NCBI GenBank assembly: GCA_017938885.1 | Contig: JAGBAS010000116.1 | Span: forward strand, 2,760 to 66,759 | From: Clostridia bacterium | Lineage (GTDB): Bacteria; Bacillota; Clostridia; Oscillospirales; CAG-272 | Direction: 5' to 3' | DNA: 64,000 nt | Shown here: piece after piece, positions 1 through 64,000 of the stretch | Layout of the letters: each line of letters starts with the position of its first letter | How positions within the stretch are numbered: position 1 is the first letter of the stretch | Notes under the pieces: model-generated | Seen by the model: only the letters and a program-made list of their open reading frames with translations | Database searches by the model: none | Told to the model about the DNA's origin: nothing | Made by a program: the position numbers and the translations under genes

Positions 1-746
1 CCGACCCCGAGGCAGAAGGTCTGGTTATAGGCCGTAACGCCGTCCGCGAGCTGCTCCGCTCGGACCGCACCGTGGACAAGCTCCTGGTGCGCCGCGGCGA
101 CCGCGAGGGCTCCATCGTGGCTCTGGTAGCCGAGGCGGTGGAGAAGAACATCCCCATCGTGGAGGTGGACAAGGCCAAGCTGGACTCCCTGGCGGGCTTT
201 GTGCCCCATCAGGGCATCATCGCCATGGTGGCCCAGAAGGACTACTGCACCGTGGAGGACATCCTGGCTATCGCCACCGAGCGGGGAGAGGCCCCCTTCA
301 TCGTCATCGCCGACGGCATCACCGACCCCTATAACCTGGGTGCCCTGATCCGTTGCGCCGAGGGATGTGGCGCCCACGGTCTCATCATCCCCCGCCGCCG
401 CGCCGTGGGGCTGACCGCCCTGGTGGCCAAGTCATCGGCGGGTGCCATGGAGCATCTGGCGGTGGCCAAGGTGGCCAATATCCACCAGACCGTTCTTGAC
501 CTGCAAAAGGAGGGTATCTGGGTCTACGCCGCCGAGGCGGGAGGCTCCGCTCACTACGACACCAATTTCAAAGGCCCCTGCGCCCTGGTCATGGGCAGCG
601 AGGGGGAAGGCGTGTCCCGCGTGGTGAAGGATACCTGTGACGGGATCGTCTCCATTCCCATGTACGGTCACGTCAATTCCTTCAACGTCTCCACCGCCGC
701 TTCGGTCATCCTGGCCGAGATCGCCCGCCAGCATCATATGGAATAA
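1..746 (+). CDS. rlmB: 23S rRNA (guanosine-2'-O)-methyltransferase RlmB (SpoU/TrmH family), 5'-truncated by window edge
   Basis: The frame is open from nt 3 (..GRNAVRELLRSDRTVDKLLV..), upstream of the GTG at 72 used in the ORF track. SpoU motifs are present: DPYNLGALIRCAEG, LVMGSEGEGVS, IPMYGHVNSFNVS. Confidence 0.85.
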   Translation, partial: DPEAEGLVIGRNAVRELLRSDRTVDKLLVRRGDREGSIVALVAEAVEKNIPIVEVDKAKLDSLAGFVPHQGIIAMVAQKDYCTVEDILAIATERGEAPFIVIADGITDPYNLGALIRCAEGCGAHGLIIPRRRAVGLTALVAKSSAGAMEHLAVAKVANIHQTVLDLQKEGIWVYAAEAGGSAHYDTNFKGPCALVMGSEGEGVSRVVKDTCDGIVSIPMYGHVNSFNVSTAASVILAEIARQHHME

Positions 747-794
747 TTTGAGTTATGCTCCATCACAGAAAACAAAACGAAGGGAGGGAATCAC

Positions 795-3635
795 TTGCCC
801 GAGTCGAAAAAAACAACCAAAAAGCCTGAAACAACCTCCGCAAACGTGGATTGGGCGGAGCGGCTGAAGGCGTCCATGAATCAAACCCTCGGCGAGCGTA
901 CCGCCTCCGCGCCCATGGCGGAGGAGGATGATCTGGCTGCCCTGCTCCGCGCCCAGCTGGCGAAAAGGGAGGAGCCGCTTCCGACCGTGAATCAACCGGA
1001 CCTTGAGGGATTCGAGCAAGAAGAGCCGGCAGTACATACCGAGGAGCCGACCGTTGAGACGGCGTCCCCCGATCCCGTCGGGATGCCCGACTCTGTCAAA
1101 GAGAATGCCGGGGAGCCGACTGACGAGGCAGCATTCCATGAGCCCGCCGAAGCCTTTGTCCCCGCCGAAGCCTTTGTCCCCGCCGAAGCCAATATCGAGG
1201 AGCCGACCGTTGCGGTGAAGTCCGACGCCCCCGTCGAGAGCCTTGCTCCTACCGAAGCCGATAACGCCGTATCGGCGGGCAACAGAGCTGAAGTCCCCTG
1301 TCCGGAGGCACTTCTGTCCATGCCGACCGACGGGGAAGAGGACCTGCTTTCCCCCGACGGAGTTATCGGGGATCCACGGCTGGTCGCGGCCGAAAGGGAG
1401 AGCGCGCGTCTGCTGGAGGAGCTGTATCCGGAGGAGCCTGCCCGCAAGGAGGATGAGCTTCCCCCGGCTGAGGACGGGCTTGCGGAGGAGCCGTTCTCTC
1501 AGCCCTCAGAGCCATCGGATCGGGGAGACGCCGCCGTGCCGCCCTCCATCGACCCCTTGCAGCTGGGGCTGGACGACATCCTGCCCCACGGCGAGACCGT
1601 CGGCCTGCTCCGCGAGGAGGCGTCGGACGGATCTGCCTCGGGAAGCTACGCCGCTTCCATGATCCGAACCTCCCAGGAGAGTGCCGTACAGGATACCGAG
1701 CTCTACCTGAGCCTGGGCTATGAGGAGCAGATCGCCCGAACCGACCGCCATGCCGTCCTGGAGGAGGCGCGCCGCCGTGCGCGGGAGAGGGCGGAGCAGT
1801 CCTCCCGAAATGAAACCGCAACCGTCAAGTCCCGCCGTGAATATACCGACCGCTCCCAGACTCCCGGGATCGAGGGCTCCTACAGCCGCGCCAAGCGTGG
1901 GGGGATGGCCCGTCTGTGCGTGGCGGCGGTGGGGGCTCTGTTCGGGCTTTTGTACGATCTTTTGGGCGTTCTGAACCTCTTGCCGGGATTATTCGTCGAT
2001 CCGACTGTTCCGCTGTATCCGCTCCTTAGCGTGCTGTGGACGCTGTTTGTCTGTATCCCTTTTCTGAGCCGCCTCGGACGGGGGCTGAAGAGCCTGATGG
2101 ATTTTGAGCCGACCCGCTATGCGGTGTCTGCGGTGGCTCTCCTGGCGGCCGTTGCCTACGGCATCCTGGGGATCTTTATCCCCATGCCCTGCCTGTACGG
2201 CGGAGTCGCTTTGCTGATGCTGACAGTCGCCGCCGCTTCGGAATATATGACGGTCATAGCCGAGAGCCTGGCCTTTTCGGTGGTATCCGCCGGGAAACCC
2301 GTGTACACTCTCACCGACGAATTGACCCCCGCTTCTGCGGCCAATGCAGAGGCAGCGCCCAAGGAGCGCACCCTGACCGCCGTCCGCGCCGGAAGACTGG
2401 CGGATTATTTCGCGCGCACCGGACGGTATAATCCCTACATGGGTCGCTTGAATTACCTCCTTCCCGTTGCTCTGCTGGCCGCGATCCTTTGCGCGGGACT
2501 GGCACTTCTGCGGGGCGGGAGCATCATGGCGCACGCTCTGCCCGTTTTCATGGGAACCTACCTGCTTTGCCTGCCCGCCGCATACCTGGTGGCCATGTGC
2601 CTGCCGCTTTTACGGGCGAACGGCCTTCTGGGGCGAAAGGGGGCTGCGGTGATCGGAGCTGCCGCGCCTGCGGACACCGTGCAGAAGGGAAGCACGCGCA
2701 TCTTGATCCCCGACGGGGATGCTCTGGGCGGCCTCAACCGCAAGGAGATCACCCTGCGGGACGATCCGCACATCTCTCTTTGGCGTCATAAGGCCAACTG
2801 CCTGTTTTTGCTGCTGGAAAGCACGCTGAGCCGCGAGCCTGTCTCGGGGCAGGAGGGAAGCGAGGGCTTTGCGGTTGAGGTCGCAGAGACCGAGGAGGGA
2901 TACGCACGGCTGTATCTGGTGGATCTGCGGGGGGGAGACACCACCGAGATCATGATGGGCTCCCGCGATGCCCTGTCCCGCCGTGGGATCCGCCTTCCCA
3001 AGGCATCCATGGAGCGGGTCTACAAGAAGACCGAGGACAGTCAGGTGATCTACCTGGCCTTTGACCGCACCTTCCGCATTGCCTATTCGGTGGAGTACCG
3101 CGTGGGCCGCACCTTCGCCCGCGCTGTCTCCGGCCTTGCCTCCATGGGGGATACGGCCGCCGTGGTGACCTATGATCCCATGGTCAGCGCCGCACTCCTG
3201 GAAGCGGAGGGTCTTGAATCTGCCGCCGGGGCAAGACTGCTGCGCCCCTCTTATGCGGAGCCCTTCTGCCGTTTTCGCTCGGGCAATACCGTCGCAACGG
3301 GACGGAGCCTGGATCTTCTCTACCCCTACGCCGCCTGCCGCCGTATGCGTCGCGTATACCGTTTGGCGCACTGGTTGGCCTGGCTGTCCTTGCCCTTTTC
3401 GGTGGGAATCGCTGTACTGGCGGTGCTCACGGGGCAGGATATCCTGCTGTCCTCCGCCGCCGTATCCGCATGGCAGCTTCTTTGGACGGGACTGCTCACC
3501 CTGGTCAGCCTGTCCTCTGTGACCCGCAAAGCTCTGTTTTTGCCGTCGGATCGGATGGCCAAGCGGCCTTCCGAACCGATTCCCGAGGCGACTCCATCCC
3601 AAACCAATACAGATAAGGATCAAACATCATCATGA
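795..3635 (+). CDS. Large multi-pass membrane protein of unknown function with acidic Pro/Glu/Ala-rich N-terminal region
   Basis: 946-codon ORF with a TTG start 7 nt after GGGAGGG. The N-terminal ~350 aa are low-complexity and acidic. Several hydrophobic helices follow (LCVAAVGALFGLLYDLLGV, LLAAVAYGILGIFIPMP, etc.). The stop overlaps the next start (ATGA). Confidence 0.7.
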   Translation: MPESKKTTKKPETTSANVDWAERLKASMNQTLGERTASAPMAEEDDLAALLRAQLAKREEPLPTVNQPDLEGFEQEEPAVHTEEPTVETASPDPVGMPDSVKENAGEPTDEAAFHEPAEAFVPAEAFVPAEANIEEPTVAVKSDAPVESLAPTEADNAVSAGNRAEVPCPEALLSMPTDGEEDLLSPDGVIGDPRLVAAERESARLLEELYPEEPARKEDELPPAEDGLAEEPFSQPSEPSDRGDAAVPPSIDPLQLGLDDILPHGETVGLLREEASDGSASGSYAASMIRTSQESAVQDTELYLSLGYEEQIARTDRHAVLEEARRRARERAEQSSRNETATVKSRREYTDRSQTPGIEGSYSRAKRGGMARLCVAAVGALFGLLYDLLGVLNLLPGLFVDPTVPLYPLLSVLWTLFVCIPFLSRLGRGLKSLMDFEPTRYAVSAVALLAAVAYGILGIFIPMPCLYGGVALLMLTVAAASEYMTVIAESLAFSVVSAGKPVYTLTDELTPASAANAEAAPKERTLTAVRAGRLADYFARTGRYNPYMGRLNYLLPVALLAAILCAGLALLRGGSIMAHALPVFMGTYLLCLPAAYLVAMCLPLLRANGLLGRKGAAVIGAAAPADTVQKGSTRILIPDGDALGGLNRKEITLRDDPHISLWRHKANCLFLLLESTLSREPVSGQEGSEGFAVEVAETEEGYARLYLVDLRGGDTTEIMMGSRDALSRRGIRLPKASMERVYKKTEDSQVIYLAFDRTFRIAYSVEYRVGRTFARAVSGLASMGDTAAVVTYDPMVSAALLEAEGLESAAGARLLRPSYAEPFCRFRSGNTVATGRSLDLLYPYAACRRMRRVYRLAHWLAWLSLPFSVGIAVLAVLTGQDILLSSAAVSAWQLLWTGLLTLVSLSSVTRKALFLPSDRMAKRPSEPIPEATPSQTNTDKDQTSS
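1143..1190 (+). repeat. 18-bp in-frame tandem repeat (2.7 copies) encoding PAEAFV-PAEAFV-PAEA
   Basis: cccgccgaagcctttgtc occurs at 1143-1160 and 1161-1178, with a partial copy at 1179-1190. Confidence 0.9.
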
Positions 3636-5491
3636 ATCAGAACCAAAAGCGTATGCTTCTGACCTCCGTCTCCCGCCCCGGCCGTTACGCGGGCGGTGAG
3701 TACGGGCAGATCATCAAGGATAAGACCCAAGTCAAGGCGCGGTTCGCCTTCGCCTTCCCCGATTCCTACGAGATCGGTATGTCCAATCTGGGCGTCCGCA
3801 TCCTCTACCATTGCCTCAACCTCCACGACGACATCTGGTGCGAGCGCACCTACGCCCCCTGGGTGGATATGCAGGAGAAGATGCGTGAGCAGAACGTCCC
3901 CCTCACCTGCCTGGAGAGCGGCGACCCCGTCTCCGACTTCGATTTTCTGGGCTTCACCCTCCAGTACGAGATGTGCTATACCACCGTCCTCAATATGCTG
4001 GAGCTTTCGAAGATCCCCCTCCGCGCGGCGGACCGTGGAGAGGATTGCCCCCTGGTCATTGGCGGCGGCCCCTGCGCCTATAACCCCGAGCCCGTGGCCG
4101 ACTTCTTCGACCTCTTCAACATTGGCGAGGGCGAGGAGATGCTTCCCGAGATCGTCCGCCTCTACATCAGGATGAAGGATGAGGGCACCTACACCCGCGC
4201 CGCCTTCCTCCATGAGGCCGCCCGCACCATCCAAGGCGTCTACGTCCCCTCCCTCTACACCATTACCTATAACGCCGACGGCACCGTGGCCGCCTATACC
4301 CCCGTCTACGACGATATCCCGAAGACCGTCACCAAGCGCATCGTGAAGGACCTGGACAAGACCCCCTTCCCCGATAAGGTGGTCATGCCCTACATCGAGA
4401 CGGTCCAGGACCGCATCACCGTGGAGGTGGGGCGCGGCTGTATCCGTGGCTGCCGCTTCTGTCAGGCGGGTATGGTCTACCGCCCCGTCCGTGAAAAATC
4501 TCCCGAGGTGGTGGACTGCCAGTGCCGCGCCATCTTCGAGTCCTCGGGCTACGAGGAGATGTCCCTCTCCTCCCTGTCCATCAGCGACTACACCAAGGTA
4601 AACGAGCTGACCGACAGCCTCCTGTCCTGGTCCAACCCCAACATGGTCAGCCTCTCCCTGCCTTCTCTCCGCGCCGACTCCTTCACCCGCGAGCTCATGG
4701 ACAAGGTGGCCTCCATCCGTAACTCCACCATCACCTTCGCCCCCGAGGCAGGCTCCCAGAGGTTGCGCGACGTCATCAACAAGAACCTCTACGAGGAAGA
4801 CCTTATGCGGGCGGTGAACGTGGCCTTCGACGTGGGCAAGAATCAGGTCAAGCTCTACTTCATGCAGGGCCACCCCACCGAGACCGACGAGGACCTGGCC
4901 GAGATTCCCGAGCTGGCCCACCGCGTGGTCTCCGCCTACTATCAGAACCCCAACCGCCGCAAGGGTCAGCACCCCCAGGTCACCATCAGCGTCTCCCCCT
5001 TCATCCCTAAGCCCTTCACCCCCTTCCAGTGGGAGCCCCAGGACACTTTGGAGGAGATGGAGCGCAAGCAGGCCTTCGTGGGCTCCTGCGTCCATGACCG
5101 CCGCGTGAAGTACAACTACCACAACGCCAAGACCTGCCACCTGGAGGCCGTTCTGGCCCGAGGCGACCGCCGTCTCGCCCCCGCCCTGGAGGAGGCCTGC
5201 CGCCGAGGCTTCAAGTTTGAGGCCTGGTCGGAGTTCTTCGACTACGAGGGCTGGCTGGACATCTTCGCCGCCACGGGCATCGACCCCGCCTTCTACGCCA
5301 ACCGCCGCTACGGTCTGGATGAAGTCCTTCCTTGGGACGTCATCGACTGCGGCGTGACCAAAAAGTTCCTGCAAAGAGAAAACGCCCGTGCCCATGAGGG
5401 GAACACCACCCCCAACTGCCGAGAGAACTGCTCGGGCTGCGGAGCCAATAAGATGGGAGGTGAGCGCGCATGCTGTCCCAAGGTAAAGTGA
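3632..5491 (+). CDS. B12-binding-domain radical SAM protein, TIGR03960-like
   Basis: The N-terminus VSRPGRYAGGEYGQIIKDK is typical of the family. A radical-SAM Cys cluster is present (GRGCIRGCRFCQAG). It is followed by its usual DUF2344 partner. Confidence 0.8.
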   Translation: MNQNQKRMLLTSVSRPGRYAGGEYGQIIKDKTQVKARFAFAFPDSYEIGMSNLGVRILYHCLNLHDDIWCERTYAPWVDMQEKMREQNVPLTCLESGDPVSDFDFLGFTLQYEMCYTTVLNMLELSKIPLRAADRGEDCPLVIGGGPCAYNPEPVADFFDLFNIGEGEEMLPEIVRLYIRMKDEGTYTRAAFLHEAARTIQGVYVPSLYTITYNADGTVAAYTPVYDDIPKTVTKRIVKDLDKTPFPDKVVMPYIETVQDRITVEVGRGCIRGCRFCQAGMVYRPVREKSPEVVDCQCRAIFESSGYEEMSLSSLSISDYTKVNELTDSLLSWSNPNMVSLSLPSLRADSFTRELMDKVASIRNSTITFAPEAGSQRLRDVINKNLYEEDLMRAVNVAFDVGKNQVKLYFMQGHPTETDEDLAEIPELAHRVVSAYYQNPNRRKGQHPQVTISVSPFIPKPFTPFQWEPQDTLEEMERKQAFVGSCVHDRRVKYNYHNAKTCHLEAVLARGDRRLAPALEEACRRGFKFEAWSEFFDYEGWLDIFAATGIDPAFYANRRYGLDEVLPWDVIDCGVTKKFLQRENARAHEGNTTPNCRENCSGCGANKMGGERACCPKVK

Positions 5492-6225
5492 ATCGTATCT
5501 CCAAATTCGACCGCGAGAAGCTGGATGCCCCCATCACGGTCCGCGTGGTCTTCCAGAAAACGGGCAACCTCCAGTATTTCTCCCACCTGGACCTCCAGCG
5601 TACCTGGCAGAGAGTCCTGGTCCGCGCCTCCATCCCCATGTGGTATACCCAGGGCTTCAACCCCCACTCCAAAATCACCTTTGGCGTCCCCCTCCCCGTA
5701 GGCTCCGAGGGTATGGAGGAGATGGTGGATCTTCGCATCGACCGTCAGATCACCCCCGCCGAGATCAAGGCCCAGCTCAACGCCGAGCTGACGAGTGAGA
5801 TGCAGGTCTCCGAGGTCTATATCCCCACCACCGCCTTCTCGGATATCGCGTGGGGCACCTACCAGATGACGGTCAAGACCCCCGGCGACCCCATCGACAA
5901 CGCCGCCGCCATCAATAAGATCTTCGCCCCCGACGCAGAGCCCATCATCATGACCAAGCGAAGCAAGTCGGGGGACAAGGAGGTCAACATCCTCCCCATG
6001 ATCCACAGCGTCAAGGCCGTGGCCGCCGACGGACTCATCAAGATCCGCGCTACTCTGCGCGCGGGCAACACCGAGAACCTGAATCCCGAATACCTCATCA
6101 AAGCCATGCGGGATCGGCTGGGTATACTCCCCGAGGACGGAAGCACCGAGGAGGTCTGGTACCGCATCCTGCGCATTGGGTTCCACGATGAGAAGGGCGT
6201 TGCGGTAGGGAAGTGGTTCCGATAA
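5470..6225 (+). CDS. Radical-SAM-associated protein, TIGR03936/DUF2344-like
   Basis: Motifs FSHLDLQRTWQRVLVRASIPMWYTQGFNPHSKITFGVPLPVG. It overlaps the upstream radical SAM gene by 22 nt. Confidence 0.8.
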   Translation: MLSQGKVNRISKFDREKLDAPITVRVVFQKTGNLQYFSHLDLQRTWQRVLVRASIPMWYTQGFNPHSKITFGVPLPVGSEGMEEMVDLRIDRQITPAEIKAQLNAELTSEMQVSEVYIPTTAFSDIAWGTYQMTVKTPGDPIDNAAAINKIFAPDAEPIIMTKRSKSGDKEVNILPMIHSVKAVAADGLIKIRATLRAGNTENLNPEYLIKAMRDRLGILPEDGSTEEVWYRILRIGFHDEKGVAVGKWFR

Positions 6226-6280
6226 GGTATACAAAGTTACAATTACAAGAAAGGCTTGAGTTTGAAGGAGAATACACACT

Positions 6281-6802
6281 ATGAAGAACCGTGAAGTCCG
6301 CATCCACGCGGAATTCAAAGGCGAAGTCTCCCCCGAGAACCGCCGCCTGCTGGTCCGCCGCGTGGCCATCCGTTCCACCCTGTCCTTTCTGGCTCTCATG
6401 CTCCCGCTTATCGTCATCTTCTTGCTCATTCTGATTTGGGAATGGGGCTGGGGAGAGCGGTGTGCTTTCATGACGGTCTTCTGCTTTGGACTTTGCCTAC
6501 TGGGCGCTCTCCTGATCTTCGCCCTGTCCTTCACCAAGAAGCAACAAAATGAGCTGTTCCCCACCCGCGCCGTCTTCTACGCCGATCGGGACGAAAGCGT
6601 TCTTTTCGAATGTCCCAAACGCCGCCTGGAGCTGTACCGTGAGGACATCCGCCGCGTGGTGGACATGGGCGCCTACTACTACCTCGATATCCCCGCCCAG
6701 AGCGGCCGAGGCATGGTTTGCCAGAAGGACCTCATGACCATTGGCACCGAGGAGGCCTTTGAGAAGCTGTTTGAGGGGAAGATCGAGCGCAACCAGAAGT
6801 AA
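6281..6802 (+). CDS. Hypothetical two-helix membrane protein
   Basis: SD GAAGGAG lies upstream. Two hydrophobic helices (LSFLALMLPLIVIFLLILIW, VFCFGLCLLGALLIFALSF) precede a soluble C-terminal domain. Confidence 0.7.
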   Translation: MKNREVRIHAEFKGEVSPENRRLLVRRVAIRSTLSFLALMLPLIVIFLLILIWEWGWGERCAFMTVFCFGLCLLGALLIFALSFTKKQQNELFPTRAVFYADRDESVLFECPKRRLELYREDIRRVVDMGAYYYLDIPAQSGRGMVCQKDLMTIGTEEAFEKLFEGKIERNQK

Positions 6803-6817
6803 ACAAGCATAGCAAAA

Positions 6818-6841
6818 GGGCGATCCCCGTGGGGATCGCCC
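6818..6841. terminator. Bidirectional hairpin between convergent genes
   Basis: gggcgatcccc-gt-ggggatcgccc is an 11-bp perfect inverted repeat between the stops at 6802 (+) and 6852 (-). Confidence 0.7.
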
Positions 6842-6851
6842 TAAATGAAGG

Positions 6852-8846
6852 TTAGTACGCCTCAATTTCTCCCATAGACTCATACCCCGTATAAGTCGAA
6901 GGATGAATCACGCCGTCCACCACCGTACCCGTGGCAGACCCGCCGCCCACGATGGAGTAGGTCTCCCCCGCCGTCAGGTCAGCCGAGCTGAAGACGATGG
7001 AGGAAATGGCCTTGGGCAGCTCGAAGGCCGCCAATACTTTGCCGTCGCTGTCCACGATACCGATGGTCTCGCCTGCGGATATGCCTCCGCTTCGCCAGGA
7101 GGCCGCCAGCACCGCCTGCCCCGCATTCTCGGCCGACTCGGCCATGCCGTTACTGCCCACGGCCAGAAGGGTACCGCCCGAGACCGTAACGCCGTAATTC
7201 CCGTCGCCCGAATCAATGGGGCCGTTACCGTTGTCGGTGGGGCCGTAGACGATCACCGTACCGCCCGAGATCACGATGTTTCCGTTGGAATCAATGCCGT
7301 CACCCGCCGCGTTGAAGACCGAATAGCCTCCCGCGAAGGTGAGAACAGGTGTCTCGGTAGAGACCGAAGTATCGGTACTGCCGCTGTTGGAGCCTTGGCC
7401 CCACCAGCCACCCATACCGCCGGGTCTGCCCCCGCCGGGGCCGCCCATCATACCGCCGCCCGTGCCGTTTGTGGCATTAGCGCCGTCGTCGGAGGAAGTG
7501 ATGCGGTTGGTACCCCCCAGGATGTTGATGTGAAGGGCCTCCAGGCCCTCATAGCTTTGAGCGACCGTAAGGACGCCGCCGCTGACCGTCAGCTCCTTCT
7601 CGGCGTGGATGCCGTCGTCCGCCGCGCGGATGTGGAGAGTGCCGTCGGCGATGTGGACGTCGCCGTCGCTGTGGATGCCGTCGTCCTGAGCCACGATGGT
7701 GACCTTACCGCCCTTGACGGTGAGGGTCCCTGCGGCCTTCAGACCCTTGGCGCTGATGGCGGCCTTGTCGGCAGAGCTTTCACCCATACCGCCGGGTCCC
7801 CCGGGTCGGCCGCCGCCGCCCATGCCCCCGAAGCCGCCCCCCATAGAGCCGCCGGTGGGATTGCCCGAAGATTCCTCCAGCACTACGCCGTCGGTGTCGG
7901 TGGTGGTCAGCACCAGGTTCCCGCCGCTGACCGTGAGATCGGTAGCCGCCGAGAGCCCGTCGCCCTTGGCGGTGATATAGAGGGAACCGCCCTCGACCGT
8001 GAGGTATCCCTTACCCTCGGTCTCGGTGTTGGCGGTCTTGACGCCGTCCCCGCCCGAATTGACAGTGACGGTGCCGCCGCTCATCTCCAGGGAATCATTG
8101 GCGCGGATGCCCACGCCCGCTGACGTGACCGTGACGGTTCCGCCCTTGATTTTGAGATCGTCCTTGGTGTTGATGCCCTTGTCGGCGTTGCCCGTGATGT
8201 GGAGCTCGCCGTTACCATCCAATTCCAGATCCTCGCAGGAATAGATACAGGCGTTGGGGTAGATCTCTCCCTCCGCCTGCTCCTCGTCGGGAACGACATA
8301 ACCCGAGCCGTCCGAGAGGAGGTTCACCGAGCCCGCCACGGTGGAGATGACCACCTTCTTGGGGGCTGACCGAATATATACTGCGGGCCCCGTAGGGCAG
8401 AACAGCGAAACGCCGTTGAGGATCAAGGTGACCTTTTTCTCGTCAGCTGTATCCACAATGAGCTGACCGTCTGTGAGACTCCCCTCGATGAGGTAGGTGC
8501 CGGCGCTCGTCACAGTCACAACAGAGCCGTTTGCAGCTGCGCCTGCGCCGGTCACGGTAACGGTTTCGCCTAAAGTGATGACGGTTTCGGTGGTTGGCTC
8601 ATAGGAGCCCGCAGTAGGTGTATCAGCGGTGGCCGCCTCGGGAGCGGTTTCGGGCTGGGCGGAGATCTCCGCGTTGCCTGTGGTGGGTTCCATAACGGTC
8701 CCGTTCACCACAGCGGTGGCGGGGGTGGAAGCGGAGTCTGTGGCATCGCCTTCGGTGTGGCCGTCCGGTCTTTCCCCGCATGAGGTCAGCAGGGCAAGGG
8801 TGACGGCCAAGGCGAGACAGGCAGAGGCTTGGCGGGAATGTTTCAT
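6852..8846 (-). CDS. Secreted lipoprotein with beta-helix-like repeats and Gly-rich linkers (carbohydrate-binding Cthe_2159-like family)
   Basis: Signal/lipobox MKHSRQASACLALAVTLALLTSC. Repeated ..VTVSGG/TVTVTSAG.. strands and GGxGGP-rich linkers are present. I prefer the ATG at 8846 (AGGA 11 nt upstream) over the ORF-track start at 8879. Confidence 0.7.
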   Translation of the reverse strand: MKHSRQASACLALAVTLALLTSCGERPDGHTEGDATDSASTPATAVVNGTVMEPTTGNAEISAQPETAPEAATADTPTAGSYEPTTETVITLGETVTVTGAGAAANGSVVTVTSAGTYLIEGSLTDGQLIVDTADEKKVTLILNGVSLFCPTGPAVYIRSAPKKVVISTVAGSVNLLSDGSGYVVPDEEQAEGEIYPNACIYSCEDLELDGNGELHITGNADKGINTKDDLKIKGGTVTVTSAGVGIRANDSLEMSGGTVTVNSGGDGVKTANTETEGKGYLTVEGGSLYITAKGDGLSAATDLTVSGGNLVLTTTDTDGVVLEESSGNPTGGSMGGGFGGMGGGGRPGGPGGMGESSADKAAISAKGLKAAGTLTVKGGKVTIVAQDDGIHSDGDVHIADGTLHIRAADDGIHAEKELTVSGGVLTVAQSYEGLEALHINILGGTNRITSSDDGANATNGTGGGMMGGPGGGRPGGMGGWWGQGSNSGSTDTSVSTETPVLTFAGGYSVFNAAGDGIDSNGNIVISGGTVIVYGPTDNGNGPIDSGDGNYGVTVSGGTLLAVGSNGMAESAENAGQAVLAASWRSGGISAGETIGIVDSDGKVLAAFELPKAISSIVFSSADLTAGETYSIVGGGSATGTVVDGVIHPSTYTGYESMGEIEAY

Positions 8847-9023
8847 AGTCCAATACATCCTTTTCTTGGTATCTGCCACCAGTATACCCGTTTCCTGTGT
8901 TCAAAAAAAGAACGAATAATTGAAGAAATTTGAAGCTTTCGTGAACTTTTTCAAAACCGAAAACCGAACGGTCATACCTATGACCGAATGACGATATTTC
9001 ATTGATGCGAAAGGAAAAATTGC

Positions 9024-10283
9024 ATGAAATTGATTCTTGTGGCCACCTGTATGTTCGGACTGGAAAAGCTCCTTGGCGAGGAGATCGATGCCCTGGGACT
9101 CAAACGCCTGGAGACCATGGACGGGCGCGTGACCTTTGAGGGCACCGAGACCGATATCCCCCGCGCCAATATCAACCTGCGGTGCGCCGAGCGGGTGTTC
9201 GTCCATATGGGCGCATTCCCCGCCCACAGCTTTTCCGAACTCTTCGATGGTGTAAGGTCTCTTCCTTGGGAGGATTGGATTAGCCGCGCCGACGCCTTCC
9301 CCGTGAAGGGACACTCTATCAAGAGCGGCCTGACCTCTTTGCCCGACTGCCAGAGCATCGTCAAAAAGGCGGTGGTGGAGCGGCTGAAGGAGCGGTACGG
9401 TATTTCCTGGTTCGAGGAAACGGGAGCAAAATATCAGATCGAATTCTTCATCTTCAAGGATATGGCTCACCTTATGATCGACACCTCGGGCGTGGCGCTC
9501 CACAAGCGTGGCTACCGTCCCGAGGCGGGAGCCGCCCCTTTGCGCGAGACCCTGGCCGCCGCCCTGGTCATGACCGCCCGCCCCCGTGAGGATATCCTTT
9601 TCTGGGATCCCTTCTGCGGCTCGGGGACCATCGCCATCGAAGCCGCCATGCTGGTCAGCGGACGTGCGCCGGGTCTGGGACGCAGCTTTGCGGGGGAAGC
9701 CTTCGCCAATATTCCCGGGGCTCTTTGGGCGAATGCCCGCGCCGAGGCGCAGGGAAGGATCCGCACCGACTGTAAATTCGAGGTCTACGCCTCGGACATC
9801 GACGAGGACATCCTGGACATCACCTACGAAAACGCCCTGCGCGCCGGGGTGGAGGAGTATATCAACATATTCCAAGCCGATGCCCGTCAGATCAAAAAGG
9901 AGGACAGAAAGGGAACTGTGGTCTGCAATCCGCCCTACGGCGAGCGTATGGGGGAGCGAGAGGAGATCGAGCGGCTCTACCAACAGCTGGGCGGAAGCTT
10001 CAAGGCTTTGTATCCTTGGCAGATCTACGTCCTGACCTCCTCTGACCGCTTCGACCGTCTCTACGGTCAGCGGGCGGATAAGGTCAAGAAGCTGTACAAC
10101 GGTATGCTCCCCTGCTACCTCTACGAGTACTTCAAGCCCGCCGAGGCACGGAGCAACGGGGCAAGGACGGCCAAGGAGATTTTCGACCGCAAGCCTGACC
10201 GCCGTCCCGAGGGCAGAGACCGTGACCGTAAGCCCTACGGCCCCCGGAATGACCGCGCCGATCCTCCGAAAAAGAAATTGTAA
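9024..10283 (+). CDS. THUMP-domain class I SAM-dependent RNA methyltransferase (RlmL/YpsC-like) with basic C-terminal tail
   Basis: N-terminal THUMP-like region (ATCMFGLEKLLGEEI..). Methylase motifs DPFCGSGTIAIEA and a catalytic NPPYGERM are present. Confidence 0.85.
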   Translation: MKLILVATCMFGLEKLLGEEIDALGLKRLETMDGRVTFEGTETDIPRANINLRCAERVFVHMGAFPAHSFSELFDGVRSLPWEDWISRADAFPVKGHSIKSGLTSLPDCQSIVKKAVVERLKERYGISWFEETGAKYQIEFFIFKDMAHLMIDTSGVALHKRGYRPEAGAAPLRETLAAALVMTARPREDILFWDPFCGSGTIAIEAAMLVSGRAPGLGRSFAGEAFANIPGALWANARAEAQGRIRTDCKFEVYASDIDEDILDITYENALRAGVEEYINIFQADARQIKKEDRKGTVVCNPPYGERMGEREEIERLYQQLGGSFKALYPWQIYVLTSSDRFDRLYGQRADKVKKLYNGMLPCYLYEYFKPAEARSNGARTAKEIFDRKPDRRPEGRDRDRKPYGPRNDRADPPKKKL

Positions 10284-10467
10284 GTGTGTATGGCAAGGCC
10301 GTTTGTCGAATCGATCAACGGCCTTGGGTAAACTTGCACATCATATCCTTGACCTACCACATAATCACCAACCGTCAGCTTTGGGACATTTGCCCCCGCC
10401 TCTCGGGGAGAATAAGAAGAAATTGTAAATAATGACACCTTTCTTGCCCAAAATCACAAAAAACCTG

Positions 10468-10496
10468 TTGACAAATTGGTGATTTTGTGGTATAGT
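10468..10496 (+). promoter_or_regulatory. Sigma-A-type promoter (TTGACA-17-TATAGT, TGn-extended)
   Basis: ttgaca at 10468-10473, a 17-nt spacer ending in tgg, and tatagt at 10491-10496. It sits ~150 nt upstream of rsmE. Confidence 0.7.
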
Positions 10497-10653
10497 ATTT
10501 TCGACAACAAGACGGAAATGTTTGTGAATTGTCACTATGGCCCGCAAAACCTCCGTCAAAACCCACGAAAACCCCGATCTTGCCCGCCCCGCGACCCGCA
10601 AGTCGGGTTTTCTGTCCGCATAACGAGCTTCAAAAGGGAAAGGAGTGAGACCC

Positions 10654-11415
10654 GTGCCGCGTTTTTTCATAGAGCCCTCCGATGTCCGTGACGGAACCGT
10701 CACACTGACGGGGGAAAACGCTCATCACGCCTCCTATTCCCTGCGGCTTGCCCCCGGAGACAGGATAAAAGTCTGCGACCAGCAGACCGCCTACCTCTGC
10801 GAGATGGTCTCCTTCGACGGGGAGACCGCTACGGCCCGGGTGCTCTCCTCCTCCCCTATTGACACCGAGCCCCCCTTTGCCGCGCGCCTCTACCAAGCCC
10901 TCCCCAAGGGAGATAAGCTGGATACCATCATCCAGAAGGCGGTGGAGTGTGGTGTGTGCCAGGTCATTCCCTTTGAGTCCGGCCGTTGTATCGTCCGTGC
11001 CAAGCCCGAGGCCGAGGCAAGAAAGACCGAACGACGGTGCCGTATCGCCGAGGAAGCCGCCAAGCAGTGCGGGCGGGGGATTATCCCAACCGTCAAGCCT
11101 ACGGTTCCCTTCAGCGAGGCTCTGAAGGCCGCCGAGGGAGCCGACCTTGTCCTGTTCTGCTACGAGGGAAGCACGGTTACCCCTCTGCCTGTTCTGGTCG
11201 AGCAGGCAAGACCCCGGCTGGATGCCATCCTCGCCGAGGGCCGTACCCCCGAGATCGCCATTTTCGTAGGCAGCGAAGGAGGCTTCTCCCCCGAAGAAGC
11301 CGAGACCGCCCGCGCCCTGGGCTTTGCCATGACGGGGCTGGGCAAGCGTATCCTGCGCACCGAGACCGCCTCGGGCTTCGTCCTGAGCTGTCTGATCTAT
11401 GCCCTTGAACTTTGA
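10654..11415 (+). CDS. rsmE: 16S rRNA (uracil1498-N3)-methyltransferase RsmE
   Basis: Starts MPRFFIEPSDV (GTG at 10654, 9 nt after GGAG; the ORF track begins at 10645). The C-terminal region FVGSEGGFSPEEAE...GLGKRILRTETA fits the family. Confidence 0.85.
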   Translation: MPRFFIEPSDVRDGTVTLTGENAHHASYSLRLAPGDRIKVCDQQTAYLCEMVSFDGETATARVLSSSPIDTEPPFAARLYQALPKGDKLDTIIQKAVECGVCQVIPFESGRCIVRAKPEAEARKTERRCRIAEEAAKQCGRGIIPTVKPTVPFSEALKAAEGADLVLFCYEGSTVTPLPVLVEQARPRLDAILAEGRTPEIAIFVGSEGGFSPEEAETARALGFAMTGLGKRILRTETASGFVLSCLIYALEL

Positions 11416-11503
11416 ATCCCGCTGATCTTTCTTTCGTACCTGCTTCCGCGCGGCGGATGAAAATATTATAAGTATGTAAATAAACAAAGAGAGGTAAAAG
11501 TCT

Positions 11504-12589
11504 ATGTCTAACAGACTGTTCCAGAGCGTGATCCACCAAATGAAGGATGCGGTTGACCGCACCATCGGCGTCATCGACGAGACCGGCGTCATCATCGCCT
11601 GCTCCGAGCTTGTCAAGATCGGTGAAGTCCGCCAGAGCGTCCGCGACGAGCTGGCCTACACCACCGATATGGTGGTATCGGGCGGCTTTACCTACCGCCC
11701 TCTGTCGGGCGGTACCAAGCGCGAGTACATCGTTTTCGTGGAGGGCGAGGACGCCGAGGCTGATAAGACCTCCCGCCTTTTGTGCATCGCCCTGGGCAAT
11801 ATCAAGAATCTCTACGACGAGAAGTATGACAAGGGATCCTTCATCAAGAATATCATTCTGGATAACATCCTGCCCTCGGATATCTATATCAAGTCCAAGG
11901 AGCTGCATTTCAACGCAGAGGAATGCCGCGTGGTCTTCCTGGTCAAATTCATGGGCAAGACCGACATGATGCCCTTCGAGATGCTCCAGAATATGTTCCC
12001 CGACAAGGCACGCGATTACGTCATCAGCGTGGGCGAGCACGACATCGTTCTGGTCAAGGAGGTCAAGGCCGGCTCCGAGAACCGCGATATGGAAAAGGTC
12101 GCCACCAACATCGTGGATACCATGTCCTCTGAGTTCTATACCAAGGTCTCCGTGGGTGTTTCCACCATTGTGGACAACATCAAGGATCTGGCCCGCGCCT
12201 ACAAGGAGGCTCAGATCGCGCTGGACGTTGGCAAGGTCTTCGAGAACGAAAAGAGTGTCGTCAGCTACGAGAACCTGGGCATCGGCCGTTTGATCTACCA
12301 GCTTCCCACCACCCTCTGCGAGATGTTCCTCCAGGAGGTCTTCAAGAAGGGTAGCCTGGAGTCCCTGGACCGCGAGACCCTCATGACCATCCAGTGCTTC
12401 TTCGAGAACAACCTCAACGTCTCCGAGACCTCCCGTAAGCTCTTCGTCCACCGCAATACCCTGGTGTACCGCCTGGAGAAGATCCGTAAGCTGACGGGTC
12501 TGGATCTCCGCGAGTTCGAGCACGCCATCACCTTCAAGGTGGCCCTTATGGTCAAGAAGTACCTCAGCTCCAAGCCCTCCAAGTATTAA
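11504..12589 (+). CDS. PucR/CdaR-family transcriptional regulator
   Basis: C-terminal HTH NVSETSRKLFVHRNTLVYRLEKIRKLTGLDLREFEH. Confidence 0.8.
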   Translation: MSNRLFQSVIHQMKDAVDRTIGVIDETGVIIACSELVKIGEVRQSVRDELAYTTDMVVSGGFTYRPLSGGTKREYIVFVEGEDAEADKTSRLLCIALGNIKNLYDEKYDKGSFIKNIILDNILPSDIYIKSKELHFNAEECRVVFLVKFMGKTDMMPFEMLQNMFPDKARDYVISVGEHDIVLVKEVKAGSENRDMEKVATNIVDTMSSEFYTKVSVGVSTIVDNIKDLARAYKEAQIALDVGKVFENEKSVVSYENLGIGRLIYQLPTTLCEMFLQEVFKKGSLESLDRETLMTIQCFFENNLNVSETSRKLFVHRNTLVYRLEKIRKLTGLDLREFEHAITFKVALMVKKYLSSKPSKY

Positions 12590-12646
12590 ACCTCACAGCC
12601 GCAGTTTTTCGTATATTTCGCGGGTACATAGACGTATACTATACCT

Positions 12647-14356
12647 ATGCCCGTACCCATCCCCATCCCTGTGCGTAATAAGGATCAATTACCTTTCATG
12701 AAACAAGTTACCTATGAAATCCGAGGTCTGGTCATCGAGACCATGATCCCTGCCATCGTAGCATCCTGCGAGAGTCTTGCCGGGATCCGCAACGTCCGCG
12801 TGACGGTCAAGGATACCGATACCGCCCTCCTGACCCTGGTGGTGGAGGGGGAGATCACCGATGCCCTGGAGCGTGATTTGAGCCATATCATGACCGCCAA
12901 GGGGCTGGAGCTGGTCACGCCTGCCGCCGAGGGAGAGCCTGTGCCCCCCCCCGAAGAGCCCTCCGCAGGCAAGGGAGATAGCCAAGGCTCTGCATATACG
13001 GCTCAAACGCCCCCCGAAAAGGGCAAAAAGATCAGCCTGACCGCCGCCCTCTCCACCGTCATCGTCTCGGTGGTGCTGGCCGTTCTGTTGACCTTCTCCC
13101 TGACCACCTCCTATATGAAGAACAATACTCCCACTACGGTCACGCCCGGACAGGGGGAGGCCGAGGAGGGGCCGTTCGATCAGATCGAGATCATCGACCG
13201 CCTGTTCCGCTCGGCTACCGTGCTGGAGCTGGACGACGAGGCCTTGCTCGCGGGTGTGTTGAAGGGCTACGTCGCCGCTACGGGTGACGTGTACGCCGAG
13301 TACTTCACCGCCGAGGAATACGCCGACCAGAACGCCGCCAACAATGGCGAGATGTGCGGTATCGGCGTCAGCGTGGTCAACGGTACCCTGACCCTGGACG
13401 GTGTGACCTACCAGGTGGTGACCATTGCCAACGTCTACCCCGATTCCCCTGCTGAAGCCGCCGGCGTTTTGCCCGGAGACCACATCATGTATATCGGCAA
13501 AGGCGAGGACAAGGTCACCGTTCATTCGGTAGGCTATACCGAGGCGCTCAACCGCATGAAGGGCGAGGAGGGCACCGAATGCGCCTTTACCGTCCTGCGC
13601 CGTCCGGCAGGTGCTTCCGAGGGCGAGCCCTACGAGGAGGTGGAGATCACCGCCATCCGGGAGAAGTTCACCACCCGCTCGGTCACCTTCCGCCGCTACA
13701 GCGAGGACGAGACCGTGGGCATTATTCGTCTGACCGGCTTCGACAACACCACCCGCGACCAGTTCGTAGAGGCGGTGGAGACCCTCAAGAGCGAGGGATG
13801 TCAATCCTATGTTCTTGATCTGCGCGGCAACCCCGGAGGTCTTTTGTCTTCGGTGGAGGATATTCTGGTCTTCTTCCTACAGGAGGATGACGTCATCATC
13901 ACTACCAAGAACGCCGCGGGCAAGGAGACCAGCGATACGGTCACCCGGAACAAAGCGGGCAACCTCCTGTGCGGCACGGGTCAGCTCACCGCCGAGGACA
14001 TCGGCAAGTACCGCGACCTCAAGATCTCGGTGCTGGTCAACAAGTATTCCGCCTCCGCCGCCGAGCTGTTCACCTCCAACATTCGCGACTATGAGCTGGG
14101 TACGATCGTGGGTACCACCACCTACGGTAAGGGCTGCGGACAGACTACCTACTCCCTGTCCCGCTACGGCTACGACGGTGCCCTGAAGCTCACCACCTTC
14201 TACTACTCCTCCCCCAAGGGCGACTACTACGACGGCGTGGGCATCACTCCCCACATGCAGGTCGAGCTGTCCGAGGAGGCTCAGAAGTATAACATTAACC
14301 TCCTCCCCGACAATCTGGATAACCAGCTGGCGGCTGCGGTGGACGCAATGAAGTGA
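12647..14356 (+). CDS. S41-family C-terminal processing peptidase with an N-terminal ferredoxin-like domain and a TM anchor
   Basis: PDZ region (GIGVSV..VYPDSPAEAAGVLPGDHIM). Catalytic region LDLRGNPGGLL ... NKYSASAAELF. An alternative start exists at 12698 (MKQVTYEI). Confidence 0.8.
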   Translation: MPVPIPIPVRNKDQLPFMKQVTYEIRGLVIETMIPAIVASCESLAGIRNVRVTVKDTDTALLTLVVEGEITDALERDLSHIMTAKGLELVTPAAEGEPVPPPEEPSAGKGDSQGSAYTAQTPPEKGKKISLTAALSTVIVSVVLAVLLTFSLTTSYMKNNTPTTVTPGQGEAEEGPFDQIEIIDRLFRSATVLELDDEALLAGVLKGYVAATGDVYAEYFTAEEYADQNAANNGEMCGIGVSVVNGTLTLDGVTYQVVTIANVYPDSPAEAAGVLPGDHIMYIGKGEDKVTVHSVGYTEALNRMKGEEGTECAFTVLRRPAGASEGEPYEEVEITAIREKFTTRSVTFRRYSEDETVGIIRLTGFDNTTRDQFVEAVETLKSEGCQSYVLDLRGNPGGLLSSVEDILVFFLQEDDVIITTKNAAGKETSDTVTRNKAGNLLCGTGQLTAEDIGKYRDLKISVLVNKYSASAAELFTSNIRDYELGTIVGTTTYGKGCGQTTYSLSRYGYDGALKLTTFYYSSPKGDYYDGVGITPHMQVELSEEAQKYNINLLPDNLDNQLAAAVDAMK

Positions 14357-14362
14357 TCCCGT

Positions 14363-14386
14363 CGGAGCGGGCATATGCCCGCTCCG
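14363..14386 (+). terminator. Perfect 24-nt palindromic hairpin after the S41 peptidase gene
   Basis: cggagcgggcat|atgcccgctccg lies 7 nt after the stop. There is no clear U-tract. Confidence 0.5.
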
Positions 14387-14452
14387 AAAGGGCGTATTCG
14401 GAGAAATATCCCCACATATTTTACAATTTTCCATTAAAGGAGACCAACTACC

Positions 14453-14941
14453 ATGGCAGAGAACATCAAGCAAATGTATACCAAGCAGGGCTATCAGGAC
14501 CTGGTTGACGAGCTGAAATACTTAAAGCTGACGAGACGCGAGGAGATCAAGGAGCAGATCGCCGTTGCCCGCGGCTTTGGTGACCTTTCCGAGAACGCCG
14601 AGTACGACGAGGCCAGAAACGAGCAGGCCAAGGTCGAGGCTCGCATCCAGGAGCTGGAGGCCCTAATCGAGAACGCCGAGATCATCGACGAGAGCGCGAT
14701 GGATGTCCGCTCCATCAGCTTGGGCTCGGTGGTCAAGCTCTACGACGAGGACTTTGAGGAGGAGATCACCTACAGCATCGTGGGCTCCAACCAGGCAGAC
14801 CCCCTGGAGCAGAAGATCTCGGATCAGTCCCCCATCGGCCGCGCCCTCATGGGCAAGAAGGCAGGGGATAAGGTTACCGTCACCGCACCCGCAGGGGAAT
14901 TGCACTTCAAGGTTCTGGAAGTCACTCGCGCCAACCACTAA
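14453..14941 (+). CDS. greA: Transcription elongation factor GreA
   Basis: YQDLVDELKYLKLTRREEIKEQIAVARGFGDLSENAEYDEARNEQ, plus a C-terminal ISDQSPIGRALMGKKAGDKV. Confidence 0.95.
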   Translation: MAENIKQMYTKQGYQDLVDELKYLKLTRREEIKEQIAVARGFGDLSENAEYDEARNEQAKVEARIQELEALIENAEIIDESAMDVRSISLGSVVKLYDEDFEEEITYSIVGSNQADPLEQKISDQSPIGRALMGKKAGDKVTVTAPAGELHFKVLEVTRANH

Positions 14942-14957
14942 TCTGATTCAACATACA

Positions 14958-15020
14958 GGGGAAGGAAGGGACGCCCCACAATCGGCTGCACAACGCGAGC
15001 CGCGGCGGCCTTCCTTCCCC
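14958..15020 (+). terminator. Long-loop hairpin after greA
   Basis: ggggaaggaagg (14958-14969) pairs perfectly with ccttccttcccc (15009-15020). The following T-tract is weak. Confidence 0.45.
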
Positions 15021-15025
15021 TTGTC

Positions 15026-15118
15026 AATTCGTAATTCGTAATGAGGGAATGGCGGCTGTATGCAGAAAGCAAACTGTTCTTCCACGGAAAACAGCGGAAT
15101 CATGACGAATTACGAATT
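15026..15118 (+). promoter_or_regulatory. 14-bp perfect inverted repeat enclosing ~65 nt in the leader of the membrane-protein/DMT operon
   Basis: aattcgtaattcgt (15026-15039, itself a tandem AATTCGT) and acgaattacgaatt (15105-15118). Internal small helices are present (CUG-UAUG-CAG, CUGUU..AACAG). Confidence 0.5.
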
Positions 15119-15140
15119 CCCACATAGAAAGGAACCCATC

Positions 15141-15962
15141 ATGTCCAACTACAATGTCAACTACCGCCATAACCCCATCGAGCCCCCCGAGCCCGAGCGG
15201 GAGCCCCAAAACGACAGCGACAAGCTGGAGGCGGGCGACATCAAGGTCGCCTCCCCCGCCCTGCGCTGGCTGGATAATTTCTGGTATCACTATAAATGGA
15301 CGGTTATCGTGGTGGCCTTTTTCGTCACGGTTGCCGTGGTGGGTATCGTACAGATGGTGAACCGCCCAAGCTACGATACCTCGGTCTGTCTGGCCTCCAC
15401 CTATCGCCTGAATAAGGAGGAGCGCGCAGATTTCGCAGCCCTTCTGGAGCGGGTCTGCCCCGAGGACTTCAATGGGGACGGAGAAACCCTCATCAACATG
15501 GTGGAATACCAGATCTATTCCGAGGAGGAATTCAACGCTGAGGCAGATCGGTACGAGACCGTGACGAACGAAAACGGCGAGGCCGACCAGTTTCAGATCA
15601 ACCGCAAGTATAACTCGGACGAATACAACAATTTTTCCCGATTTACCATGACGGGGGAGACCTCGGTCTACATCCTCAGCCCCTATCTCTACGGCATCCT
15701 CCGCGACGCCGACCGCCTCAAGCCCCTCTCGGAGGTCTACACCGATGGGAATCTCCCTGCGGGTGCCCTCCCCGACGGCTTCGGCATCGCCCTGAAGGAC
15801 ACCGACTTCTACAAGTACAACCCCGCCGCCCAGGTCTACCCCGAAAACGCCATCCTCTGCCTCCATAAGCCCACCATCTCGGGACGGAGCAAGAACGAGG
15901 CCCGCTACGCCGAGGATATGGCGTTCTTCAAGGCCATTGCGGATTTTGAGGTTCGGGAATGA
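15141..15962 (+). CDS. Hypothetical single-pass membrane protein
   Basis: SD GAAAGGAA sits before the ATG at 15141 (the ORF track starts at 15060). One TM helix (WTVIVVAFFVTVAVVGIVQMV) is followed by a soluble domain. Confidence 0.65.
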   Translation: MSNYNVNYRHNPIEPPEPEREPQNDSDKLEAGDIKVASPALRWLDNFWYHYKWTVIVVAFFVTVAVVGIVQMVNRPSYDTSVCLASTYRLNKEERADFAALLERVCPEDFNGDGETLINMVEYQIYSEEEFNAEADRYETVTNENGEADQFQINRKYNSDEYNNFSRFTMTGETSVYILSPYLYGILRDADRLKPLSEVYTDGNLPAGALPDGFGIALKDTDFYKYNPAAQVYPENAILCLHKPTISGRSKNEARYAEDMAFFKAIADFEVRE

Positions 15963-16165
15963 TCCTTGATCCAGTCGTTGTCATCATCGCCTTCCTTCTG
16001 TGGCTGATGCTGATCATAGTATCCGTGATCCTTGAAGAGAGCTACGCCAAGCGGATCCCCGCCCACAAGCTGCGGTTTCCCCGTTACCTTGGAGCCGTGG
16101 GGATCGGTTTTCCTAACCATACCCTAAACGCCACCAATCCCAAGCAAAGGAACCCACCCCCATGA
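15959..16165 (+). CDS. Small membrane protein (68 aa), translationally coupled on both sides
   Basis: ATGA overlaps occur at 15959-15962 and 16162-16165. Hydrophobic helix VVVIIAFLLWLMLIIVSVIL. Confidence 0.5.
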   Translation: MILDPVVVIIAFLLWLMLIIVSVILEESYAKRIPAHKLRFPRYLGAVGIGFPNHTLNATNPKQRNPPP

Positions 16166-17094
16166 GATCCAAACTCACCGCCACCGTCATGCTCTTCACC
16201 ACCGCCATCATTTGGGGCTTCGCCTTCGTGGCCCAGGTGTTGGGGAGCGACCATGTGGAGCCCTTCACCTTCAACGGCATCCGCTTTATGCTGGGTGCCG
16301 CCTCCCTGATCCCCGTCTACTGCATTTTTGAAAAAGAGTCCGGTCTGACCCCCGCCGAGAAGAAGCAACGCCACAAGCATACCGCCCTGGGTGCTGTCTG
16401 CGGAGGCCTCTGCCTGTTCATCGCCTCGGCACTTCAGCAGTTCGGTGCCGATCTGACCCGCGACCCCGGCAAGGCTGGCTTCATTACGGGCCTGTACACC
16501 GTCCTCACCCCTGTGTTCTACTTTCTGATTTTCCGCAAGAAATCGGGCTGGAATATCTGGCTGGGTTGCATCCTCGCTACCGTGGGACTCTACCTCCTCT
16601 GCCTGCGCCCGGGCGAGGCTATCTCCTTCGGCCCGGGTGAGCTGGTGTTGCTCATCGGCTCTTTCTTCTGGGCAGGGCATATTCTGATCGTGGACCGCTT
16701 CATCGACCGCGTCTCCCCCCTGCGCTTCTCCTCCTGGCAGTTCTTTATCAGCGGCGCGCTGGGGCTTCTGGCGGGGGTGATCTTCGAGGACACCACCTGG
16801 AGCGGCGTGTGGAACGCCAAGTGGGCCATCCTCTTCTGCGGCATTCTGTCGGTGGGGGTAGCCTATACCCTCCAGGTCCTGGCTCAAAAGCGCTCCGACC
16901 CCACCTACGCCGCCATCATCTTCTCCACCGAGTCGGTCTTCGCCGCCATCGGCGGGATCCTCTGGAACCTCGCCACCCCCGAAAGCTTCCATGTGGACCA
17001 AGAGATATTGCCCATTGGGTATCTGGGATGCCTCATCATCTTCGCGGGCATTATCTTGTCGCAGTTGAACCTCACCAAAAAGAAGCAGGCGTGA
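16162..17094 (+). CDS. DMT-superfamily (EamA-like) transporter
   Basis: About 10 predicted TM helices in two EamA-like halves (TTAIIWGFAFVAQ.., FCGILSVGVAYTLQVLAQK). Confidence 0.85.
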   Translation: MRSKLTATVMLFTTAIIWGFAFVAQVLGSDHVEPFTFNGIRFMLGAASLIPVYCIFEKESGLTPAEKKQRHKHTALGAVCGGLCLFIASALQQFGADLTRDPGKAGFITGLYTVLTPVFYFLIFRKKSGWNIWLGCILATVGLYLLCLRPGEAISFGPGELVLLIGSFFWAGHILIVDRFIDRVSPLRFSSWQFFISGALGLLAGVIFEDTTWSGVWNAKWAILFCGILSVGVAYTLQVLAQKRSDPTYAAIIFSTESVFAAIGGILWNLATPESFHVDQEILPIGYLGCLIIFAGIILSQLNLTKKKQA

Positions 17095-17118
17095 AGCCTT
17101 GACCGAAAGGAGCCTCCC

Positions 17119-18978
17119 ATGCAGGATCTGATCCCCACCCGAGCCCTCCACTTCCTCGGCAACGGCCGCGTAGCCATGGCAGGAGACGGCGCCGATATCG
17201 TCCAGCTCTTCGCCCCCTGCTACTCCCTGCCCAGCGTCCTGACCCTCCGCCTCACCGACCCTACGGTCAGCACCCAAAGCTACCGCATCGGTGGCTCGGC
17301 GGGCTATCTCACTAAGCTCACCCGAAACGGCAATCCTGTGGGGGAGATTACCGACTACACCCACCCCACTCTCCCCGTCTTCATCCGCCGTCTGACCCTC
17401 ACCGCCCCCCTGACCTTCGCGCTGGACTCCCCCTTCCCCAAGACCAACACCGATGCTGTCTACGGGGGCTGCGCTAAGTCCTACCTCTTCGAGATCCCCG
17501 ACGGGACCGTGGTCTTCTCCAAGTCCAAGACCGACAAGGAGACCTACTGCCAGCTCCTCCTCTCGTCCAACTGCGAGATCGAGGAGGGAAGCATCACCTT
17601 CCCCGCAGGGCAGTCTCACTTGATCTTCGTGGGTGGTGACTACGGCGAATTGGGAACGGCCAGCTTCGCGGGCTGCATGACTCTCTCGGAGTCCATGCTT
17701 ACCGCCGACCTCAAAGAAATCTACACCGACTTCCTCGCCCATTGGGGTGAGATTTTCAACTCCATCAAGGTGGATCCCGTCGCCCTGTCCCCTGTCCCCT
17801 CCGCCGACGAGCTGATCGAGTCGGTAGCCGCCGCCCTCATCACCCAAACCTCGGCGGAGGGCGGTGTCATCGCGGGAGCCTTCTACCATCTGGCCTACGG
17901 ACGGGATATGTACGGTGTTTTTCGCGGCTACATGGCCCTGGGTCTGCATGACTACGCCCGCCGCATGGTGGCCTATATGTGCGACACCTACCGTGAGAAG
18001 GGCTTCATGCCCAACGCCTCAGGCATGGGGATGTCCTGCTCCCACCGCCACGAGAACGACGAGGTGGAGCAGACGGGCTACTACCTCTTGGAGCTGCTGG
18101 ACTACGCCGACCGGACGGGGGACGTGGAATTCCTCCGCGACCGCATGGATTACGCAAGCTACCTCCTCACCGCCCAGGAAAAGCACCTCAAGGGTGGCAC
18201 GATCCCCTTCAACGGCGACGAGACCTACATAGCGGGGGGCCTCTTCCCCCGAAGCGGCATCGACCACGGCTCCATGGAGGCCACCGCCCTCTACGTCGGC
18301 TCGGCCACCCGCCTACTGGACGCCTGCGAGAGGTACGGTCTTATGCCCCCCGCCGAGATCGCCGCACACCGCGTTAAGGTAGCGGAGGCCCGCGACCGCT
18401 TCACCGAGAACTTCACCGATGGGGATACCGTCTACATCAATGATCCCCGTCGCGCCGAGATCGGTGATGCTCCCACCTACCGCCACGGTGTCTGCCACCG
18501 TTGTAACCTCATGACCAACCTCCTTCGCGCCCCCGAGGGCGGCTACCTATGCCCCGACTGCTATGGCAAAGCCCCCGCCCCCGTGACTTCTACACGCTAC
18601 AGCACCGACTGTGCCCTCTGGATGGCGGTTTTCGCGGGCTGTACCCTCCTTCCCGCAAGCACCCTCAAAGCCGCCCTCGCCCGCTCGGTGAAGTCCATCC
18701 GCAACAGCGGCTACGGGGCGACAAACCCCGCAAACACCGTGGGCTATGAGTACGGCGTCATCCTCTACACCCTGGCCCGCCTCCTCCCCGCCGCCGACCT
18801 CCCCGCCTACCGCGACTTGCTGGACGAGCTTCTCGCCGACCGCGTAGAGGGAGCCGTCTGGACGGAATACTACCGAAACGGCAGTCCCTCTCCCGCCTCC
18901 TGCCCCTACCGCCCCTGGGAGAGTGCCATCAACCTGTGCGGTATCCTCGCCTATCTTGAAAAGGCCGAGGAAGCCTGA
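17119..18978 (+). CDS. Hypothetical cytoplasmic protein, possibly an (alpha/alpha)6-barrel glycosidase-like fold, with an inserted CxxC..CxxC knuckle
   Basis: 619-codon ORF with SD AAAGGAG. The fold guess rests only on helical-repeat-like segments (YGRDMYGVFRGYMALGLHDYARRMVAYM, GYYLLELLDYADRTGD). Cys knuckle: CHRCNLMTNLLRAPEGGYLCPDC. Confidence 0.55.
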   Translation: MQDLIPTRALHFLGNGRVAMAGDGADIVQLFAPCYSLPSVLTLRLTDPTVSTQSYRIGGSAGYLTKLTRNGNPVGEITDYTHPTLPVFIRRLTLTAPLTFALDSPFPKTNTDAVYGGCAKSYLFEIPDGTVVFSKSKTDKETYCQLLLSSNCEIEEGSITFPAGQSHLIFVGGDYGELGTASFAGCMTLSESMLTADLKEIYTDFLAHWGEIFNSIKVDPVALSPVPSADELIESVAAALITQTSAEGGVIAGAFYHLAYGRDMYGVFRGYMALGLHDYARRMVAYMCDTYREKGFMPNASGMGMSCSHRHENDEVEQTGYYLLELLDYADRTGDVEFLRDRMDYASYLLTAQEKHLKGGTIPFNGDETYIAGGLFPRSGIDHGSMEATALYVGSATRLLDACERYGLMPPAEIAAHRVKVAEARDRFTENFTDGDTVYINDPRRAEIGDAPTYRHGVCHRCNLMTNLLRAPEGGYLCPDCYGKAPAPVTSTRYSTDCALWMAVFAGCTLLPASTLKAALARSVKSIRNSGYGATNPANTVGYEYGVILYTLARLLPAADLPAYRDLLDELLADRVEGAVWTEYYRNGSPSPASCPYRPWESAINLCGILAYLEKAEEA

Positions 18979-19013
18979 CCCTACCCCTCAAGCATGACAG
19001 AAAGGAACCACCC

Positions 19014-19946
19014 ATGTCCAACATCAAGACCTCCGTGGATCAGCTCATCGGCCACACCCCCCTTTTGGAGCTGACCCATATTGAAAAAGAATACGACCTC
19101 TCCGCCCGCCTCATCGCCAAGGTGGAGTCCTTCAACCCTGCCGGCTCGGTCAAGGATCGGGTGGCCCTGTCCATGATCGAGACCGCCGAGGCCGAGGGGA
19201 AGCTCGCGCCCGGTTCGGTCATCATCGAGCCGACCTCGGGCAATACCGGCATCGGTCTTTGCGCCGTGGCCGCCGCCAGGGGCTACCGCGCCATCATCGT
19301 CATGCCCGATACCATGTCGGTGGAGCGCGTGAAGCTCATGAAGGCCTACGGTGCCGAGCTGATCCTCACCGACGGTGCGGGGGGGATGGCCGCCGCCATC
19401 GCCAAGGCTGACGAGCTGGCCGCCGAAATCCCGGGTGCCATTGTGGCGGGGCAGTTTATCAACCCTGCTAATCCCGCCGCCCACGAGGCCACCACCGGCC
19501 CCGAGATCTGGGCAGACACCGACGGGGAGGTGGACATCTTCGTCTGCGGCGTGGGCACGGGCGGTACTATCACGGGCACGGGACGCTATCTCAAGACGCA
19601 GAAGCCCGACCTCAAGGTCATCGGTATGGAGCCCGCCGGCTCTGCGGTACTGTCGGGCGGAAAAGCAGGCCCCCACGGCCTCCAGGGCATCGGCGCGGGG
19701 TTCGTGCCCGAGGTGCTGGATGTGAGCGTCATGGACGAGGTGGTCACCGTCACCGAGGAGGAGGCTTATGCCGCAGGGCGGTTGCTTGCCCGCCGTGAGG
19801 GCATTCTGGCTGGGATCTCCTCGGGAGCGGCGTTGCACGCGGCCATTGAGGTGGCGGCGCGGCCCGAGAATACCGGCAAGACCGTGGTGGTGCTGTTGCC
19901 TGACACGGGGGACAGATACCTTTCTACTCCTTTGTTCGGGGAGTGA
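19014..19946 (+). CDS. cysK: Cysteine synthase A (O-acetylserine sulfhydrylase)
   Basis: LIGHTPLLEL..KVESFNPAGSVKDR (PLP lysine motif), TSGNTGIGLA-like (TSGNTGIGLC), GVGTGGTITG. Confidence 0.95.
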   Translation: MSNIKTSVDQLIGHTPLLELTHIEKEYDLSARLIAKVESFNPAGSVKDRVALSMIETAEAEGKLAPGSVIIEPTSGNTGIGLCAVAAARGYRAIIVMPDTMSVERVKLMKAYGAELILTDGAGGMAAAIAKADELAAEIPGAIVAGQFINPANPAAHEATTGPEIWADTDGEVDIFVCGVGTGGTITGTGRYLKTQKPDLKVIGMEPAGSAVLSGGKAGPHGLQGIGAGFVPEVLDVSVMDEVVTVTEEEAYAAGRLLARREGILAGISSGAALHAAIEVAARPENTGKTVVVLLPDTGDRYLSTPLFGE

Positions 19947-20010
19947 GGGGATCGTTGTGGGTTGGTAAATTGGGGTTTATAGGGATGTTGATTCTTGTTG
20001 CCCTTAGGGG

Positions 20011-20156
20011 TTGCCCTCTCACCCGCCTGCGGCGGGAGCTCCCCCAGAGGGGGAGCCTTTCGTGCCAAACTCCAAAGATCCCATTTGCCCTCAAGTGTTT
20101 TCCGCCGTCCCAAGGCTCCCCCTTTGGGGGAGCTCCGCGCAGCGGTGAGAGGGCAA
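20011..20156. repeat. Nested-palindrome intergenic element (REP/MITE-like)
   Basis: Imperfect ~45-49-bp inverted arms at 20011-20059 (ttgccctctcacccgcctgcggcgggagctcccccagagggggagcctt) and 20112-20156. Each arm contains its own small hairpins. Confidence 0.8.
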
Positions 20157-20264
20157 ATAACGCGGGCAAGCCACAAACATACCGTTTTAAACAGCCCGAC
20201 AAACCCAGATTAGAAATTCTCCTCCCACATCCGCTCCAACATGGACAAAATTTTCTCGATCCAC

Positions 20265-20293
20265 TTGCAAAATCCCATAAAATATGGTATAAT
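20265..20293 (+). promoter_or_regulatory. Sigma-A-type promoter (TTGCAA-17-TATAAT)
   Basis: ttgcaa at 20265-20270, a 17-nt spacer ending in tgg, and tataat at 20288-20293, upstream of the 20349 start. Confidence 0.65.
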
Positions 20294-20348
20294 AAAGACA
20301 GGAAGAGCATATTCTTGCTTGATACACCCCCACAAAGGAGGCTTGACT

Positions 20349-20954
20349 ATGAAAAAGCGCATCATCACCATCAGCCGCCAGTTCGGTAGCGGCGGACACT
20401 CCATCGCCAAGGCTGCCGCCGAGCGCATGGGTATCGCCTTTTACGACAACCAGCTCATCACCGAGGTCGCCCGACAGAGCGGACTTTCGGAGGAATTCAT
20501 CCGGGAGAACGAGGAGTACGCCTCCCATTCCAGCAGCTTTCTCTACCAGCTTGCCATGAGTACGGCGGGAACCTACGGTTACCCCTCGGTCTACCAGAAG
20601 CTCTACGAGGCCCAGACCAAGGTCATCCAGGAGATCGCCGACAAGGAGCCCTGCATCATCGTGGGTCGCTGTGCCGACTATATCCTGCGCGACCGTGCCG
20701 ACTGTCTCCACGTTTTCATCCATGCCGACAACGAGCACCGCGCCAAGCATATTCTGGAGAAGTACGGCCCCTCAGAGAAGACCATTTCCCAGCGCATCAA
20801 GGATAAGGACAACCGCAGACGGAACTACTACCGCTTCCACACCGACCGCGAGTGGGGTGTGGCGGCCAACTATCATTTGTCGCTCGACAGCGGTATGTTG
20901 GGAGAGGGACTTTGTGTGGATTTGATTTGCAAAGCGATGGAGAATGGAGATTGA
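20349..20954 (+). CDS. Cytidylate-kinase-like family (AAA/P-loop) protein
   Basis: SD AAAGGAGG before the ATG at 20349. N-terminus MKKRIITISRQFGSGGHSIAKAAAERMGIAFYD is typical of the family. Confidence 0.8.
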   Translation: MKKRIITISRQFGSGGHSIAKAAAERMGIAFYDNQLITEVARQSGLSEEFIRENEEYASHSSSFLYQLAMSTAGTYGYPSVYQKLYEAQTKVIQEIADKEPCIIVGRCADYILRDRADCLHVFIHADNEHRAKHILEKYGPSEKTISQRIKDKDNRRRNYYRFHTDREWGVAANYHLSLDSGMLGEGLCVDLICKAMENGD

Positions 20955-21011
20955 TCCCCTTATATACAGAACACCCACGGCGAAAAAACCGTGGGTGTTC
21001 TATTGCGTGGG

Positions 21012-21353
21012 TCAGTCCCTTTCCTGGTCGTAAGACGGTGCGCACATATGGCGCTGGTTGCAGTGGGGGCATTTCAGCACGCAGTGATCATTTGCGTGAA
21101 GGGAGAACAGGAGAACGGCGGAGGAGGGCTTGAATTTTCGGTTGCATCCGGGGCAGGTGAACCATACGCGTCGGGTATTTTTCAAGGCAGGAACAAGAAT
21201 GATGAGCAGAACCGCGCAAAGGAGGACCAGAATGACCCACCACGGAACCTCGTAGAGCGTGTCTCCGAAGCGGAGCTTACAGGCGGTAAGAAGAGGAACG
21301 AGGACAAGGAGTGAAAGCAGACGGATGTGTTTCACGGTGGTTTCTCCTTTCAT
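21012..21353 (-). CDS. Hypothetical membrane protein with C-terminal zinc ribbon
   Basis: Signal/TM segments are present. Cys pairs CPGCNRKF ... CPHCNQRH. Confidence 0.6.
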   Translation of the reverse strand: MKGETTVKHIRLLSLLVLVPLLTACKLRFGDTLYEVPWWVILVLLCAVLLIILVPALKNTRRVWFTCPGCNRKFKPSSAVLLFSLHANDHCVLKCPHCNQRHMCAPSYDQERD

Positions 21354-21359
21354 GGAAAG

Positions 21360-21764
21360 TCAGGACAGGCGATTTCCGCTGTCACGGCGGAGGGGGAAGC
21401 CAAAGGGATCGAAATTCTTTTTTAAAGCCCGTTCGGTGGCTATCACGGAGCCGATCATGGTCAGAATGGGGAGTACGCACAGCAGAGCACCCACGTAGCC
21501 TACGGTATCGGTGTCACGGCCAATCACGCAGAGCATGGCGATCAGTGCGATGGGGATCAGGATCAACCCGCTCCACAGCCATATTTTGCCGCAATATCTA
21601 TGGGCGAATACCCAGGTTTGTCGGCTCAGCATGGAGCGGCGGGTGCGGTAGCCGACAAGCAGATTGATATGATGCGGGGCTTTCTTGCGGAAAATCGTCC
21701 CGATTGTTGTCATGGTTATGGGCAGTAAAAGCGATAAGGCGAGCATATAGAACCAGAATAGCAT
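21360..21764 (-). CDS. SdpI/YhfL-family membrane protein
   Basis: SD GAGGAG upstream. Four TM helices. Motif INLLVGYRTRRSMLSRQTWVFAHRY is typical of SdpI-like proteins. Confidence 0.75.
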   Translation of the reverse strand: MLFWFYMLALSLLLPITMTTIGTIFRKKAPHHINLLVGYRTRRSMLSRQTWVFAHRYCGKIWLWSGLILIPIALIAMLCVIGRDTDTVGYVGALLCVLPILTMIGSVIATERALKKNFDPFGFPLRRDSGNRLS

Positions 21765-21898
21765 AGGAAATCTCCTCTGTGACGTTTCGGGTAGCTTTGT
21801 GATCCAGGAGCTTCACCTTCCCCGCCGGATCTTAATTACATTATACCACATAACGTAGGGTCCATGTCAAGTCTCTTTTTCAAAAAATCACGAAAAAA

Positions 21899-21920
21899 GG
21901 ACCCCGCCGGAGCGGGATCC
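21899..21920 (-). terminator. Rho-independent terminator of the SASP gene
   Basis: On the minus strand: ggatcccgc-tccg-gcggggtcc followed by ttttttcgtgatttttt. Confidence 0.85.
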
Positions 21921-21935
21921 CTGTAAAAGCAAGAC

Positions 21936-22148
21936 TTACTGATTCTGGTTCTTGCCGGCCAGACCGTTCTCGTAGGACTGGATCATCTTCTTGACCATCT
22001 GCCCGCCGATGGAACCGGCCTGAGCGGAGGTCAGCTGACCGTTGTAGCCCTGATTCAGGGTAACGCCGACCTCGTTGGCGGCTTCCATCTTGAACTGGTT
22101 GAGAGCCTGCTTAGCCTCGGGAACGAGGGTCTTATTGCTTCTTGCCAT
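21936..22148 (-). CDS. Alpha/beta-type small acid-soluble spore protein
   Basis: MARSNKTLVPEAKQALNQFKMEAANEVGV..LTSAQAGSIGGQMVKKMI. SD AAAGGAG before the ATG at 22148 (the ORF track starts at 22220). Confidence 0.9.
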   Translation of the reverse strand: MARSNKTLVPEAKQALNQFKMEAANEVGVTLNQGYNGQLTSAQAGSIGGQMVKKMIQSYENGLAGKNQNQ

Positions 22149-22548
22149 GGTAATTGACTCCTTTGTGTCTGAACTTGGGTGCTCAACTCCTACCTTCGCG
22201 CCTGCGACTCGGCACGTCAAGGGAACTGCGTCGGGCTTTAGCCTCGCGCCGCGTTACACGCATAATACGGAATCGCGTTTTCGTTTTGCTCGGAACCGCG
22301 TTCTCGCGTTGCTTGGAACGCCGTATGCCTTACGCCGCTGACTCGGCAGAAGTGTGGCGAATCTATATGATCGAGACTCCGAAGGACTCGCCGCGGCACT
22401 CCCTCGGAGTCTCCGTGTCTTGCGCCCTTCGCGTCTCTGGTATTATTGTGTTCTGTTTTCGGAGAAACATGAATGGGAAAATCAGGCATGGAGTTTTGTT
22501 TATGTTCATGGAAAATGCAATTTTCGTCTGTTCATCCTGCAAAAACCG

Positions 22549-22577
22549 TTGACTTTTTTCTTGTATTGTGTTATACT
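22549..22577 (+). promoter_or_regulatory. Sigma-A-type promoter (TTGACT-17-TATACT, TGn-extended)
   Basis: ttgact at 22549-22554, a 17-nt spacer, and tatact at 22572-22577, upstream of the RpiR gene. Confidence 0.65.
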
Positions 22578-22639
22578 AAATATGTATGCGATCATCTCGC
22601 AAAACCGAATTCGTTGGATCAAAGGACGGAAAACAGATC

Positions 22640-23503
22640 ATGAAACGTGACATCCTGCGCACCATAGAAGAGAATATGGACGGCTTTTCCAAGGGCCAGC
22701 GGCAGATCGCCCGCTACCTCCTTGCCCACTACGACAAGGCCGCCTACATGACCGCCGCTAAGCTGGGGTCAGAGGTCAGCGTGTCCGAGTCCACCGTGGT
22801 GCGCTTCGTGATGGAGCTGGGCTATGCGGGCTACCCCGAGTTTCAAAAGGCACTCCAGGAACTCATTCGCACCAAGCTTACCTCCTTTCAGCGCATGGAG
22901 GTCACGAATCACCTGATCGGTGACGGCGACGTGCTGGAGAAGGTGCTGAACACCAACGTGGACAACATCCGCCACACCCTGGAGAGCATCAGCCGCACTG
23001 CCTTCCGCGACGCTGTGGATGCCCTGGTCAAGGCTAAGAACATCTACATCATCGGCGTGCGCTCCTCGGCCATGCTGGCCAATTTCTTCAGCTACAGCCT
23101 TCAGATGATCTTCGATAACGTCCGCCTCATCGACACCACGGCGGGCAGTGAGCTGTTCCAGCAGATGATGGCCATCGGAGAGGGCGACGTCCTCTTCGCC
23201 ATCAGCTTCCCCCGCTACTCCAAGCGTGTCATCAAGGCGGTGGAGTTCGCTCGCCGCGCGGGAGCCGACGTGGTAGCCCTCACCGACTCACCCGAGTCCC
23301 CCATCGCACCCTCCGCTCAGCAGGTGCTCATCGCCCAGAGCGACATGGCCTCCTACGTGGATTCCCTGGTGGCTCCCTTGTCCTTGCTCAACGCCATCAT
23401 CGTGGCGGTCTCCCGCACCCGTGAGGACGAGGTCAGAGAGAGGCTTCAGAAGCTGGAGCATATTTGGGATGAGTACGATGTGTACGACAAGAACCAAGGG
23501 TGA
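22640..23503 (+). CDS. MurR/RpiR-family transcriptional regulator (HTH + SIS domain)
   Basis: HTH SKGQRQIARYLLAHYDKAAYMTAAKLGSEVSVSESTVVRF. SIS region IYIIGVRSSAMLANFF. Confidence 0.85.
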   Translation: MKRDILRTIEENMDGFSKGQRQIARYLLAHYDKAAYMTAAKLGSEVSVSESTVVRFVMELGYAGYPEFQKALQELIRTKLTSFQRMEVTNHLIGDGDVLEKVLNTNVDNIRHTLESISRTAFRDAVDALVKAKNIYIIGVRSSAMLANFFSYSLQMIFDNVRLIDTTAGSELFQQMMAIGEGDVLFAISFPRYSKRVIKAVEFARRAGADVVALTDSPESPIAPSAQQVLIAQSDMASYVDSLVAPLSLLNAIIVAVSRTREDEVRERLQKLEHIWDEYDVYDKNQG

Positions 23504-23526
23504 GTGTGCGTAGAACACAGGCTTGA

Positions 23527-23695
23527 GGGCGCACACATAGGTGCGCCCCTACCCCCGTTATCGAAACCGACGCATTCCGCCGACACGGTTGCCATCGGTA
23601 AGGGCATACATGGGGTGCGTCCTATCCCAATAGAGCGCTTCAATATACCCCTTTAAGACATTACCTCCGGTAGGGGCGCACCTATGTGTGCGCCC
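23527..23695. repeat. MITE-like element with 27-bp perfect terminal inverted repeats
   Basis: gggcgcacacataggtgcgcccctacc (23527-23553) and its exact reverse complement (23669-23695). Each arm is itself a hairpin (GGGCGCAC..GTGCGCCC). Confidence 0.85.
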
Positions 23696-23739
23696 GACAA
23701 CCGTATCCGAATATCATATGGAATCATAAGGAAAATTCT

Positions 23740-25020
23740 ATGTCCGATAAAAGAACCATCATGCGACGTGTCGCGATCATCGGCGGAGGAGCCGCAGGCC
23801 TCATGGCCGCCGCCTACGCCGCCGAGATTTGCGACCCCGATACCGACGAGATCCTGCTCATCGAGCAGAACGACCGCATGGGCAAGAAGCTCCGCATCAC
23901 GGGCAAGGGACGGTGCAACCTCACCAACGACTGCGACCGCGACGAGTTTTTGTCCAACGTCCCCACCAACCCCCGATTCCTCTACGCCGCCCTGGCGGGC
24001 TTTGATACCAAGGATACCCAAGACTACTTCGAGTCCCTGGGAGTCCCCCTCAAGGTGGAGCGGGGCAAGCGGGTCTTTCCCGTGTCCGACAAGGCGGGAG
24101 ACGTGGTGGAGGCTCTGGTCCGCCGTTGCCGCGAGCTGGGGGTCAAGACCCTCCGGGGCCGCGTGACCTCGGTCCATGCCGAGGAGGTGGACGGAAAGCC
24201 CACCGTCACCTCGGTCCGCGTAGGCGGGAAGGATATCCCCGTGGCCGCCGCCATCCTCTGTACGGGGGGCTGCTCCTACCCTGTGACCGGCTCCGACGGA
24301 AATGGCTACAAGCTGGCTGAGTCCCTGGGTCATACCATCGTCACCCCCAAGGCCTCCCTGGTGCCCCTGGTTTGCGAGGGCAAGCTTTGCGGACGCATGA
24401 TGGGTCTATCTCTCCGCAACGTCAGCCTGAAGGTGGTGGATACCGCCAAGAATAAGTGCATCTACGAGGACTTCGGGGAAATGCTCTTCACCCACTACGG
24501 CGTGACGGGCCCCCTGATCCTCTCGGCCTCCGCCCACATCCCCGACGTGGAATCGGGAAGGTATGAGCTGCATATCAACCTCAAGCCCGCTCTGGATGAC
24601 GCCGCCCTAGACGCCCGCATCCTATCGGACTTCAAGAAGTACGCCAACAAGGACTTCATCAACGCCCTCTCCGACCTCCTCCCCGTCAAGGCCATCGAGC
24701 CTGTGGTGGAGCTGACCGGCATCGACCCTCGGGTGAAGGTCAACGCCATCACCAAGGAGCAGAGACGCGCGCTGGTGTCCGTTCTCCACGATATCACCCT
24801 CCGCCCCATCCGCACCCGCCCCATCGCCGAGGCCATTGTCACCAAGGGCGGCGTCAAGGTCAGCGAGGTGGACCCCAAGACCATGGAGTCCAAGCTGGCC
24901 CGCGGCTTCTACTTTGCGGGGGAAGTGCTGGACGTGGATGCGTATACGGGTGGGTTTAACTTGCAGATCGCTTTCTCTACCGCAAGACTGGCGGCGCAGT
25001 CGGCGGTTTGGGGGGTTTGA
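23740..25020 (+). CDS. HI0933/YhiN-family NAD(P)/FAD-dependent flavoprotein
   Basis: Rossmann motif VAIIGGGAAGLMAA, then ITGKGRCNLTN, and C-terminal FAGEVLDVDAYTGGFNLQIAFST. Confidence 0.85.
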   Translation: MSDKRTIMRRVAIIGGGAAGLMAAAYAAEICDPDTDEILLIEQNDRMGKKLRITGKGRCNLTNDCDRDEFLSNVPTNPRFLYAALAGFDTKDTQDYFESLGVPLKVERGKRVFPVSDKAGDVVEALVRRCRELGVKTLRGRVTSVHAEEVDGKPTVTSVRVGGKDIPVAAAILCTGGCSYPVTGSDGNGYKLAESLGHTIVTPKASLVPLVCEGKLCGRMMGLSLRNVSLKVVDTAKNKCIYEDFGEMLFTHYGVTGPLILSASAHIPDVESGRYELHINLKPALDDAALDARILSDFKKYANKDFINALSDLLPVKAIEPVVELTGIDPRVKVNAITKEQRRALVSVLHDITLRPIRTRPIAEAIVTKGGVKVSEVDPKTMESKLARGFYFAGEVLDVDAYTGGFNLQIAFSTARLAAQSAVWGV

Positions 25021-25084
25021 GAGTTTGTTGAGAGAATAATAAATTGGGGTTTATCGAACAGTTTGAACCAAGAGAAAACCTTTT

Positions 25085-25284
25085 GTGTGACCCTCATCCG
25101 TCACGCCCTACGGGCGTGCCACCTTCCCCTTAGGGGAAGGCAAGACTATGAGGAAAGCTCTCTTTTCCTTGATTCATAAAGTAAAAACAAACTTTTGGCG
25201 GTAAGGGAGAGCGCCCATTCCCTCATGCCTGCCTTCCCCCGGGGGAAGGTGGCACGCCGCAGGCGTGACGGATGAGGGTCACAC
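25085..25284. repeat. Nested-palindrome intergenic element (REP/MITE-like), ~57-bp imperfect inverted arms
   Basis: Left arm 25085-25142 (gtgtgaccctcatccgtcacgccctacgggcgtgccaccttccccttaggggaaggca). Right arm 25230-25284 is its near reverse complement. Confidence 0.8.
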
Positions 25285-25412
25285 GGTCCATTTCCTCTCT
25301 GTTCTGTCAGTCCGACAAACCCAAATTTGAATTTCCATCAGTTTTTCTGAAAGAATTCCACAGAACATTTCGTCTTATATAGTGAAAACCACTACGTATA
25401 AGGAGGAACCTC

Positions 25413-25685
25413 ATGAAATCCAAATTAAAGCTCCTCCTGCTCTGGCTCGCCGTATTCGCCGCCTGCTTTGTCATCATATACTTAATTGTCTTTTTTGGCG
25501 GCGCGAAGCTCTTTGAGAGCGGAGACCCCATTCTGATTGAACTGGGAGCCGCGCTGATCCTTTCGGTGTTCGTATCCGTGATCCTCCATGCCATGGAGGC
25601 GCAGTCCAAGCGGATCGACGCATTGGAGAAGCGCGTGAAGAGGCTGGAGAAGCTGTCCGACCGTATTGATACCCTTGACAACTAA
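25413..25685 (+). CDS. Small membrane protein with C-terminal coiled coil
   Basis: SD TAAGGAGG upstream. Two TM helices are followed by KRIDALEKRVKRLEKLSDRIDTL. Confidence 0.65.
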   Translation: MKSKLKLLLLWLAVFAACFVIIYLIVFFGGAKLFESGDPILIELGAALILSVFVSVILHAMEAQSKRIDALEKRVKRLEKLSDRIDTLDN

Positions 25686-25710
25686 CTCAATGAATCATAA
25701 GGAGTCCATC

Positions 25711-26406
25711 ATGCCTCACATCCAAATCGCCATCGACGGCCCCAGCGGAGCCGGTAAGTCCTCTCTCTCCAAGGCCGTGGCCCGCGCCCTCGGCATCATC
25801 TACGTGGATACGGGTGCCCTCTACCGCACCGTGGGCTATTACGCCCGCGAAATCGGCCTCCCCGCCGGCAAGGTTGAGATCGCCCCCATCGTCTCCCACC
25901 TGCACGAGATCACCATTGAGGTGAAGTATGAAAACGGCGTCCAGTGCGTCTATCTCAATGGCGAGAACCTGGGCGACCGCATCCGCTCCTCGGATATGTC
26001 CATGTACGCCTCCGCTGTCTCCGCCGTCCCCGAGGTCCGCGCGTACCTTTTGGATACCCAGAAGGATATCGCCGCCAAGAACTCGGTCATCATGGACGGC
26101 CGCGATATCGGAACCGTCATTCTCCCTGATGCCGACGTAAAGATCTTCCTCACAGCCTCCAATGAAGTCCGCGCCCGCCGCCGCGTCAAGGAGCTGGCTG
26201 AGAAGGGTATGCCCGACACCTACGAGAATGTCCTGGCCGACATGATCCGCCGCGACGAGCAGGATCGCAGCCGTGATGTGGCTCCCGCCATCGCCGCCCC
26301 CGACGCTATTCATTTTGATAACTCCTACGAGGGCTTCGACGAGGCCGTGGAGGCTCTGCTGGCCGTGATCCGTGAGGGGCTTACCAAGAAAGGGAAGGAG
26401 ATCTGA
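25711..26406 (+). CDS. cmk: Cytidylate kinase
   Basis: IAIDGPSGAGKSSLSKAVARALGIIYVDTGALYR and MDGRDIGTVILPDADVKIFLTAS. SD AAGGAG before 25711. Confidence 0.95.
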   Translation: MPHIQIAIDGPSGAGKSSLSKAVARALGIIYVDTGALYRTVGYYAREIGLPAGKVEIAPIVSHLHEITIEVKYENGVQCVYLNGENLGDRIRSSDMSMYASAVSAVPEVRAYLLDTQKDIAAKNSVIMDGRDIGTVILPDADVKIFLTASNEVRARRRVKELAEKGMPDTYENVLADMIRRDEQDRSRDVAPAIAAPDAIHFDNSYEGFDEAVEALLAVIREGLTKKGKEI

Positions 26407-26408
26407 CC

Positions 26409-27053
26409 GTGAGTAAGACCGAAAAAAGAAAGCCCGTCAAGCCCATCAGCGGGCTCTACCGGGTGGTGAAATTCACCTTGACCTACCCCGTCCGCTTCCT
26501 GTGCCACATGAAAGTCAGAGGGGCCGAGAACGAGCCCACCCCCGACCAGGGTACCTATCTGGTCATCGCCAATCACCGCACCTGGGCGGATCCCATCTAT
26601 CTTTGCTGTGCCCTCAGACACCAACAGCCCCATTTCATGGCTAAGAAGGAGCTGTTCAAGATCCCCCTTCTGAATCTGCTGATCCGAGCTCTGGGAGCCT
26701 ATCCCGTCAACCGGGGCGGTGCTGACGTGGGGGCTGTCAAGCGTACCATCGAGATGCTTAAAGCAGGCGTCTGCGTGGGGATGTTCCCTCAGGGGCACCG
26801 CTACAACGGCGTGGATCCCCGCACCACTCCGGTCAAGACCGGAGCGGCTATGATCGCCCTCAAGGCCGGCGTACCGGTTCTGCCCGTGTTCGTCAAGGTC
26901 AAGGACAACAAGCATTTCTTCCTTTGCAAAAAGGAAGTGATCGTGGGTAAGCCCATAACCCCGGAGGAAATGAATTACAACCCCGAGGCTCCCGGCGAGT
27001 ACCAGAGAGTCGCGGACTACCTCTTCGAGCGTGTCTGCGAGCTGGGGGACTGA
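26409..27053 (+). CDS. plsC: 1-acyl-sn-glycerol-3-phosphate acyltransferase (lysophospholipid acyltransferase family)
   Basis: Acyltransferase HX4D motif NHRTWADP. Also FPQGHR and the GAAMIALKAGVPVLPV block. Confidence 0.85.
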   Translation: MSKTEKRKPVKPISGLYRVVKFTLTYPVRFLCHMKVRGAENEPTPDQGTYLVIANHRTWADPIYLCCALRHQQPHFMAKKELFKIPLLNLLIRALGAYPVNRGGADVGAVKRTIEMLKAGVCVGMFPQGHRYNGVDPRTTPVKTGAAMIALKAGVPVLPVFVKVKDNKHFFLCKKEVIVGKPITPEEMNYNPEAPGEYQRVADYLFERVCELGD

Positions 27054-27059
27054 TCCGCT

Positions 27060-27728
27060 ATGGATATCCAAGTCTATCTGAGCCGCTTGATGGGCGGGCT
27101 GACCCATACCTTCGGTGACCGCCTGCTCTACGTGGGATTGCAGGGAAGCTACCTGCGGGGTGAGGCCACCGAGACCAGCGATATTGACGTGATGGTCATA
27201 TTTGATGAAATTGATGCCTCCACGCTGGACACCTACCGTGAGCTATAGATCTCGGTAGGGGACTACGACCGCTCCTGCGGCTTTGTCTGTAGTCGGGAAG
27301 ATATGGCGGCATGGAATACCCCGGAGGTGTGCCATCTGCTCCATACCACACGGGATCTCTACGGCCGTCTGGCTGATTTCGTGCCCGCCTATACGCGGGA
27401 GGACGTGATCCAATACGTCAAGGTCAGCGTCGGGAACCTCTACCACGAGCTGTGCCATCGGTATATCCACGCCTCCCGCGAAACGAATCAAAGCCATCTG
27501 CCCATGACCTGTAAGGCGGTGTTCTTCATTCTGCAGAATGTCCACTACCTGAAAACGGGGAGCTTCGTAGCCACCAAAAAGGAGCTTTTGGAGGCACTGG
27601 AGGGGGATGATCGGGAGATCCTGGCCCTGTCCCTGCGGCTTTCGGAGGGGGAATCCCTGGATTTCGACAATGCCTTCGCGGGGCTTCTGCGCTGGTGCCA
27701 AGGGACTTTGACCCAATGGAGCCAATGA
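27060..27728 (+). pseudogene. Nucleotidyltransferase-domain protein interrupted by one in-frame TAG (27246-27248)
   Basis: The 27060-27248 and 27303-27728 ORFs share one frame. Reading through gives ..LDTYREL*ISVGDYDRSCGF... N-terminal NTase motif GLQGSYLRGEATETSDIDV. Confidence 0.7.
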
Positions 27729-27765
27729 AGGAAAGCACCCACCGAAACCCAATAAGGAGTACACC

Positions 27766-29841
27766 ATGAGCCATACACCCACCGTCATCGTCGCAAAGAA
27801 CGCGGGCTTCTGCTTCGGTGTCGCCCGCGCCACCAAGGCCGTGGAGACCGAAATGGCGGAGCACCCCGCGGGGGAGCGCATCTTCACCTTGGGCCGCCTG
27901 ATCCACAACGAGATCTACAATCAACGCCTGGCTGCGGGAGGCGTGACCGTCATCTCCGCCGAGGAGCTCCCCCGCCTGGCCGCCGAGGCCACTCCCGAGG
28001 CCCCCGTCAAGGTCTTTGTCCGTGCCCACGGCATGACCAAGGAGACCGAGGCACTTCTCACCGCCTGCGCCGCAAAGAACCCCGCCTTTTCCTTCGTGGA
28101 CTGCACCTGTTCCTTCGTCAAGAAGATCCACCGTATCTGCGCCGAGCATAACGAGTTGAATGAAAACGCCCGCCGCGAGACGGGAAAGGACGACCGCATC
28201 CTCGCCGTTCTGGGCTCTGCCGATCACCCCGAGGTCGTGGGATTTCTCAGCCGTTTCGAGGGGAAAAAGGTGGTTTTTAGCAATGCCGCCGAGGCTGAGA
28301 CGCTTCTGTCCGACGGTACCGTCCCCACAGATGGTTCCGTGATCCCCGTTCTGGTGGCACAGACGACCCAGAATATCACCGAATGGGAAAAGACAAAAAA
28401 AATTTACAATTTAATCTTTACGCGTCCATATATTTATGATACAATTTGCAGTATTACGGACTCCAGACAGAACGAAGCCGCTGAGCTCGCACGCAAATGC
28501 GATCGCATCATCGTGATCGGGGGCAGAGACAGTTCCAACTCTGCCAAGCTCTATTCGATCTGTAAGAACATTTGTGCTGACACCGTGTGGGTGGAGCGCG
28601 CAGACGAGCTGCCTGAGAATAGTCCGCCCTATCAAAGAATAGGGATCGTGGCAGGAGCATCGACTCCCCGCGATATCATTGAGGAGGTAACAAACAAAAT
28701 GAGCGAGACCATGAACGAAAACTTCGCGGAGCTGCTTGAGGATTCCCTCAAGACATTAAATACAGGAGATACTGTGACCGGTATTATTACCAGCATTAGT
28801 GCAGGCGAGATCCAGCTTGACCTCGGCGCCAAAGTCACCGGCGTTATCAAGCAGGAACAGATCACCGATGATCCTTCCGCAAAGCTGAGCGAGATGTTCA
28901 AAATCGGAGACCAGGTGGAGGCATTCGTGATCCGTGTCAGCGACCGCGACGGCTTCGCTGAGCTCTCCAAGAAGCGCGTTGACTCCGACAAGAACTGGCA
29001 GAGCATCGTTGCCGCATACGAGGCAGGCGAGAATCTGGAGGGTAAGGTCATTTCGGTCAACAAGGGCGGCGTTGAGGCCATTGTCCGCGACAACCGCGTA
29101 TTCATTCCCGCAGCCCACACCGGTATTCCCCGTGAGGGCGATCTGTCCACTCTGGTCGGTCAGACCGTGACTCTCCGCATCCTGGAGATCGGCGACCGCA
29201 AGAGAGCCAAGGGCTCCATCCGTCTGGTTCTCCGCGACCAGAAGCGCGCCCAGGAGAAGGCTTTCTGGGAGGAGATCGAGGAGGGCAAGATCTACACCGG
29301 TACCGTCAAGTCCATGACCAGATACGGCGCATTCGTGGATCTGGGCGGCGTGGACGGTATGGTTCACTGCTCCGAGCTGTCCTGGAAGCGCATCAAGTCT
29401 CCCGCTGAGGTTCTGGCTATCGGCGACGAGATCACCGTCTTCGTCAAGAGCTACGACGCTGAGAAGAAGCGCATTTCTCTGGGCTACAAGACCGAGGCTA
29501 CTAACCCCTGGTTCATCTTCACCCACCAGTACGCCATCGGCGATACCGCTCCCGTTAAGATCGTCAGCCTGATGCCCTTCGGCGCATTCGCTGAGATCGT
29601 GGACGGTGTGGACGGTCTGATCCACATTTCCCAGATTGCTGACCACAAGATCGGCAAGCCCGCCGACGTTCTGGAGGTTGGTCAGGTCGTGGATGCCCGC
29701 ATCATCGACATCGACAACGACAACCAGAAGGTCAGCCTGTCCATCCGCGCTCTGCTGGAGGAGGCTAAGGCCGCCGAGGAGGCTGCTCCCGTCGAGGAGA
29801 CCCCCGCCGAGGACGGCGTGGTCTACACCACCGAGGAGTAA
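27766..29841 (+). CDS. ispH: Bifunctional 4-hydroxy-3-methylbut-2-enyl diphosphate reductase (IspH/LytB) / ribosomal protein S1 fusion
   Basis: N-terminal IspH (AKNAGFCFGVARA, VAQTTQ, DTICSITDSRQ, GGRDSSNSAKL). The C-terminal part has four S1 repeats (GDTVTGIITSI.., GKVISVNKGG.., YTGTVKSMTRYGAFVDLGG, APVKIVSLMPFGAFAEI). Confidence 0.9.
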   Translation: MSHTPTVIVAKNAGFCFGVARATKAVETEMAEHPAGERIFTLGRLIHNEIYNQRLAAGGVTVISAEELPRLAAEATPEAPVKVFVRAHGMTKETEALLTACAAKNPAFSFVDCTCSFVKKIHRICAEHNELNENARRETGKDDRILAVLGSADHPEVVGFLSRFEGKKVVFSNAAEAETLLSDGTVPTDGSVIPVLVAQTTQNITEWEKTKKIYNLIFTRPYIYDTICSITDSRQNEAAELARKCDRIIVIGGRDSSNSAKLYSICKNICADTVWVERADELPENSPPYQRIGIVAGASTPRDIIEEVTNKMSETMNENFAELLEDSLKTLNTGDTVTGIITSISAGEIQLDLGAKVTGVIKQEQITDDPSAKLSEMFKIGDQVEAFVIRVSDRDGFAELSKKRVDSDKNWQSIVAAYEAGENLEGKVISVNKGGVEAIVRDNRVFIPAAHTGIPREGDLSTLVGQTVTLRILEIGDRKRAKGSIRLVLRDQKRAQEKAFWEEIEEGKIYTGTVKSMTRYGAFVDLGGVDGMVHCSELSWKRIKSPAEVLAIGDEITVFVKSYDAEKKRISLGYKTEATNPWFIFTHQYAIGDTAPVKIVSLMPFGAFAEIVDGVDGLIHISQIADHKIGKPADVLEVGQVVDARIIDIDNDNQKVSLSIRALLEEAKAAEEAAPVEETPAEDGVVYTTEE
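28417..28445 (+). promoter_or_regulatory. Candidate internal promoter (TTTACG-17-TACAAT, TGn-extended) inside ispH, upstream of the S1 moiety
   Basis: It lies in an AT-rich patch within coding sequence. 250 nt downstream is GAGGAGG, then 11 nt, then an in-frame ATG at 28699 (MSETMNENFAELLEDSL, an S1-like N-terminus). Confidence 0.4.
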
Positions 29842-29856
29842 TTCCTACATGAAAAT

Positions 29857-29910
29857 CCCCTTAGAACAACACAAGGCTATGTATCAGTGCTGTTCTGAGG
29901 GGGTTTTATT
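29857..29910 (+). terminator. Rho-independent terminator of ispH-rpsA
   Basis: ccccttagaaca (29857-29868) pairs with tgttctgagggg (29891-29902, one G-U pair), followed by gttttattatgtttt. Confidence 0.8.
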
Positions 29911-29915
29911 ATGTT

Positions 29916-29940
29916 TTGGTACGGGTAACAGGACTTGAAC
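29916..29940 (-). repeat. att-core copy A: 3'-terminal fragment of a minus-strand tRNA
   Basis: ttggtacgggtaacaggacttgaac. Its reverse complement reads TTCAAGT-CCTGT-TACCCGT-A-CCA (T-loop, T-stem 3' strand, acceptor 3' strand, discriminator, CCA). There is no matching T-stem 5' strand or cloverleaf. Confidence 0.8.
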
Positions 29941-30074
29941 GTCCTCGCTTCGCTCGGGGGCAAGTTGCGAGAACAGAGCATAAACAGGAGCTTTACGGGC
30001 AACTTGCACAGGTTCTTCATAACCCATTACCTGTACCAATAGAAAGAGGAGGGAACAAGCCCCTCCCCTTTCTA

Positions 30075-30099
30075 TTGGTACGGGTAACAGGACTTGAAC
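30075..30099 (-). repeat. att-core copy B (attL of the prophage): tRNA 3'-end fragment next to integrase
   Basis: Identical 25 bp. Here the next 5 nt complete the T-stem (ACAGG/CCTGT), but no D or anticodon arm or acceptor 5' strand follows. Confidence 0.8.
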
Positions 30100-30107
30100 C
30101 TGTTCGG

Positions 30108-30167
30108 AACAAGAAAAAACAGATATCAAACAAGAAAAAATTAAAATCGTTTCGCAAAACGTTTCGC
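30108..30167. promoter_or_regulatory. Putative integrase arm-type sites between att and int
   Basis: Direct repeats aacaagaaaaaa (30108-30119, 30129-30140) and cgtttcgc (30148-30155, 30160-30167). Confidence 0.4.
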
Positions 30168-30172
30168 GGAAA

Positions 30173-31249
30173 CTATTTTGAGAGAAATTTGCAGAAATAT
30201 TCCTGCATCTGATCCTCCACAGATGTCTTTTTCGATGCCATGATATGGCCATAAACCTTATCGATCATGTTCTCGCTTTCGTGACCAACATAATCCGCAA
30301 TATACTTCTTCGGGATATTTAAAGATAGCATGACGGACACGGTGTAATGCCGCAAGTCGTGAAACCGGTAGTGCGGTAGATCATGCTTTTTCAGCAACCG
30401 GGGAAACTGGTTGCTGATGATATTCGGGCGCGGGGCTATGTAGTCGCCCGTGTCCGGGTGGGTCTCCTTATAAGTTTTCAGCGCGTCGCTGACGAGAGGG
30501 AACATGCGGATCGTTCGGGTGCCGGCGGCTGTTTTGGTGGTCTTTTCAACGAAATCGTTTTTATCGTTGATAACCACGGCGTGATTGATGGAGATCGTGT
30601 TCCGGACGAAATCGATGTTGCTCCATTTGATGGCGCAGATCTCCGAGCGTCGAAGGCCGCAACAGGCGGCCAGAAGGATAGGGATCTCCAGATCCGAACC
30701 GACTGAGATTTCAAACAACCGCTTTACATCCTCTTCTGTTGGCACAGTGATCTCGCTTTTTTTCTTTTGCGGGAGCGTAGTCGCAAAAGTAAAGTCCGGG
30801 CGATAGATCGAAAAAACAGACGAAAGAAAGCCGTGGAGGTTTCGCACGGTTTTCGGAGATCGGGTGATGGAGATCTTGTTGATTTCCACCTGGATCTGCG
30901 CCGGGGTGATTTTTTCAATGGGGGTGTTGCGCAAATCGTCGAAATGGTTCTTGGCGAAGCCTTGGTAAAGCCGGAGTGTTGTGGGAGATAACACGCCCGT
31001 TTTCATGGAGACAAATTCCGTCATAGCCTCACCGAGGGTGGGGCTTTTCTTTGCGCCCTCGATCTTTTCGCGCTTTTTGTCAGCCTTGAATTGCGCAACC
31101 TCCAAGAGCACAGCGTTATAATCATAGCTTGTGAACGACTCATACCGCCTCTTGCCGTCTGCGTCTGTGTGGCTGTAGACCTTGGCATGGTACGCCCCGC
31201 TTGGCAGCTGCTTGATGGCGGGCAACCTGGTGTTTCGTTTTTTCGGCAT
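30173..31249 (-). CDS. Tyrosine-type site-specific recombinase (phage integrase)
   Basis: N-terminal SAM-like/arm-binding region. Catalytic region ..AACCGLRRSEICAIKW.., HDLRHYTVSVMLSLNI, VGHESENMIDKVYGH (R..HxxR..Y pattern). Confidence 0.9.
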   Translation of the reverse strand: MPKKRNTRLPAIKQLPSGAYHAKVYSHTDADGKRRYESFTSYDYNAVLLEVAQFKADKKREKIEGAKKSPTLGEAMTEFVSMKTGVLSPTTLRLYQGFAKNHFDDLRNTPIEKITPAQIQVEINKISITRSPKTVRNLHGFLSSVFSIYRPDFTFATTLPQKKKSEITVPTEEDVKRLFEISVGSDLEIPILLAACCGLRRSEICAIKWSNIDFVRNTISINHAVVINDKNDFVEKTTKTAAGTRTIRMFPLVSDALKTYKETHPDTGDYIAPRPNIISNQFPRLLKKHDLPHYRFHDLRHYTVSVMLSLNIPKKYIADYVGHESENMIDKVYGHIMASKKTSVEDQMQEYFCKFLSK

Positions 31250-31252
31250 ACT

Positions 31253-31735
31253 CTACCTCCGTAAAAACCCAATGTCCCCGTGAAACACATCTACCACAAA
31301 GTAAGCCGTCAGAGCGATACAGCAGCAGCACAGCACCGCGCCGAGCACGAAAACCACCGCAGTCAGCTTGGCGTTGTTCTTTTCGTATCGGGCGTTACGG
31401 TCCCGTACCTCGGCCAACAGTTTTTCCATTTCGACGAGCTGGGCCTCCTTGACCTTGAGCACGGTATCGTAGGACTCGACCACGGTCTCCACCTCCTTGG
31501 GCGGCTCCTCGCCGGGGAGAGCCACGGAAAGGATCTTGTCTACGGATATGCCCAGGGCGATGGCGATGGTCAGGACGTTTTCAAAGCCGGGCCGCTTGCT
31601 CGCGCCGCTTAGGATGCGGGAGACGGTGGTCTCGGGGATGTGGGTCATCTCGGAAATATCCTCGTTGGACAGGTGCTTGGATTTTTTGATCTCTCGGATT
31701 CTCTCAATAAGAATTTGTGTGTAATCCATTTTCAT
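31253..31735 (-). CDS. XRE-family HTH protein with coiled coil and C-terminal transmembrane anchor (membrane-tethered repressor candidate)
   Basis: HTH LSNEDISEMTHIPETTVSRILSG; coiled coil KVKEAQLVEMEKLLAEVRD; TM LTAVVFVLGAVLCCCCIALTAYFVV. The stop lies 4 nt before the int start. The exact start is uncertain (31735, 31729 or TTG 31750). Confidence 0.7.
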   Translation of the reverse strand: MKMDYTQILIERIREIKKSKHLSNEDISEMTHIPETTVSRILSGASKRPGFENVLTIAIALGISVDKILSVALPGEEPPKEVETVVESYDTVLKVKEAQLVEMEKLLAEVRDRNARYEKNNAKLTAVVFVLGAVLCCCCIALTAYFVVDVFHGDIGFLRR

Positions 31736-31769
31736 CTCACTTTCTTGCAATTTTAGTATCGAAAAATTT

Positions 31770-31805
31770 AAAAAATCATTTTTTCACCCCTAAAAATCAT
31801 TTTTG
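31770..31805. promoter_or_regulatory. Two copies of a near-palindromic operator AAAAATCATTTTT, 21 bp apart
   Basis: Copies at 31770-31784 and 31791-31805, in the divergent region between the HTH-TM gene (-) and the 31866 promoter (+). Confidence 0.55.
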
Positions 31806-31865
31806 CATCCGCAAAAACGGTGCTCAAGGATGAAAATAAGATGCCCAAAAAAACCAGTTTCGCTC

Positions 31866-31894
31866 TTGAGACTTTTTTGGGTTTTTGCTATAAT
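31866..31894 (+). promoter_or_regulatory. Sigma-A-type promoter (TTGAGA-17-TATAAT)
   Basis: ttgaga at 31866-31871, a 17-nt spacer, and tataat at 31889-31894. Confidence 0.7.
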
Positions 31895-31941
31895 ACAGCC
31901 ATCAAAACAACACAGCGCCCACGGCGCGGAAAGGAAGAGAT

Positions 31942-32140
31942 CATGACCGACAGCCGAAACTACAGAGACGAGCATGAGAGCCGCGACGCAGACCGTCGCA
32001 CCGAGGAGACCAGAGTCCGCGTCAAGGACAAGCTGTACAAGGCCAAGGCGGCCGGGCAGCTGGACGACGACGACGAAGACCTGATCCTGCAATACGCGCT
32101 GGGAGTCGTGACCCGACGCGGGAGACATACGCAGGAGTAA
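31942..32140 (+). CDS. Small charged protein (66 aa), paralog of the 42474-42626 product
   Basis: SD GAAAGGAAG before the ATG at 31942. The C-terminal block VKDKLYKAKAAGQLDDDDEDLILQYALGVVTRRG matches LKEKLYAAKASGLLTESDEALILEYALSIIRRRK. Confidence 0.6.
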
Positions 32141-32187
32141 GGCTTTGATATATGCGTTATTTCAATGGGAAGGAGTGAAGTTCGTGG

Positions 32188-32211
32188 GCACCCCGCCGAG
32201 AGGCGGGGTGC
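32188..32211 (+). terminator. Rho-independent terminator
   Basis: gcaccccgcc-gaga-ggcggggtgc followed by ttacattttgtt. Confidence 0.8.
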
Positions 32212-32216
32212 TTACA

Positions 32217-32236
32217 TTTTGTTGACGTCAACAAAA
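32217..32236. repeat. 20-bp perfect palindrome ttttgttgacgtcaacaaaa
   Basis: It is self-complementary around the central GACGTC and lies directly between the terminator and the iterons. Confidence 0.9.
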
Positions 32237-32239
32237 TGC

Positions 32240-32320
32240 GGAACGATAGGAGGTATTTGTGGAACGATAGGAGGTATTTGCGGAACGATAGGAGGTATTT
32301 GCGGAACGATAGGGGGTTAT
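32240..32320. repeat. Four tandem 21-bp iterons ggaacgataggaggtatttg(t/c)
   Basis: Copies at 32240-32260, 32261-32281 and 32282-32302, with a degenerate copy at 32303-32320. They are intergenic or abut the stop of the SWIM gene. Confidence 0.9.
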
Positions 32321-33411
32321 TTTTTGGGAACAGGTGTTGTGCGTAGCTTATCAAAATATATTTTCATGGAATTCTCAAATAGATCTTTTCGAACCGACAG
32401 TACGCCAGCATGGTATGCCAAAAACAGCATATGCTTGCACGGCTGTTTTGTTTTTGCGTAATCGGTACAATTACAACGAGTCAAAGATGTATCGTGATAT
32501 GCGCCAGTTTCAGACCGAACTGTTGCGCTGATGTGAATACTACCCAAAAACTCAATATTTTCGATTTGAGAACGATGAAACCTTTTGTCTTTGACGCGCT
32601 CGTAAAAATCAAACATAGTAGGATAACGATAGAACCGTTCAGCACCTGTCTCCAACCGATTTAAAGCATCTAAATACAGGGCACTAATAGAGTCTTCATC
32701 TATAAGGTTAGTTTGAGTAGAAAGATTCACTGAATGTTTCTCGCCTGCTTTTTCAGCTTCTTTTTTATAAAAAGTAAGGTGATCGTCTAATCTTTTGATT
32801 GTAGCGTTTTTCTCGGCTATTTCCTTCTTGTATCTTTCTTCAGAGGATTTGTAAGAGCGAAGTTGAACATTCAGCCAGTCAATCTCGCTTGCGGATTTCA
32901 AATCTCGTAATTTGGATATTTCGTCTCGAAGTTCTTTTTCAGTTTGCTTTTGGATAGATAAACTTATTTCAAGGCTTTTTTTATCACTTTCTAAAAACCT
33001 GATCTTGGATTCGTAATCTGAAATGATCTTCCGAAGCGAATTGTTTTCCTGCTTGTATGTGCTGATTCTCGCATCAAGGCTTTTCTCTTGCTCTTTAAGA
33101 CGTTTTTCAAACTCTTGCAGTTCCAGTTGCTTTTTTTGTGCTTCTGAGGCTTTTTTGGTCGCATCTGACATTCTCATATTATAGGCAAGTTCTTTTTGTA
33201 TGCGATCACGAGCCTCATCGGAAAGATTTAAAGAGCCTTCAGAACTCTTTTTAATTTCATCTGTTCCTCGCAAAGGTAAACCAACCAACCTGCGATATTT
33301 GTTCTCCCACACCTGGGATTCTTTTTTGCAAGCGGATAAGTTGCAAGCCAAAACAATTATTGCAATGACGGCAGCAGGAGTTGCTAATCCAACGAGATAC
33401 AGAAATTCCAT
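32317..33411 (-). CDS. Membrane-anchored long coiled-coil protein with C-terminal SWIM zinc finger (unknown function; low-GC moron)
   Basis: N-terminal TM LVGLATPAAVIAIIVLAC. About 200 aa of heptad-rich K/E/L sequence follow. SWIM CxCxnCxH: CNCTDYAKTKQPCKH. A 60-nt sample (32701-32760) has 22/60 G+C against 43/60 at 33901-33960. Confidence 0.75.
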   Translation of the reverse strand: MEFLYLVGLATPAAVIAIIVLACNLSACKKESQVWENKYRRLVGLPLRGTDEIKKSSEGSLNLSDEARDRIQKELAYNMRMSDATKKASEAQKKQLELQEFEKRLKEQEKSLDARISTYKQENNSLRKIISDYESKIRFLESDKKSLEISLSIQKQTEKELRDEISKLRDLKSASEIDWLNVQLRSYKSSEERYKKEIAEKNATIKRLDDHLTFYKKEAEKAGEKHSVNLSTQTNLIDEDSISALYLDALNRLETGAERFYRYPTMFDFYERVKDKRFHRSQIENIEFLGSIHISATVRSETGAYHDTSLTRCNCTDYAKTKQPCKHMLFLAYHAGVLSVRKDLFENSMKIYFDKLRTTPVPKK

Positions 33412-33412
33412 A

Positions 33413-33757
33413 TCAGTCGCCCTTCTTCCTACTCAATATAAACTCCGCATATCTTTCCAGATCAGCCAGCTCCTCCGCGCTCATGCTGTCGATCAGAGAG
33501 AGAAGCTTCGGGTCTACCGTTACGGTAGGCTCTTTTTCTTTTTCAGCGAAGCGTTGAAGATCCAGCGGCACATTGCCGAGCAGGTAGTCCACGCTTACAC
33601 CGAAGTAGTCGGCGACTTTCTTCAAAGTGTTGTTTCGAGGGGTAGCCCCGTTTTTCCACTTTGTTGCCGTAGCGTTGGACAACCCCAACTCGGCGCACGC
33701 ACCGTTAGGCGAAATACCTTTAACGGTACAAAGAGACACGAATGTTTCCCAAAACAT
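33413..33757 (-). CDS. XRE/cI-like HTH repressor
   Basis: SD AAAGGAGG before the ATG at 33757. HTH ISPNGACAELGLSNATATKWKNGATP..LKKVADYFGVSVDYLLG. The stop lies 1 nt before the SWIM gene start. Confidence 0.8.
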   Translation of the reverse strand: MFWETFVSLCTVKGISPNGACAELGLSNATATKWKNGATPRNNTLKKVADYFGVSVDYLLGNVPLDLQRFAEKEKEPTVTVDPKLLSLIDSMSAEELADLERYAEFILSRKKGD

Positions 33758-33818
33758 AATAACCTCCTTTGTTTTGTAAAAACTAACTAATTCTAAATAT
33801 TTGCTTGTGTGCCATTTG

Positions 33819-33838
33819 CTGAAATTAGAAAAATTCAG
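33819..33838. promoter_or_regulatory. Imperfect 20-bp palindrome (candidate operator) between repressor gene and early promoter
   Basis: ctgaaattag|aaaaattcag has 7 of 10 symmetric positions. It sits 10 nt upstream of the -35 at 33848. Confidence 0.4.
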
Positions 33839-33847
33839 AAAAAGCAC

Positions 33848-33876
33848 TTGACAAGTTAGACAAAGTAAGATATAAT
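33848..33876 (+). promoter_or_regulatory. Consensus early promoter (TTGACA-17-TATAAT)
   Basis: ttgaca at 33848-33853, a 17-nt spacer, and tataat at 33871-33876. It is divergent from the cI-like gene. Confidence 0.8.
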
Positions 33877-33882
33877 GACAGT

Positions 33883-34010
33883 ACCACCTCCGCCGAGGGA
33901 TCAGCCGAAACGGTCAACCACCCCGTTCCGCCCTCCGGCGAGAAGGCGGCCCGCCGCTTGAAAAACGGGTTCGGGCCAGCCGATAATCAGCCGTCCGAGG
34001 CGGAGGTGGT
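33883..34010 (+). ncRNA. Candidate structured RNA/leader closed by a 12-bp perfect helix, starting at the predicted +1 of the early promoter
   Basis: accacctccgcc (33883-33894) pairs with ggcggaggtggt (33999-34010). Inside are AACGG..CCGUU and CCGCC/GGCGG-type helices and a duplicated AUCAGCCG. No credible ORF is present. The strand is not resolved, because the arms are perfectly complementary. Confidence 0.45.
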
Positions 34011-34036
34011 GCCAAGCTCCCCTGGCTTTCTTGTTC

Positions 34037-34082
34037 GAATTTTCCCCCCTGCTCGTGGTGCCATACGGGCGGGGGAAAATTC
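34037..34082 (+). other. 12-bp perfect hairpin downstream of the structured element
   Basis: gaattttccccc (34037-34048) pairs with gggggaaaattc (34071-34082) across a 22-nt loop. No U-tract follows. Confidence 0.5.
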
Positions 34083-34138
34083 GGGGCGGGGGCGTTAAAA
34101 AGTAACGGAATATAATATAAGGAAGGGAAGGTGAAGGA

Positions 34139-34465
34139 ATGGAAGATGTGAAGAGGGTCAACGTGGACGGTGAGGAATACGTGATCGTACCGATCTGCCC
34201 TATGACGGGATACCCGGAGCGGTATACCAAGGGAAGGACCGAGGAGGAGATCGCGGATTTTCGTGAAAGTATTCGAGATATACTGGGACGAAGTATCTAC
34301 GACTACGCTGAGCGGTGCGGAGCATTGAAGAGAACCGACACCGTTTATGAAAATGGGGATACGATCATCGAATGCGAGTTGCAGGTGCTTGTCAAGGCTC
34401 AGGCTTGGGAGGAAGCGGTCCACGAGGATCAAGAACGGAATCCTCCTTGTAATCGTGATACATGA
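34139..34465 (+). CDS. Hypothetical phage early protein (108 aa)
   Basis: Coding-like codon pattern (gaa gat gtg aag agg gtc aac gtg gac..) and a purine-rich SD region. Its 3' end overlaps the convergent 34392-34646 gene by 74 nt. Confidence 0.6.
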   Translation: MEDVKRVNVDGEEYVIVPICPMTGYPERYTKGRTEEEIADFRESIRDILGRSIYDYAERCGALKRTDTVYENGDTIIECELQVLVKAQAWEEAVHEDQERNPPCNRDT

Positions 34466-34646
34466 GGTATTCCATCAAGAACTTGCGGCATTGCTTGCAA
34501 GGCTCGGAGTAAACGTGAATGTCACAGCCTTGAGGATCCGGAACAGGGCCAAGAGGAGAATGGTACATATCAACGGGAGTTGATCGGATCGTTCGGAAAT
34601 TGTCGCGGCAACAGCGGATGCGGACGGAGATACGGTCTGCACTCAT
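34392..34646 (-). CDS. Hypothetical Cys-rich small protein (84 aa)
   Basis: Canonical SD GGAGG, 6 nt, then the ATG at 34646. MSADRISVRIRCCRDNF...GCDIHVYSEPCKQCRKFLMEYL. Confidence 0.6.
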   Translation of the reverse strand: MSADRISVRIRCCRDNFRTIRSTPVDMYHSPLGPVPDPQGCDIHVYSEPCKQCRKFLMEYLMYHDYKEDSVLDPRGPLPPKPEP

Positions 34647-34648
34647 AG

Positions 34649-34683
34649 GAAACCTCCAACAAGAAAAATAGGGAAAGGACGGT
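34649..34683. repeat. 35-bp repeat (copy 1) forming a bidirectional RBS spacer between head-to-head starts
   Basis: gaaacctccaacaagaaaaatagggaaaggacggt is identical to 35070-35104. It carries GGAGG for the minus gene and GAAAGGA for the plus gene. Confidence 0.9.
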
Positions 34684-34689
34684 GAAGGA

Positions 34690-34863
34690 ATGGAAGATGT
34701 GAAGAGGGTTGTAAACAAGAGAAACGAGGAGTTCCGCAGATCGTTTCTAAAGGATGTTTATCGACCGATCCTTACGAATCTGCGATGTCAGCCAGACCAT
34801 GGTACAGCCTTTTCAGCTTGGCTGGATCGTAGGCTGTTGGATAGGAGTTTACGGCATATGTGA
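34690..34863 (+). CDS. Possible small ORF (57 aa) sharing its first 7 codons with the 34139 gene
   Basis: The 29-bp repeat ggtgaaggaATGgaagatgtgaagagggt (34130-34158 = 34681-34709) supplies the SD and MEDVKRV. The ORF is below the track threshold. It overlaps the convergent 34772-35068 gene by 92 nt. Confidence 0.3.
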   Translation: MEDVKRVVNKRNEEFRRSFLKDVYRPILTNLRCQPDHGTAFSAWLDRRLLDRSLRHM

Positions 34864-35068
34864 TTGCCATACACAAGACCATGGCTTCGATTTGCGTGAG
34901 CGGTTGATTCAGGAGGACGGAAGAGATCTTCGTGAGGGCCACAGAGATATATTCTTTTTGAGAATCGGTGTCCATGATCGGAAAGGGGGAGGGAACATTA
35001 AATCCGTCATGGGAATACAGCGAACAACAGTGCCGAATGAATTCAATGTCGTCACGAGTAAATTGCAT
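34772..35068 (-). CDS. Hypothetical phage protein (98 aa)
   Basis: SD GGAGG, 5 nt, then the ATG at 35068 (MQFTRDDIEFIRHCCSLYSHDGF..). The ORF track starts 5 codons upstream. Confidence 0.6.
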   Translation of the reverse strand: MQFTRDDIEFIRHCCSLYSHDGFNVPSPFPIMDTDSQKEYISVALTKISSVLLNQPLTQIEAMVLCMAITYAVNSYPTAYDPAKLKRLYHGLADIADS

Positions 35069-35069
35069 A

Positions 35070-35104
35070 GAAACCTCCAACAAGAAAAATAGGGAAAGGA
35101 CGGT
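35070..35104. repeat. 35-bp repeat (copy 2), bidirectional RBS spacer
   Basis: Identical to 34649-34683. It lies between the minus start at 35068 and the plus start at 35111. Confidence 0.9.
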
Positions 35105-35110
35105 ACAAGA

Positions 35111-35443
35111 ATGAAAGGTTTATCAAACGAGCACGTAGCCATGCTGAACAAGGAAGACCTCATCCGCATCAAGGGGACGCTGAAGCGGGTGTACGAAAAG
35201 CAGGGAAAGGCGGAGCAGCTGAAGGAGCTGTATCCCTGCCCCTACCGCAAGCTGGAAGCACTCATCAAGGAGTGGGACGCAGAGACCGAGATGGCGTCGC
35301 TGATGGCTCTCTGCTTTACAATCGCATTCAGAAAGACCGAGGATTATACCTTGGCAGACACGATGGGAAACGCGCTGATCGGCATCGTCAAGAAGGCCAT
35401 CAAGGAGATCGACGAGTTTGAGTTCGGTTGCCGGTGCCATTAA
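35111..35443 (+). CDS. Hypothetical phage early protein (110 aa)
   Basis: SD GAAAGGA upstream. The protein looks plausible (MKGLSNEHVAMLNKEDLIRIKGTLKRVYEKQG..). The opposite-strand ORF looks like an antisense shadow. Confidence 0.65.
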   Translation: MKGLSNEHVAMLNKEDLIRIKGTLKRVYEKQGKAEQLKELYPCPYRKLEALIKEWDAETEMASLMALCFTIAFRKTEDYTLADTMGNALIGIVKKAIKEIDEFEFGCRCH

Positions 35444-35507
35444 AGAATCTGTGAAAAAATAACGGCACACAAGAAACAAATAGCCCGCTGGAACCGGGCG
35501 ATATACC

Positions 35508-35536
35508 ATTATACCACAAAAACCTTGATGTGTCAA
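35508..35536 (-). promoter_or_regulatory. Consensus minus-strand promoter (TTGACA-17-TATAAT) facing the early promoter
   Basis: The minus strand reads cccTTGACAcatcaaggtttttgtggTATAATggtatat. The -35 is at 35536-35531 and the -10 at 35513-35508. It is followed by a 5-bp GC hairpin (GCCCG..CGGGC) and a U-rich tract. Confidence 0.7.
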
Positions 35537-35562
35537 GGGATTTTCAAAAAAGGAGAAAGCAA

Positions 35563-35964
35563 ATGCAAAGAAACTACTTCAAGGAGCGGGTGGAGCTCCG
35601 CATGGCCGCGTTGGGCATCGTCCAGAAGCAGCTGGCCGAGAAGCTCGATAAGCCCATCCAGAGACTCACCGAGGCCCTGCGCGGGGACAACACCGCCGCC
35701 GCACAGAGCCTGCGGGTCAAGATCGACCTGGCCCTCACGGGGATGTGCGACGAGAAGCGCGAGCAGATGGCCGCAGAAATCGAGAGGGTCAGAGCGGTGC
35801 AGTGCCCCCACCTCACGGGCAAGCTCTCGGTGATCCTCCCCGAGGACACCATCTACATCGTCACCGAGGACGGGATCCCCGTGGGCTCCTGGAACCCCGT
35901 GACCAACACCTACAGCGAGCTGGACGCGGTGCTGATGCCCGTGGTGGGGAGGAGGATAAAATGA
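35563..35964 (+). CDS. HTH (Cro/XRE-like) early regulator with C-terminal extension
   Basis: SD AAGGAG before the ATG at 35563. RMAALGIVQKQLAEKLDKPIQRLTEALRG. Confidence 0.65.
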   Translation: MQRNYFKERVELRMAALGIVQKQLAEKLDKPIQRLTEALRGDNTAAAQSLRVKIDLALTGMCDEKREQMAAEIERVRAVQCPHLTGKLSVILPEDTIYIVTEDGIPVGSWNPVTNTYSELDAVLMPVVGRRIK

Positions 35965-36158
35965 ACAGAGAAGAAAAGATTCAGGAGTGCCTGACCGCTT
36001 TTGAAAATACAATGGCCGAGCTGTTGTCGATAGCAGAAGATGAGATAGATATGGTATCTATCATGCTTATTTTCAGAAAGGAAATGGGCGCGTTGGCCGA
36101 GAGAGCGGGGGAAAGAGCTTGTAGAATGATCGAAGAACGCAGGAAGGAGAGGAAATGA
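35961..36158 (+). CDS. Hypothetical small phage protein (65 aa)
   Basis: ATGA overlap with the upstream stop. SD GGGAGGAGG. Confidence 0.55.
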   Translation: MNREEKIQECLTAFENTMAELLSIAEDEIDMVSIMLIFRKEMGALAERAGERACRMIEERRKERK

Positions 36159-36325
36159 AGAACTTCCTTGACCTCCTCCTCTACCTAATCTGCGGCATCC
36201 CCGTAGTCTTCGCCGTAGACGAGGACGACCCCGAACTGGACAATAACCCCAGAAAGAAAGCACGCATTCGCCGCCGGATGGAGCGGCGGGAAAGGAGAAA
36301 AAGTGGCAAAAAAGCAGACGTATAG
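36155..36325 (+). CDS. Possible small membrane protein (56 aa) with Arg-rich tail
   Basis: ATGA overlap and SD AGGAAGGAGAGG. MKNFLDLLLYLICGIPVVFAV... The ORF is below the track threshold. Confidence 0.4.
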   Translation: MKNFLDLLLYLICGIPVVFAVDEDDPELDNNPRKKARIRRRMERRERRKSGKKADV

Positions 36326-36563
36326 GAAAACGGGCATCGGCGCGACCTTCGCCGCCAATCTGAAGCTGATCTGTGACGTGCGACACGTCACCGACGAGCA
36401 GGTCATGGACTACATGGGCATCTGCCGCGCGACCTTTTACAAGAAGATGCGCCTGCCGGGCGAATGGAAGATGGAGGAGGTGGCCAGCGCGTCCAAGCTC
36501 TTCAAGATCCCTCAGGCCGATCTGGTATCGCGGATGCTGACCCCGGAGGAGGTGGCGGCGTGA
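36303..36563 (+). CDS. Hypothetical phage protein, HTH-like
   Basis: GTG start 5 nt after GAAAGGAG. ..VTDEQVMDYMGICRATFYKKMRLPGEW.. Confidence 0.55.
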   Translation: MAKKQTYRKTGIGATFAANLKLICDVRHVTDEQVMDYMGICRATFYKKMRLPGEWKMEEVASASKLFKIPQADLVSRMLTPEEVAA

Positions 36564-36769
36564 CCAAGAAGGCAACGTGGAGAGTGATCGGAGATCACCC
36601 CGCCGGCAAGCTGATCGGCTACTATCTGGACGGGATTAAGCAGTGCACCTTTGTAGGGCGGTTTGACGGCCAAAACAAGTTCGACCTTAGGCTTGACAGC
36701 CGGGAGTACTACGGCACGGTGCCGAAGGAGAGAGTGATCTACCTTGCGGATCTGGAGAGGACGAAATGA
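36560..36769 (+). CDS. Hypothetical small phage protein (69 aa)
   Basis: GTG start overlapping the upstream stop (GTGA). SD GGAGGAGG. Confidence 0.5.
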   Translation: MTKKATWRVIGDHPAGKLIGYYLDGIKQCTFVGRFDGQNKFDLRLDSREYYGTVPKERVIYLADLERTK

Positions 36770-36972
36770 CACAAGCCGCCATAGACGCGGTATTCGCCGA
36801 CGAGCGGTACCGCCGCAAGTTTACCAGTCCTCGGAGGGACAAAGCCATCTGCGAGGAGCGGATGGCGGGGATGATGTGGAAGGACATCGCCCGAAAACAT
36901 AAGAAATCCGAGTACTACTGCCGAGAGGTCACGAGACGGGCTAAGCGGCTGTATGAGGTATTTATAGCGTAA
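36766..36972 (+). CDS. Small HTH protein, sigma-70 region-4-like
   Basis: ATGA overlap. ..ERMAGMMWKDIARKHKKSEYYCREVTRRAKRL. Confidence 0.5.
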   Translation: MTQAAIDAVFADERYRRKFTSPRRDKAICEERMAGMMWKDIARKHKKSEYYCREVTRRAKRLYEVFIA

Positions 36973-36994
36973 AAACGAGAAAGGAACAAGAAAA

Positions 36995-37216
36995 ATGGGA
37001 TTAGAACAGTTTACTCCAGGATATGGAAGTAAATGCCCTCTGTGTGGCAGCGAAAACAAGTTGTACATTGATGTATCAGCACCTAACTGGACGTGTCTCA
37101 TTGCTCGTGGGAAGGGGTCAATAACGATTTTAGCGTGCGCTGATTGCGGATGCGTATATGTAAGCGCAAAAGATATCAGAAAAAATAAAGACAAACTGAA
37201 AGGAACAAGAAAATGA
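36995..37216 (+). CDS. Zinc-ribbon protein (73 aa)
   Basis: CPLCGSENK ... CADCGC Cys pairs. SD AAAGGAA. Confidence 0.6.
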   Translation: MGLEQFTPGYGSKCPLCGSENKLYIDVSAPNWTCLIARGKGSITILACADCGCVYVSAKDIRKNKDKLKGTRK

Positions 37217-37596
37217 GCCACACCGAAAACATGAAGCGTCTGCAGGAGCTGATCTCCGCGCAGACCAAGGGACATGAGAAGACCGCCGTCGAGTGCGTCG
37301 GCAGACAACTGCTGGACATCGCCCGGCACGAGCCCGCCAGCGCGGAGCTGCTGGTCAAGGACCTGGAGGTCTCCGGCATGGGGATCGCCGACGCCGAGAA
37401 GAAGATCAAGGCGGCCGCCGACAAGAACAGGAAGGGTAACTGCGGATTCGTGGGCTGGCACGAGGCCGACGCCATCCTGCGGAAGTTCTACGGCCTGCCC
37501 GATAGACCCGAGGAGGGTGAGGGAGAGGTCACGCCCACGGAGGAGACCGCCTCCCCTGCCGATAGCGGGACCATCGACCTGTCCGATTTCTTCTGA
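37213..37596 (+). CDS. PcfK-like protein (the family that includes AcrIIA9-type Cas9 inhibitors)
   Basis: The block KKIKAAADKNRKGNCGFVGWHEADAILRKFYGLPD resembles my recollection of the PcfK/AcrIIA9 family pattern. It sits immediately upstream of a PcfJ-like gene, the usual pairing. Assignment is from memory, not a search. Confidence 0.5.
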   Translation: MSHTENMKRLQELISAQTKGHEKTAVECVGRQLLDIARHEPASAELLVKDLEVSGMGIADAEKKIKAAADKNRKGNCGFVGWHEADAILRKFYGLPDRPEEGEGEVTPTEETASPADSGTIDLSDFF

Positions 37597-37611
37597 TGGG
37601 GGTGAGGGGAG

Positions 37612-39363
37612 ATGGCTACGAAAAAGAAGCCTCTTGACCAAGAGGAAGTAGAGCGGGTACGCCAAGCACTGCCGATGCGCCCGACCGATGCGGATATCGA
37701 AGAGCTTCAGCGGCGTGGATACCTGAAAAATGAACTGTACCTCTTTGAGAAGGACTACGTTCGCAATCCGATAACGGGAGAGAAAAAGCCCGCGGTCAAG
37801 GCTTACTGTACGGCCTGCGGCGTAAACTACTGGTATACATACGTTTCGGGTCCGAACTGTTGCCACGGTGCCTATGGAAGTAGCGAACCTTATGGGTTTT
37901 ATCTGGATGATTCGATCCCGGAAGCCAAGAAGGACGGCGACAAATTCGCTTGCCCCGAATGTGGGTGTTTGGTGACGGCAAAACGTAAAGAAAAATACAA
38001 CTATTCAAACGAGATACACGCGGAAACAAAGGAGATCTGTAAAATACAAAAGATTGAAGGACACCTGGCCGCGATCAAATGGAGAGTCTACAAGCAGTAC
38101 ACCAAGGAAGGAAAGTTGATATTGACATATAGACGGGAAGAGGCAAGCGTGGTTATCGACCGGCATCTATGTCGTTACTCGGGAAGAGGCACGTATAGGG
38201 ACTACTACAGACGAGAGAGGTGGTACACAATCCAGGAGAATAAGGACAGGATCGACAACGTAGAACGAGGGTGTGTGCTGTTCGACCATGGCGTAGAGAT
38301 CGGAACAGATAGTGAGAACTGCGGCATATCTGAGTTCTTGATGGGGATAGACAAAACCATGAACTGCAAGCCTGGGGCATACATGCAGATTTGGTGTCAG
38401 AGACCAAATGTGGAGAATCTGGCCAAGGCTGGATTGTCCAAATATTTGCAAGCGTGCATAGATGAGAGTTATAAGATCACGGGATATTATGAAAGAAAGA
38501 CGAGTTACGTTCGGGTAACAATGTTAGAAGAGGCCATTGACCTTAAAAGGGCCAAGCCGCATGAGATGCTGGGTGTGGAGAAGCCCGAGCTGGAATTGGC
38601 TCGGGATCCGATGATCAAGCCTGAATGCTTCGACTTTTACAGGAGGGTCAAGGCAGAGGCCGGCATTCGGTTGACGAAGGATCAATTGGTATTCGTCGGA
38701 TCACTTAAACTGCAAGACCTGAACCAAATGCTGTTTGTAGGCAGGAATGATTTCAAACCGCCCGTGGAGAAGACCATAAACTATCTTGCGAAGCAGGTCA
38801 AGCTGAAGGGGCCGCACATCATAACCGTGCACTATTTGCGGGACTACTGGGACGCGGTCTATAAGGTCTACGGTCGCATGGAGCCTTCCATGCTGTGGCC
38901 GAGCGATCTTGTCCGCGCCCATGACTCTATGAACAATCGAGTCAAGTGGAAGATCAACGAAGAACTGAAAGAAGGTTTCAAGAAGCGGAAGAAGGAGCTT
39001 GCGCCATTGGCGTTCGTGTCCGAGGAGCTGGGACTTGAGATCTTCCCGGCAGGGAGCGAGGCCGAGCTGATCCGCGAGGGAGACAAGCTCCACCACTGCG
39101 TGGCTCGGTATGCCAAGGATCACGCCAGCGGAAAGACAGCGATCTTGTTCATCCGCCGGCTCGCGGACCGAAAAACACCCTTCTATACGCTGGAATGGAG
39201 GGACGGAAGGATCAATCAAAACCACGGCGACAGGAACATGCCTCAGACCAAGGAAATACTCGCGTTTGAAAAGCTATGGCTGGCTCACGTTGCCTCACTG
39301 AATAAAAAGAAAGGAACCCAAGTAAATGGAACCCAAGACCAACCTACCCGCCTCGCCGTCTGA
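37612..39363 (+). CDS. PcfJ-like protein
   Basis: C-terminal LIREGDKLHHCVARYAKDHASGKTAILFIRRLADRKTPFYTLEW resembles the PcfJ domain signature. The N-terminal half is Cys-rich. Confidence 0.6.
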   Translation: MATKKKPLDQEEVERVRQALPMRPTDADIEELQRRGYLKNELYLFEKDYVRNPITGEKKPAVKAYCTACGVNYWYTYVSGPNCCHGAYGSSEPYGFYLDDSIPEAKKDGDKFACPECGCLVTAKRKEKYNYSNEIHAETKEICKIQKIEGHLAAIKWRVYKQYTKEGKLILTYRREEASVVIDRHLCRYSGRGTYRDYYRRERWYTIQENKDRIDNVERGCVLFDHGVEIGTDSENCGISEFLMGIDKTMNCKPGAYMQIWCQRPNVENLAKAGLSKYLQACIDESYKITGYYERKTSYVRVTMLEEAIDLKRAKPHEMLGVEKPELELARDPMIKPECFDFYRRVKAEAGIRLTKDQLVFVGSLKLQDLNQMLFVGRNDFKPPVEKTINYLAKQVKLKGPHIITVHYLRDYWDAVYKVYGRMEPSMLWPSDLVRAHDSMNNRVKWKINEELKEGFKKRKKELAPLAFVSEELGLEIFPAGSEAELIREGDKLHHCVARYAKDHASGKTAILFIRRLADRKTPFYTLEWRDGRINQNHGDRNMPQTKEILAFEKLWLAHVASLNKKKGTQVNGTQDQPTRLAV

Positions 39364-40465
39364 CACGGCGATCACCCGCACCCCCGCCCACGTGGCGGCG
39401 GATATCAATGCCGTAAAAACCCATGCGTCTGCGGTTTTCCGCGCCGCCGTGGATGAGGGCAAGCGCTCCTGCATCCTCATCGGCAAGCTCCTGGAGGAGG
39501 CCAAGAGCCTCGTATCCCACGGTGAGTGGGGGGCATGGCTCAAAGATAACGTGGACTACTCCGAGTCCACCGCCCAGAACCTCATGCGCTGTTACCGTGA
39601 GTTCGGCGATGAGCAGATCGACTTCTTCTCCGGCGTTTCCGATGCCGACTTCTTTTCGATCCTCACCCAGTCCCAGATGCTGGAGTTGCTGGCCCTGCCC
39701 AAGGATCAGCGGCGCGGGTTTGTGGAGGAACACCGTGCGGAGATCGAGGACGGCAGCCTCTCCACCCGCCAGATGCGGGATGAGATCGACAAGCTCAAGC
39801 GGGAGGCCGCCGCGAAGGACGAGGAGCTGGAGGCCGCCCGGGGCAAGATCCAGGGCCTCACCACCGAGCTGGATGGGGAGCGCAACAAGCCCGCGCCGGA
39901 GCCTGTGGAGAAGGTGGTGGTCACCCATCAGCCTTCCCCCGAGCAGATCGACAAGATCCGCGCCGAGGAGGCCGCCAAGGCTGACAAGCGGATCGAGGAT
40001 CTGAAAAAGGCGCAACAGCTTAGGATGGATGCCACATTGCAAGACAAGTACAAAGTCGAGGAAGCCCTCGACAAGGCCAAGAAGGCAAGAGAGAAGGCAG
40101 AAGCGGAGCGCGACGCCAAGGACGAAGCCCTCAAGAAGGCCCACACCGACCACGAGGACCAACTGGCCGCCCTGACCGAAAAGCACGAAGCCGAGCTGAA
40201 GGCCGCCCGCGAGGAAGGGAACGCCGACGCGGAGACCGCCGCCGAGGCCGCCAAGCGCATCGAGGAGCTGGAGAAGAGCCTCAAGATGGCCAATCCTGCC
40301 GTGTCCGAGTTCCGTGGCCTCTTCAGCGCGGCGAACAGCCTCATCATCACCCTGAAGGACAAGCTGGAGACCGTGCGCGGGACCGATCCTGACGCGGCGG
40401 CCAAGCTGGACCGAGCCATGGCCGCGCTGGCGGCGACCATCACGAAAAAGGAGGAATCCGCATGA
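39326..40465 (+). CDS. DUF3102-family protein with long charged coiled-coil C-terminus
   Basis: ILIGKLLEEAKSLVSHGEWGAWLKDNVDYSESTAQNLMRCYREFG. It overlaps the upstream gene by 38 nt. Confidence 0.7.
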   Translation: MEPKTNLPASPSDTAITRTPAHVAADINAVKTHASAVFRAAVDEGKRSCILIGKLLEEAKSLVSHGEWGAWLKDNVDYSESTAQNLMRCYREFGDEQIDFFSGVSDADFFSILTQSQMLELLALPKDQRRGFVEEHRAEIEDGSLSTRQMRDEIDKLKREAAAKDEELEAARGKIQGLTTELDGERNKPAPEPVEKVVVTHQPSPEQIDKIRAEEAAKADKRIEDLKKAQQLRMDATLQDKYKVEEALDKAKKAREKAEAERDAKDEALKKAHTDHEDQLAALTEKHEAELKAAREEGNADAETAAEAAKRIEELEKSLKMANPAVSEFRGLFSAANSLIITLKDKLETVRGTDPDAAAKLDRAMAALAATITKKEESA

Positions 40466-40857
40466 AACAACTTTGGCAAGATTTCAAACCCGTCATCATC
40501 CTGGCCGCCATCGCCATCCCCCTGTGCCTCACCGCCCTGATCTGGGTAGCCCACGACAAGCCCACCGCCCCCATTCGTCTCACCCTCCCCGACCCCGGGG
40601 AGGTGACGGCCTGCTACGTGATCCCCGATCTGTCCAAGCCTTATGAGCAGGAGTGGCTCGGCGGGGAGCAGCTGGAGGCGGTGCTGACCGAGCTGGCCGA
40701 GACCGAGTTCACCGAGGCCGAGGAGGATCCCGACGAGGGGGCCTTCCGCGCCGCCCTGGTGATCGCTACCAACGAGGAGCAGATCACGGTGCAGTTCGAC
40801 GAGAACTTGCGGGCGTGGGTATTTTATGAGGGGAGGTGGCTGCATGAAAAAGATTAA
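40462..40857 (+). CDS. Hypothetical membrane-anchored phage protein
   Basis: ATGA overlap and SD AAGGAGG. N-terminal TM VIILAAIAIPLCLTALIWV. Confidence 0.6.
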   Translation: MKQLWQDFKPVIILAAIAIPLCLTALIWVAHDKPTAPIRLTLPDPGEVTACYVIPDLSKPYEQEWLGGEQLEAVLTELAETEFTEAEEDPDEGAFRAALVIATNEEQITVQFDENLRAWVFYEGRWLHEKD

Positions 40858-41062
40858 AGTCATATATACCCCCAAGCGCATTTGTGGCTGCGATCCCCTT
40901 GCCTTGAAAAACACTATCGCGGTAAAAGCGGAAGTTGCCGGAGAGAAGTACGGATTTTTTTTGGAACTGGAGGACGAAGAAACGACAGTGGAAAACATCG
41001 TGCAGGTGCTTCAGGTGTGGTTCGACAGGTTGGAAGAGTTGGAAAGAGAGGCGAATCAATGA
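40844..41062 (+). CDS. Hypothetical small phage protein (72 aa)
   Basis: SD GGGAGGTGG before the ATG at 40844 (the ORF track starts at 40826). Confidence 0.55.
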   Translation: MKKIKVIYTPKRICGCDPLALKNTIAVKAEVAGEKYGFFLELEDEETTVENIVQVLQVWFDRLEELEREANQ

Positions 41063-41646
41063 AACTTACCGAAATTAAAAAACTCTGCAAGGCCTCCGGC
41101 TGTGTGAGGCTGATTGACGAGCCATCCCTGATGGAGGATAACGGAGCGGTTCCGCCTGTTCAACGCCAATGGATCTCCGATGGTGTGGCCTGCTACCCCC
41201 TGGACGGTCTGCCCTATCTGGAAGAGGAGTCCATCTGCGCGATCTTCGACATCGACAGCAAGAAGCTGGCCAAGATGACGGTCACGCACCAGCCGAGCCT
41301 CCCCGAAGGCATGGACTTCACCGATCAGCATAGTGGAGACGATCCCCTGGAGCAGCTTGACTTGCAGATGAGCCTTGGCGGAAATGCGCTGTACCTGTTC
41401 CGAGACGGTGCGGGGGCATTGGTGATGATCAAAACTGCCTACTGCAAGCCCTTCGAGGCCTGGGACGAGTGCGAGTGCTACAAGAGAGTGGACAGCGCGG
41501 GTCGGCCCTACGTGGCAGTCATGAGCGGTTGCATTCTGCGGGGCCTGATCTATCCTTACAAGGTAGGTGACGCGCTGATGGAGACCCTTGGAGAGGTATA
41601 CAACGCGGCGGGAGTGGCGGCGCAACAGGAGAAAATGAAGATATGA
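41059..41646 (+). CDS. Hypothetical phage protein (195 aa)
   Basis: ATGA overlap with the upstream stop. It is embedded in the longer 40882 ORF of the track. Confidence 0.55.
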   Translation: MKLTEIKKLCKASGCVRLIDEPSLMEDNGAVPPVQRQWISDGVACYPLDGLPYLEEESICAIFDIDSKKLAKMTVTHQPSLPEGMDFTDQHSGDDPLEQLDLQMSLGGNALYLFRDGAGALVMIKTAYCKPFEAWDECECYKRVDSAGRPYVAVMSGCILRGLIYPYKVGDALMETLGEVYNAAGVAAQQEKMKI

Positions 41647-41694
41647 GTGAAGAAAAATTGTTGCCGTGGGTATTTTATGAGGGGAGGTGGCTGT

Positions 41695-42261
41695 GTGAAC
41701 TTCCCTGATTTAAAACCCAAATATGTAACAAACATCATGATCCGAAGGCCATACGACGCGAGAGCGGATGCCTTGTCGTATATCATGAGAGTTAAGGTGG
41801 CCGAGGAGGGCTTTGTGCCTCCTCCGGTACTTGGAGTCAAGATCACCGAGGTAGGAGCCATGCCGGCCATAAAGATGCTTGAGGCCGAACTCGAACAAAA
41901 GGATCTTATACCGGAGATACGAGAAGCGAAGACAAACCTGATCAGAGACTTGCGGGAGGCGTTGGAGACCAGCGTGATGGCGTCCCTGTACGAAGTCGGG
42001 ATTGACGCCAATGCCTTGAGGTATACAGCAGAGCTCAATGACGCGCTGATCAAAGAGAATAGGATACTCAAAAAGAAGCTTGAAGACGAGGTCACTCGCG
42101 TAGCAGTCCTGTATGAAGAAAAGGACAAGGATCTGTGCGGATGCGGGTACCGATACACAGTGGACTATGTCAAAGAATTCACGACGATTTGCCCGAATTG
42201 CGGCACGAGAAATCCTCACGGCCCTGCTGATACGGATATTATAAGGAGAAAGGAAGGATGA
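41695..42261 (+). CDS. Hypothetical phage protein with coiled coil and C-terminal zinc ribbon
   Basis: The GTG at 41695 follows the same GGGAGGTGGCTG context as the 40844 start. C-terminal CGCGYR...CPNCG. Confidence 0.5.
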   Translation: MNFPDLKPKYVTNIMIRRPYDARADALSYIMRVKVAEEGFVPPPVLGVKITEVGAMPAIKMLEAELEQKDLIPEIREAKTNLIRDLREALETSVMASLYEVGIDANALRYTAELNDALIKENRILKKKLEDEVTRVAVLYEEKDKDLCGCGYRYTVDYVKEFTTICPNCGTRNPHGPADTDIIRRKEG

Positions 42262-42262
42262 A

Positions 42263-42496
42263 ATGAGCGAAAACGGAATGATAGTAAGACCAGCAATGGT
42301 GCAGGATGTTAAAAGAATATCTTGTCCATCTTGCAAGGAAAAAATCCATGGTGTGGGATTGACAAGAGGTGCGACAGTAGACGGCCTTACGTTTAAGTGT
42401 AGGCGTTGTGGCAGGTTTTGGGAAGTTAAACAAGAGAAAAGCGGAGAGCATGATGCTCTCCGCCAAGAGGGGATTACTGCTTGCGCCGCCGGATGA
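42263..42496 (+). CDS. Zinc-ribbon protein (77 aa)
   Basis: CPSCKEK ... CRRCGRFW. Confidence 0.55.
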   Translation: MSENGMIVRPAMVQDVKRISCPSCKEKIHGVGLTRGATVDGLTFKCRRCGRFWEVKQEKSGEHDALRQEGITACAAG

Positions 42497-42626
42497 TAGA
42501 AAGCGCGTATTCAAGAATCAATGCTTCGTCGGATTCGGTAAGTAAGCCACTCGCTTTGGCTGCGTATAGTTTTTCTTTCAAACGGAGGGCAATTTCGGAT
42601 GCTTCGGATATAGTATTGCTTTTCAT
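42474..42626 (-). CDS. Small protein (50 aa), paralog of the 31942-32140 product
   Basis: Minus-strand ATGA overlap with the stop of the upstream AP2-like gene. MKSNTISEASEIALRLKEKLYAAKASGLLTESDEALILEYALSIIRRRKQ. The ORF is below the track threshold. Confidence 0.55.
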   Translation of the reverse strand: MKSNTISEASEIALRLKEKLYAAKASGLLTESDEALILEYALSIIRRRKQ

Positions 42627-43141
42627 TTCTGACTCCTACTATTAGATTTTCGTGTGTTGTTCATTTGTGTATCCCACGTTGCCCAACGACAGTTTTCGGG
42701 GCAATAATTGCCATTGGGATCGATACGGTCTAAAGTGCATTGATTACGAGGAGCTTTATCATCATAACCGTGCGAATAAGCCCAATCAGCAAAGTTTTGA
42801 AAAGATTGTCGCCATTCATCACAAACGGTGATGCCACGGCCACCATAATCATTGTAATTGATGGCATTAGGATTAGAACAACGGGTGATCATGCCGTGCC
42901 AAACTCCGTATAGTCTTGATTGTGTTGCGTTGTGTGTTTTACGACTGTCATAATATTCTTTAAGTAAACAGCCGCAACTACTGATATGTCCAGAAGTAAG
43001 ATTAGATATTCGAACTTCAGCGTAATTGCCGCAATCACATTTGCAACGCCAAACAGATTGATGGCCGCTAAGTCTGTCCAACTTATAAAGTGCTGTAAGA
43101 CGACCAAAACGTTGTCCAGTAATATCTTTTATTCTTGCCAT
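42623..43141 (-). CDS. Phage-type DNA-binding protein (Cys-cluster N-domain plus YGGRGI/AP2-like C-domain)
   Basis: GQRFGRLTALY..WRCKCDCGN..SGHISSCGC, then SRLYGVWHGMITRCSNPNAINYNDYGGRGITVCDEW and DRIDPNGNYCPENCRWAT. It is AT-rich (21/60 G+C at 42901-42960). Confidence 0.65.
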   Translation of the reverse strand: MARIKDITGQRFGRLTALYKLDRLSGHQSVWRCKCDCGNYAEVRISNLTSGHISSCGCLLKEYYDSRKTHNATQSRLYGVWHGMITRCSNPNAINYNDYGGRGITVCDEWRQSFQNFADWAYSHGYDDKAPRNQCTLDRIDPNGNYCPENCRWATWDTQMNNTRKSNSRSQK

Positions 43142-43178
43142 AGTGCCTCCTTATGTTGATGATTATCGTTACAATGAT

Positions 43179-43207
43179 ATTATAGCACTAAATATTAGTG
43201 AAGTCAA
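43179..43207 (-). promoter_or_regulatory. Consensus promoter (TTGACT-17-TATAAT) for the AP2-like gene
   Basis: The minus strand reads atATTGACTtcactaatatttagtgcTATAATatc. Confidence 0.7.
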
Positions 43208-43300
43208 TATAAAAAGTGCACGAATTATTAGTGAACATTTTGGGCAAATATGACACTTGAATTTAGTGAATGAGGGTATTATAATTTACTTATTAGTGAA
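43195..43300. promoter_or_regulatory. Four direct copies of TTAGTGAA (operator candidates) across the divergent promoters
   Basis: Copies at 43195-43202, 43228-43235, 43263-43270 and 43293-43300, spaced 30-35 bp apart. Confidence 0.6.
43257..43285 (+). promoter_or_regulatory. Promoter (TTGAAT-17-TATAAT) for the small HTH gene
   Basis: ttgaat at 43257-43262, a 17-nt spacer, and tataat at 43280-43285. Confidence 0.7.
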
Positions 43301-43313
43301 AGGAGATGAAAAG

Positions 43314-43535
43314 ATGCCAATACAGTATAAGATTGATATCTTGAAAGAACTGAGAGAAAAAGGGTACACACAGTTTAGAATTAGGCAAGAAAAACTAATT
43401 GGTCAATCGTATTTACAACAGATAAGAAAAGGAGAGATTGTTTCAAAAAACTGCCTCGAGACCTTGTGCGAGTTGCTGGAATGCCAGCCGGGAGATCTAT
43501 TAGAGTATGTCTCAGATAAGAAACAGAATAAATGA
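43314..43535 (+). CDS. Small XRE-like HTH protein (73 aa)
   Basis: SD GAAAGGAG before the ATG at 43314. ..KGYTQFRIRQEKLIGQSYLQQIRKGEIVSKNCLETLCELLECQPGDLLEY. Confidence 0.7.
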   Translation: MPIQYKIDILKELREKGYTQFRIRQEKLIGQSYLQQIRKGEIVSKNCLETLCELLECQPGDLLEYVSDKKQNK

Positions 43536-43577
43536 CAGGCCGGACATGAGGCAAGAGCCAGAGTGCCGTTGAAAGAC

Positions 43578-43626
43578 GAGAGCCACACAAACACACCAGA
43601 GGGTATTTGTGTGGCTCTCATTTTAT
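43578..43626 (+). terminator. Rho-independent terminator
   Basis: gagagccacacaaa (43578-43591) pairs with tttgtgtggctctc (43606-43619), followed by attttatat. Confidence 0.85.
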
Positions 43627-43630
43627 ATAT

Positions 43631-43675
43631 CGGGATCCCGGAGGTAATAGGATGGTTCGACTCCATCCGACCCGA
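43631..43675 (+). other. tRNA-3'-half-like sequence (T-arm plus acceptor 3' strand), not a complete tRNA
   Basis: cgggatcccggaggtaatag-GATGG-TTCGACT-CCATC-CGACCCG-a. The T-arm is perfect. The first 4 nt (CGGG) can pair with the last 4 (CCCG). No D or anticodon arm is present. Confidence 0.5.
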
Positions 43676-43773
43676 AAAAACTAAATCACAACGTTGAATT
43701 GAAAGGTTCGTTACCTTTCATGGCTTGCATTACTACTATTAACTATTCAACCACCAAGAGAGAGGAGCAAGAA

Positions 43774-44289
43774 ATGGAGAGAAGGAGACCGGAAGACTAC
43801 AACGAGAACTATGGACGACCTTTTGTAAGTCAGCCCGCCAGCCCGCCTGCCAACAGGGGACGAGGGGACGCCTACTGGGTATCAGGTGACGGAGGGGCGC
43901 CTGTACCGATCCACCGCCGCCTGTCCTTCAAGGAGGCGATCACCAAGGCGGAGGATCAGATCGGATTCCACGAGTACAGCCGCCAGCACTCCTGCTACGG
44001 CATCCTGCACGATATGTGCCGCGCCATGGCAGAGGTCTACATGATGTCCCCGACCACAAAGATCAAGGTCAACGGCGAGGAGCTGGAGGCGGGGATGGTG
44101 GCCGACGTACTGGAGCAGGTGACCACGGAGATGGCCGAGATCCGCGCTGAGGAGCTGAGGGAGACCATCGCGGGCGTTACCAACATCAAGGCCTACCTGC
44201 GGAGCGCACTCTACAACAAGGTCTTTGAGTTCGAGGCCGCCGACGTCAAGCTGGAGGAGCAGGTCAAGAGGGACATGGGGCGGCGTTGA
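43774..44289 (+). CDS. Hypothetical phage protein, possibly replication-associated
   Basis: SD AGAGGAG before the ATG at 43774. The C-terminal ..NIKAYLRSALYNKVFEFEA resembles a motif I recall from replisome-organizer-type proteins (weak evidence). Confidence 0.45.
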   Translation: MERRRPEDYNENYGRPFVSQPASPPANRGRGDAYWVSGDGGAPVPIHRRLSFKEAITKAEDQIGFHEYSRQHSCYGILHDMCRAMAEVYMMSPTTKIKVNGEELEAGMVADVLEQVTTEMAEIRAEELRETIAGVTNIKAYLRSALYNKVFEFEAADVKLEEQVKRDMGRR

Positions 44290-44314
44290 CCGCCCCGGGA
44301 AAGGAGAACCGAAC

Positions 44315-45232
44315 ATGAAAAGCATGATCGAATACAGCCGCGAGACCGGCTACAACATGGGCCTGGAATACTGCGACGCCCTCCTGTACCGCGTCCGCTG
44401 TAAGCCCAAGCAGAGACGAGCCCTGGGCAAGCCCACCAGCGAGGCGCAGGCCGTCATCAACGAGAAAAACAGAAACATGAACTTCCTGCGAAGCATCAAC
44501 GCGAACTTCTTAGAGGGCAGAGATCTGTTCATCCTTTTCACCTTCCGCGAGAACCCCAAGACAAGAGCAGAGACCAAGCGACTCATGGACAACTTTCTGC
44601 GTCGGGTCAAGAGGGCGTGGGAAAAGCGCGGTCTGTCCGAGTGGGAGATCCGGCACAACAAGGGCAAGAAGCTCCCCTTTAAGTGCAGATACGTTATCGA
44701 GGGCGACGACGGCAAAAGAATGCACGTGCACACCTTTATGACGGGCGGCCTCGCATGGCAGGAGATCAAGTATCTGTGGGGGATGGCCGATGTGGTAAAC
44801 CCCCGCGTGTTGCAGGGATCCAAGAACGGATTTGAGGCCGCAGTCAAGTACGTGGCCAAGCAGGGCGGCCTTGCCAAAGGAGAGCACCACTGGTATGGTA
44901 CCCGAAATCTGGTCAAGCCCGACTACGCAGAGCGCAACAATCAGATCTCTCGCGAAGATATAGAGGAGCTGGCTGACGTGATCGAGGATATCAATGCACA
45001 CGTTGGCGAGGGCGTGACCCCCACCGAGGAGCGTTTCGCGCCCATCGAGGAGCGGTATCCCAACTACTACCTCGCGGAAGCAGACGCAAAGTACATAGAG
45101 GCTTTCGGGGAGTGGGTGATCCATATCAAACTTTACCGCAAGGACACGGAAGCCGGGAAAATCGAAGAAAACAGACGTGCGGCGGAGCTTGAGCAGATCA
45201 AGGCCCGTCGGGCGAAGTTTGGTGCGCTCTAA
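44315..45232 (+). CDS. HUH-superfamily rolling-circle replication initiator (Rep)-like protein
   Basis: SD AAAGGAG before the ATG at 44315. Motif I-like FILFTF, the HUH motif HVHTFM, and a Tyr motif AAVKYVAKQ. Confidence 0.6.
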   Translation: MKSMIEYSRETGYNMGLEYCDALLYRVRCKPKQRRALGKPTSEAQAVINEKNRNMNFLRSINANFLEGRDLFILFTFRENPKTRAETKRLMDNFLRRVKRAWEKRGLSEWEIRHNKGKKLPFKCRYVIEGDDGKRMHVHTFMTGGLAWQEIKYLWGMADVVNPRVLQGSKNGFEAAVKYVAKQGGLAKGEHHWYGTRNLVKPDYAERNNQISREDIEELADVIEDINAHVGEGVTPTEERFAPIEERYPNYYLAEADAKYIEAFGEWVIHIKLYRKDTEAGKIEENRRAAELEQIKARRAKFGAL

Positions 45233-45256
45233 ATCGGGAGCAGAAAGGAGACTGTC

Positions 45257-45400
45257 ATGAGCAACAGAGCCGACCGCCGCGCCGAGGAGCGCGAACGCAG
45301 GAACAGACGCCGCCGAGCGATGGCGGCATGGTATCAGCAGGAGCCGCCGAGATGGAGAATCTTGGCTTGGATGAGGTGGAGGGCGAGGATGCCCAGATAG
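45257..45400 (+). CDS. Possible small Arg-rich protein (47 aa)
   Basis: SD AAAGGAG 7 nt before the ATG. The ORF is below the track threshold. Confidence 0.35.
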   Translation: MSNRADRRAEERERRNRRRRAMAAWYQQEPPRWRILAWMRWRARMPR

Positions 45401-45409
45401 GAGGTGCTG

Positions 45410-45652
45410 ATGGGAAAAGGCTTTAACAGAGAGGATTGCTCCATAGATTGCCCATATTACGAGGAGATGGACTGCACAACTGTGACTTGCGCGGGCGGTC
45501 TTGTCGCGGACGCTCTGACGATAACAGTTTTTAATTCCAGGAAAAGCAAAGAGGAATATGTTAGATCCTTTTGCCAAGGATGCTACCAAGACTGCCCCCT
45601 TTTGAAGAAAAACGACAAGGATCTAGGATTCGTGAGGCCGAGAACCGCTTAA
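45410..45652 (+). CDS. Hypothetical Cys-rich phage protein
   Basis: SD AGGAGG 5 nt before the ATG at 45410. CSIDCPYYEEMDCTTVTC ... CQGCYQDC. Confidence 0.55.
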   Translation: MGKGFNREDCSIDCPYYEEMDCTTVTCAGGLVADALTITVFNSRKSKEEYVRSFCQGCYQDCPLLKKNDKDLGFVRPRTA

Positions 45653-45663
45653 AAGGCCGAATA

Positions 45664-45705
45664 GTAGACCTACCGCATAATTGCGGCGGGTCTATTTTTT
45701 GCAAG
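45664..45705 (+). terminator. Terminator-like hairpin with T-tract before the packaging module
   Basis: tagacctaccgc..gcggcgggtcta (imperfect) followed by ttttttg. Confidence 0.55.
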
Positions 45706-45877
45706 TTCATAAATTGTTTACGATTAGGAGGTGCGGGTTTTTTTCGCAAAATCTGCTATAGTAATGGCGTGATGACCAAACTGCACACTCTGCACACCGC
45801 CGCGAGCGCACAGCGGCGCGGGCACGGGCGCGGGCGTGCGCGTTTATGTGATAAAACCCCACGAAAGGAGGGATTGC

Positions 45878-46381
45878 GTGGCAAGAGGCGTTAAAATCGA
45901 GGACTGGGAGACGGAGGAGGCGTTGGCATTGCTCAAATCGGTGTCGTCGCTGACGATGGAGGAGATCGCCACGAGGGTGATCGGTCTCAAGAGCCGCAGG
46001 ACGCTCTACAACTGGTGCAACAAGTCAGAGGCCATCAACAAGGCCCTCCAGCAAAAGGTGGACGAGGAGACGCGGCGCGAGGTGGAGGCAGAGGTGATCA
46101 AGAGCTGCTTCGTTCGCAAAATGAAGGTCAAGACCAAGAAGCAGGCCCTGGACCGAGACGGCATCGTGCACGATCTTGAAGAAGTCCGGGAGTACGTCAT
46201 CCCCCCGGACTTCCGGGCGCAGGCCTACGTGCTCAATAACAGAGCGCCCGGGCGGTGGAGCCAGAAGCCTGTGGCGGAAGTCGATGATACCGCCGTCGCC
46301 GGCTTCATCCCCGTTCCCGACCTGATGGACGATCCTGATGAGGACGCCGGAGAGGATACGGAGGTCAGGGACATTGAGTAA
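45878..46381 (+). CDS. Terminase small subunit
   Basis: GTG at 45878, 5 nt after AAAGGAGGG. HTH-like MEEIATRVIGLKSRRTLYNW and C-terminal ..AYVLNNRAPGRWSQKP. It lies directly upstream of TerL. Confidence 0.7.
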   Translation: MARGVKIEDWETEEALALLKSVSSLTMEEIATRVIGLKSRRTLYNWCNKSEAINKALQQKVDEETRREVEAEVIKSCFVRKMKVKTKKQALDRDGIVHDLEEVREYVIPPDFRAQAYVLNNRAPGRWSQKPVAEVDDTAVAGFIPVPDLMDDPDEDAGEDTEVRDIE

Positions 46382-47849
46382 GACCATCTACGACCGATAC
46401 CAGACCGGCGAGATCTACGACGGTAAGAGAGCGGTCTGGGTACCCCAGCCGCGACAGGAGGAGTTCATGCGCCGTACCGAAGACGAGGTTCTTTTCGGCG
46501 GCGCGGCGGGAGGAGGAAAGAGCGACGCGCTGGTGATCGAGGCTCTACGGCAGATCAAAATGCCCTGGTATAAAGGACTGATCCTGCGCCGCACCTATCC
46601 GCAGCTCAAAGAGCTGATCGGTAAATCAAGACTATTCTACCCGCAGATAGACCCCAAGGCGGAGTTCAACAAGACCGAGCACACGTGGTATTTTTCCTCG
46701 GGGGCGCAGATCATCTTCGGATCCATGAACAACGAGGACGCAAAATACAACTACCAAGGCCAGGCGTATGACTACATAGCCTTCGACGAACTGACACAGT
46801 TCACCTTTCCCATGTACGACTACCTAAGGTCGCGGAACCGTCCTAACGGCCCGGGTATGCGGTGCTATATGAGAGCGTCCGCCAACCCCGGCGGCATCGG
46901 TCACGGATGGGTCAAGGATATGTTTATTACGCCCGCACCTCCGATGACCAGAATGTTGAAAGAGGTCGTCGTAGAAAACGATGACGGATCTGTGGAGACA
47001 AGGCGTATGTCGCGCATATTCGTGCCGTCCAAGGTCAAGGACAACCACGCGCTCATGCGGAACGATCCCAACTACATATTCCGCTTGGCCGCCATGAGTG
47101 AGGCCGAGAAAAAAGCCCTCCTGGACGGCGACTGGGACTCTTACATAGGCCAGTTTTTCGGCGAGTGGAAAAACGATCCCGATCACTACCGAGATCACGT
47201 TCATACCCACGTGATCGAGCCATTCGATCCGCCCGAGCACTGGCGGTACTACCGTAGCTTTGACTGGGGCTTCCGCAAACCTTTTTCCTGCGGATGGTGG
47301 GCGGTGGACCGAGACGGCGTGGCCTACCGCATCTATGAGTTCTACGGCTGCAAGAGAGACCGACCTGACACGGGAGTCGAGCTCAACGCTTCCGAGGTTT
47401 TCGCCGAAATCGCCAAGCTGGAGCGGACTCATCCCTACCTTAGAGGACGCGAGTTTATAGGCGTGGCTGATCCCGCCTGCTGGAATCGTCAGACAGGTAA
47501 AAGCGTGTATCAGGAGGCCGCAGAACAAGGAGTGGTGTTTACGAAAGGCGATAATGAGCGAGTAGCCGGCTGGATCCAATGCCACGAGCGGTTGAAATTC
47601 GGACCGGACGGACGAGCCCGCGTCCGCATATTCAAGACCTGCCGCGACTTCATCCGAACCGTCCCCGCCGTCATGGCAGATGAGCATCACGCCGAGGACG
47701 TAGACACAACGGGGGAGGACCACATCGCCGACGAGTTCCGATACTTTTGCATGAGGAACCCATGCGCCCCCATGAAGAGACCGCCGCCCGATCCACGAAG
47801 AAAGAATCCGGCACACACCTATCTGGACGTGCCGATAGAGGACTTGTAA
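46377..47849 (+). CDS. Terminase large subunit
   Basis: Walker A FGGAAGGGKSD, Walker B-like YDYIAFDELTQF, and a C-terminal nuclease region. The TTG at 46377 lies 9 nt after GGAGG; the ORF track's first ATG is at 46338. Confidence 0.85.
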   Translation, partial: SKTIYDRYQTGEIYDGKRAVWVPQPRQEEFMRRTEDEVLFGGAAGGGKSDALVIEALRQIKMPWYKGLILRRTYPQLKELIGKSRLFYPQIDPKAEFNKTEHTWYFSSGAQIIFGSMNNEDAKYNYQGQAYDYIAFDELTQFTFPMYDYLRSRNRPNGPGMRCYMRASANPGGIGHGWVKDMFITPAPPMTRMLKEVVVENDDGSVETRRMSRIFVPSKVKDNHALMRNDPNYIFRLAAMSEAEKKALLDGDWDSYIGQFFGEWKNDPDHYRDHVHTHVIEPFDPPEHWRYYRSFDWGFRKPFSCGWWAVDRDGVAYRIYEFYGCKRDRPDTGVELNASEVFAEIAKLERTHPYLRGREFIGVADPACWNRQTGKSVYQEAAEQGVVFTKGDNERVAGWIQCHERLKFGPDGRARVRIFKTCRDFIRTVPAVMADEHHAEDVDTTGEDHIADEFRYFCMRNPCAPMKRPPPDPRRKNPAHTYLDVPIEDL

Positions 47850-49844
47850 ATGAGCAAAGTGACAGAAAAAATCAAAAACATATTCTCGCCCAAGCCCGTA
47901 AATCCCCAGACGTCTGCGAAAGCAGAGGACGGAGGGGATGCCAAGGCGAGCCCCAAAACCACCATCGGAAAGAAAGAGATCGAGTACGCGGGCCGACTGC
48001 TCAACGAGTACGTGATGGCCAAGAGACCCACCGACAACCGAATCCTCAACGAGGAAGAGTGGTTCCGCCTGCGGCACGTTCCCGCCGATCCCGTGAACCC
48101 CAAGACAGCCTACGAGGGGGAGACGGTACCAAACGACACCGGGACCATCAAGCAGGCCTCCAGCCTCCTCCTCAACTCCGTCCGCAACAAGCACGCGGAC
48201 AGCATGGACAACCAGCCCCGCGTCAACATCCTGCCCAGGCAAGAGGACGACGAGGATGAGGCCGCCGTCCTGACCGCGATCATGCCCTCTATCCTCGCCC
48301 AAGCGAGATTTGAGCAGATGTACGACGACGCGATGTGGTCCAAGATCAAGCACGGTGTGGCGGTCTTCCACGTCTTCTGGAACCCGAAGGCGGACGGCGG
48401 CCTCGGCAGCGTCGGTATCAAGAAGGTAAACCTCCTGAATCTCTTCTGGGAGCCGGAGGCGGAGGACATCCAGGATTCCGAGAACGTGTTCTACGTCCGC
48501 AAGATGAGCATCGCCAAGATCAAGCGCAACTACCCCAACGTCAACGTGGATGAGCTCAACACCAACGCCGATACCGCCGAAGAGTACGAAGACAATCCGA
48601 AGCGTCAGATGACCACCAAGGCCGACGTGGTAGACTGGTACTACAAGATCGAGCGGGACGGAAAGACCATCCTTCATTTCGCGCAGTTTGTCGGTACGCA
48701 ACTCATCTACGCTACCGAGAACGACCCAGAGATGGCGGAAAGAGGCCTGTACGACCACGGCAAATACCCCTTCATTTTCGACGTCAACATACCCCTGGAG
48801 GGTCAGCCCATCGGCTTCGGTGAGATCGCCTGCGGTAAAGGTAAGCAAGAGTGGGTAGACGTTCTGTGGGCAAAGATCATGGAAAACACCGAGTGGTCAG
48901 CCACGGCACGGTACTTCGCCGAGCTCGGAAGCAAAGTGAATCTGAAGGATTTCTGCGACCCGAAAAAGAAGATCGTGGAATACACGGGAACGCCGGACGG
49001 GCTGGTGCGTATCGAGACCGCGCCCATCCACGGGAGCATCCTCCAGATCCTGGATATGCTCAAGGACGAGCTCAAGGAAACCACGGGGGCGAGAGACGCG
49101 GCCACCGGTGGTACGTCGGGAGGAGTGACAGCCGCGCAAGGTATCGCCATTATGAGCGAGAACAGCGGCAAGACCAGCCGAGACAGCAACCGAGGATCCT
49201 ACAGAGCCTTCGCGGAGGTGATCGAAATGGTCATCGAGCTGATCCGCCAGTTCTTCGACAAGCCGCATTACTACCGTTTCTCGGGCGAAGGATACCAAGG
49301 CTACATCCGCTACAAGAACGACGGCCTCAACTATCAGCGAATCCGCAACGAAAACGGTATTGTGTCCAACGGCGAGGCAAGACACCCGCTTTTTGACCTG
49401 GAGATCACGGTCGAAAAGAACAGCACCTACACAAGGCTCCAGCAGAATCAGCTGGTACTCCAGCTGTACAGCGCGGGCTTCTTCAACCCGCAGAATAGTG
49501 CGTCCTCCCTGACCGCCCTGGAAATGATGGACTTCGACAAGAAGAACGAGATGCTGCGCAAGATCCGTGAAAACGACTCGCGCCAGCAGCTTATGGTAAC
49601 CATTGCCCAGGAGAACGTACAGATCTGCGCCGAACTGGATCGCAAGAATGCCGAGGACGGCATCACCACCAACTTTACCGCCCAGGCACAGCAGAAGCTG
49701 GCCTACATCCAACAAGCGATGGGAGCGGTCAAGGGAGCATCTGCCCCCCCCTCCGCGCCTGTCAACACTACGGCAGGCGTACAGGAATCCTCGGCCATCA
49801 CCAAAGCCAAGGAGCGGGTAGCGCAGTCCACGTCGGCAACGTAA
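47850..49844 (+). CDS. Portal protein
   Basis: 664 aa, immediately after TerL and before the Prp/scaffold/capsid genes. Assignment is by position and size. Confidence 0.75.
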   Translation: MSKVTEKIKNIFSPKPVNPQTSAKAEDGGDAKASPKTTIGKKEIEYAGRLLNEYVMAKRPTDNRILNEEEWFRLRHVPADPVNPKTAYEGETVPNDTGTIKQASSLLLNSVRNKHADSMDNQPRVNILPRQEDDEDEAAVLTAIMPSILAQARFEQMYDDAMWSKIKHGVAVFHVFWNPKADGGLGSVGIKKVNLLNLFWEPEAEDIQDSENVFYVRKMSIAKIKRNYPNVNVDELNTNADTAEEYEDNPKRQMTTKADVVDWYYKIERDGKTILHFAQFVGTQLIYATENDPEMAERGLYDHGKYPFIFDVNIPLEGQPIGFGEIACGKGKQEWVDVLWAKIMENTEWSATARYFAELGSKVNLKDFCDPKKKIVEYTGTPDGLVRIETAPIHGSILQILDMLKDELKETTGARDAATGGTSGGVTAAQGIAIMSENSGKTSRDSNRGSYRAFAEVIEMVIELIRQFFDKPHYYRFSGEGYQGYIRYKNDGLNYQRIRNENGIVSNGEARHPLFDLEITVEKNSTYTRLQQNQLVLQLYSAGFFNPQNSASSLTALEMMDFDKKNEMLRKIRENDSRQQLMVTIAQENVQICAELDRKNAEDGITTNFTAQAQQKLAYIQQAMGAVKGASAPPSAPVNTTAGVQESSAITKAKERVAQSTSAT

Positions 49845-49853
49845 GGAGGATAT

Positions 49854-50213
49854 ATGGTAACGATAAACATCGAAAAGGACAGAGAAAATTCCCGCATTGC
49901 GATCACGGCAGAAGGCCACGCAGGAGCGGGAGACCCCGGACAGGATCCTGTTTGCGCGGGCATCTCCGCTATGATGATCGGCTATGCCAAGACGGTGATA
50001 GCCTCTGTAGCGGCGGGATTTGTGGACGAATCGCAGACCAAGATCAACGTAGGAGGACGACCGGGCCACGGACATATCGAGACGGTATGCCTCACAGACA
50101 ATGACTTCAGAATCCTTGCCTGTGCGTTGATGCCGGTCGAGCTCTTCTTCAAGGAGCTTCAAGAAAACAACCCTGAAAACGTCAAGCTTTTGTACCACCC
50201 CTGCGGGGAGTGA
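49854..50213 (+). CDS. prp: Prp-family (ribosomal-processing cysteine protease-like) protease
   Basis: ITAEGHAGAGDPGQDPVCAGISAMM (His/Cys dyad context). 119 aa. SD AAGGAGG. Confidence 0.8.
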   Translation: MVTINIEKDRENSRIAITAEGHAGAGDPGQDPVCAGISAMMIGYAKTVIASVAAGFVDESQTKINVGGRPGHGHIETVCLTDNDFRILACALMPVELFFKELQENNPENVKLLYHPCGE

Positions 50214-50264
50214 TATGAAATAAAAAACGGTGCGCCCACGTTACGGGCAGAGAGGAGGGTCCAC

Positions 50265-51098
50265 ATGATGGATACCAACACACGGGCAGAAAGGTTCGTC
50301 GTTGCCCTTGACCTGCAAATTTTTGCGGAGAGTGATTCAAGCGGGTCGAGCGGTGCGGAGAGCGGCACTGCGGAAGGCGTAAATACCGACACCGCCAACA
50401 GCGGTGCGGCTCCGTCCGAGCCTTCGGCGGAGAAGAGCGGAGGCGTCGATATCGCCTCCATCAAGAGAGAGCACAATCTCATGAGTTTTGAGGACGCGAG
50501 GGGTCGCTTTGCGAAGGACATCCGACAGTCCAAGGCATGGGAGGCAGAAGCGAGCCTGCGAAAGGCACTCGGTCAGAGGTACGGTGTGGATCCTGATGAC
50601 ATTGCCGCCATCGAGGCCGCCGTAAAAGCGGATAAGTCGTACATCAAGGAATTTGCAAGAACCAACGGCACAAGTGACGAGCTGGCGGAGAAGCATCTCC
50701 GGTACAAGGCGGACTCCGAAGCCCGAGTACGCGAGGAAACGGAACGTCAGACCGCCGCGCAGAACGAGATGATCGCGCAGGAGGAAGCCAAGGTCAAGGC
50801 TCTCTACCCGGATTTCGATATGGCCGAGGCCATGAAATCCAACCGTTTCAAAGCCATGATGGACAGCGGCATGACCATGCAGGAGGCATACGAAGCCATG
50901 AACTACCGTAGGCTTACGGATCAGGCCGTCGAGAAAGCTGTGAGAGAAGCCGAGGATAGACTTTCCAAGGCTCCCGCAACCAACAGACCGACAGAAAGCG
51001 CGTCCGTTGGCGGAGGCTCGGAAAATACGGCGGGAATCAATTTCGATCTCATGTCCGACGAGGAGCTGGAGGATTGGCTTGATAAGCACAACCACTAA
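50265..51098 (+). CDS. Scaffolding protein with L27-like N-terminal leader
   Basis: Leader ..FVVALDLQIFA|ESD. The protein is helical and acidic. It sits between the protease and capsid genes. Confidence 0.7.
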   Translation: MMDTNTRAERFVVALDLQIFAESDSSGSSGAESGTAEGVNTDTANSGAAPSEPSAEKSGGVDIASIKREHNLMSFEDARGRFAKDIRQSKAWEAEASLRKALGQRYGVDPDDIAAIEAAVKADKSYIKEFARTNGTSDELAEKHLRYKADSEARVREETERQTAAQNEMIAQEEAKVKALYPDFDMAEAMKSNRFKAMMDSGMTMQEAYEAMNYRRLTDQAVEKAVREAEDRLSKAPATNRPTESASVGGGSENTAGINFDLMSDEELEDWLDKHNH

Positions 51099-51128
51099 AC
51101 CCATGACTCTCCGCAGAGAGGAAAGAAA

Positions 51129-52265
51129 ATGAAAATCAACGTAAGACCCGATTTCGAGTTCCTGGTGGTGTTTGATTTGCAGATCTTCGCGGACGTTGTC
51201 GTTCCCGAGAACGCCGCCGGCAACATGAACACCACCACCAGCGAGGGGCTGACCGCCGACCAGAAGAACGCGATGAACACTGAGTTCATCCGCAAGGCTG
51301 AGGCGAAGCTTGTCTTCAACAAGTACGGCAAGAAGATCAACATCGGCCTGCGCAAGGGCAAGAAGATCGAGCTGTTCAAGATCGGACGTACCGACCCCAA
51401 GAACACCAAGAAGCTGGCTGAGGGCCTGACCCCCGATCCCTCCAAGATGGCGCTGGAATCCTTTGAGATCCCCGTGGCGCAGTACGGCGACTGGATGATC
51501 TTCACCGACGAGCTGCTCACCACCAGCCTCCACGATCTCTTCCGCGAGGGTAAGCGTATGCTGGCCCGTCAGCTGGCCGAGACCTACAACATGTTCACCT
51601 ATGAGCATCTGGTGGCCAATGCGCAGCGCATGTACTGCAAGCCCATCAACGCCGATGGAACGCTGGGCGCGAGACCTACCAAGACTACCGAGGTGACCGA
51701 AACCTGCCGCCTGTCCTTGAAGACCATCGTCCGCGTCGTGGCCATGCTCAAGGCGGACGATATCCCCGGTGTGATCGGGGATGACTACATCATGTACATC
51801 CACCCCCACAACTGGCACGATCTGATCCTGGATCCCGAGTGGCAGAAGTTCCACCTCAACGACTCCTCCAATATGCAGTCGGGCGAGCTGGGCCGCATTG
51901 CCAACTGCCGATTCATCGACTCTTCCTTGATCACTATCACCAAGGGTACGGTGACCATCGATGGCGCGGACGGTGAAGAGACTGTCGTCATCGGCGGCGG
52001 CGCGAACGGCTCCATTCCCCTGTACCACAACATCATCCTGGGCGGGAACGCCTACGGCGTGGTGGACATCGCCAACAAGGGGATCCGCGCAATCGACAAG
52101 GAACTCGGATCCGGCGGTGTGGACGATCCCCTGGATCAGAGAGCCTCGACGGGCGGTAAGTTCTGGTGGGGGTGCGGTATCCTCGACGAGCTGGCCCTCT
52201 ACGACGTGGTATGCACCTCCGACGAGTTCGCCGACGAGTTCGACGAGGACGAGGCCACGGCATAA
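51129..52265 (+). CDS. Major capsid protein with L27-like N-terminal leader
   Basis: Leader ..FLVVFDLQIFA|DVV. 378 aa, located after the scaffold gene. Confidence 0.8.
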   Translation: MKINVRPDFEFLVVFDLQIFADVVVPENAAGNMNTTTSEGLTADQKNAMNTEFIRKAEAKLVFNKYGKKINIGLRKGKKIELFKIGRTDPKNTKKLAEGLTPDPSKMALESFEIPVAQYGDWMIFTDELLTTSLHDLFREGKRMLARQLAETYNMFTYEHLVANAQRMYCKPINADGTLGARPTKTTEVTETCRLSLKTIVRVVAMLKADDIPGVIGDDYIMYIHPHNWHDLILDPEWQKFHLNDSSNMQSGELGRIANCRFIDSSLITITKGTVTIDGADGEETVVIGGGANGSIPLYHNIILGGNAYGVVDIANKGIRAIDKELGSGGVDDPLDQRASTGGKFWWGCGILDELALYDVVCTSDEFADEFDEDEATA

Positions 52266-52290
52266 GCTGAGGACGGAAAGGAGATAAAAA

Positions 52291-52554
52291 ATGGCAGAAA
52301 CCAAGAAAAAGACCGCAACCGTCTACGTCAAGAAGAGCGAGTATGAGACGGCATCGGGCAAGAGATGTGAGATCGTTGCCGTCAACGGCGTGAGACGGTC
52401 TCTCCTGTGTGACCGTAACAACACCACGACTCCAGCCATCGCGGCGGAGTATAAGAATCGAGTGGCGCTGAGGACCGTGGCTCTGCAGCACATTGCGGAG
52501 GCAAAGGCTAAGATGCGCAAGAAGGAAGCCGAGGCCAACGCCAACGCCGAGTGA
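52291..52554 (+). CDS. Hypothetical virion-module protein (87 aa)
   Basis: SD GAAAGGAG upstream. Located after the capsid gene. Confidence 0.55.
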   Translation: MAETKKKTATVYVKKSEYETASGKRCEIVAVNGVRRSLLCDRNNTTTPAIAAEYKNRVALRTVALQHIAEAKAKMRKKEAEANANAE

Positions 52555-52629
52555 CGTCGGCCTTACAAAGACCCAATCAATTTCTGTGGGGGCGGGCATA
52601 GCCCGTCCCCCTTTTGAAAGGAGGCAGCA

Positions 52630-53001
52630 ATGAAGATCTTCGATGCCATTGCAAAGCTGAAGCGAAGAAACCACGACGCAGACCCCTTGGAGGTAGCCGA
52701 GTGGCTGGATGACCTGGACGGTCACATCTACAACACCCTTGTGCTGGGGCACGAGGGCTACGACAAGATCAAGAAAGAAAAATACGTTGAGGGCGAGAAC
52801 GCCAGGACGGAAGCCGTCCTCCTTGCTCCCGAGCCCTACAGCGAGATGTATATACACTACCTGGAGGCCCAGAGCTACTACCGCGAGGGAGACTACGAGC
52901 GGTACAACAACGCCATGAGCCTCTACAACGCGGCGAGAGCGGAGTTTGACCGCTACTGGATCACCACCCACAGCCTGATCCAGCCCCGCGTAAGACGCTG
53001 A
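52630..53001 (+). CDS. Hypothetical head-completion/adaptor-position protein (123 aa)
   Basis: SD GAAAGGAGG. Assignment is by position only. Confidence 0.5.
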   Translation: MKIFDAIAKLKRRNHDADPLEVAEWLDDLDGHIYNTLVLGHEGYDKIKKEKYVEGENARTEAVLLAPEPYSEMYIHYLEAQSYYREGDYERYNNAMSLYNAARAEFDRYWITTHSLIQPRVRR

Positions 53002-53017
53002 CGAAAGGAGAGAGACC

Positions 53018-55003
53018 ATGCCCAACTACCTGCCTGAGCTGAGAACCAGCGGAGCGCCCCGCAGCATGGTGAATAAGTTCTGGGGACTCAACAAGACCCC
53101 GACCATAACCGACGGCGAGTTTGCCGACATGAAAAATCTGACATCGGATCGATTCCCCCTGCTGGCCGTCCGTGAGCCGAGAGGATGTCCGATCCTCAAA
53201 TACGCGGATTACGCGGATCCCGAAACCATGACCGTGACCGAGGAGCCCATCCAAGACAATGAGCAAGGAGACGCCGCGAAGCCTCGGTGCATCACCATGG
53301 CTACCGCGCCGGAAACGGACGTTTTCCAGCCCGTCTACATCGACGGCTCCAAGCTGGTGATCGGCTACCATGCCGTAGATCTTGGGATCACCGACGGGGA
53401 AAAGCAGATCGTCCACATGGGCGCGTATCTCATCGTGATCCCGGACATGGTCTACTGCAACTCGAAGGATCTCTCCGACCGAGGAAAGATCGAAGACGGC
53501 TTCTACGGAGATAAGGCCCACCCTGCGGGGGGGATGCTGACAGATGTGACCGCAACCATGACCATGTGTGACTACGATGGCAGAGACCCGGATTATATCG
53601 ATCAAGAGGAGCCGAAATTCGTTCTTTTCGAGGGTCAGTACGTAGACGATAAAGGAGTCGAGTACAATCCCAACGGCCGGCTGTGGCAGAAAACAGACGA
53701 GTACGACGGTCTGTACCGCTTTTCGACCGATGACGCGAAATGGTATAAGATCAAGTCCTACCTCAAGCTCAAGATCACGGCGAAAACCATCGCGGGACTG
53801 ACAATAAACGCGCTGACCATGAAAAAGGTCTTGCAGGAAGGCGATGCCCTCCGGTTTGAGAATCTCCACAATCTGAACGGAGGCATAACAGACGGCCCCC
53901 ATCAGGTAGCTAAGGCCTACGATCCGAAAGACGGCGGCCAGATCATCGTGGTGGAGGGCGGAACAACGGTGACAAATCTTGACATACCGCAGACCGATAA
54001 AAAAATAATCCGCGTATATCGCTACATCCCCAACCTGGACTACGCCTGCGAGAGCGGGAACCGCCTGTGGGGATGCCGATACGGAGACAACGGCATGGGC
54101 CAGTACGTCAACGAGATCTACTGCTCCGGAGCGGGAGACTTCTTCCGTTGGGGACTTGGCGAAGCCACCGATGACAGCGCCCCTGTGACCTTCTCCCTTG
54201 GATCCGATGGAGCCTTTACGGGAGCGGTCAACTACGGAGGCTACCCGACGTTCTTCAAGGAGCGGTCTATGCACCGCGTGAGCGGTTTCCTGCCGTCGGA
54301 GTTCGGGATCAGCACCGACAGCGTACCCGGCGTGGCCAGACTGGCCGCAAAGAGCCTCGCGGTAGTCGGCGGCATCCTCTACTACAAATCCCCGGGAGCC
54401 GTGATGGCCTTTGACGGCACCCAGCCCGTGTCGGTGTCCGACAAGCTGGGATCCCTGACAGCGTATCCCCGAGCCGTGGGCGGAGCCTGCGGAGACAAAT
54501 ACTACCTGTATCTGGACAAGAGCAGCCGAGCGGATCCCAATCTGTACGTGCTCGATACCAACAAGGGACTGTGGCACAGGGAGGACGAGACCGTGGTCGA
54601 GAGCATGGCAGAGGACTCCGAAAATATGTACATGATCGCCGTCAAAGGCGAAAAACACACCGTGCTGACCGTGAGAGCCAAAGGAGACCCCCAAAAGGAC
54701 AAGGTCCGCTGGTACGCCGAGACGGGACTCTTCGGCATGGAGAGCCCCGACAGAAAGTACGTCACAAGACTGGTAGTTAAGCTCAGTCCCGAGGCAGGAT
54801 CATCGGTGCGGGTCAGCATCCAGTATAATTCAACAGGCGTTTGGAAGCAGCTGTACGCCAAGGAGGGGACAGGCATGGTCACCGTGTCCGTACCCGTCCT
54901 CCCGGCACCCTGCGACCACTTCCGCCTGCGCCTGGATGGGACGGGCGGTTGTGAGGTCAATTCCATCACCAAGACCGTAAGAGACGGAGGAGAACGCATA
55001 TGA
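53018..55003 (+). CDS. Large virion structural protein (661 aa), tail/nozzle-position
   Basis: SD GAAAGGAG. Assignment is by position only, by analogy to the podovirus gene order. Confidence 0.55.
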   Translation: MPNYLPELRTSGAPRSMVNKFWGLNKTPTITDGEFADMKNLTSDRFPLLAVREPRGCPILKYADYADPETMTVTEEPIQDNEQGDAAKPRCITMATAPETDVFQPVYIDGSKLVIGYHAVDLGITDGEKQIVHMGAYLIVIPDMVYCNSKDLSDRGKIEDGFYGDKAHPAGGMLTDVTATMTMCDYDGRDPDYIDQEEPKFVLFEGQYVDDKGVEYNPNGRLWQKTDEYDGLYRFSTDDAKWYKIKSYLKLKITAKTIAGLTINALTMKKVLQEGDALRFENLHNLNGGITDGPHQVAKAYDPKDGGQIIVVEGGTTVTNLDIPQTDKKIIRVYRYIPNLDYACESGNRLWGCRYGDNGMGQYVNEIYCSGAGDFFRWGLGEATDDSAPVTFSLGSDGAFTGAVNYGGYPTFFKERSMHRVSGFLPSEFGISTDSVPGVARLAAKSLAVVGGILYYKSPGAVMAFDGTQPVSVSDKLGSLTAYPRAVGGACGDKYYLYLDKSSRADPNLYVLDTNKGLWHREDETVVESMAEDSENMYMIAVKGEKHTVLTVRAKGDPQKDKVRWYAETGLFGMESPDRKYVTRLVVKLSPEAGSSVRVSIQYNSTGVWKQLYAKEGTGMVTVSVPVLPAPCDHFRLRLDGTGGCEVNSITKTVRDGGERI

Positions 55004-55161
55004 TGAGAAAATACAAACGCCCCGCGCCGCTGAAGGGAACGGCTGACCAGAAGGTAGAGCAGCTTCGGCGGGATGTGATCGCCTTTATCAACGAGGTAGA
55101 GCGCGACATGAACGCCAGAGCGGGAGCAGATCGAAAAGAAAAGGAGAGTGCCAAGAAATGA
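55000..55161 (+). CDS. Possible small protein (53 aa)
   Basis: ATGA overlaps at both ends (55000-55003, 55158-55161). The ORF is below the track threshold. Confidence 0.4.
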   Translation: MMRKYKRPAPLKGTADQKVEQLRRDVIAFINEVERDMNARAGADRKEKESAKK

Positions 55162-56699
55162 GCTGGACCCCCTTCAAGAAAAAGAAACCGTCCGAGCAGA
55201 TCCAGGAATACCTGGACAGTAAAAAGAGTGGAGTAATACCCGGTGGAGGCAACGCGAATGCTCCTATGGCCAGGCCGTCTACACCAAATCAATACGTCGT
55301 TGGGCAAGTACAAAATCCGACCGTATCTGTTTCGAGTGGCGTAAGCGGAGGATTAAGCGGAGCGTTGAAGAGTCCCAAGCCGCCGGAAGACACCAAACCT
55401 CCGGAATATGTCCTGACGCTCCCGGAGCAGCCCCCTCAACAGGCCGAAGCAGAGAGCCAGACGCAAGGACCGACATACACGTTGACGCTGCCTACGGCGG
55501 AAGAGCAAGCATTAGCTCTTGAGCAGGCGAGGAAGCAAGCCCACATGGCCGCCTTTGCCGATCAGCTGGCCGCCATGGACGCGGAGTTCTGGCGCATAGC
55601 CCAGAATCCCGGCTCCATGCTGGGAGCCAACGAGAGCCCCTACTACAGTCTCTACATGAAGCAGTACCAGCAGAGAGCGCGGGACAGAGAGACCAACGCC
55701 TATACCCGAGCAACCGCAGGGACGGGCGGCTACGGATCCTCCTTCGCCACCATGGCGGGAGATCAGGCCTACCGTGAGACCATGCAGGAGTTTGACGAGC
55801 TGGCGCCTACCCTCATCAAGAGCAAGTCCGAGCGCATGGCCGAGATCCTGCAGGAGCGGGAAATGCTGAAGGCCATGGGAGACCGTATCAACGCAGAATC
55901 CAATACGCTGACCCTCGAAGACGGCACCACCGTAGAAGTGACCGACGCCGCCCGGGAGCTGTACGCGGGCTACCTGGACAGCTTTACCCAGGGCACCGGC
56001 TACGACACCCTGAAGACGGCCATGATCAACGGCGGCGCCAGCGAGGCCGACGCGGATCAGGCTATTGCCATGTTCAAGAAGCTGGGCGGGGCTACGGTTA
56101 CGGATAAGATCTCCGCGTTGGAGACCAATCCCACCTTGAGCGGTGCGGCTGAGGCTTACCTGGCCGCCCAACAGAACGGCACTCTTGAACAGGATGCCGC
56201 CAAGATCAGCGCAGGGGCCAGGGCCGCCGTGGAGGCCTCCCTGAAGAACGCAGGCGACAACGATGAGGCCATGAACACCGCGCTGGCCGAGGCCGCGCAG
56301 GCGGTCAAGGACGGGTACATGTCCGAGAGCGACTACGTGAGCATCATTACCGCAGACATCCACGCGGATATCAAGGATATGGAGAATGGGGAAGAGAAGA
56401 TTTCCGACCGTAAGAAGCGGAAGAGAGTGGCCCAGAGCATTGAGGGAATCATTGACGAATACGAGAATGGTGAACTTTCTGACAGAGCGTACCAAATGGC
56501 ACTTGTTGAAATGGAAGCATACATTGATAAGTATTTTACCACTGATGGTCTGAACACGGATGAAATGAGCGGTAGATCATTTGCGGCGGCGTTCGGATTG
56601 AGTGCCGGAGAAGGAGAGGCTATTTACGAGGTTGTAAAAGCTCTAAAAAAGGAAAAAGTAGGTAAAGGAACAAAGAAAGCAATTAAAGGGGGGACGTAA
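55158..56699 (+). CDS. Virion-module protein (513 aa), Ala/Gln-rich, internal-protein-position
   Basis: ORF in the same frame as the giant ORF that follows. Assignment is by position only. Confidence 0.6.
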   Translation: MSWTPFKKKKPSEQIQEYLDSKKSGVIPGGGNANAPMARPSTPNQYVVGQVQNPTVSVSSGVSGGLSGALKSPKPPEDTKPPEYVLTLPEQPPQQAEAESQTQGPTYTLTLPTAEEQALALEQARKQAHMAAFADQLAAMDAEFWRIAQNPGSMLGANESPYYSLYMKQYQQRARDRETNAYTRATAGTGGYGSSFATMAGDQAYRETMQEFDELAPTLIKSKSERMAEILQEREMLKAMGDRINAESNTLTLEDGTTVEVTDAARELYAGYLDSFTQGTGYDTLKTAMINGGASEADADQAIAMFKKLGGATVTDKISALETNPTLSGAAEAYLAAQQNGTLEQDAAKISAGARAAVEASLKNAGDNDEAMNTALAEAAQAVKDGYMSESDYVSIITADIHADIKDMENGEEKISDRKKRKRVAQSIEGIIDEYENGELSDRAYQMALVEMEAYIDKYFTTDGLNTDEMSGRSFAAAFGLSAGEGEAIYEVVKALKKEKVGKGTKKAIKGGT

Positions 56700-56702
56700 T
56701 CT

Positions 56703-59700
56703 ATGGCCGGTATCATGCGCCGAAAAGGTGAAAAAAGAGTCTACACCGGGCGAGAAGAAGTAAACACCGGAGAATACAAGGGAGGCGCACTCCGTGCTAA
56801 AGGGCAGAGCAGAAGCGGCCTCACCGTCGGTGAAACCGTAGGCTACGCCGCCAAGCGTGCCGGCACCGACTTCCTCCGCGTCGGCGAAGGCGTAGTAGAC
56901 GCCGCCCTCGTCCCCATCGACCTGATCACAGGCAACGTAGAGCAGGCCAAGTCCCGCTTCCTGGACTCCCCCGTTGACGCCATGCGTGAGCGGTTAGACC
57001 GGGAGTACAACCCCGGCAAGGTCGCGGGATTCATCGGCGATATCGCCGGCGACATCGGCCAGTCCGTGGGCTACGGTCTGATCTCCGCCATCCCCTACGC
57101 GGGGCAACCGATGATGTACTCTTCCATCATCGAGCAGAGCATATCCTCCGCTGCCGAGAAGACCGGAGAGGTAGGACTGAAGGAAGTCGGCTACGGTGCC
57201 ACGGTGGGAGGCTTGGAGGGCCTGCTGGAAAGCAAGCTCGGCGCTGGCGTGAATGCCTTCAAGGGCATCGGCTCTGCGATCCTCAAAAAGACGGGTCTCA
57301 ACGTGGCCGAGAGCGCGGCCAAGGCGGGCGGGAAGACCATGCTGAAGAGCGTGCTGACCGAGACCGCCAAGGGAGCAGCGGGCGAGTTCGCCGAGGAGGC
57401 CATCTCCGAGGCCGTGGATCCCGCCCTCCTGCGCCTGTACAACATCGACGAGAACGCGCAGTTCTCCCTGAAGGACGTGGCCTACGCGGGCCTCATCGGC
57501 GGCCTGTCGGGCGGTATGATGTCCGCAGGACCCGCCGCCATCAACTACCGTAGCTCCGTCAGCGTGGGCCGAGCCCTCCAAGAAAGCGGCATGGACGGCG
57601 ATCTGATCAACCGTGCCAAGTACACGCTATCCGCCCTTGAGGCCGCCCAGACGCGCTCTACGAGCCAAATAAAGGGCAAACCGGAGGGGGACACCAAGGA
57701 GACCGCCAAGGAGTGGCTGTCCCGCACCGCCGAGAACCGTAAGGTCAAGAGGCTGTCCAGAGAGACCAAGGAGCTGGCCGACAAGGTTCGAAAGAACATT
57801 GACGCCTACGAGAAATACAGGGCTGATCCCAAAATGTCCAATTCCGAGCCCGTGGCCGCCCTGCTGGGCGAGCTGCGCGGGAACCTGTTCCTGGTGGGCT
57901 ACGCCTACGAGGCGGACGTGATCGAGCAGGTCATGATGGACGCCACCGACGAGCAGAGACAGGCTTTCGTGGACGCCGTCAACGAGGAGCTGAAAAAGCA
58001 AGGAAAGAAGCACGACTACACCCTGGCCGACTTCGATGCCAATAAAGACGACATCCGCCGAGGCCTCGCGGGCCTGCTGATGGCTGACGAGATGCAGGGA
58101 TATACCGTAAAGTACGGCGCGGAGGCCACGGAGAGCCCCGTAGAACCCGCACAAGCCCCGCAGGACACCACAGCCGAGGAAGTGGCCGACCAAGAGGAAA
58201 ACGCCGCTACAGAGGATTTGAGCGGTATTGAGGAAGAGGTGTGGAGAGCGGTGACGGATGAAACCGTCAAGGGATACGGTACCCAAAACGAGCAGGAGGA
58301 GGCTCTCCTCCGCGCCGCCGTCTCTCAGAATGTCCCCGAAAAGTCCATTCCTCTCATGCTGGAGAGATTCCGCGAGGGAACAGACATGACCCCCGCCGAA
58401 TTCGCAGACGCTTGGGCAGACGGAGTATTACTGTTCGGACGGCTCGGCTTGAACGAGAAAAAGATCAGCCAAGAGAGCGCACTATCCCGCATGAGCGAGA
58501 AAGCGCGGCACGCCTCCATCGAATACGGTAAGTACCTTTCGGAGGAGCAGAGAGCCAAGGAGCAGGAGGCAGCCAAAAAGAAAAAGCGCCCCGTGAAAGA
58601 GGGCGCAAGCAAAAAGCCGAAGGGCGAAGTCGTGAGACACCCCGGGATCAATCTCAAGGAGGATTTGGACGACGCCCAGTTTACCGCCTACAAGGCCGCC
58701 GAGATCATGGCTCCTGCCCTGAAGGCTGACATTGAGATCCACAAGGGACTCAAGCGGGATGGCAAGGAGGTCAATGGCTACTACGATCTGAAAACCAACA
58801 CCATCCACGTCAACATCAACGCGGTGCGTGACGGAAAGCATATCGCTCTCTACACCCTCGGACACGAGGTAACGCACTACATCAAGGAGTGGTCTCCGAA
58901 GAAGTTCTACGAGCTGGGCGACTACGTAATGGATCAGCTGGGAGAGGGAGCGGAGAAAGCAGTCCGTGACAAGCTGGACTTCCTGAAAAAGAACGATCTT
59001 GTCAAGGGTCTGGACGAGACCGAAGCCTACGACCGAGCCTATGAGGAGGTCGTTGCCGATGGCATGGAGCTTGTGCTGACCGACGGAACGGTGCTGAACG
59101 AGCTTGCCCGTGAGAACAAGACCCTTTGGCAGAAGATCAAGGACAGGATCTTCGAGATCATTGAAAAAATCAAGAAGGCCTACGGCGATCTCAGCAAGAC
59201 CTCCCGCACGGCACAGATCCTTTCCGAGACCATGGACTCGCTGGACGAGATCGAGCAGCTTTTCTACGAGGGCGTAAGAGAGGCCGGAGAGAGAACGAGG
59301 ACGGCGGGAGTTGGAGAGGCTGTCGGAAACGGCAACGAAATAATTTATTCTTCCACTGAAAATTTCAAGGAAGACAAATACTTCAAATCGCAGATGGCAA
59401 AATGGGAAAATCTGAAACATGGTTCCTATGTAAAAGTAGGAACGCTTGGAGAAGGAAGCCCATTGTGTCAGGTCGGGATGCCATCGGGAACGATTCGCTA
59501 TGACGTAGACAAGTTAAAGAGAAACATAACAGATCATGACGACTATTTGACTGTTGAACTATTGAATGAAATTCCCAACATATTGGCTAATCCAGTAGCG
59601 ATCAGCGAATACAGCCAAGAAAACACAATCAGCGTTTTCGGGGATGTGTTCGTCGGAAAATCGCCTATGATGGTTGGAGTAACAATTTCGCACGACAGAG

Positions 59701-62700
59701 CAGGAAATGAAATTAGCAAGGTAAGAACATACAACACGAGAAGAGACGTTGGAAATTTAATAACCGACGAAACGGTTCTTTACCTGGGAGAAGACAAAAA
59801 AAGAACCCGTGAATGGTTCCAAGCCTGTGGGATACAAGTCCCGTTAGGGGGAACCAAATTCGGGTTCATACGTAGTATAGCACAAAGAAAGTATTCTGTC
59901 AATAGCAAATTCTCAATTTCCGAAAATATTCCTTCAACCCTTTCCGCCGAAGATCAAAACCTCCTGTTTGATGCCGACTTCTACGAGCGGTACGAGAACG
60001 AAAGCCGCGAACCCATCACGGAGACAGTGGAGGAGCTGGAAGCTGCCAAGGCCTCAGAAGCATTCGCCACAATGAGTGACGATGAAGCGTTTGACCTGAA
60101 TGCCAAGCTAAAGGCCAAGCGAGCCGGATACGATACCGTGTACGACTATTATGTAGAGACTGAAAAGGAGCGCATGGCCGAGGAGTACCGCCGCTACGTG
60201 CAGACGGGACGGAGCAACCGCACGTCGAGAACCTTGGAAGAGAAGCGGAAGAAAGCACAAAAGGAGCGCACCTTGCGTTCCAATGTGGATTCTGCAACTC
60301 CCTTGCAGAACGCCCAGTATCAGATCATTCAAGAAACCAATCCCATGTGGGACGAGTATCACACGGGCATTCGTTCACCGAAGGAGATCAAGACCTTTGC
60401 CGAGGTGGCCGAGGATCCAGACAGCTTCACGTGGGGAGACTTTACCCGCGAGGATGCACGGAAGGCTCTGCGAGACGGTACGGTTCGTGTGTACAGTTCC
60501 TACGCCATCAAGAACGGCGTATTTGTCTCTACTTCCTATCAGCAAGCCTTGGAATACGCCGGAAACGATCCTGCCCGCGTTCACAGCCGTGTCGTTGCGC
60601 TGGACAGCGTGGCGTGGATCAACGGAGACGAGGGGCAGTATGCGAAGGTTTACAAGGATGATGGGATCCGTTACTCCATCGACGAAACCCCCGAAACCCC
60701 AGACGTCTCCGATTCTGCCGCCACCGACCGAGACATGCTCCTGGCCATGGCCGAGAAGCTCGTAGGCTCCGAGGAGGAGAACAGGATCCTCACCAACTAC
60801 AAGTCTCACTACGATACCCAGAAATCCCGTCAGGCAAAACTGGACGAGCTGACCGCCGAGATGCGGGAGCAGCAGAGCACCATGATGTACGGCGAGTCCG
60901 CCGAGAGGCGTTCCGCCGCCGCCAAGAGATTACCCGCCATCTACAAAGAGATGAGCAAGATCTCCGAGCAGCTGGCCGACGCTGACCGCAAGCTCACCGA
61001 GATTGAGGGCATGAAGGCCATCCGCAACCTCCTGAAGCGGGAGTACGCCAAGGCCCGTGAGATCCAGAAGAACATCTACGATACCCGCGCCAAGGTCAAG
61101 CGGGAGGCCGCAGAGACCACCGAGCTTCGCCGAAAGACCCGCCGCATCTATAACCGAGTCCTCCGTCTGCTGGTCTCTCCCAACCGTAAACGCAACATCC
61201 CCTACGAGCTGCAGGGCATAGCCGCCGAGGCTCTGAAGACCGCCAACATGGACATAGAGGCCATGGAGCGGCTGGAAAAGCTGGAGCAGGAGCTGACCGC
61301 CTTAGAGCGGGAGGCCGTACCGAACCCCGAGAAGATCGCCCAGAAAGAGGAGGAGATCGAGGCCCAGGAGAAGAAGGTCGGCAAGACCAAGGATCACCTG
61401 CAGGTCATGATCGAGATCTTCGAGAAGGCCAAGAACATCAAGGAGGGCGTAGGCCGCAGCGTGTACGACGAGGCCGCGCTGGCCAAGCTCAAGGATCTGC
61501 AGAGCAAGATCGGCAACACCACCATCGGAAAGATGAACCGAGAGCAGCTGCAAGCCCTCAAGGATTTCTACGACATCCTCTACACGAGGATCAGCAACGC
61601 CAACAAGATGCTGTCCGAGGAGCGGGAAGCCACGGTCGAGGAGTACGGCTCCAAGGCCACCACCGAAGCCTCCGACGCCAAATCCCTGAAATTCCTCTCC
61701 CCCAAGTCCATGGAGCTGAAGGGAATGGCCAATGTGCGGCAGTTCTTCTGGAAGAACATGAAGCCCTTGACCGTCTTCGAGGCTATCGGCTCCGACACCT
61801 TCACACGGCTGTTCCAGTCTGTTCTCAACGGTGAGAACGTCTGGGCGCGGGACATCGAGGAGGCTCGCAAGAAGATCGTGGAGACCCGCGAAAAGTACGG
61901 CTATGACAAGTGGGAGCTGGACAAGAGAGTCGAGGTCAAGGACAAGGACGGCAAGACGGTACGCCTGTCGCTGTCCGAGATGATGTCCCTCTACGCCTAT
62001 ACCAAACGCAAGCAGGCCATGGGCCACTTGGAGGGCGGCGGCTTCGTGCTGGATCCCGGTGCCACAGAGATGGCGAAGGGCAAGGTGATCAGCTTTGCCG
62101 ACATGGAGCGCAGGCTCAACCATGCGGAGCGCCACGTGGTGGATCAGCTGATCATCGGCGAGATCGCCTCCAAGCTGACAGCCGAGCAGAAGGCCTACGT
62201 GGACGAGATGCAGACATACCTAACCAAGCTGGGCGAGCGAGGCAACACCGTTTCCCGCAAGCTCTACGGTATCGACATCTTTACCGAGGAGTATTATTTC
62301 CCCATCAAGGTCCAGAGCGAGTATCTGGAGTCTCACACGGGACGCACGGGAGATCCCAACATCAAGAACCGAGGCATGACCAAGGAGGTCACCCCCGAGG
62401 CGGACAATCCGCTGGTGCTCCAAGGCTTTGACGCGGTCATGGTAGACCACATCAACAGCATGGCCACCTACCACGCATTCGTCCTCCCCGTGGAGGATCT
62501 TACCCGCGTCCTCAATTACAAACCCTCCAACGCCAAGATCGACGAGGACGGCAACTGGACGGTGGACGAGTCCCGCAAGGACTACTCCACTCTCAAGGCC
62601 GTCATCGAGGAGAAGTACGGCGCGGAGGCAAACCACTACATCGAGCAGCTGATCCGCGATCTCAACGGCGGTGCGAGACGAGACGCGGCGGCCACCCTGC

Positions 62701-64000
62701 TGGACAAGGGAATCACAGGCTTCAAGCGGGCCTCCACTATGGCCTCCCTGTCGGTGCTGTTCCAGCAGCCCACCTCCCTCATCCGCGCGGCGGCCTACAT
62801 CGACCCCAAGTACCTGTTCGGTCAGGCCTCCATCGTGGATTTCGCCAACCACAAAAAGCTCTGGGAGCGGCTCTGCAAGTACGCGCCCGTGGGCATCATC
62901 AAGGAGATGGGCGGCTACGATACGGGCGTGGGAGCTCGCACCGGCGACTACCTGAACGCCAAGGTCTACAAGACCCCCAAGGAAAAGTGGGAAGCATTCC
63001 TCAAGCCTGAGCGGTTCGGCGGTGACTCCAACTACCGCGCCGAGGTATTCGGCAGGGGAGCGGCCTACGCCGACGAGATGGCATGGATCCAGATGTTCGA
63101 GGCCTGCGTCAGCGAGCAAGCCGACAAGCTGGGCAAGAGCCGAGACTCCGAGGAGGTTCTGCAGGCCGCAGGAAAACGGTTTGAGGATGTGGTGCGCCGC
63201 ACACAGGTGTATGATTCCACCCTGACCCGCACCGAGTTCATGCGATCCAAGGACACCGGCATGAAGATGTTCACGGCATTCATGGCAGAGCCCTCGACGG
63301 TGGTCTCCATGGTGGCGGATGCCATTATCAAAGGAGAACGGGGAGACACGAAATTTTGGAGAAGAACAGCGGCTGCTGTTCTTGGATCAGTCGTCCTCAA
63401 CGCCATGGCATCGTCACTCATTTACGCCATGAGAGACGATGACGAGGACAAGAGCTATGGAGAGAAATACTTATCCACCCTTGCCATGGAGACTGCAGAG
63501 GCAATCAACTTTGCCGAGTATCTGCCGTTCACCCGCGATATTATGTCACTGGTTAAGGGATACGAGGTGGAGCGCTCAGATATGGCTTTGATCGGAGATC
63601 TGGTCAATTCCATCCGACGGATCACAAGCAATAAGCAGACCGTAGGCCAAAAGATGGAGAGCGTAGGCGGAGCGGTTGCGGCGTTTTTCGGGCTTCCGGT
63701 TACCAATGTCATGCGTGATGTCAACGGGGCGATCTTCACTTTTTTCAAGACCGTGGACACCGAGAGGTTTACCGGAAAGGGTCTGTCGGTAGCCCTGAAG
63801 GAGGAATTTGACATCATGTTCGGTGTGTGGGACGATGAAATCAAGAATGGCTACCAGCTGTATCAATCGAAGCTGGACGGCGACGAAGAGCATTACAACC
63901 GCGTGGCGGCTCGTTATGAGTCCCAGAAAGACGTGGAGCTGGATCTCAGACGGGCACTGCGCTCGTTTGATCCCAGAATCCATGAAGCCGCCGAAGCCCG
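56703..64000 (+). CDS. Giant multidomain virion-type ('polyvalent'-like) protein, more than 2,432 codons, 3'-truncated by window edge; contains a HEXXH zinc-metallopeptidase motif
   Basis: I read frame 0 codon by codon from the ATG at 56703 to 63998 and found no stop. It is absent from the ORF track, presumably because it has no stop in the window. Only off-frame and antisense ORFs are listed there. HEVTH lies at 58863-58877 (..ALYTLGHEVTHYIKEW..). Confidence 0.85.
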   Translation, partial: MAGIMRRKGEKRVYTGREEVNTGEYKGGALRAKGQSRSGLTVGETVGYAAKRAGTDFLRVGEGVVDAALVPIDLITGNVEQAKSRFLDSPVDAMRERLDREYNPGKVAGFIGDIAGDIGQSVGYGLISAIPYAGQPMMYSSIIEQSISSAAEKTGEVGLKEVGYGATVGGLEGLLESKLGAGVNAFKGIGSAILKKTGLNVAESAAKAGGKTMLKSVLTETAKGAAGEFAEEAISEAVDPALLRLYNIDENAQFSLKDVAYAGLIGGLSGGMMSAGPAAINYRSSVSVGRALQESGMDGDLINRAKYTLSALEAAQTRSTSQIKGKPEGDTKETAKEWLSRTAENRKVKRLSRETKELADKVRKNIDAYEKYRADPKMSNSEPVAALLGELRGNLFLVGYAYEADVIEQVMMDATDEQRQAFVDAVNEELKKQGKKHDYTLADFDANKDDIRRGLAGLLMADEMQGYTVKYGAEATESPVEPAQAPQDTTAEEVADQEENAATEDLSGIEEEVWRAVTDETVKGYGTQNEQEEALLRAAVSQNVPEKSIPLMLERFREGTDMTPAEFADAWADGVLLFGRLGLNEKKISQESALSRMSEKARHASIEYGKYLSEEQRAKEQEAAKKKKRPVKEGASKKPKGEVVRHPGINLKEDLDDAQFTAYKAAEIMAPALKADIEIHKGLKRDGKEVNGYYDLKTNTIHVNINAVRDGKHIALYTLGHEVTHYIKEWSPKKFYELGDYVMDQLGEGAEKAVRDKLDFLKKNDLVKGLDETEAYDRAYEEVVADGMELVLTDGTVLNELARENKTLWQKIKDRIFEIIEKIKKAYGDLSKTSRTAQILSETMDSLDEIEQLFYEGVREAGERTRTAGVGEAVGNGNEIIYSSTENFKEDKYFKSQMAKWENLKHGSYVKVGTLGEGSPLCQVGMPSGTIRYDVDKLKRNITDHDDYLTVELLNEIPNILANPVAISEYSQENTISVFGDVFVGKSPMMVGVTISHDRAGNEISKVRTYNTRRDVGNLITDETVLYLGEDKKRTREWFQACGIQVPLGGTKFGFIRSIAQRKYSVNSKFSISENIPSTLSAEDQNLLFDADFYERYENESREPITETVEELEAAKASEAFATMSDDEAFDLNAKLKAKRAGYDTVYDYYVETEKERMAEEYRRYVQTGRSNRTSRTLEEKRKKAQKERTLRSNVDSATPLQNAQYQIIQETNPMWDEYHTGIRSPKEIKTFAEVAEDPDSFTWGDFTREDARKALRDGTVRVYSSYAIKNGVFVSTSYQQALEYAGNDPARVHSRVVALDSVAWINGDEGQYAKVYKDDGIRYSIDETPETPDVSDSAATDRDMLLAMAEKLVGSEEENRILTNYKSHYDTQKSRQAKLDELTAEMREQQSTMMYGESAERRSAAAKRLPAIYKEMSKISEQLADADRKLTEIEGMKAIRNLLKREYAKAREIQKNIYDTRAKVKREAAETTELRRKTRRIYNRVLRLLVSPNRKRNIPYELQGIAAEALKTANMDIEAMERLEKLEQELTALEREAVPNPEKIAQKEEEIEAQEKKVGKTKDHLQVMIEIFEKAKNIKEGVGRSVYDEAALAKLKDLQSKIGNTTIGKMNREQLQALKDFYDILYTRISNANKMLSEEREATVEEYGSKATTEASDAKSLKFLSPKSMELKGMANVRQFFWKNMKPLTVFEAIGSDTFTRLFQSVLNGENVWARDIEEARKKIVETREKYGYDKWELDKRVEVKDKDGKTVRLSLSEMMSLYAYTKRKQAMGHLEGGGFVLDPGATEMAKGKVISFADMERRLNHAERHVVDQLIIGEIASKLTAEQKAYVDEMQTYLTKLGERGNTVSRKLYGIDIFTEEYYFPIKVQSEYLESHTGRTGDPNIKNRGMTKEVTPEADNPLVLQGFDAVMVDHINSMATYHAFVLPVEDLTRVLNYKPSNAKIDEDGNWTVDESRKDYSTLKAVIEEKYGAEANHYIEQLIRDLNGGARRDAAATLLDKGITGFKRASTMASLSVLFQQPTSLIRAAAYIDPKYLFGQASIVDFANHKKLWERLCKYAPVGIIKEMGGYDTGVGARTGDYLNAKVYKTPKEKWEAFLKPERFGGDSNYRAEVFGRGAAYADEMAWIQMFEACVSEQADKLGKSRDSEEVLQAAGKRFEDVVRRTQVYDSTLTRTEFMRSKDTGMKMFTAFMAEPSTVVSMVADAIIKGERGDTKFWRRTAAAVLGSVVLNAMASSLIYAMRDDDEDKSYGEKYLSTLAMETAEAINFAEYLPFTRDIMSLVKGYEVERSDMALIGDLVNSIRRITSNKQTVGQKMESVGGAVAAFFGLPVTNVMRDVNGAIFTFFKTVDTERFTGKGLSVALKEEFDIMFGVWDDEIKNGYQLYQSKLDGDEEHYNRVAARYESQKDVELDLRRALRSFDPRIHEAAEA

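Follow-up and report, generated by a model that had tools for sequence, protein, structure and literature searches.

A membrane-anchored coiled-coil protein with a SWIM module, encoded behind a prophage repressor in Clostridia, as a candidate exclusion or defence protein

The cassette gene and its place behind the repressor

We analyzed a 64,000-nucleotide stretch of DNA from a gut Clostridia bacterium (hereafter the window), in which genes for a tyrosine integrase, a replication initiator, TerL, a portal and a major head protein mark a prophage (Table 1). Its lysogeny module contains a gene for a 364-aa protein, which we call the cassette gene. In all 18 contigs that encode the identical protein (18/18), the ORF is intact and has the same placement behind a repressor-like HTH gene. 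The product of this upstream gene matches the Pfam families HTH_3 (31.6 bits, cut-off 23) and HTH_26 (24.5 bits), and its PHROG matches (8/4) belong to transcriptional regulator or repressor families. A single base (33412) separates its TGA stop codon (33415-33413) from the ATG of the cassette gene (33411), and the cassette is probably translationally coupled to the 3' end of the HTH gene. Promoter and terminator scans found neither element between the two genes. The sigma-70-type promoter lies within the 380-bp divergent control region (33758-34138) and points away from the repressor, toward the early genes. The original prediction described a cI-like HTH gene followed after one nucleotide by the cassette, in the position that rexAB occupies in lambda. 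The HTH_3 match and the 1-base gap agree with the first of these statements, and the same gap, the lack of an intervening promoter or terminator in the scans and a common terminator downstream agree with the second; from these we infer co-transcription. The idea that repressor and cassette form one module fared less well. Directly downstream of the related repressors in IMG/VR, the gene most often encodes an HExxH ImmA-like protein (40/76), and only one of 80 such loci has a SWIM-family gene. For this reason we view the HTH gene as the switch gene of the phage itself rather than as half of a two-gene defence module. The cassette protein itself has no HExxH motif or Peptidase_M78 domain (sequence, Pfam), the window's repressor has no Peptidase_S24 domain (Pfam), and no ImmA gene was found nearby.

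Table 1. Coordinates of the features discussed, as positions in the window
Feature	Position	Strand	Basis or remark
Host ispH-rpsA fusion gene (LYTB+S1), beyond the integrase	27766-29841
Tyrosine integrase, closes the lysogeny module	30173-31249	-	Phage_integrase, 57.8 bits
Small convergent ORF, 99 aa	31841-32140	+	near-consensus promoter 31866-31894
GC-rich hairpin, bidirectional terminator of the cassette and the convergent small gene	32184-32215	.	terminator scan
Phage-specific insertion between stop codon and terminator	32221-32322	.	absent from sibling loci
Cassette gene	32317-33411	-	364-aa TM, coiled-coil, SWIM-module protein, identical to NCBI MBP3667412.1
C-terminal SWIM module, aa 238-364	32320-32700	-	AlphaFold2, profile search
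SWIM CxCx(n)CxH motif CNCTDYAKTKQPCKH, predicted Zn ligands, aa 313-327	32431-32475	-	PF04434, motif scan
Coiled-coil stalk, aa 60-225	32737-33234	-	Pro/Gly-free stretch and heptad periodicity
N-terminal transmembrane anchor, aa 3-25	33337-33405	-	Kyte-Doolittle
Conserved upstream junction (3' end of the repressor gene and first ~70 nt, TM-coding, of the cassette)	33344-33476	-
Repressor-like Xre/cI-type HTH gene, 114 aa	33413-33757	-	RBS AAAGGAGG upstream of the ATG
Putative sigma-70-type promoter TTGACA-17-TATAAT	33848-33876	+	12/12 consensus match
TerL	46338-47849
Portal	47850-49844
Major head protein	51129-52265

The cassette protein begins with a transmembrane (TM) helix, follows it with a long coiled coil and ends in a SWIM module. 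Kyte-Doolittle hydropathy over 19 residues is highest (mean 2.49) for the segment that begins at residue 3. The helix has no K or R before it and is followed by KKESQVWENKYRR (KKxxxxxxKYRR), which under the positive-inside rule predicts an N-out/C-in topology. A lipoprotein N-terminus (LSAC / VLAC) was also considered and rejected: the helix is a long one, the hydrophobic stretch has no K or R ahead of it, and the lipobox cysteine is not conserved in the relatives P0007, P0015 and P0041. Pro and Gly are absent over 163 residues (aa 60-222), and heptad periodicity is strong from about aa 85 to 225. Of the architecture originally predicted, the N-terminal TM helix and the C-terminal SWIM finger stand, the latter at 24.1 bits; the coiled coil measures ~140-165 aa rather than ~200 aa. 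The remaining matches to the coiled-coil region are compositional only (SHE3, CEP85, SMC and LmuB/JetC coiled-coil families), and no recognizable effector domain was found in the 364-aa protein.

The SWIM module and its relatives

The Pfam SWIM domain (PF04434) matches aa 311-335 above its gathering cut-off of 19.6 bits, and the four putative Zn ligands (C313, C315, C325 and H327) are invariant across 68 aligned relatives. With these 68 sequences, AlphaFold2 modeled the module at a pLDDT of 92.1; an earlier model from 8 sequences had reached a pLDDT of 60, and the Foldseek result obtained from it is meaningless. The better model runs through two or three helices, a beta-hairpin, the Zn knuckle with its helix and a C-terminal helix that ends in TPVPKK. 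In domain numbering, strands at 58-62 and 68-72 precede helices at 79-84 and 89-97, and this modeled strand-then-helix arrangement around the Zn site appears to be that of a SWIM domain. A sequence profile search detected no PDB relative of the module, and the 68-sequence model had no fold neighbor in the PDB (best E 1.5). The best matches in BFVD were weak and were SWIM-type phage proteins. The module is only mildly basic (net charge +3, pI 8.75), and no more than two of its basic residues are conserved, so its sequence gives no clear sign of DNA binding. SWIM domains are equally able to mediate protein contacts.

We searched PADLOC-DB v2, NCBIfam and PHROGs with the query, with P0015 and with fused forms of the family (described below), and obtained coiled-coil noise only. 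In NCBIfam and PADLOC, where seven fused forms were included, this noise consisted of matches to LmuB/JetC/SMC in the coiled coil that fell far short of the family cut-offs. Searches of cultured phage genomes and plasmids by tblastn with the query, a fused form and the module gave no match. Since there is neither a PADLOC match nor a relative among cultured phages and plasmids, no function can be transferred by homology. Literature searches on SWIM domains in connection with prophages, repressors, defence, abortive infection or Mrr yielded nothing relevant, and in the databases and literature searched we found no account of a SWIM domain that occurs together with an Mrr nuclease, a coiled coil and a TM anchor at the N-terminus. 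These results in PADLOC, NCBIfam, PHROGs and the literature searched are in line with the original prediction that no described defence system has the TM, coiled-coil and SWIM architecture. A confident match to a structural or housekeeping family, which the prediction had named as a finding that would speak against it, did not appear in Pfam or in the PDB searches by sequence and fold.

The family is large. A profile search with the SWIM module retrieved 138 clusters (at 50% identity) at E<1e-10 and about 1000 at E<1e-3; a word-indexed database profile search with a 30-sequence module alignment returned only five short proteins. Pfam SWIM was found at E<=1e-3 in 115 of the 134 relatives scanned. 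Among 147 cluster representatives, 95 have an N-terminal TM helix before the SWIM module, and the SWIM-only architecture is the commonest (60 versus 27 fused). Mrr occurs in 30 of the 147, the 27 with the full TM, SWIM and Mrr combination among them; Pfam Mrr_cat was detected in 26 of 134 representatives scanned, and about 20% of representatives are SWIM-Mrr fusions. Some relatives (P0008, P0011-13) have an extracellular YHYH domain, and in these variants a signal peptide, ectodomain and TM helix are likewise predicted to put the SWIM module inside the cell. The TPVPKK tail, with a terminator immediately behind it, is seen in several lineages.

Relatives are found in the lysogeny modules of diverged prophages, and the original prediction's own condition on phage association of homologs came out in its favor. 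Of 14 informative loci, 11 have a phage repressor or integrase no further than three genes from the family gene. This tally comprises 11 distinct loci with lysogeny neighbors and three without (L027, L028 and L036, where no lysogeny genes were seen and detection was limited); two further loci were too short to judge. Several of the placements resemble that in the window: P0008 (38% identity) stands directly behind a genuine HTH and Peptidase_S24 repressor (L015), and P0041 stands behind an HTH_3 repressor with cro-like genes diverging from it (L030). Elsewhere, P0069 lies between HTH/ImmA and an integrase (L033-35), and other family genes lie between an HTH gene and an integrase (L024), beside two HTH genes and an integrase (L025), or ahead of a cI-like HTH gene and an integrase (L026). 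P0039 adjoins a tyrosine integrase (L117/118) and P0053 a serine recombinase (L121). We propose a new family of proteins that have an N-terminal TM helix, a coiled coil and the extended 127-aa SWIM module and are encoded in the lysogeny modules of prophages; on sequence grounds, the cassette protein appears to belong to it.

Foreign origin, exchange of heads and the link to Mrr nucleases

The cassette gene differs in composition from everything around it. Its GC content is 38.3% (GC3 34.5%), compared with 50.7% for the HTH gene (GC3 60%), 50.4% for the integrase gene, 55.7% for the remaining prophage and 59.5% for the host flank. Overall, the cassette has 38-41% GC in phages of 56% GC. Similarity to sibling prophages at the DNA level ends about 70 nt into the gene and restarts at the terminator. 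Because low GC content coincides with these breaks, we consider the cassette gene to be foreign and acquired separately, as had been suggested from its AT-richness. The downstream edge is formed by the terminator hairpin (14-bp stem, 10 GC pairs), which begins a conserved flank (32006-32220) with 72-76% identity in L007, L016 and L013. In L016 and L013 the hairpin abuts the cassette stop codon. The insertion that separates the two in the window contains a 24-nt palindrome (32221-32244) and four 21-bp tandem repeats (32237-32322; TRF score 149, 4.0 copies). The repeat does not recur elsewhere in the window, control region included, and the insertion may lie outside the system. The 99-aa convergent ORF, for which no family match was found, is kept beside the slot regardless of the cassette. 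An Rfam scan of 29700-34300 gave chance hairpin matches only.

Comparison with the L016 ortholog shows how the gene evolves. The first 45 codons are near-identical (pS 0.03, against 0.6-0.8 in the remainder), dN/dS is ~0.18 for the gene, and the SWIM domain has a pN of 0.17 and a pS of 0.79. These values show purifying selection, and together with the invariant ligands they indicate a functional gene.

The sibling prophage L007 has the same flanks and carries, in the slot of the cassette, a gene for a TM and coiled-coil protein (P0015) with an Mrr_cat/Mrr_cat_2 head. The N-terminal 23 aa of P0015 match the cassette protein exactly, and the 83% DNA identity between the two loci at the upstream junction is limited to that stretch. 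The gene upstream of P0015 is homologous to the window's HTH gene and has the same length (114 aa). Prophage-encoded fusions with the order TM, coiled coil, SWIM, coiled coil, Mrr join the two halves and thereby provide a Rosetta-stone link. In one such fused protein, P0041, residues 124-220 match the SWIM module of the query (E 5e-13) and residues 226-593 match P0015 (39% identity, E 1e-83). Past the first ~45 residues, the coiled coil of the query can no longer be aligned with those of P0015/P0041. The D...QCK motif is intact in 10 of 10 aligned Mrr-bearing relatives, which include P0015 and fused forms. That relatives carry Mrr_cat on the same TM and coiled-coil scaffold suggests DNA cleavage as an effector activity of the family. 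Mrr_cat (PF04471/PF13156) is absent from the window's cassette protein, and the 64-kb window has no Mrr-like sequence that could supply this half in trans.

Proposed function and alternatives

Prophage defence and exclusion genes typically lie within the immunity region, as do rexAB of lambda, the lactococcal sie2009, ltp of an S. thermophilus phage, bstA of the Salmonella prophage BTP1 and prophage-mediated defence genes of mycobacteriophages. The cargo of this region also includes regulators, toxins and conversion factors. We propose, with a probability that we would set near one half, that the cassette encodes an accessory exclusion or defence protein that is expressed in the lysogen and acts on the inner side of the membrane. 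The gene would be accessory cargo (a 'moron') of the lysogeny module, transcribed together with the repressor in the lysogen; that it is accessory follows from its 38-41% GC in phages of 56% GC and from the single SWIM gene among 80 loci with related repressors. Its most likely role would be to protect the lysogen from superinfecting phages or other incoming DNA. The N-terminal helix would anchor the protein in the cytoplasmic membrane, and the ~150-residue coiled coil would drive dimer or oligomer formation and hold the SWIM module where phage genomes enter. There, the module may be the head that recognizes the target, either the incoming DNA or a phage protein that accompanies it. In relatives, an Mrr-type (D...QxK) nuclease behind or in place of the SWIM head would then cut the invader. 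For the nuclease-less form we infer that it might block or sequester the entering genome or recruit a host nuclease; alternatively, its oligomerization could damage the membrane and cause abortive infection.

More tentatively, and as a possibility somewhat short of the one above, the cassette may be the first example of an undescribed and widespread family of single-gene prophage immunity proteins in gut Clostridia. In these proteins a membrane anchor and a coiled-coil stalk would carry heads that can be exchanged, with a SWIM sensor, an Mrr nuclease or the two together intercepting foreign DNA at entry. The slot in the lysogeny module, between its conserved flanks, would be a recombination hotspot at which heads are swapped.

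Several other readings account for part of the evidence. The protein could be a lysogenic-conversion factor that acts on the host, for example on cell division, sporulation, the envelope, or DNA uptake or conjugation. A TM helix with a long coiled coil is reminiscent of the N-terminal scaffolds of EzrA, ZapG and RNase Y, relatives give weak sub-threshold matches to ZapG-like, RNase_Y_N and ATP-synt_B, an effector domain is missing from the window's protein, and morons next to repressors often alter host traits. We regard this as rather unlikely: those matches are compositional and all lie under the curated cut-offs, the recurrent fusion to, or swap with, an intact Mrr-type nuclease points to a DNA target, and the module is located in prophage lysogeny modules (in the 11 of 14 informative loci). 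The protein could also be an accessory of the lysis-lysogeny switch, one that replaces an ImmA-type protease and, tethered to the membrane, partners the HTH repressor as a sensor or anti-repressor, so that prophage induction or maintenance responds to a signal from the envelope or from DNA. Consistent with this, the SWIM gene fills the slot of the ImmA-like protein of 40 of 76 relatives and is coupled, as far as its spacing indicates, to the translation of the repressor; a repressor that has no Peptidase_S24 domain and no ImmA gene nearby would need another route of induction, and the YHYH-domain relatives (P0008, P0011-13) resemble transmembrane signaling proteins. A switch function is nonetheless unlikely in our view. 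An Mrr-type nuclease sits in the same slot of a sibling phage behind a homologous 114-aa gene, ImmA and a SWIM-Mrr protein coexist at the P0069 loci (L033-35), and relatives occur beside integrases without an adjacent repressor, or upstream of and apart from it (L025). The foreign GC content and the patchy presence (1/80 loci) likewise favor cargo over a core component of the switch.

Two further readings start from the way in which the fused form divides exactly into a SWIM-only and an Mrr-only half, both with an identical TM start. The nuclease-less copy might be a decoy or anti-defence protein that co-assembles through its TM helix and coiled coil with a resident full-length TM-SWIM-Mrr protein and neutralizes or retargets it for the benefit of the prophage, or it might be an antitoxin-like partner. 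Coiled coils could support such hetero-oligomers. This is improbable, given that the SWIM-only form is the commonest of the family, that the stalks of the query and of P0015/P0041 diverge beyond alignment after ~45 residues, that a full-length partner is absent from the window and that the presumed expression with the repressor is better suited to defence of the lysogen. A decaying remnant, that is, a truncated and functionless leftover of a fused gene, would likewise have the architecture of the N-terminal half of the fused proteins. This reading is disfavored and very improbable: the dN/dS is low and the SWIM module strongly constrained, the TPVPKK tail with its immediate terminator is conserved in several lineages, and the ORF is intact and identical in 18 contigs and has the commonest form of the family.

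Compared with known systems, the proposed exclusion or defence protein combines familiar features in a different way. RexAB of lambda, whose genes are co-transcribed with cI, consists of a sensor (RexA) and a channel with four TM helices (RexB). Like the cassette, which is presumably expressed in the lysogen, these genes immediately follow the repressor within one transcription unit and encode a membrane-associated accessory to the switch; unlike them, the cassette is a single gene for a protein with one TM helix and a SWIM head, and we found no relation in PADLOC or PHROGs. Sie2009 of lactococcal P335 phages and Ltp of S. thermophilus phage TP-J34 are small or surface-exposed proteins that act at the step of DNA entry. 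They share with the cassette the location between repressor and integrase and the membrane anchor. They differ in that the bulk of the cassette protein, with its putative Cys/His Zn site, is predicted to be cytoplasmic, as is the nuclease of its relatives, and PHROGs gave no similarity. Mrr enzymes of the classical kind are soluble, are encoded on the chromosome and bind DNA through an N-terminal winged-helix domain, and they have neither a membrane tether nor a SWIM head; the catalytic domain that they and other type IV enzymes contain (Mrr_cat, PF04471) is intact in relatives of the cassette and absent from the window's protein. BstA acts by abortive infection and is thought to recognize invading phage DNA or its replication; it is a soluble protein with KilA-N-like and DNA-binding domains, and its locus contains the aba DNA element. 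The cassette may be likened to it as a single prophage gene in the immunity region, beside the repressor, and differs from it in being non-homologous and membrane-anchored. That the 21-bp repeats act as a self-immunity element in the manner of aba is pure speculation, as they are absent from sibling loci. Zorya and Kiwa may offer a mechanistic parallel, in that a membrane part at the site of DNA entry is coupled to a cytoplasmic part directed at DNA. This part is a nuclease in Zorya and a DNA binder in Kiwa, both of which are multi-gene chromosomal systems; the cassette proteins are unrelated to them and gave no PADLOC match. With SWIM proteins in general (SNF2-associated bacterial SWIM, MuDR/FAR1, MEKK1 and ZSWIM), the cassette protein shares the CxCx(n)CxH knuckle and helix, and it differs in its ~127-aa module with conserved flanking helices, of which no solved relative was detected in the PDB.

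If the proposal is true, it would define a new protein family and a new design among prophage defences, in which a nuclease or sensor is tethered inside the membrane by a long coiled coil. A bacterial SWIM domain would have a defence role for the first time, and a type IV-like restriction activity would for the first time be seen tethered to the membrane. To our knowledge, the function of bacterial SWIM domains has been unclear since their first description, and the cassette would give them a concrete and testable role. A head-swapping hotspot would moreover be placed in the prophages of gut Oscillospiraceae and Clostridia, abundant and poorly studied bacteria for which we know of almost no defence biology. 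The fused SWIM-Mrr relatives offer a candidate activity that can be assayed directly, DNA cleavage, and the half-proteins of the sibling phages would amount to a natural dissection of sensor and effector.

The prophage lysogeny module and its SWIM-domain protein

We identified this region as the lysogeny module belonging to an integrated prophage, adjoining the host ispH-rpsA fusion gene (27766-29841) and continuing along the window with genes for a replication initiator, TerL, portal and major head protein. The product of the HTH gene also matches PHROG repressor/regulator families. As originally noted, its TGA is followed by a single base and then by the ATG of the SWIM gene, and we found neither a promoter nor a terminator between the two genes; co-transcription with translational coupling is the natural reading. 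The small convergent ORF has its own near-consensus extended -10 promoter (31866-31894), uses one bidirectional terminator together with the SWIM gene, and is kept at 72-76% DNA identity in three sibling prophages (L007, L016 and L013) irrespective of the cassette that they carry. At the position of the membrane-anchored regulator, the siblings encode unrelated proteins of 133-135 aa.

Features of the prophage region in the window
Feature	Position	Strand	Description
Integrase	30173-31249	-	nearest host side of lysogeny module
Membrane-anchored Xre-type regulator	31253-31729	-	HTH_3 domain, short coiled coil, C-terminal TM helix; adjoins integrase
Small convergent ORF	31841-32140	+	99 aa, acidic C-terminus, no family match
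GC-rich bidirectional terminator hairpin	32184-32215		between small ORF and SWIM gene
SWIM gene	32317-33411	-	between terminator hairpin and HTH gene
HTH gene	33413-33757	-	114 aa, Xre/cI-type, ATG preceded by AAAGGAGG; HTH_3 31.6 bits
Control region, 380 bp	upstream of HTH gene		perfect TTGACA-17-TATAAT promoter facing other way, into early genes
Cys-rich ORF, 172 aa	42623-43141	-	no Pfam match; in low-GC islet
HTH_26 ORF, 92 aa	43257-43535	+	in low-GC islet

The SWIM gene encodes a 364-aa protein in three parts: a TM helix, a coiled coil and a C-terminal SWIM module. The TM helix is a single segment of strong hydrophobicity at the N-terminus (Kyte-Doolittle 2.49, starting at residue 3), and an N-out/C-in anchor is predicted because no charge precedes it and KKESQVWENKYRR follows. 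Residues 60-222 (163 residues) lack proline and glycine, with a clear heptad periodicity from ~85 to 225, and match coiled-coil families compositionally only. The SWIM module contains CNCTDYAKTKQPCKH at aa 313-327 and passes the Pfam SWIM threshold (24.1 against 19.6 bits); this is a bona fide SWIM-domain protein. All three predicted parts are therefore real, with a coiled coil somewhat shorter than the ~200 aa first proposed. An AlphaFold2 model of the module, built from 68 aligned relatives, is confident (pLDDT 92.1, pTM 0.73): helices at the N-terminus lead into a beta-hairpin, followed by the Zn knuckle and its helix and then by a long helix at the C-terminus. Foldseek with this model identified no PDB neighbour (best E 1.5) and, in BFVD, matched only small phage proteins of SWIM type, and those weakly; a sequence profile search of the PDB gave no match. 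The module is mildly basic (net +3, pI 8.75; family median pI 8.3) with two conserved basic residues, R277 and K326, and sequence alone therefore does not tell DNA from protein binding. Its Zn ligands are invariant among aligned relatives. Compared with the ortholog in L016, the gene is under purifying selection (dN/dS ~0.18; module alone, pN 0.17 against pS 0.79).

Between the SWIM stop codon and the terminator, we observed a 21-bp unit (CCTATCGTTCCGCAAATACCT on the minus strand) repeated four times in tandem (32237-32322); the array overlaps the stop codon and adjoins a 24-nt palindrome, CATTTTGTTGACGTCAACAAAATG (32221-32244). These elements (32221-32322) are unique within the window and absent from the sibling prophages, whose stop codon directly borders the terminator; in appearance they resemble iterons that bind proteins. 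In addition, an exact 25-nt direct repeat, TTGGTACGGGTAACAGGACTTGAAC (29916-29940 and 30075-30099), lies between the ispH-rpsA gene and the integrase, with a 38-nt inverted repeat (30016-30098) between its copies. Its sequence corresponds, in reverse complement, to the T-arm and acceptor 3' end of a tRNA. ARAGORN detected no intact tRNA, and the region is probably an attachment-site or tRNA remnant at the prophage end.

An exchangeable cassette linked to Mrr-type nucleases

The SWIM gene has a GC content of 38.3% (GC3 34.5%), compared with 50.7% for the HTH gene (GC3 60%), 55.7% for the remaining prophage and 59.5% for the host flank, in line with the AT-richness noted originally. Cassette contents are 38-41% GC against 56% in every high-GC sibling. 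DNA similarity between the window and L007 is limited to two stretches: 33476-33344 (83%), which covers the 3' end of the repressor gene and the first ~70 nt of the cassette, and 32210-32006 (75%), which covers the terminator and small gene. Likewise, the first 45 codons of the SWIM gene are nearly identical to those of the L016 ortholog (pS 0.03), and the remainder is saturated at synonymous sites. The slot thus has conserved flanks around exchangeable contents, which bears out the suggestion of a separately acquired cassette.

In L007, a 114-aa gene is followed 1 nt later by P0015, a 445-aa protein whose first 23 residues equal those of the window protein (MEFLYLVGLATPAAVIAIIVLAC), after which the coiled coil differs and an Mrr_cat/Mrr_cat_2 domain follows. 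Further downstream are a small convergent gene, one more gene and an integrase, as in the window. Mrr_cat was present in 26 of the 134 representatives scanned with Pfam; in a separate census, 30 of 147 had an Mrr-like C-terminus, 27 of these with an N-terminal TM helix too. The usual fused layout is TM, coiled coil, SWIM (~180-230), coiled coil and Mrr_cat (~400-530). In one relative, P0041 (594 aa), residues 124-220 align with the window's SWIM module (31% identity, E 5e-13) and residues 226-593 with P0015 (39% identity, E 1e-83); each of the two sibling cassettes therefore equals one half of a fused protein. In 10 of 10 sequences examined, the D...QCK signature of Mrr catalysis was intact. 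Fused forms occupy the same genomic niche: immediately downstream of an HTH_3 repressor transcribed divergently from cro-like genes (L030), between HTH/ImmA and integrase (L033-35), beside two HTH genes and an integrase (L025, also an IMG/VR viral contig), ahead of a cI-like HTH gene and integrase (L026) and ahead of a serine recombinase (L121). Thus, cassette exchange, fusion and the placement of fused forms are three independent observations that tie the SWIM module to an Mrr-type nuclease. The window protein itself is not an Mrr enzyme, although relatives are.

Mrr-bearing C-termini (P0015, P0041 and P0054; L007, L030) share a conserved GEKIYHLPFDQQYD...GFRRAF segment, which scores 23.6-26.4 bits against the NCBIfam 'sunset' domain, just below its threshold of 27. 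A conserved ~130-aa region (YPWIA...LFPWLEEF) between coiled coil and Mrr_cat matches no assigned family.

Distribution and genomic context of relatives

Exactly this protein (NCBI MBP3667412.1, 'SWIM zinc finger family protein [Clostridia bacterium]') is encoded by 18 metagenomic contigs, in every case with the same gene arrangement, and orthologs at 63-81% identity occupy the same slot. An exhaustive profile search with the SWIM module returned 138 cluster representatives at E<1e-10, rising to 1031 at E<1e-3; a TM segment lies N-terminal to the module in 95 of the 147 best. More distant relatives have only the C-terminal ~127 aa in common (38-55% identity). Their N-termini vary, with either a signal peptide, extracellular YHYH domain and TM helix or several TM helices, and all have a coiled coil. 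The YHYH domain (NCBIfam NF033223) with signal peptide precedes the TM helix in many (P0008, P0011-P0013, P0019-P0022; loci L013, L015); judging from its predicted outward orientation, it could serve in contact with phage particles or in envelope sensing.

The proposed survey of homolog neighbourhoods placed a repressor or recombinase within three genes in 11 distinct loci and not in three (L027, L028 and L036, where detection is limited), leaving out two contigs too short to judge. Specifically, within prophage lysogeny modules, a SWIM relative directly follows an HTH+Peptidase_S24 repressor in L015, lies between HTH repressor and integrase in L024 (an Oscillospiraceae MAG) and, in L013, follows a 137-aa gene that has no Pfam match and is DNA-similar to the window's HTH gene, its counterpart. 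A triple-SWIM relative without TM adjoins a tyrosine integrase (L117/118). In L040/L019 (IMGVR_UViG_3300029305_011847), a repressor homolog precedes a 124-aa ORF with two TM segments, after which the SWIM module has an ORF of its own (173 aa); if the ORF call is right, anchor and head may be encoded separately.

Candidate function

In the reading with the best support, to which we give about an even chance of being right, the SWIM gene would be prophage accessory cargo that is expressed together with the repressor and defends the lysogen. This hypothesis gains considerably from the link to a nuclease and from the conserved association with lysogeny modules. The family would combine a constant scaffold, membrane anchor and coiled-coil stalk, with exchangeable heads: SWIM, Mrr or both. 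Judging from the nuclease head and the predicted cytoplasmic position close to the membrane, the putative target is DNA that arrives there, such as superinfecting phage genomes and possibly conjugative DNA. The nuclease-less form in the window might block or sequester the entering genome, recruit a host nuclease, or cause oligomerisation-triggered membrane damage as in abortive infection.

Several other explanations have to be weighed. A conversion factor directed at the host appears unlikely in view of the nuclease link. The gene might instead be a switch or induction accessory replacing ImmA. We confirmed 224 relatives of the window's repressor in IMG/VR and examined 80 loci (L037-L116): the gene directly downstream encodes an HExxH ImmA/IrrE-like protein (~142-155 aa) in 40 of 76, frequently with 4-nt overlaps or gaps, and a SWIM-family gene is present in one of 80. 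No HExxH ImmA-like gene was found near the window's repressor. However, ImmA and a family member coexist elsewhere and the slot can hold a nuclease, which makes a switch accessory quite unlikely. The same counts show that the SWIM gene does not regularly accompany repressors of this family; it is cargo inserted where ImmA, or nothing, usually sits. The HTH gene, originally cast as half of a defence module, is better taken as the phage's switch. We regard a decoy of a full-length defence protein as very unlikely, and a decaying remnant, contradicted by purifying selection and by how common SWIM-only forms are, as highly improbable.

From general knowledge of these systems, the window gene resembles lambda rexAB in position and presumed expression, a likeness anticipated originally and upheld by the 1-nt spacing and uninterrupted gene pair, and Gram-positive Sie proteins (Sie2009, Ltp) in placement and membrane anchoring. 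It belongs to neither family, because it lacks their defining components and is unrelated to them in sequence. We found no matches to known families in PADLOC v2, NCBIfam or PHROGs, no relatives among 50,697 records of cultured phages or among 72,556 plasmids, and, by full-text search, no literature connecting SWIM domains with prophage immunity or defence. Within the limits of the libraries searched, family and architecture are undescribed, in agreement with the initial view. Should the defence reading hold, which we judge evenly balanced, the gene would extend the defence and exclusion genes of prophage immunity regions.

Conflict-type cargo seems to accumulate in the lysogeny-module slot: in L015 (7637-8183), the SWIM gene is followed, ahead of the integrase, by a toxin-antitoxin pair (RelB/ParE-YafQ) and an Ada_Zn_binding gene, and PemK toxins occur close by in L036 and L119. 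A second low-GC islet of the window's prophage (42600-43600, ~44% GC), just upstream of the replication initiator, may be further cargo or a homing-endonuclease-like insert.

Follow-up and report, generated by a model that had tools for sequence, protein, structure and literature searches.

What kind of control region places small genes of both orientations between two consensus promoters that point at each other, and which promoter serves which gene? The question is raised by a locus in a 64,000-nucleotide stretch of Clostridia DNA (the window), in the company of the prophage markers integrase, terminase, P22-like portal and capsid; the locus is the immunity and early-control (lysis-lysogeny) region of a temperate phage integrated in a gut Clostridia host, and one of its relatives sits in a Candidatus Enterenecus genome. 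Our comparison set of 12 diverged variants has a common backbone that reads, from left to right, repressor gene (minus strand), rightward promoter (PR), leader, slot, leftward promoter (P(-)) and orf133. The slot holds zero to three units, different ones in other relatives, and in the window there are three: orf108 converging on orf84, a probable remnant ORF converging on orf98, and orf110. Because this three-unit arrangement recurs in 100% identical copies in contigs of at least four independent metagenome assemblies, it is not an assembly artefact. The reading that we favor, with a probability of roughly 0.55, is that of a conserved convergent-promoter backbone with a recombining slot, in which PR would override P(-) and orientation would sort the genes. 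The anatomy and its conservation, the gain and loss of cassettes at the repeats, a coding status for four of the ORFs and the plus-strand fold of the leader are shown; promoter activity, interference, the regulation of P(-) and all gene functions that enter this reading are what we infer.

The two promoters provide the frame. PR (TTGACA-17-TATAAT; 33848-33876, plus strand) matches the consensus at 12/12 positions, as does P(-) (TTGACA-17-TGgTATAAT; 35508-35536, minus strand), which also carries a TG upstream of its -10, and both are predicted to be active. They are the sole perfect TTGACA-N17-TATAAT matches in the 64 kb, the chance expectation for such a match being 0.04 even with one mismatch allowed, and the facing pair that a sequence-only reading of this DNA had proposed is borne out. 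A 12/12 rightward promoter is present in all 10 loci covered by the promoter scan (L050 has two PR-like copies, and the upstream one is the 12/12 match), and P(-) is found in all 10 at 10-12/12 with the TG. Among the 12 variants, P(-) lies 25-30 nt upstream of the orf133 start and keeps its -35, the 17-nt spacing, the TRTG motif and a -10 that looks functional, around a spacer whose sequence varies. The face-to-face pair is a backbone feature in 12/12 variants, even with the leader alone between the promoters; P(-) is retained in L044 and L048, which hold no unit, and in L051-53, which hold no minus ORF, and the distance between the outer promoter edges ranges from 372 nt (L044) and 459 nt (L048) up to 1689 nt (the window). 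Could the promoter-like sequences and the repeats described below nevertheless be chance features or assembly artefacts, devoid of function? The general caveat that a consensus match is no proof of activity applies here as elsewhere, but the low chance expectation per window, the retention of the features across 12 diverged loci with varying spacers and the recurrence in independent assemblies make this explanation barely credible; given the comparative data, it is already effectively refuted.

The regulators on either side of the pair differ in what varies with them. To the left of PR lies the immunity repressor (33413-33757, minus strand), a 114-aa XRE/HTH_3 protein that matches Pfam HTH_3 at 1.7e-7 as well as PHROG transcriptional regulator/repressor families, and downstream of it, in the same orientation, comes a variable SWIM/coiled-coil gene (32317-33411). 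The repressor gene and operator-like repeats inside PR change together among relatives, the 17-nt spacer of PR, with its putative operators, differing with repressor type; P(-), on the other hand, varies with orf133 and not with repressor type. orf133 (35563-35964, plus strand) is the first conserved early gene, a putative HTH_3-like regulator in the Cro/Apl position; some of its 40 homologues match PF01381, there being no Pfam match for the window protein itself and a weak PHROG ‘transcriptional repressor’ match at 0.0024. PcfJ, DUF3102 and others follow in the early operon downstream. No repressor operator was found at P(-): the candidate CTTGTGTGCC failed. A palindrome, CCTTGA-N4-TCAAGG, overlaps the -35 of P(-).

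Which promoter, then, would read the early operon? No plus-strand terminator-like site occurs between 33848 and 35563, and upstream of orf133 there is no plus-strand promoter of at least 9/12 in the window or in most relatives, the sites at 9/12 in L047 and 8/12 in L049 both overlapping the start codon. With no other promoter and no plus terminator between PR and P(-), the plus genes and the early operon would be read from PR across P(-).

A strongly structured leader of about 250 nt, overlooked in the sequence-only reading, lies just 3' of PR and appears to begin at the predicted 5' end of its transcript. Domain 1 (33881-34013, plus strand) is modeled as a three-way junction of helices P1, P2 and P3, with P1 (ACCACCUCCGCC/GGCGGAGGUGGU) starting at that 5' end. 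Its fold has a z of -3.1, RNAalifold finds 27 pairs, 9 with compensatory changes, and its pairing of 93% compares with 31-58% in slid controls and is reached by 0/500 shuffles. P1 forms in each of 11 variants, and P3 is closed by no fewer than eight helices of different sequence; arms P2 and P3 are variable, and the junction sequence CCGGCGAGAAGGC...GCCGAUAAUCAGCCGUC is conserved. Hairpin 2 (34033-34085, plus strand), long, GC-rich and with no U-tract after it, is 86-98% paired per pair (95.5% for the whole hairpin 2-3 structure) and contains five near-invariant U-G/G-U pairs; as these can exist on the plus strand alone, they identify the leader as a plus-strand RNA. Hairpin 3 (34093-34107, plus strand), with covariation in 3/4 pairs, is present even in L050, which is without domains 1 and 2; from there to 34138 runs the translation-initiation region (A/U-rich, purine-rich) of the first plus ORF. 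An Rfam 15 search gave no leader match at the gathering threshold in the window, and only chance-level ones (E >7) within 33700-35700; no tRNA or tmRNA was found. The HK022 put RNAs likewise are conserved structured RNAs at or near the 5' end of an early transcript, but they consist of two stem-loops of ~70 nt, as opposed to a three-way junction plus two hairpins of ~250 nt, and the leader is described here at the level of structure, an antitermination role being speculative. Perhaps the leader is a cis-acting regulatory RNA of a new class, whether it senses a ligand or a protein, antiterminates in the manner of put or is bound by an antisense RNA from P(-); together with P(-), it would form an RNA-level lysis-lysogeny decision element of gut Clostridia phages, the slot serving as an orientation-based bidirectional expression platform; we offer this as a speculative proposal that is rather doubtful.

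The ORFs between the promoters have the coordinates given by the sequence-only reading, and their 3' overlaps of 74 nt (34392-34465) and 92 nt (34772-34863) are exact. Are they genes? In unit A, the plus gene orf108 (34139-34465; ‘A1’ family) has homologues at 41-74% identity that fall into only 6 clusters among 1.8e9 representatives, and no Pfam, PHROG or PADLOC match; relative to L049/L050/L054, its synonymous substitutions are enriched outside the overlap. Its partner on the minus strand, the Cys-rich orf84 (34392-34646; ‘B1’ family; RBS GGAGG 6 nt before the ATG), belongs to a conserved protein family with synonymous changes enriched, and its frame is the constrained one within the 74-nt overlap; its AF2 model is poor. 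Variation in the plus gene of unit C, orf110 (35111-35443), is synonymous only (7/7 substitutions against L001 and 4/4 against L008 in its own frame, nearly all of them non-synonymous in the antisense frame), and an orf110 homologue is the sole unit in the slot of L051-53. These three genes evolve as coding sequence, and with orf84 conservation as coding sequence extends to a minus ORF. In unit B, the minus gene orf98 (34772-35068; RBS GGAGG 5 nt before the ATG) is called as a gene in all contigs, and its single-sequence AF2 model, a four-helix protein (pLDDT 82, pTM 0.72), is a confident helical fold that supports its coding status; no structural or sequence relative of orf98 was found. The opposing 57-aa plus ORF (34690-34863), which had also been taken for a gene, is probably not one: its first 7 codons copy the start of orf108, it is a gene call in no contig and has no family match in Pfam or PHROG, and a single substitution is all the variation available. 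We regard it as probably a remnant.

How such units come and go can be read from their borders. Linker 1 (34647-34689), a head-to-head spacer with an RBS each way, holds one copy of a 35-nt repeat and overlaps a 29-nt repeat; linker 2 (35069-35110) holds the other copy. The proposed repeats are exact (34649-34683 = 35070-35104 for the 35-nt one and 34130-34158 = 34681-34709 for the 29-nt one) and occur in related phages as well, although of the supposedly duplicated 43-bp spacer only the first copy measures 43 nt, the second measuring 42 nt. A third, degenerate copy (‘copy 0’, 69% identity; repeat family D1) lies at the leader end (34098-34145), and the minus strand of linker 1 resembles the 5' UTR of P(-) (CCCTATTTTTCTTGTTGGAGG vs GGGCTATTTGTTTCTTGTGTGCC). 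Linker 2 also precedes orf110 in L001/L006, and linker 1 is a recombination joint in L008/L009, which are without unit B, and in L013/L015, which are without unit A, the junctions falling exactly at the 29-nt and 35-nt repeats. That units A and B are missing in relatives precisely at the repeats directly supports the earlier suggestion of a recombination-shuffled cassette array, and the sequence comparison indicates that the locus is such an array inside a conserved convergent-promoter switch. The units would be bounded by 35-48-nt linkers apparently copied from the ribosome-binding end of the leader and from the 5' UTR/RBS of P(-), and homologous recombination at these linkers would add, remove and swap units. 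An integron cassette array was considered and rejected: the linkers are direct repeats without internal inverted repeat, not attC sites, the only integrase, 2.6 kb leftward, is that of the phage rather than an IntI, and the cassettes lie in both orientations between two promoters. A parallel exists with morons and the mosaic boundaries of lambdoid and other temperate phages, where small accessory genes are likewise present or absent between backbone genes and exchange takes place at short conserved gene-boundary sequences. Here, too, extra genes between backbone genes are present or missing among relatives with the same backbone; unlike morons, however, the units have no promoter or terminator of their own, the linkers holding two RBSs only and the array nothing promoter-like or terminator-like beyond one weak match (9/12) in orf110. 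Moreover, they point either way, share a bidirectional RBS linker, and their expression would be set by two fixed outside promoters.

Do the convergent partners belong together functionally? The pairs overlapping at their 3' ends (orf108/orf84 and its alternatives) might be two-gene modules under mutual antisense control; examples would be an exclusion or defense protein expressed in the lysogen from the minus gene with a lytic-phase antidote from the plus gene, or a toxin-antitoxin-like pair. A1 indeed travels with B1 in the window, L008, L049, L050 and L054, and A2 with B2 in L001 and L047, and purifying selection acts on both partners. Such co-inheritance is expected anyway, however, since recombination linkers sit only at the 5' ends of the genes, and L046 pairs an A2-type gene with an unrelated 98-aa minus gene; orf98 and orf110 stand alone, PADLOC, Pfam and PHROG yield no match, and neither protein resembles a type I toxin, which together leave the module idea decidedly improbable. 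A type I toxin-antitoxin locus of the txpA/RatA type was rejected: the partners, at 84-119 aa, are both conserved and look like soluble proteins.

In the main reading, the minus genes would be transcribed from P(-), antisense to the plus genes. As long as the repressor is bound, PR would be silent and P(-), attenuated by its own hairpin, would yield orf98 and orf84 as lysogen-state products and oppose leaky lytic transcription. Upon derepression, PR would override P(-) by occlusion, collision and duplex formation, and expression would move from the minus set to the plus set and then to orf133 and replication. In this way, orientation in the slot would sort accessory genes into lysogenic or lytic expression. 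It is the geometry that points to antisense control or transcriptional interference. Opposed promoters of equal strength would be expected to interfere symmetrically, which counts against the main reading.

A second difficulty lies at the 5' end of the P(-) transcript, where a terminator-like hairpin (GCCCGG-UUCCA-GCGGGC; 35483-35499, minus strand) is followed by UAUUUGUUUCUUGUGU. The hairpin may serve as attenuator, terminator or 5' stabilizer; it is kept with its U-rich tail in all variants, including compensatory versions (CCCGA/UCGGG in L049, CCGU/ACGG in L044), lies with the tail 8-20 nt after the -10 and has a dG of ~-6 to -8.6 kcal/mol, the 4-bp version of L044 reaching only -2.0. Terminator-like sites on the minus strand of the interval are limited to this hairpin, the palindrome at the -35 and a weak one at P1; in L048, a U6 tract follows the same hairpin on the plus strand, so PR transcripts may not pass unhindered in every relative. 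The conserved hairpin and tail could stop most leftward transcripts and, if they terminate, P(-) would be a poor source of orf98 and orf84, which lie another 430-850 nt to the left; a possible internal leftward promoter within orf110 (TTTCCC-16-TATAAT; 35343-35370, minus strand) matches at 9/12 in the window and L001 and at 10/12 in L013, is degraded in L051 (a locus without minus ORFs) and could be an alternative source for both. Since P(-) persists in loci devoid of minus ORFs, minus-gene expression cannot be its sole role.

It is conceivable, as the sequence-only reading had cautioned, that P(-) may mostly make a short RNA. The terminated product (~30-75 nt), or the polymerase bound at P(-), would then restrain PR transcripts on their way into orf133, as an antisense brake or an insulator, and the minus ORFs would be expressed solely by rare read-through or from internal promoters. 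The hairpin with its UAUUUNU tail in 12/12 variants, a second hairpin with U-tract in L001/L008/L013/L051, the retention of P(-) without minus ORFs in L044, L048 and L051-53 and the internal TTTCCC/TTGCCC-16-TATAAT site are all consistent with this. Yet the hairpin has just 4-5 bp and its U-tract is interrupted, and in L047/49/50/54 an orf84-family gene with its RBS directly follows P(-), 50-60 nt past the hairpin, so read-through is needed there; moreover, the short RNA would not cover the orf133 RBS. P22 immI sar and lambda oop/paQ offer precedents for a backward promoter inside a rightward operon with a hairpin and U-tail immediately after it, but sar covers the ant RBS, whereas a short RNA here would end ~50 nt upstream of that of orf133, and a real ORF follows the hairpin in several relatives. 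We consider this a possible, albeit doubtful, account of P(-).

Could P(-) instead be the lysogenic promoter itself? As in 186 and P2, its transcript would cross the slot, continue antisense to the leader and PR and enter the repressor gene, and repressor synthesis and lytic transcription would compete directly by convergent interference. The geometry (repressor, PR rightward, P(-) leftward, small HTH gene) is that of 186, and from PR to the repressor RBS the scan gave no convincing promoter for the repressor alone, whichever the variant: matches there do not exceed 8/12, except for 9/12 ones that overlap the start codon. Past the P(-) hairpin, there is no strong minus-strand terminator before the repressor gene, and in L044 and L048 P(-) is just ~450-550 nt from the repressor start. 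The distance, however, reaches 1.75 kb across two translated minus genes and a very stable antisense leader, terminator-like hairpins lie downstream of P(-), and the covariation of P(-) with orf133 rather than with repressor type speaks against it as well. Weak, activator-dependent PRM-type promoters are, furthermore, normally invisible to consensus scans. This role for P(-) thus appears unlikely.

The analogy with 186 (pR/pL) and P2 (Pe/Pc) also informs the main reading, and among the earlier comparisons it fits the geometry better than pCF10 does. In these phages, too, a strong lytic promoter faces a leftward one, and the repressor lies beyond the lytic promoter; the small HTH gene (Apl/Cox position) that sits just past their opposing promoter, reached only by lytic transcription over it, has its probable counterpart in orf133. 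Transcriptional interference is expected from such a geometry, as reportedly in 186 (Callen et al. 2004, a study cited in PMC11318856). Convergent promoters with overlapping transcripts are likewise predicted from the sequence here. The spacing does not fit: the start sites of 186 are ~62 bp apart, whereas the promoters here are separated by 372-1689 nt instead of tens of bp, both have consensus strength, the DNA between them encodes a structured leader along with translated genes on either strand, and an attenuator-like hairpin follows the opposing one. With Enterococcus pCF10 prgQ/prgX and Anti-Q, the likeness is one of topology: convergent promoters, overlapping transcripts and a short structured RNA on one side, with interference and antisense effects both plausible. 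pCF10, however, is a plasmid conjugation switch governed by the RRNPP-type PrgX and peptide signals; nothing like these is present here, the neighboring regulators being 114-165-aa XRE HTH proteins with no other domain detected.

What would such a locus mean for these phages? Regulation in the temperate phages of abundant, poorly cultured gut Clostridia is almost unstudied, and the locus would be a natural case of a 186-like convergent-promoter switch lengthened so as to accommodate translated genes. Its lytic transcript starts with what may be a new structured RNA, and the natural variants, with zero to three units and promoters 372 to 1689 nt apart, form a compact set for the effects of distance and intervening genes on interference. 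If the main reading holds, orientation alone would assign an accessory gene to the lysogenic or the lytic program, and short bidirectional RBS linkers would let phages trade genes without promoters or terminators.

The two face-to-face promoters on which the sequence-only reading was built, the rightward, lytic promoter PR (33848-33876, plus strand) and the leftward promoter P(-) (35536-35508, minus strand), each match TTGACA-17-TATAAT at 12 of 12 positions, with a TG ahead of the -10 element of P(-) in addition. They are the sole perfect consensus matches in the 64-kb window, where the chance expectation is 0.04 even at one mismatch. The five ORFs of the slot between them are borne out as well: orf108 (34139-34465, +) and orf84 (34392-34646, -) make up unit A and overlap at their 3' ends by 74 nt, a 57-aa ORF (34690-34863, +) and orf98 (34772-35068, -) make up unit B and overlap by 92 nt, and orf110 (35111-35443, +) is unit C. 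The exact repeats of 35 nt (34649-34683 = 35070-35104) and 29 nt (34130-34158 = 34681-34709) are equally present. The former lies in the head-to-head linkers, each with one RBS per direction, which had been described as a 43-nt spacer occurring twice; the repeat itself stands, and the second linker (35069-35110) is 42 nt long. A third, degenerate linker copy (34098-34145) had escaped that reading. Because the three-unit sequence recurs at 100% identity in contigs of several independent metagenome assemblies, the arrangement is not an assembly artefact.

The window carries a prophage, with an integrase (30173-31249, -), a terminase large subunit, a P22-like portal and a capsid protein, and with an ispH-S1 fusion gene adjoining it. 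A 114-aa XRE/HTH_3 repressor is encoded on the minus strand left of PR, and the early operon right of P(-) opens with orf133 (35563-35964, +), some homologues of which match HTH_3. Neither INPHARED nor IMG/VR contains this phage group: BLAST with the region and tblastn with orf98 against 50,697 phage records returned no match, and neither did exact-pattern scans and a protein scan of IMG/VR. A concatenated query of the five ORFs likewise gave no match. Contigs encoding orf110, orf98 or homologues of orf133, together with two pattern scans, provided 12 distinct versions of the region; the sole named-genome relative found was Candidatus Enterenecus sp., class Clostridia. Scanning GTDB genomes for the P1 stem of the leader RNA (see below) gave 28 loci, eight of which were inspected and proved to be one true relative (L044) and seven chance GC-rich matches; the remaining 20 come mostly from unrelated high-GC taxa.

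Left of the repressor lies a second regulatory module (31253-31894 and 32317-33411), comprising a minus-strand 165-aa HTH_3/HTH_19 gene next to the integrase and, together with a small plus ORF, a near-consensus plus promoter (31866-31894, TTGAGA-17-TATAAT). The gene that reads in the repressor's direction varies, from SWIM/coiled-coil in the window (with weak LmuB-like PADLOC matches) to zinc-ribbon or peptidase M78 in relatives, which suggests a variable exclusion or defence slot. Within the rightward phage operon, a near-consensus leftward promoter (43179-43207, -; TTGACT-17-TGcTATAAT) precedes a 172-aa minus ORF (42623-43141, -) and in relatives lies beside an HTH_26 gene; this could be another backward-reading unit like that of P(-).

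Comparison of the relatives separates a conserved backbone from a variable slot. A 12/12 rightward promoter occurs in 10 of 10 loci scanned, its 17-nt spacer changing along with the repressor type; in L050 it is the upstream one of two copies, the slot-proximal one being 10/12 with TG. (There, at 2330-2760, the duplicated PR-like promoter and a short leader surround a 77-aa minus-strand gene.) The leftward promoter, again in all 10 loci scanned, precedes the start codon of orf133 by 25-30 nt and has a perfect -35, 17-nt spacing, a TRTG/extended -10 and a -10 hexamer that reads TATAAT, TAAAAT, TATATT or TAATAT. Between them the slot may hold nothing except the leader (L044 and L048, promoters 372 and 459 nt apart), a lone orf110-like plus gene (L051-53; 766 nt in L051), one convergent plus/minus pair (L047, L049, L050 and L054; 909-1239 nt in all of these except L050), two units (L008/9, L013/15 and L001/6; 1149-1365 nt in L013 and L001) or, as in the window, three (1689 nt). 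We regard it as improbable that these convergent pairs act as functional modules of two genes.

How units come and go can be read from their joints. L013/L015 lack exactly the stretch between the copies of the 29-nt repeat, and L008/L009 exactly that between the copies of the 35-nt repeat, one hybrid repeat remaining at the joint in each case, a pattern characteristic of homologous recombination at the linkers, which upholds the proposal of a recombination-shuffled cassette array. The minus strand of the linkers resembles the P(-) 5' UTR and their plus strand the RBS end of the leader, which suggests that the linkers were copied from the two expression signals on either side of the slot. In a 544-nt metagenome contig (L016, 1-544, reverse complement), unit B (the MEDVKRV... 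ORF plus orf98) is fused in frame to a SpoIID-domain ORF (Pfam 6e-11), with the join coinciding with the start of the 29-nt repeat; this is either a chimeric assembly or a cassette in another genomic context. The octamer TTTCTTGT, with 10 copies in the window against 1.5 expected (sites at 30109-30137 (-), 34027 (+), 34659, 35080, 35469, 36986 and 37205 (-)), occupies 5' UTR-like positions of the switch region four times, each on the locally sense strand, and two further copies are found just past the integrase gene, close to the end of the prophage. Binding of a protein or of the ribosome is a possible role for this motif.

Are the slot ORFs genes? Substitutions in orf110 are synonymous in its frame in seven of seven cases against L001 and four of four against L008, and in comparison with relatives of 50-65% identity, about half of the altered codons of orf108 and orf84 keep their amino acid. 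Where these two genes overlap (74 nt), the constrained frame is that of orf84, which belongs to a small Cys-rich family with a conserved C-terminal tail; its AF2 model, from a four-sequence alignment, is unusable (pLDDT 41). The orf108 family numbers only six clusters among 1.8 billion representatives, and weak matches of orf108 to long proteins (P0050-53) were dismissed as repeat or coiled-coil noise. No diverged homologue of orf98 was found; it is present in every gene call, and a single-sequence AF2 model predicts a confident helical protein (pLDDT 82) for which all Foldseek matches in PDB and BFVD had E above 0.4. The 57-aa ORF has only its first seven codons in common with orf108 and is called as a gene in no contig, and it is most simply, if not provably, a by-product of the recombination that introduced orf98. 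Pfam, PHROG and PADLOC searches of the five ORFs yielded no above-threshold match, the one sub-threshold exception being that of the orf84 PCxxC to a deaminase zinc site.

What, then, does P(-) transcribe? The minus genes have an RBS and no space for a promoter of their own, which makes P(-) their likeliest source, with a weak internal site (35370-35343, -) as a candidate alternative. In L047, L049, L050 and L054, P(-) stands directly ahead of an orf84-family gene with its RBS and is predicted to be the promoter of that gene there. P(-) is conserved equally well where no minus ORF exists (L044, L048 and L051-53), which argues that it serves the switch in its own right. The hairpin and U-rich tract that the sequence-only reading placed straight after P(-) are there and are kept in relatives: the transcript opens with a conserved GC hairpin of 4-5 bp, after which comes UAUUUNUAUC. 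The hairpin stem varies through compensatory changes; most variants have a dG of about -6 to -8.6 kcal/mol, and the 4-bp version of L044 one of -2.0. Several relatives add a second hairpin with a U-tract. The whole resembles an attenuator, and that P(-) chiefly yields a short RNA would account for it and for the loci with no minus ORF; given the genes placed directly downstream in four others, we hold this to be somewhat unlikely. A further possibility, which would suit the minus-strand repressor gene left of PR and which we find improbable, is that P(-) drives repressor synthesis in the manner of phage 186. The sequence at P(-) varies with orf133 and not with the repressor, and comparison of variants identified no repressor operator there. 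The motif CTTGTGTGCC (33804, +; 35464, -) was considered as a shared repressor operator joining both promoters and was rejected because its P(-) copy is kept with other repressor types and missing with a similar one.

Neither a plus-strand terminator-like site between the two promoters nor a plus-strand promoter of at least 9/12 upstream of orf133 was found in the window, so orf133 and the early operon would depend on PR transcription across P(-). The two gene sets would then be expressed antagonistically. With the repressor on, PR would be off and P(-) would express orf98 and orf84 at an attenuated level while also opposing leaky lytic transcripts; upon induction, PR would override P(-) and express orf108, orf110 and orf133. 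We assign a probability of roughly 0.55 to this mechanism, with the minus set expressed in the lysogen and the plus set after induction; it and the three rival interpretations are not mutually exclusive and can hold together.

Right after PR, from the predicted transcript start, lies a GC-rich leader element of about 250 nt that the sequence-only reading did not mention. It consists of a three-way junction with a 12-14-bp closing stem, P1, and arms P2 and P3 (domain 1, 33881-34013, +), a long hairpin (hairpin 2, 34033-34085, +) and a small one (hairpin 3, 34093-34107, +). It is present in 11 of 12 variants and not universal in the group, since L050 has a different, shorter leader with the third hairpin only, lacking domains 1 and 2. 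The junction nucleotides are invariant, and the arms are swapped for unrelated sequences that still pair (at least eight different helices for P3); in P1 a U-A pair has become C-G by compensatory change or, on another alignment, has undergone a paired loss. Pairing amounts to 93-95% against 31-58% in slid controls, and the observed covariation was reached by 0 of 500 shuffles, both controls being imperfect for related, mosaic sequences in a small sample. Raw MFE is misleading as to the strand, the minus strand folding equally well or better; the structure is assigned to the plus strand because hairpin 2 has five U-G/G-U pairs that are near-invariant, P1 has a U-G pair in L048/L049, and shuffle z-scores are better for the plus strand in 10 of 12 variants. 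No U-tract follows any leader hairpin, and hence it is not a simple terminator-type riboswitch. Two other readings, a tRNA-like ...GCCA end and an anti-SD/SD role for P1, were dropped because both are lost in other variants. Rfam, at gathering and permissive thresholds, and ARAGORN returned no family, tRNA or tmRNA matching the leader, and with its covariation and plus-strand-specific G-U pairs the element (33881-34125, +) may represent a new RNA class. Four G-runs (GGGCGGGGGAAAATTCGGGGCGGGGG; 34066-34098, +) over the 3' side of hairpin 2 and the sequence beyond constitute a motif of the canonical G-quadruplex type, whose folding would be in competition with hairpin 2, and since the C-rich 5' strand could pair with either G-rich copy, alternative folds are possible. 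In the cassette-less L048 (3290-3320, +), the conserved P(-) hairpin has a U6 tract behind it on the plus strand too. It is therefore terminator-like in both directions, and PR transcripts would need to get through it to reach orf133, which would be in keeping with antitermination by the leader.

Comparison with known systems retains part of what had been proposed. The likeness to the face-to-face switch of 186/P2 holds for the predicted working design, with PR running across P(-), and fails for the short promoter spacing, the arrangement being stretched here; the region is neither a pCF10-type system, the other likeness suggested, nor a type I toxin-antitoxin system. Unlike an integron, it has neither attC nor IntI, and the slot units, which bring along neither a promoter nor a terminator, are not classical morons. 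The general idea of convergent promoters is not new for Clostridia prophages, since a 2024 survey of Clostridium clostridioforme prophages predicted such promoters and 186-like interference in some of them (PMC11318856). What appears to be new is the structured leader, the conserved pair of consensus promoters flanking a cassette slot with bidirectional RBS linkers, and the orientation of a gene as the likely determinant of its expression programme.

Follow-up and report, generated by a model that had tools for sequence, protein, structure and literature searches.

A conserved three-way-junction RNA at the 5' end of the early transcript in a narrow lineage of temperate phages

A real and previously undescribed family of structured RNA is encoded at the very start of the early region of a Clostridia prophage. 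Its member in the window, a term used here for the whole 64,000-nt stretch of DNA that was analysed, is a conserved three-way junction encoded on the + strand at positions 33883-34010. P1, the helix that closes this junction, starts no more than ~3 nt away from the first nucleotide of the early (lytic) transcript, which the repressor controls. That a structured RNA encoded by the phage opens this transcript had been proposed from the sequence, and the proposal is borne out by ~20 homologous loci in which the helices covary. The fold, the strand, the position and the conserved surface of the RNA are established by comparison of these loci, and from them we infer what the RNA may do.

The left half of the window is occupied by host genes, among them an ispH-S1 fusion (27766-29841) of the kind that is typical of Clostridia. 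A tailed prophage begins at ~30.1 kb, and its terminase, portal and capsid genes lie farther right. The features that surround the element are as follows.

30173-31249, - strand: integrase
31253-31750, - strand: XRE-type regulator
32317-33411, - strand: SWIM-domain protein
33413-33757, - strand: gene of the CI-like HTH repressor, 114 aa (Pfam HTH_3; PHROG transcriptional repressor), in divergent orientation to the early promoter
33848-34138, + strand: promoter and leader
33848-33876, + strand: early promoter within this segment, with TTGACA at 33848-33853, a 17-nt spacer and TATAAT at 33871-33876 (12 of 12 consensus positions)
34139-34465, + strand: first ORF, 108 aa, with no family match
35530/35563-35964, + strand: Cro-like HTH gene
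37612-39363, + strand: PcfJ gene
39326-40465, + strand: DUF3102 gene
44225-45232, + strand: 'replication initiation protein' gene by PHROG, without a Pfam Rep match

From this gene order, the element stands where PR-type early leaders classically do. The original prediction had named the consensus early promoter and, behind it, a perfect 12-bp pair enclosing 104 nt, and the coordinates of both proved exact. Every homologue is likewise found directly behind a TTGACA-17-TATAAT promoter that adjoins a divergent CI-like repressor gene; an HTH gene homologous to the CI-like repressor is present in divergent orientation in each homologous locus whose contig is long enough. The distance from promoter to P1 is constant across all homologous loci, with P1 starting 7 nt (window) or 8-9 nt (homologues) past the -10 box. 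The promoter spacer holds short repeats that are locus-specific and differ between phages, and these are presumed to be operators. Convergent - strand genes separate the leader from the Cro-like gene, as does a facing promoter of the - strand (35536-35508; 12 of 12 consensus positions), which has a terminator of its own, and the same arrangement of convergent genes and facing promoter is kept in three other loci (L081, L085 and L277). On the + strand of the early operon, no intrinsic terminators are predicted in the window, L081 or L085.

The junction itself is made up of the parts below, all of them on the + strand.

33883-33894, + strand: 5' strand of P1, ACCACCTCCGCC, which starts at the likely +1 and is the perfect complement of 33999-34010
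33895-33935, + strand: P2, a variable hairpin, of which the base GAGGG/CCCUC is kept as pairing while the remainder is swapped wholesale between loci
33936-33993, + strand: P3 arm, consisting of P3a, internal loop, P3b and P3c
33936-39 / 33990-93, + strand: P3a, CGGC/GCCG
33940-44 / 33982-89, + strand: P3 internal loop, GAGAA / GAUAAUCA, invariant
33945-47 / 33979-81, + strand: P3b, GGC/GCC
33948-78, + strand: P3c, a variable hairpin
33994-33998, + strand: junction strand J3/1, UCCGA (UCCGU in most homologues)
33999-34010, + strand: 3' strand of P1, GGCGGAGGTGGT, with 104 nt between the two P1 strands

The + strand RNA of 33883-34010 has a folding energy of -65.5 kcal/mol (z = -3.8 against dinucleotide shuffles). 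The P1 repeat by itself is not beyond chance, since 30 pairs of perfect 12-nt inverted repeats within 150 nt occur in the window; the element is taken to be real because it is conserved, with compensatory changes, across homologous phages. The G+C content is 62-70% in the element and 27-39% in the promoter region. Some of the features that catch the eye in the window are peculiar to it. The P1 of the window has one extra U-A pair (CACCUCCGCC/GGCGGAGGUG, as against CACCCCGCC/GGCGGGGUG in the others). The duplicated AUCAGCCG and the AACGG/CCGUU helix, both pointed out at the outset, do exist there, but they fall in the variable parts, are specific to the window and are not conserved. Similarly, the direct repeat ATCAGCCG (33900-07 and 33986-93) is not a family feature, as its 5' copy lies within a variable hairpin and is missing from the homologues. 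A tRNA/tmRNA scan found none. It was also confirmed that the leader is free of a conserved ORF, and the homologues differ in it by indels of 1-2 nt and by the replacement of whole hairpins.

The 108-aa protein encoded behind the leader has 27 relatives in the protein collection, and their contigs share a conserved upstream region. A covariance model built from the upstream regions of 10 relatives scores 78-119 bits in 21 loci (~20 of them metagenomic or viral), which comprise 19 distinct sequences. The loci matched are the window, 12 assembly contigs, L081, the IMG/VR contig L225 and 7 metagenome-collection contigs obtained from a motif scan. The same model applied to ~260 other loci (most of the related-repressor loci together with high-G+C chance pattern matches) found nothing convincing. 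There was no match by blastn against 50,697 phage genomes, and exact-pattern scans of IMG/VR with the P1 of the window and the first conserved cores gave nothing. A G+C-rich pattern run on the genome collection produced at least 120 matches among those listed, which are attributed to chance; the best of them by the covariance model has 25 bits (E = 0.004). The recognised records among the genome-collection matches listed all belong to high-G+C genomes, for example Streptomyces. In 80 IMG/VR loci with related repressors, neither the element nor the hairpin that follows it (hairpin 2, below) was found by blastn, nhmmer or regular expressions, and in 53 of these 80 the element was not found by the covariance model either. 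When IMG/VR was scanned for the part of the leader from hairpin 2 to TATAATA, the sole real match was the known L225. As far as sampled, the element is confined to one narrow lineage of temperate phages. Because all the sequences come from this one lineage, with recombining modules, part of the conservation may reflect recent shared ancestry rather than selection.

The family does not correspond to any RNA family in Rfam, as had been suspected from the start. With cmscan at permissive E-values on both strands of the region and on 8 homologous loci, only chance matches of microRNA precursors on hairpin 2 were obtained, and the whole window gave 0 matches at gathering scores.

When homologues are folded singly and independently, 8 of 10 arrive at the same three-way junction. 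Across the family, P1 comprises 9-12 bp and the element is 109-142 nt long. The P3 arm is composed of P3a (CGGC/GCCG), an asymmetric loop, (G)AGAA / GAYNAUC(A), then P3b (GGC/GYC) and the variable P3c, and a junction strand of 5 nt, UCCGW, leads back into P1. In the model-fitted alignment of the 19 distinct sequences, which are mutually related and mosaic, standard pairs make up 98.3% of 418 pair cells, and 8 of the 22 pairs show changes on both sides. Double compensatory changes are seen in 4 of the 9 modelled pairs of P1, and three of the four pairs at the base of P2 covary (AU/GC/GU and GC/UA), while in 5 sequences GC has become GU in P3b. For covariation the score is 0.226; shuffles give 0.094 ± 0.012, and none of the 500 reaches the real value. 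When the register is shifted by 1-3 columns, only 33-56% of the cells are paired and the covariation is at most 0.05. Conservation and covariation, whose absence the original prediction had set as its refuter, are thus both present.

None of the 19 distinct sequences departs from AGAA, GA and AUC in the loop or from UCCG in the junction strand, and in 7 sequences the loop nucleotide G58 and the opposite A107 are jointly deleted. Altogether, 18 unpaired nucleotides are invariant while the adjacent helices take compensatory changes and whole hairpins are swapped. The wholesale replacement of P2 and P3c, and their free combination between loci, points to modular recombination around an invariant core, to judge from the sequences.

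The strand can be read from the wobble pairs. In the junction and hairpins 2 and 3 together, the paired columns contain 27 G-U or U-G cells versus 1 A-C cell, and the RNA is therefore read from the + strand. This 27:1 asymmetry speaks against an RNA of the - strand as well as against a cruciform in the DNA or a symmetric site for a protein.

The junction is the first module of a non-coding leader of ~255 nt with several hairpins. The other modules in the window are given here.

34011-34035, + strand: linker, with a short hairpin GCCA...UGGC and a pyrimidine-rich tract, CUUUCUUGUUCGAAUU
34036-34083, + strand: hairpin 2, UUUUCCCC...GGGGGAAAA, ~18 bp, with perfect arms at 34036-48 / 34071-83 and an inner GCUCG/CGGGC
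34084-34093, + strand: G-rich tract GGGCGGGGGC, which is (C)AGGGCGNGGGCG in homologues
34094-34106, + strand: hairpin 3, GUUA AAAAG UAAC, in which 4 of 5 pairs covary
34111-34117, + strand: TATAATA within the transcribed leader, invariant in all aligned leaders, including that of L277, which has no adjacent ORF
34121-34141, + strand: purine-rich RBS GGAAGGGAAGGUGAAGG and start codon of the 108-aa ORF

The order of the modules 3' of P1 is the same in every locus, namely linker hairpin, pyrimidine tract, hairpin 2, G-rich tract, hairpin 3, TATAATA and RBS. The pyrimidine-rich tract is present in all homologues, and words within it, such as UUCUUUGAG, resemble what we take to be the consensus of the Firmicutes rrn boxA. 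A tRNA-like nature of the GCCA behind P1 was considered and rejected, as its distance to P1 varies from 1 to 14 nt. The second hairpin had been described as a perfect 12-bp structure; it is indeed there, but it is slightly larger, with perfect arms of 13 bp. In the homologues its length is ~16-19 bp, and 4 of its pairs covary, with U-G in 12 cells. The reading of it as a terminator was rejected for both strands, each of which has the U-run 5' and the A-run 3'. Hairpin 3 has the variants GUACC/GGUAC, GUAA/UUAC and GCGCA/UGUGC, the last with one G-U. Its candidacy as a repressor operator was rejected, the promoter repeats of L091 and L093 being nearly identical and their hairpins 3 different. 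The TATAATA was likewise considered as a second promoter; a -35 partner is absent on either strand and a promoter scan calls none.

The junction is not tied to the gene that follows it. Across the loci, the leader is followed by first ORFs of at least three unrelated types (MEDVKRVNVDGEEY..., MDLSKIGKCELC... and MSRKKDRYFLEHH...). In L277 there is no ORF directly behind the leader, and the next one is a Cro-like gene, homologous to window positions 35563-35961, more than 300 nt further on. In L081, there are three tandem promoter cassettes, of which only the first, adjoining the CI-like repressor, carries the junction; the later two have hairpin 2 alone, without it. The element of L081 runs antisense into an HTH gene, and the next + strand ORF is more than 1 kb off. 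Thus, the element occurs once per phage, at the repressor-adjacent promoter, whatever ORF follows, and its link is with the first promoter and with the start of the transcript rather than with one coding sequence. This independence weakens the case for a purely translational cis-regulator and favours either an action on the whole transcript or the polymerase, or an independent RNA.

The reading preferred here, which is put forward tentatively, is a cis-acting 5'-terminal domain that would protect the early transcript and recruit RNA polymerase or a factor. The junction would fold once RNA polymerase clears the promoter and would then act in cis on the same transcript. As the 5'-terminal helix would leave little or no single-stranded 5' end, the early RNA may be shielded from 5'-end-dependent decay. 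Stem-loops at the 5' end are known to shield Firmicutes mRNAs from such decay and to stabilise them against RNase J1. Protection of this kind does not account for the invariant loops, because a simple hairpin would suffice. The invariant unpaired surface, formed by the GAGAA / GAYNAUCA loop and the UCCGW strand, may bind a macromolecule, of which the likeliest would be the transcribing polymerase or a host elongation factor. Such binding could keep early transcription processive across the leader, the convergent genes and the facing consensus promoter, in the manner of putL, conAn2 and canT. With no + strand intrinsic terminator predicted in the early operons of the window, L081 and L085, the defining substrate of an antiterminator is not visible. 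The downstream hairpins, the pyrimidine tract and the RBS would constitute a separate and more widely reused module, which probably tunes the translation of the first ORF.

The best positional precedent for the junction is putL of phage HK022, a polymerase-binding RNA that works without any phage protein and whose first nucleotide is +3 of the PL transcript (PMC9378689). Both RNAs are non-coding and start within a few nt of the beginning of a temperate phage's repressor-controlled early transcript; putL acts in cis, and the same is proposed for the junction. A -10-like element in the transcribed region is also common to putL (PMC9378689) and this leader. The two differ in their build, as put is ~70 nt long with two hairpins arranged in a V, whereas the junction is three-way, 109-142 nt long and supported by covariation, and no resemblance in sequence can be seen by eye. 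The put RNA binds the β' zinc-binding domain of RNA polymerase. Its host is E. coli, whereas the hosts here are Firmicutes-like. Furthermore, put suppresses the downstream terminators of its operon; no intrinsic terminator is predicted here on the + strand in the window, L081 or L085, Rho-dependent sites not being predictable.

A further parallel is offered by conAn2 (pLS20) and canT (Tn916), large G+C-rich leader RNAs that bring about processive antitermination in mobile elements of Firmicutes, conAn2 being bracketed by a 20-bp inverted repeat (PMC8191782; PMC11658703). Like the junction, they are large, rich in G+C and multi-stemmed, and they stand near the start of a long mobile-element operon. 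However, conAn2 is situated behind the conAn1 gene and depends for processivity on the ConAn1 protein (PF17362, pXO2-34); when the first ORF, of 108 aa, and nine ORFs near it were scanned with Pfam, no match to PF17362 (ConAn1-type) was obtained. In addition, conAn2 and canT are 300-450 nt long, are without a defined consensus fold and belong to operons with mapped terminators. The PcfJ and DUF3102 genes, both present in the prophage, are common in Gram-positive conjugative elements.

An unlikely, though conceivable, alternative to this cis-acting domain is a processed small RNA acting in trans. The junction would be released from the leader by a cut in the U-rich single-stranded linker or in hairpin 2, whose 18 bp would be an RNase III-like target. 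It would then accumulate and bind a protein of the host or of the phage, perhaps as a decoy of some regulatory or defence factor. A stable domain closed by a helix, the independence from the adjacent ORF, the combination of invariant loops with hypervariable and swapped peripheral hairpins, and the long perfect hairpin immediately downstream would all suit such an RNA, and leader-processed phage RNAs exist, such as c4 of phage P1 and CI of phage P4. The c4 RNAs of phages P1 and P7 and the CI RNA of P4 are, as here, small structured RNAs from the leader of a phage operon for lysis and lysogeny. In contrast to those systems, the Rfam C4 family gave no match here, and a conventional protein repressor with operators is present. 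Nor do the variable hairpins co-vary with the type of the downstream leader, which rejects c4-like pairing with a target in cis: one P3c type is found with three different leaders, and one leader with different P2 and P3c types. Neither a terminator nor a defined 3' end follows P1, and there is no identifiable partner. A likeness to phi29 pRNA, whose ring is built through the pairing of two loops, was also rejected: there is no Rfam match, the kinds of P2 assort independently of those of P3c, and a GAAA tetraloop caps one kind of P2.

It is doubtful that the leader is a riboswitch-like sensor, in which the junction would serve as an aptamer for a small molecule or ion, and the competition between P1 and other pairings of the linker would control the masking of the first-gene RBS by the pyrimidine tract. 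The architecture is admittedly that of an aptamer. Three-way-junction aptamers, such as those for purine and TPP, share with the junction a closing P1, conserved nucleotides in the junction and internal loop, variable distal stems and a place in the 5'-UTR. The 3' strand of P1 can pair with the linker instead, as in L088 (UGGCGGGGU/ACCUUGCCA), but only in some leader types, and the alternative is not conserved. In folds of the full leader the RBS is 50-87% paired, chiefly with the linker or the pyrimidine tract; the complementarity between linker and RBS is nevertheless barely above composition-matched shuffles (mean z = -1.2), and masking by the pyrimidine tract, energetically strong as it is, is near the composition-matched expectation. 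Unlike the riboswitch aptamers, the element matches no riboswitch class in Rfam and has neither a terminator, a clear expression platform nor a link to metabolic genes. In L081 and L277 there is no ORF directly behind it, the downstream genes are mutually unrelated and suggest no ligand, and the element is found in one phage lineage only.

Rather improbable, too, is a purely structural leader, that is, a 5' stabiliser and folding insulator whose loops are held by tertiary packing or by recent ancestry. The start of P1 at +1, the high degree of structure in the entire leader and the narrow, mosaic lineage are compatible with it. The known stabilising 5' stem-loops (ermC, aprE and the early RNA of phage SP82) combine a helix at the extreme 5' end with a strong purine-rich RBS, as is the case here. 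Nevertheless, those are simple hairpins or RBS-like sequences and do not include a junction with invariant loops, and 18 invariant unpaired nucleotides represent more constraint than a stabiliser requires.

It is very unlikely that the junction is a new self-cleaving ribozyme serving to trim the early transcript at its 5' end: the small multi-helix junction, the invariant loop nucleotides and the prophage setting, in which many ribozyme classes occur, speak for it, but no family model matched even at E <= 10 (hammerhead, twister, twister-sister, pistol, hatchet, hairpin and HDV), and neither a candidate cleavage site nor a pseudoknot was identified. An element acting at the level of DNA, be it a replication origin, a nick site for Rep or a protein-binding palindrome, is scarcely credible, for in spite of the perfect inverted repeats and the PHROG 'replication initiation protein' gene in the prophage, the 27 G-U cells would be mismatches in DNA and on the - strand, the helices change in sequence while their pairing stays, the position is fixed to a transcription start, and the only initiator-like gene is 10 kb away, without a Pfam Rep match, whereas a rolling-circle dso is a hairpin by its rep gene with strand-symmetric conservation; the ori or dso that had been offered as the other way to read the repeats is accordingly not supported.

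To our knowledge, the promoter-proximal leader RNAs characterised in phages and mobile elements are few, namely put, nut, c4/CI and, lately, conAn2 and canT, and none of them is from prophages of anaerobic gut Firmicutes. A promoter-proximal leader RNA is one of the few protein-free ways to control the whole early programme of a phage. It is a speculative and not very probable thought that the junction is the founder of a class of RNAs that reprogramme polymerase independently of protein (by anti-pausing or antitermination) in Gram-positive gut phages, or, equally, of a new ligand-sensing or catalytic class that gates prophage induction. The element is a compact RNA of ~130 nt with solid comparative support, a clearly bounded invariant surface and a defined start beside repressor and operator, and as a candidate it lends itself unusually well to experiment. 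Should it do no more than stabilise, the leader would be ordinary and lineage-specific. If the binding of polymerase or of a metabolite proves true, the element would represent a new RNA class in the lysis-lysogeny switch.

The early promoter is faced by a second promoter on the opposite strand. It is a perfect match to the consensus, TTGACA-17-TATAAT with a TG, is oriented against the early promoter and shares sequence with the Cro-like gene's ribosome-binding site. About 10 nt downstream of it, on the same strand, lies a terminator hairpin (GCCCGGTTCCAGCGGGC + TATTTGTTT). The pair is kept in four loci, namely the window and three homologous prophage or phage loci (L081, L085 and L277). The features considered in this region and its relatives are as follows:

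Window 35536-35483, minus strand: consensus promoter and terminator hairpin
L081:3614-3551, L085:3623-3557 and L277: counterparts of this pair
Window 34392-34643, minus strand: conserved Cys-rich ORF of 83-84 aa, no family match
Window 34020-34035: pyrimidine tract directly 5' of hairpin 2, the second leader hairpin
L081:1431-3003: three immunity-like cassettes in tandem

The output of such an arrangement would be either a very short countertranscript or the attenuated leader of minus-strand genes. The Cys-rich ORF is convergent with the 108-aa first ORF, with about 74 nt of overlap at the 3' end of the latter, and is found in all loci having that first ORF.

Further downstream, the segment CCTCCAACAAGAAAAATAGGGAAAGGACGGT occurs twice in the window (34652-34711 and 35073-35105), and a second copy of the ribosome-binding site and opening codons of the 108-aa ORF, GGTGAAGGAATGGAAGATGTGAAGAGGGT, is found at 34683-34711. 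These repeats look like the recombination scars of an insertion of about 900 bp, which the related loci lack.

Other repeats were also observed in the window. In the lysogeny module, the XRE gene is separated from the SWIM gene by a tandem array at 32237-32322, in which a 21-nt unit, TGCGGAACGATAGGAGGTATT, is present in four copies (93% matches). At 30016-30098, between ispH-S1 and the integrase gene, lies an imperfect inverted repeat of 38 nt that is 82% complementary and has a loop of 7 nt; its position is likely the left prophage boundary, and it might act as a terminator or belong to the attachment region. In the host part, long perfect inverted repeats (27 nt, 25 nt with a nested 13 nt, and 17 nt) are present at 23527-23695, 20011-20156 and 25113-25258, their arms lying 50-120 nt apart. 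These may be REP-like or MITE-like elements, or structured RNAs.

Within the leader, about 230 nt into the transcribed region, TATAATA (34111-34117) is invariant at homologous positions, and no -35 box can be recognised for it. Possible roles are a signal for sigma-dependent pausing, a promoter that depends on an activator, or a signal at the RNA level. The pyrimidine tract before hairpin 2 has homologous counterparts, for example CUUCUUUGAG in L085, and words such as UUCUUUGAG and UUGUUC in these tracts resemble the Firmicutes rrn boxA, UGUUCUUUGAAAA.

Each of the L081 cassettes consists of a minus-strand HTH gene and a consensus promoter that points rightward and has palindromic operators of its own. 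Since the cassette joints carry copies of hairpin 2, this hairpin may serve as a recombination joint.
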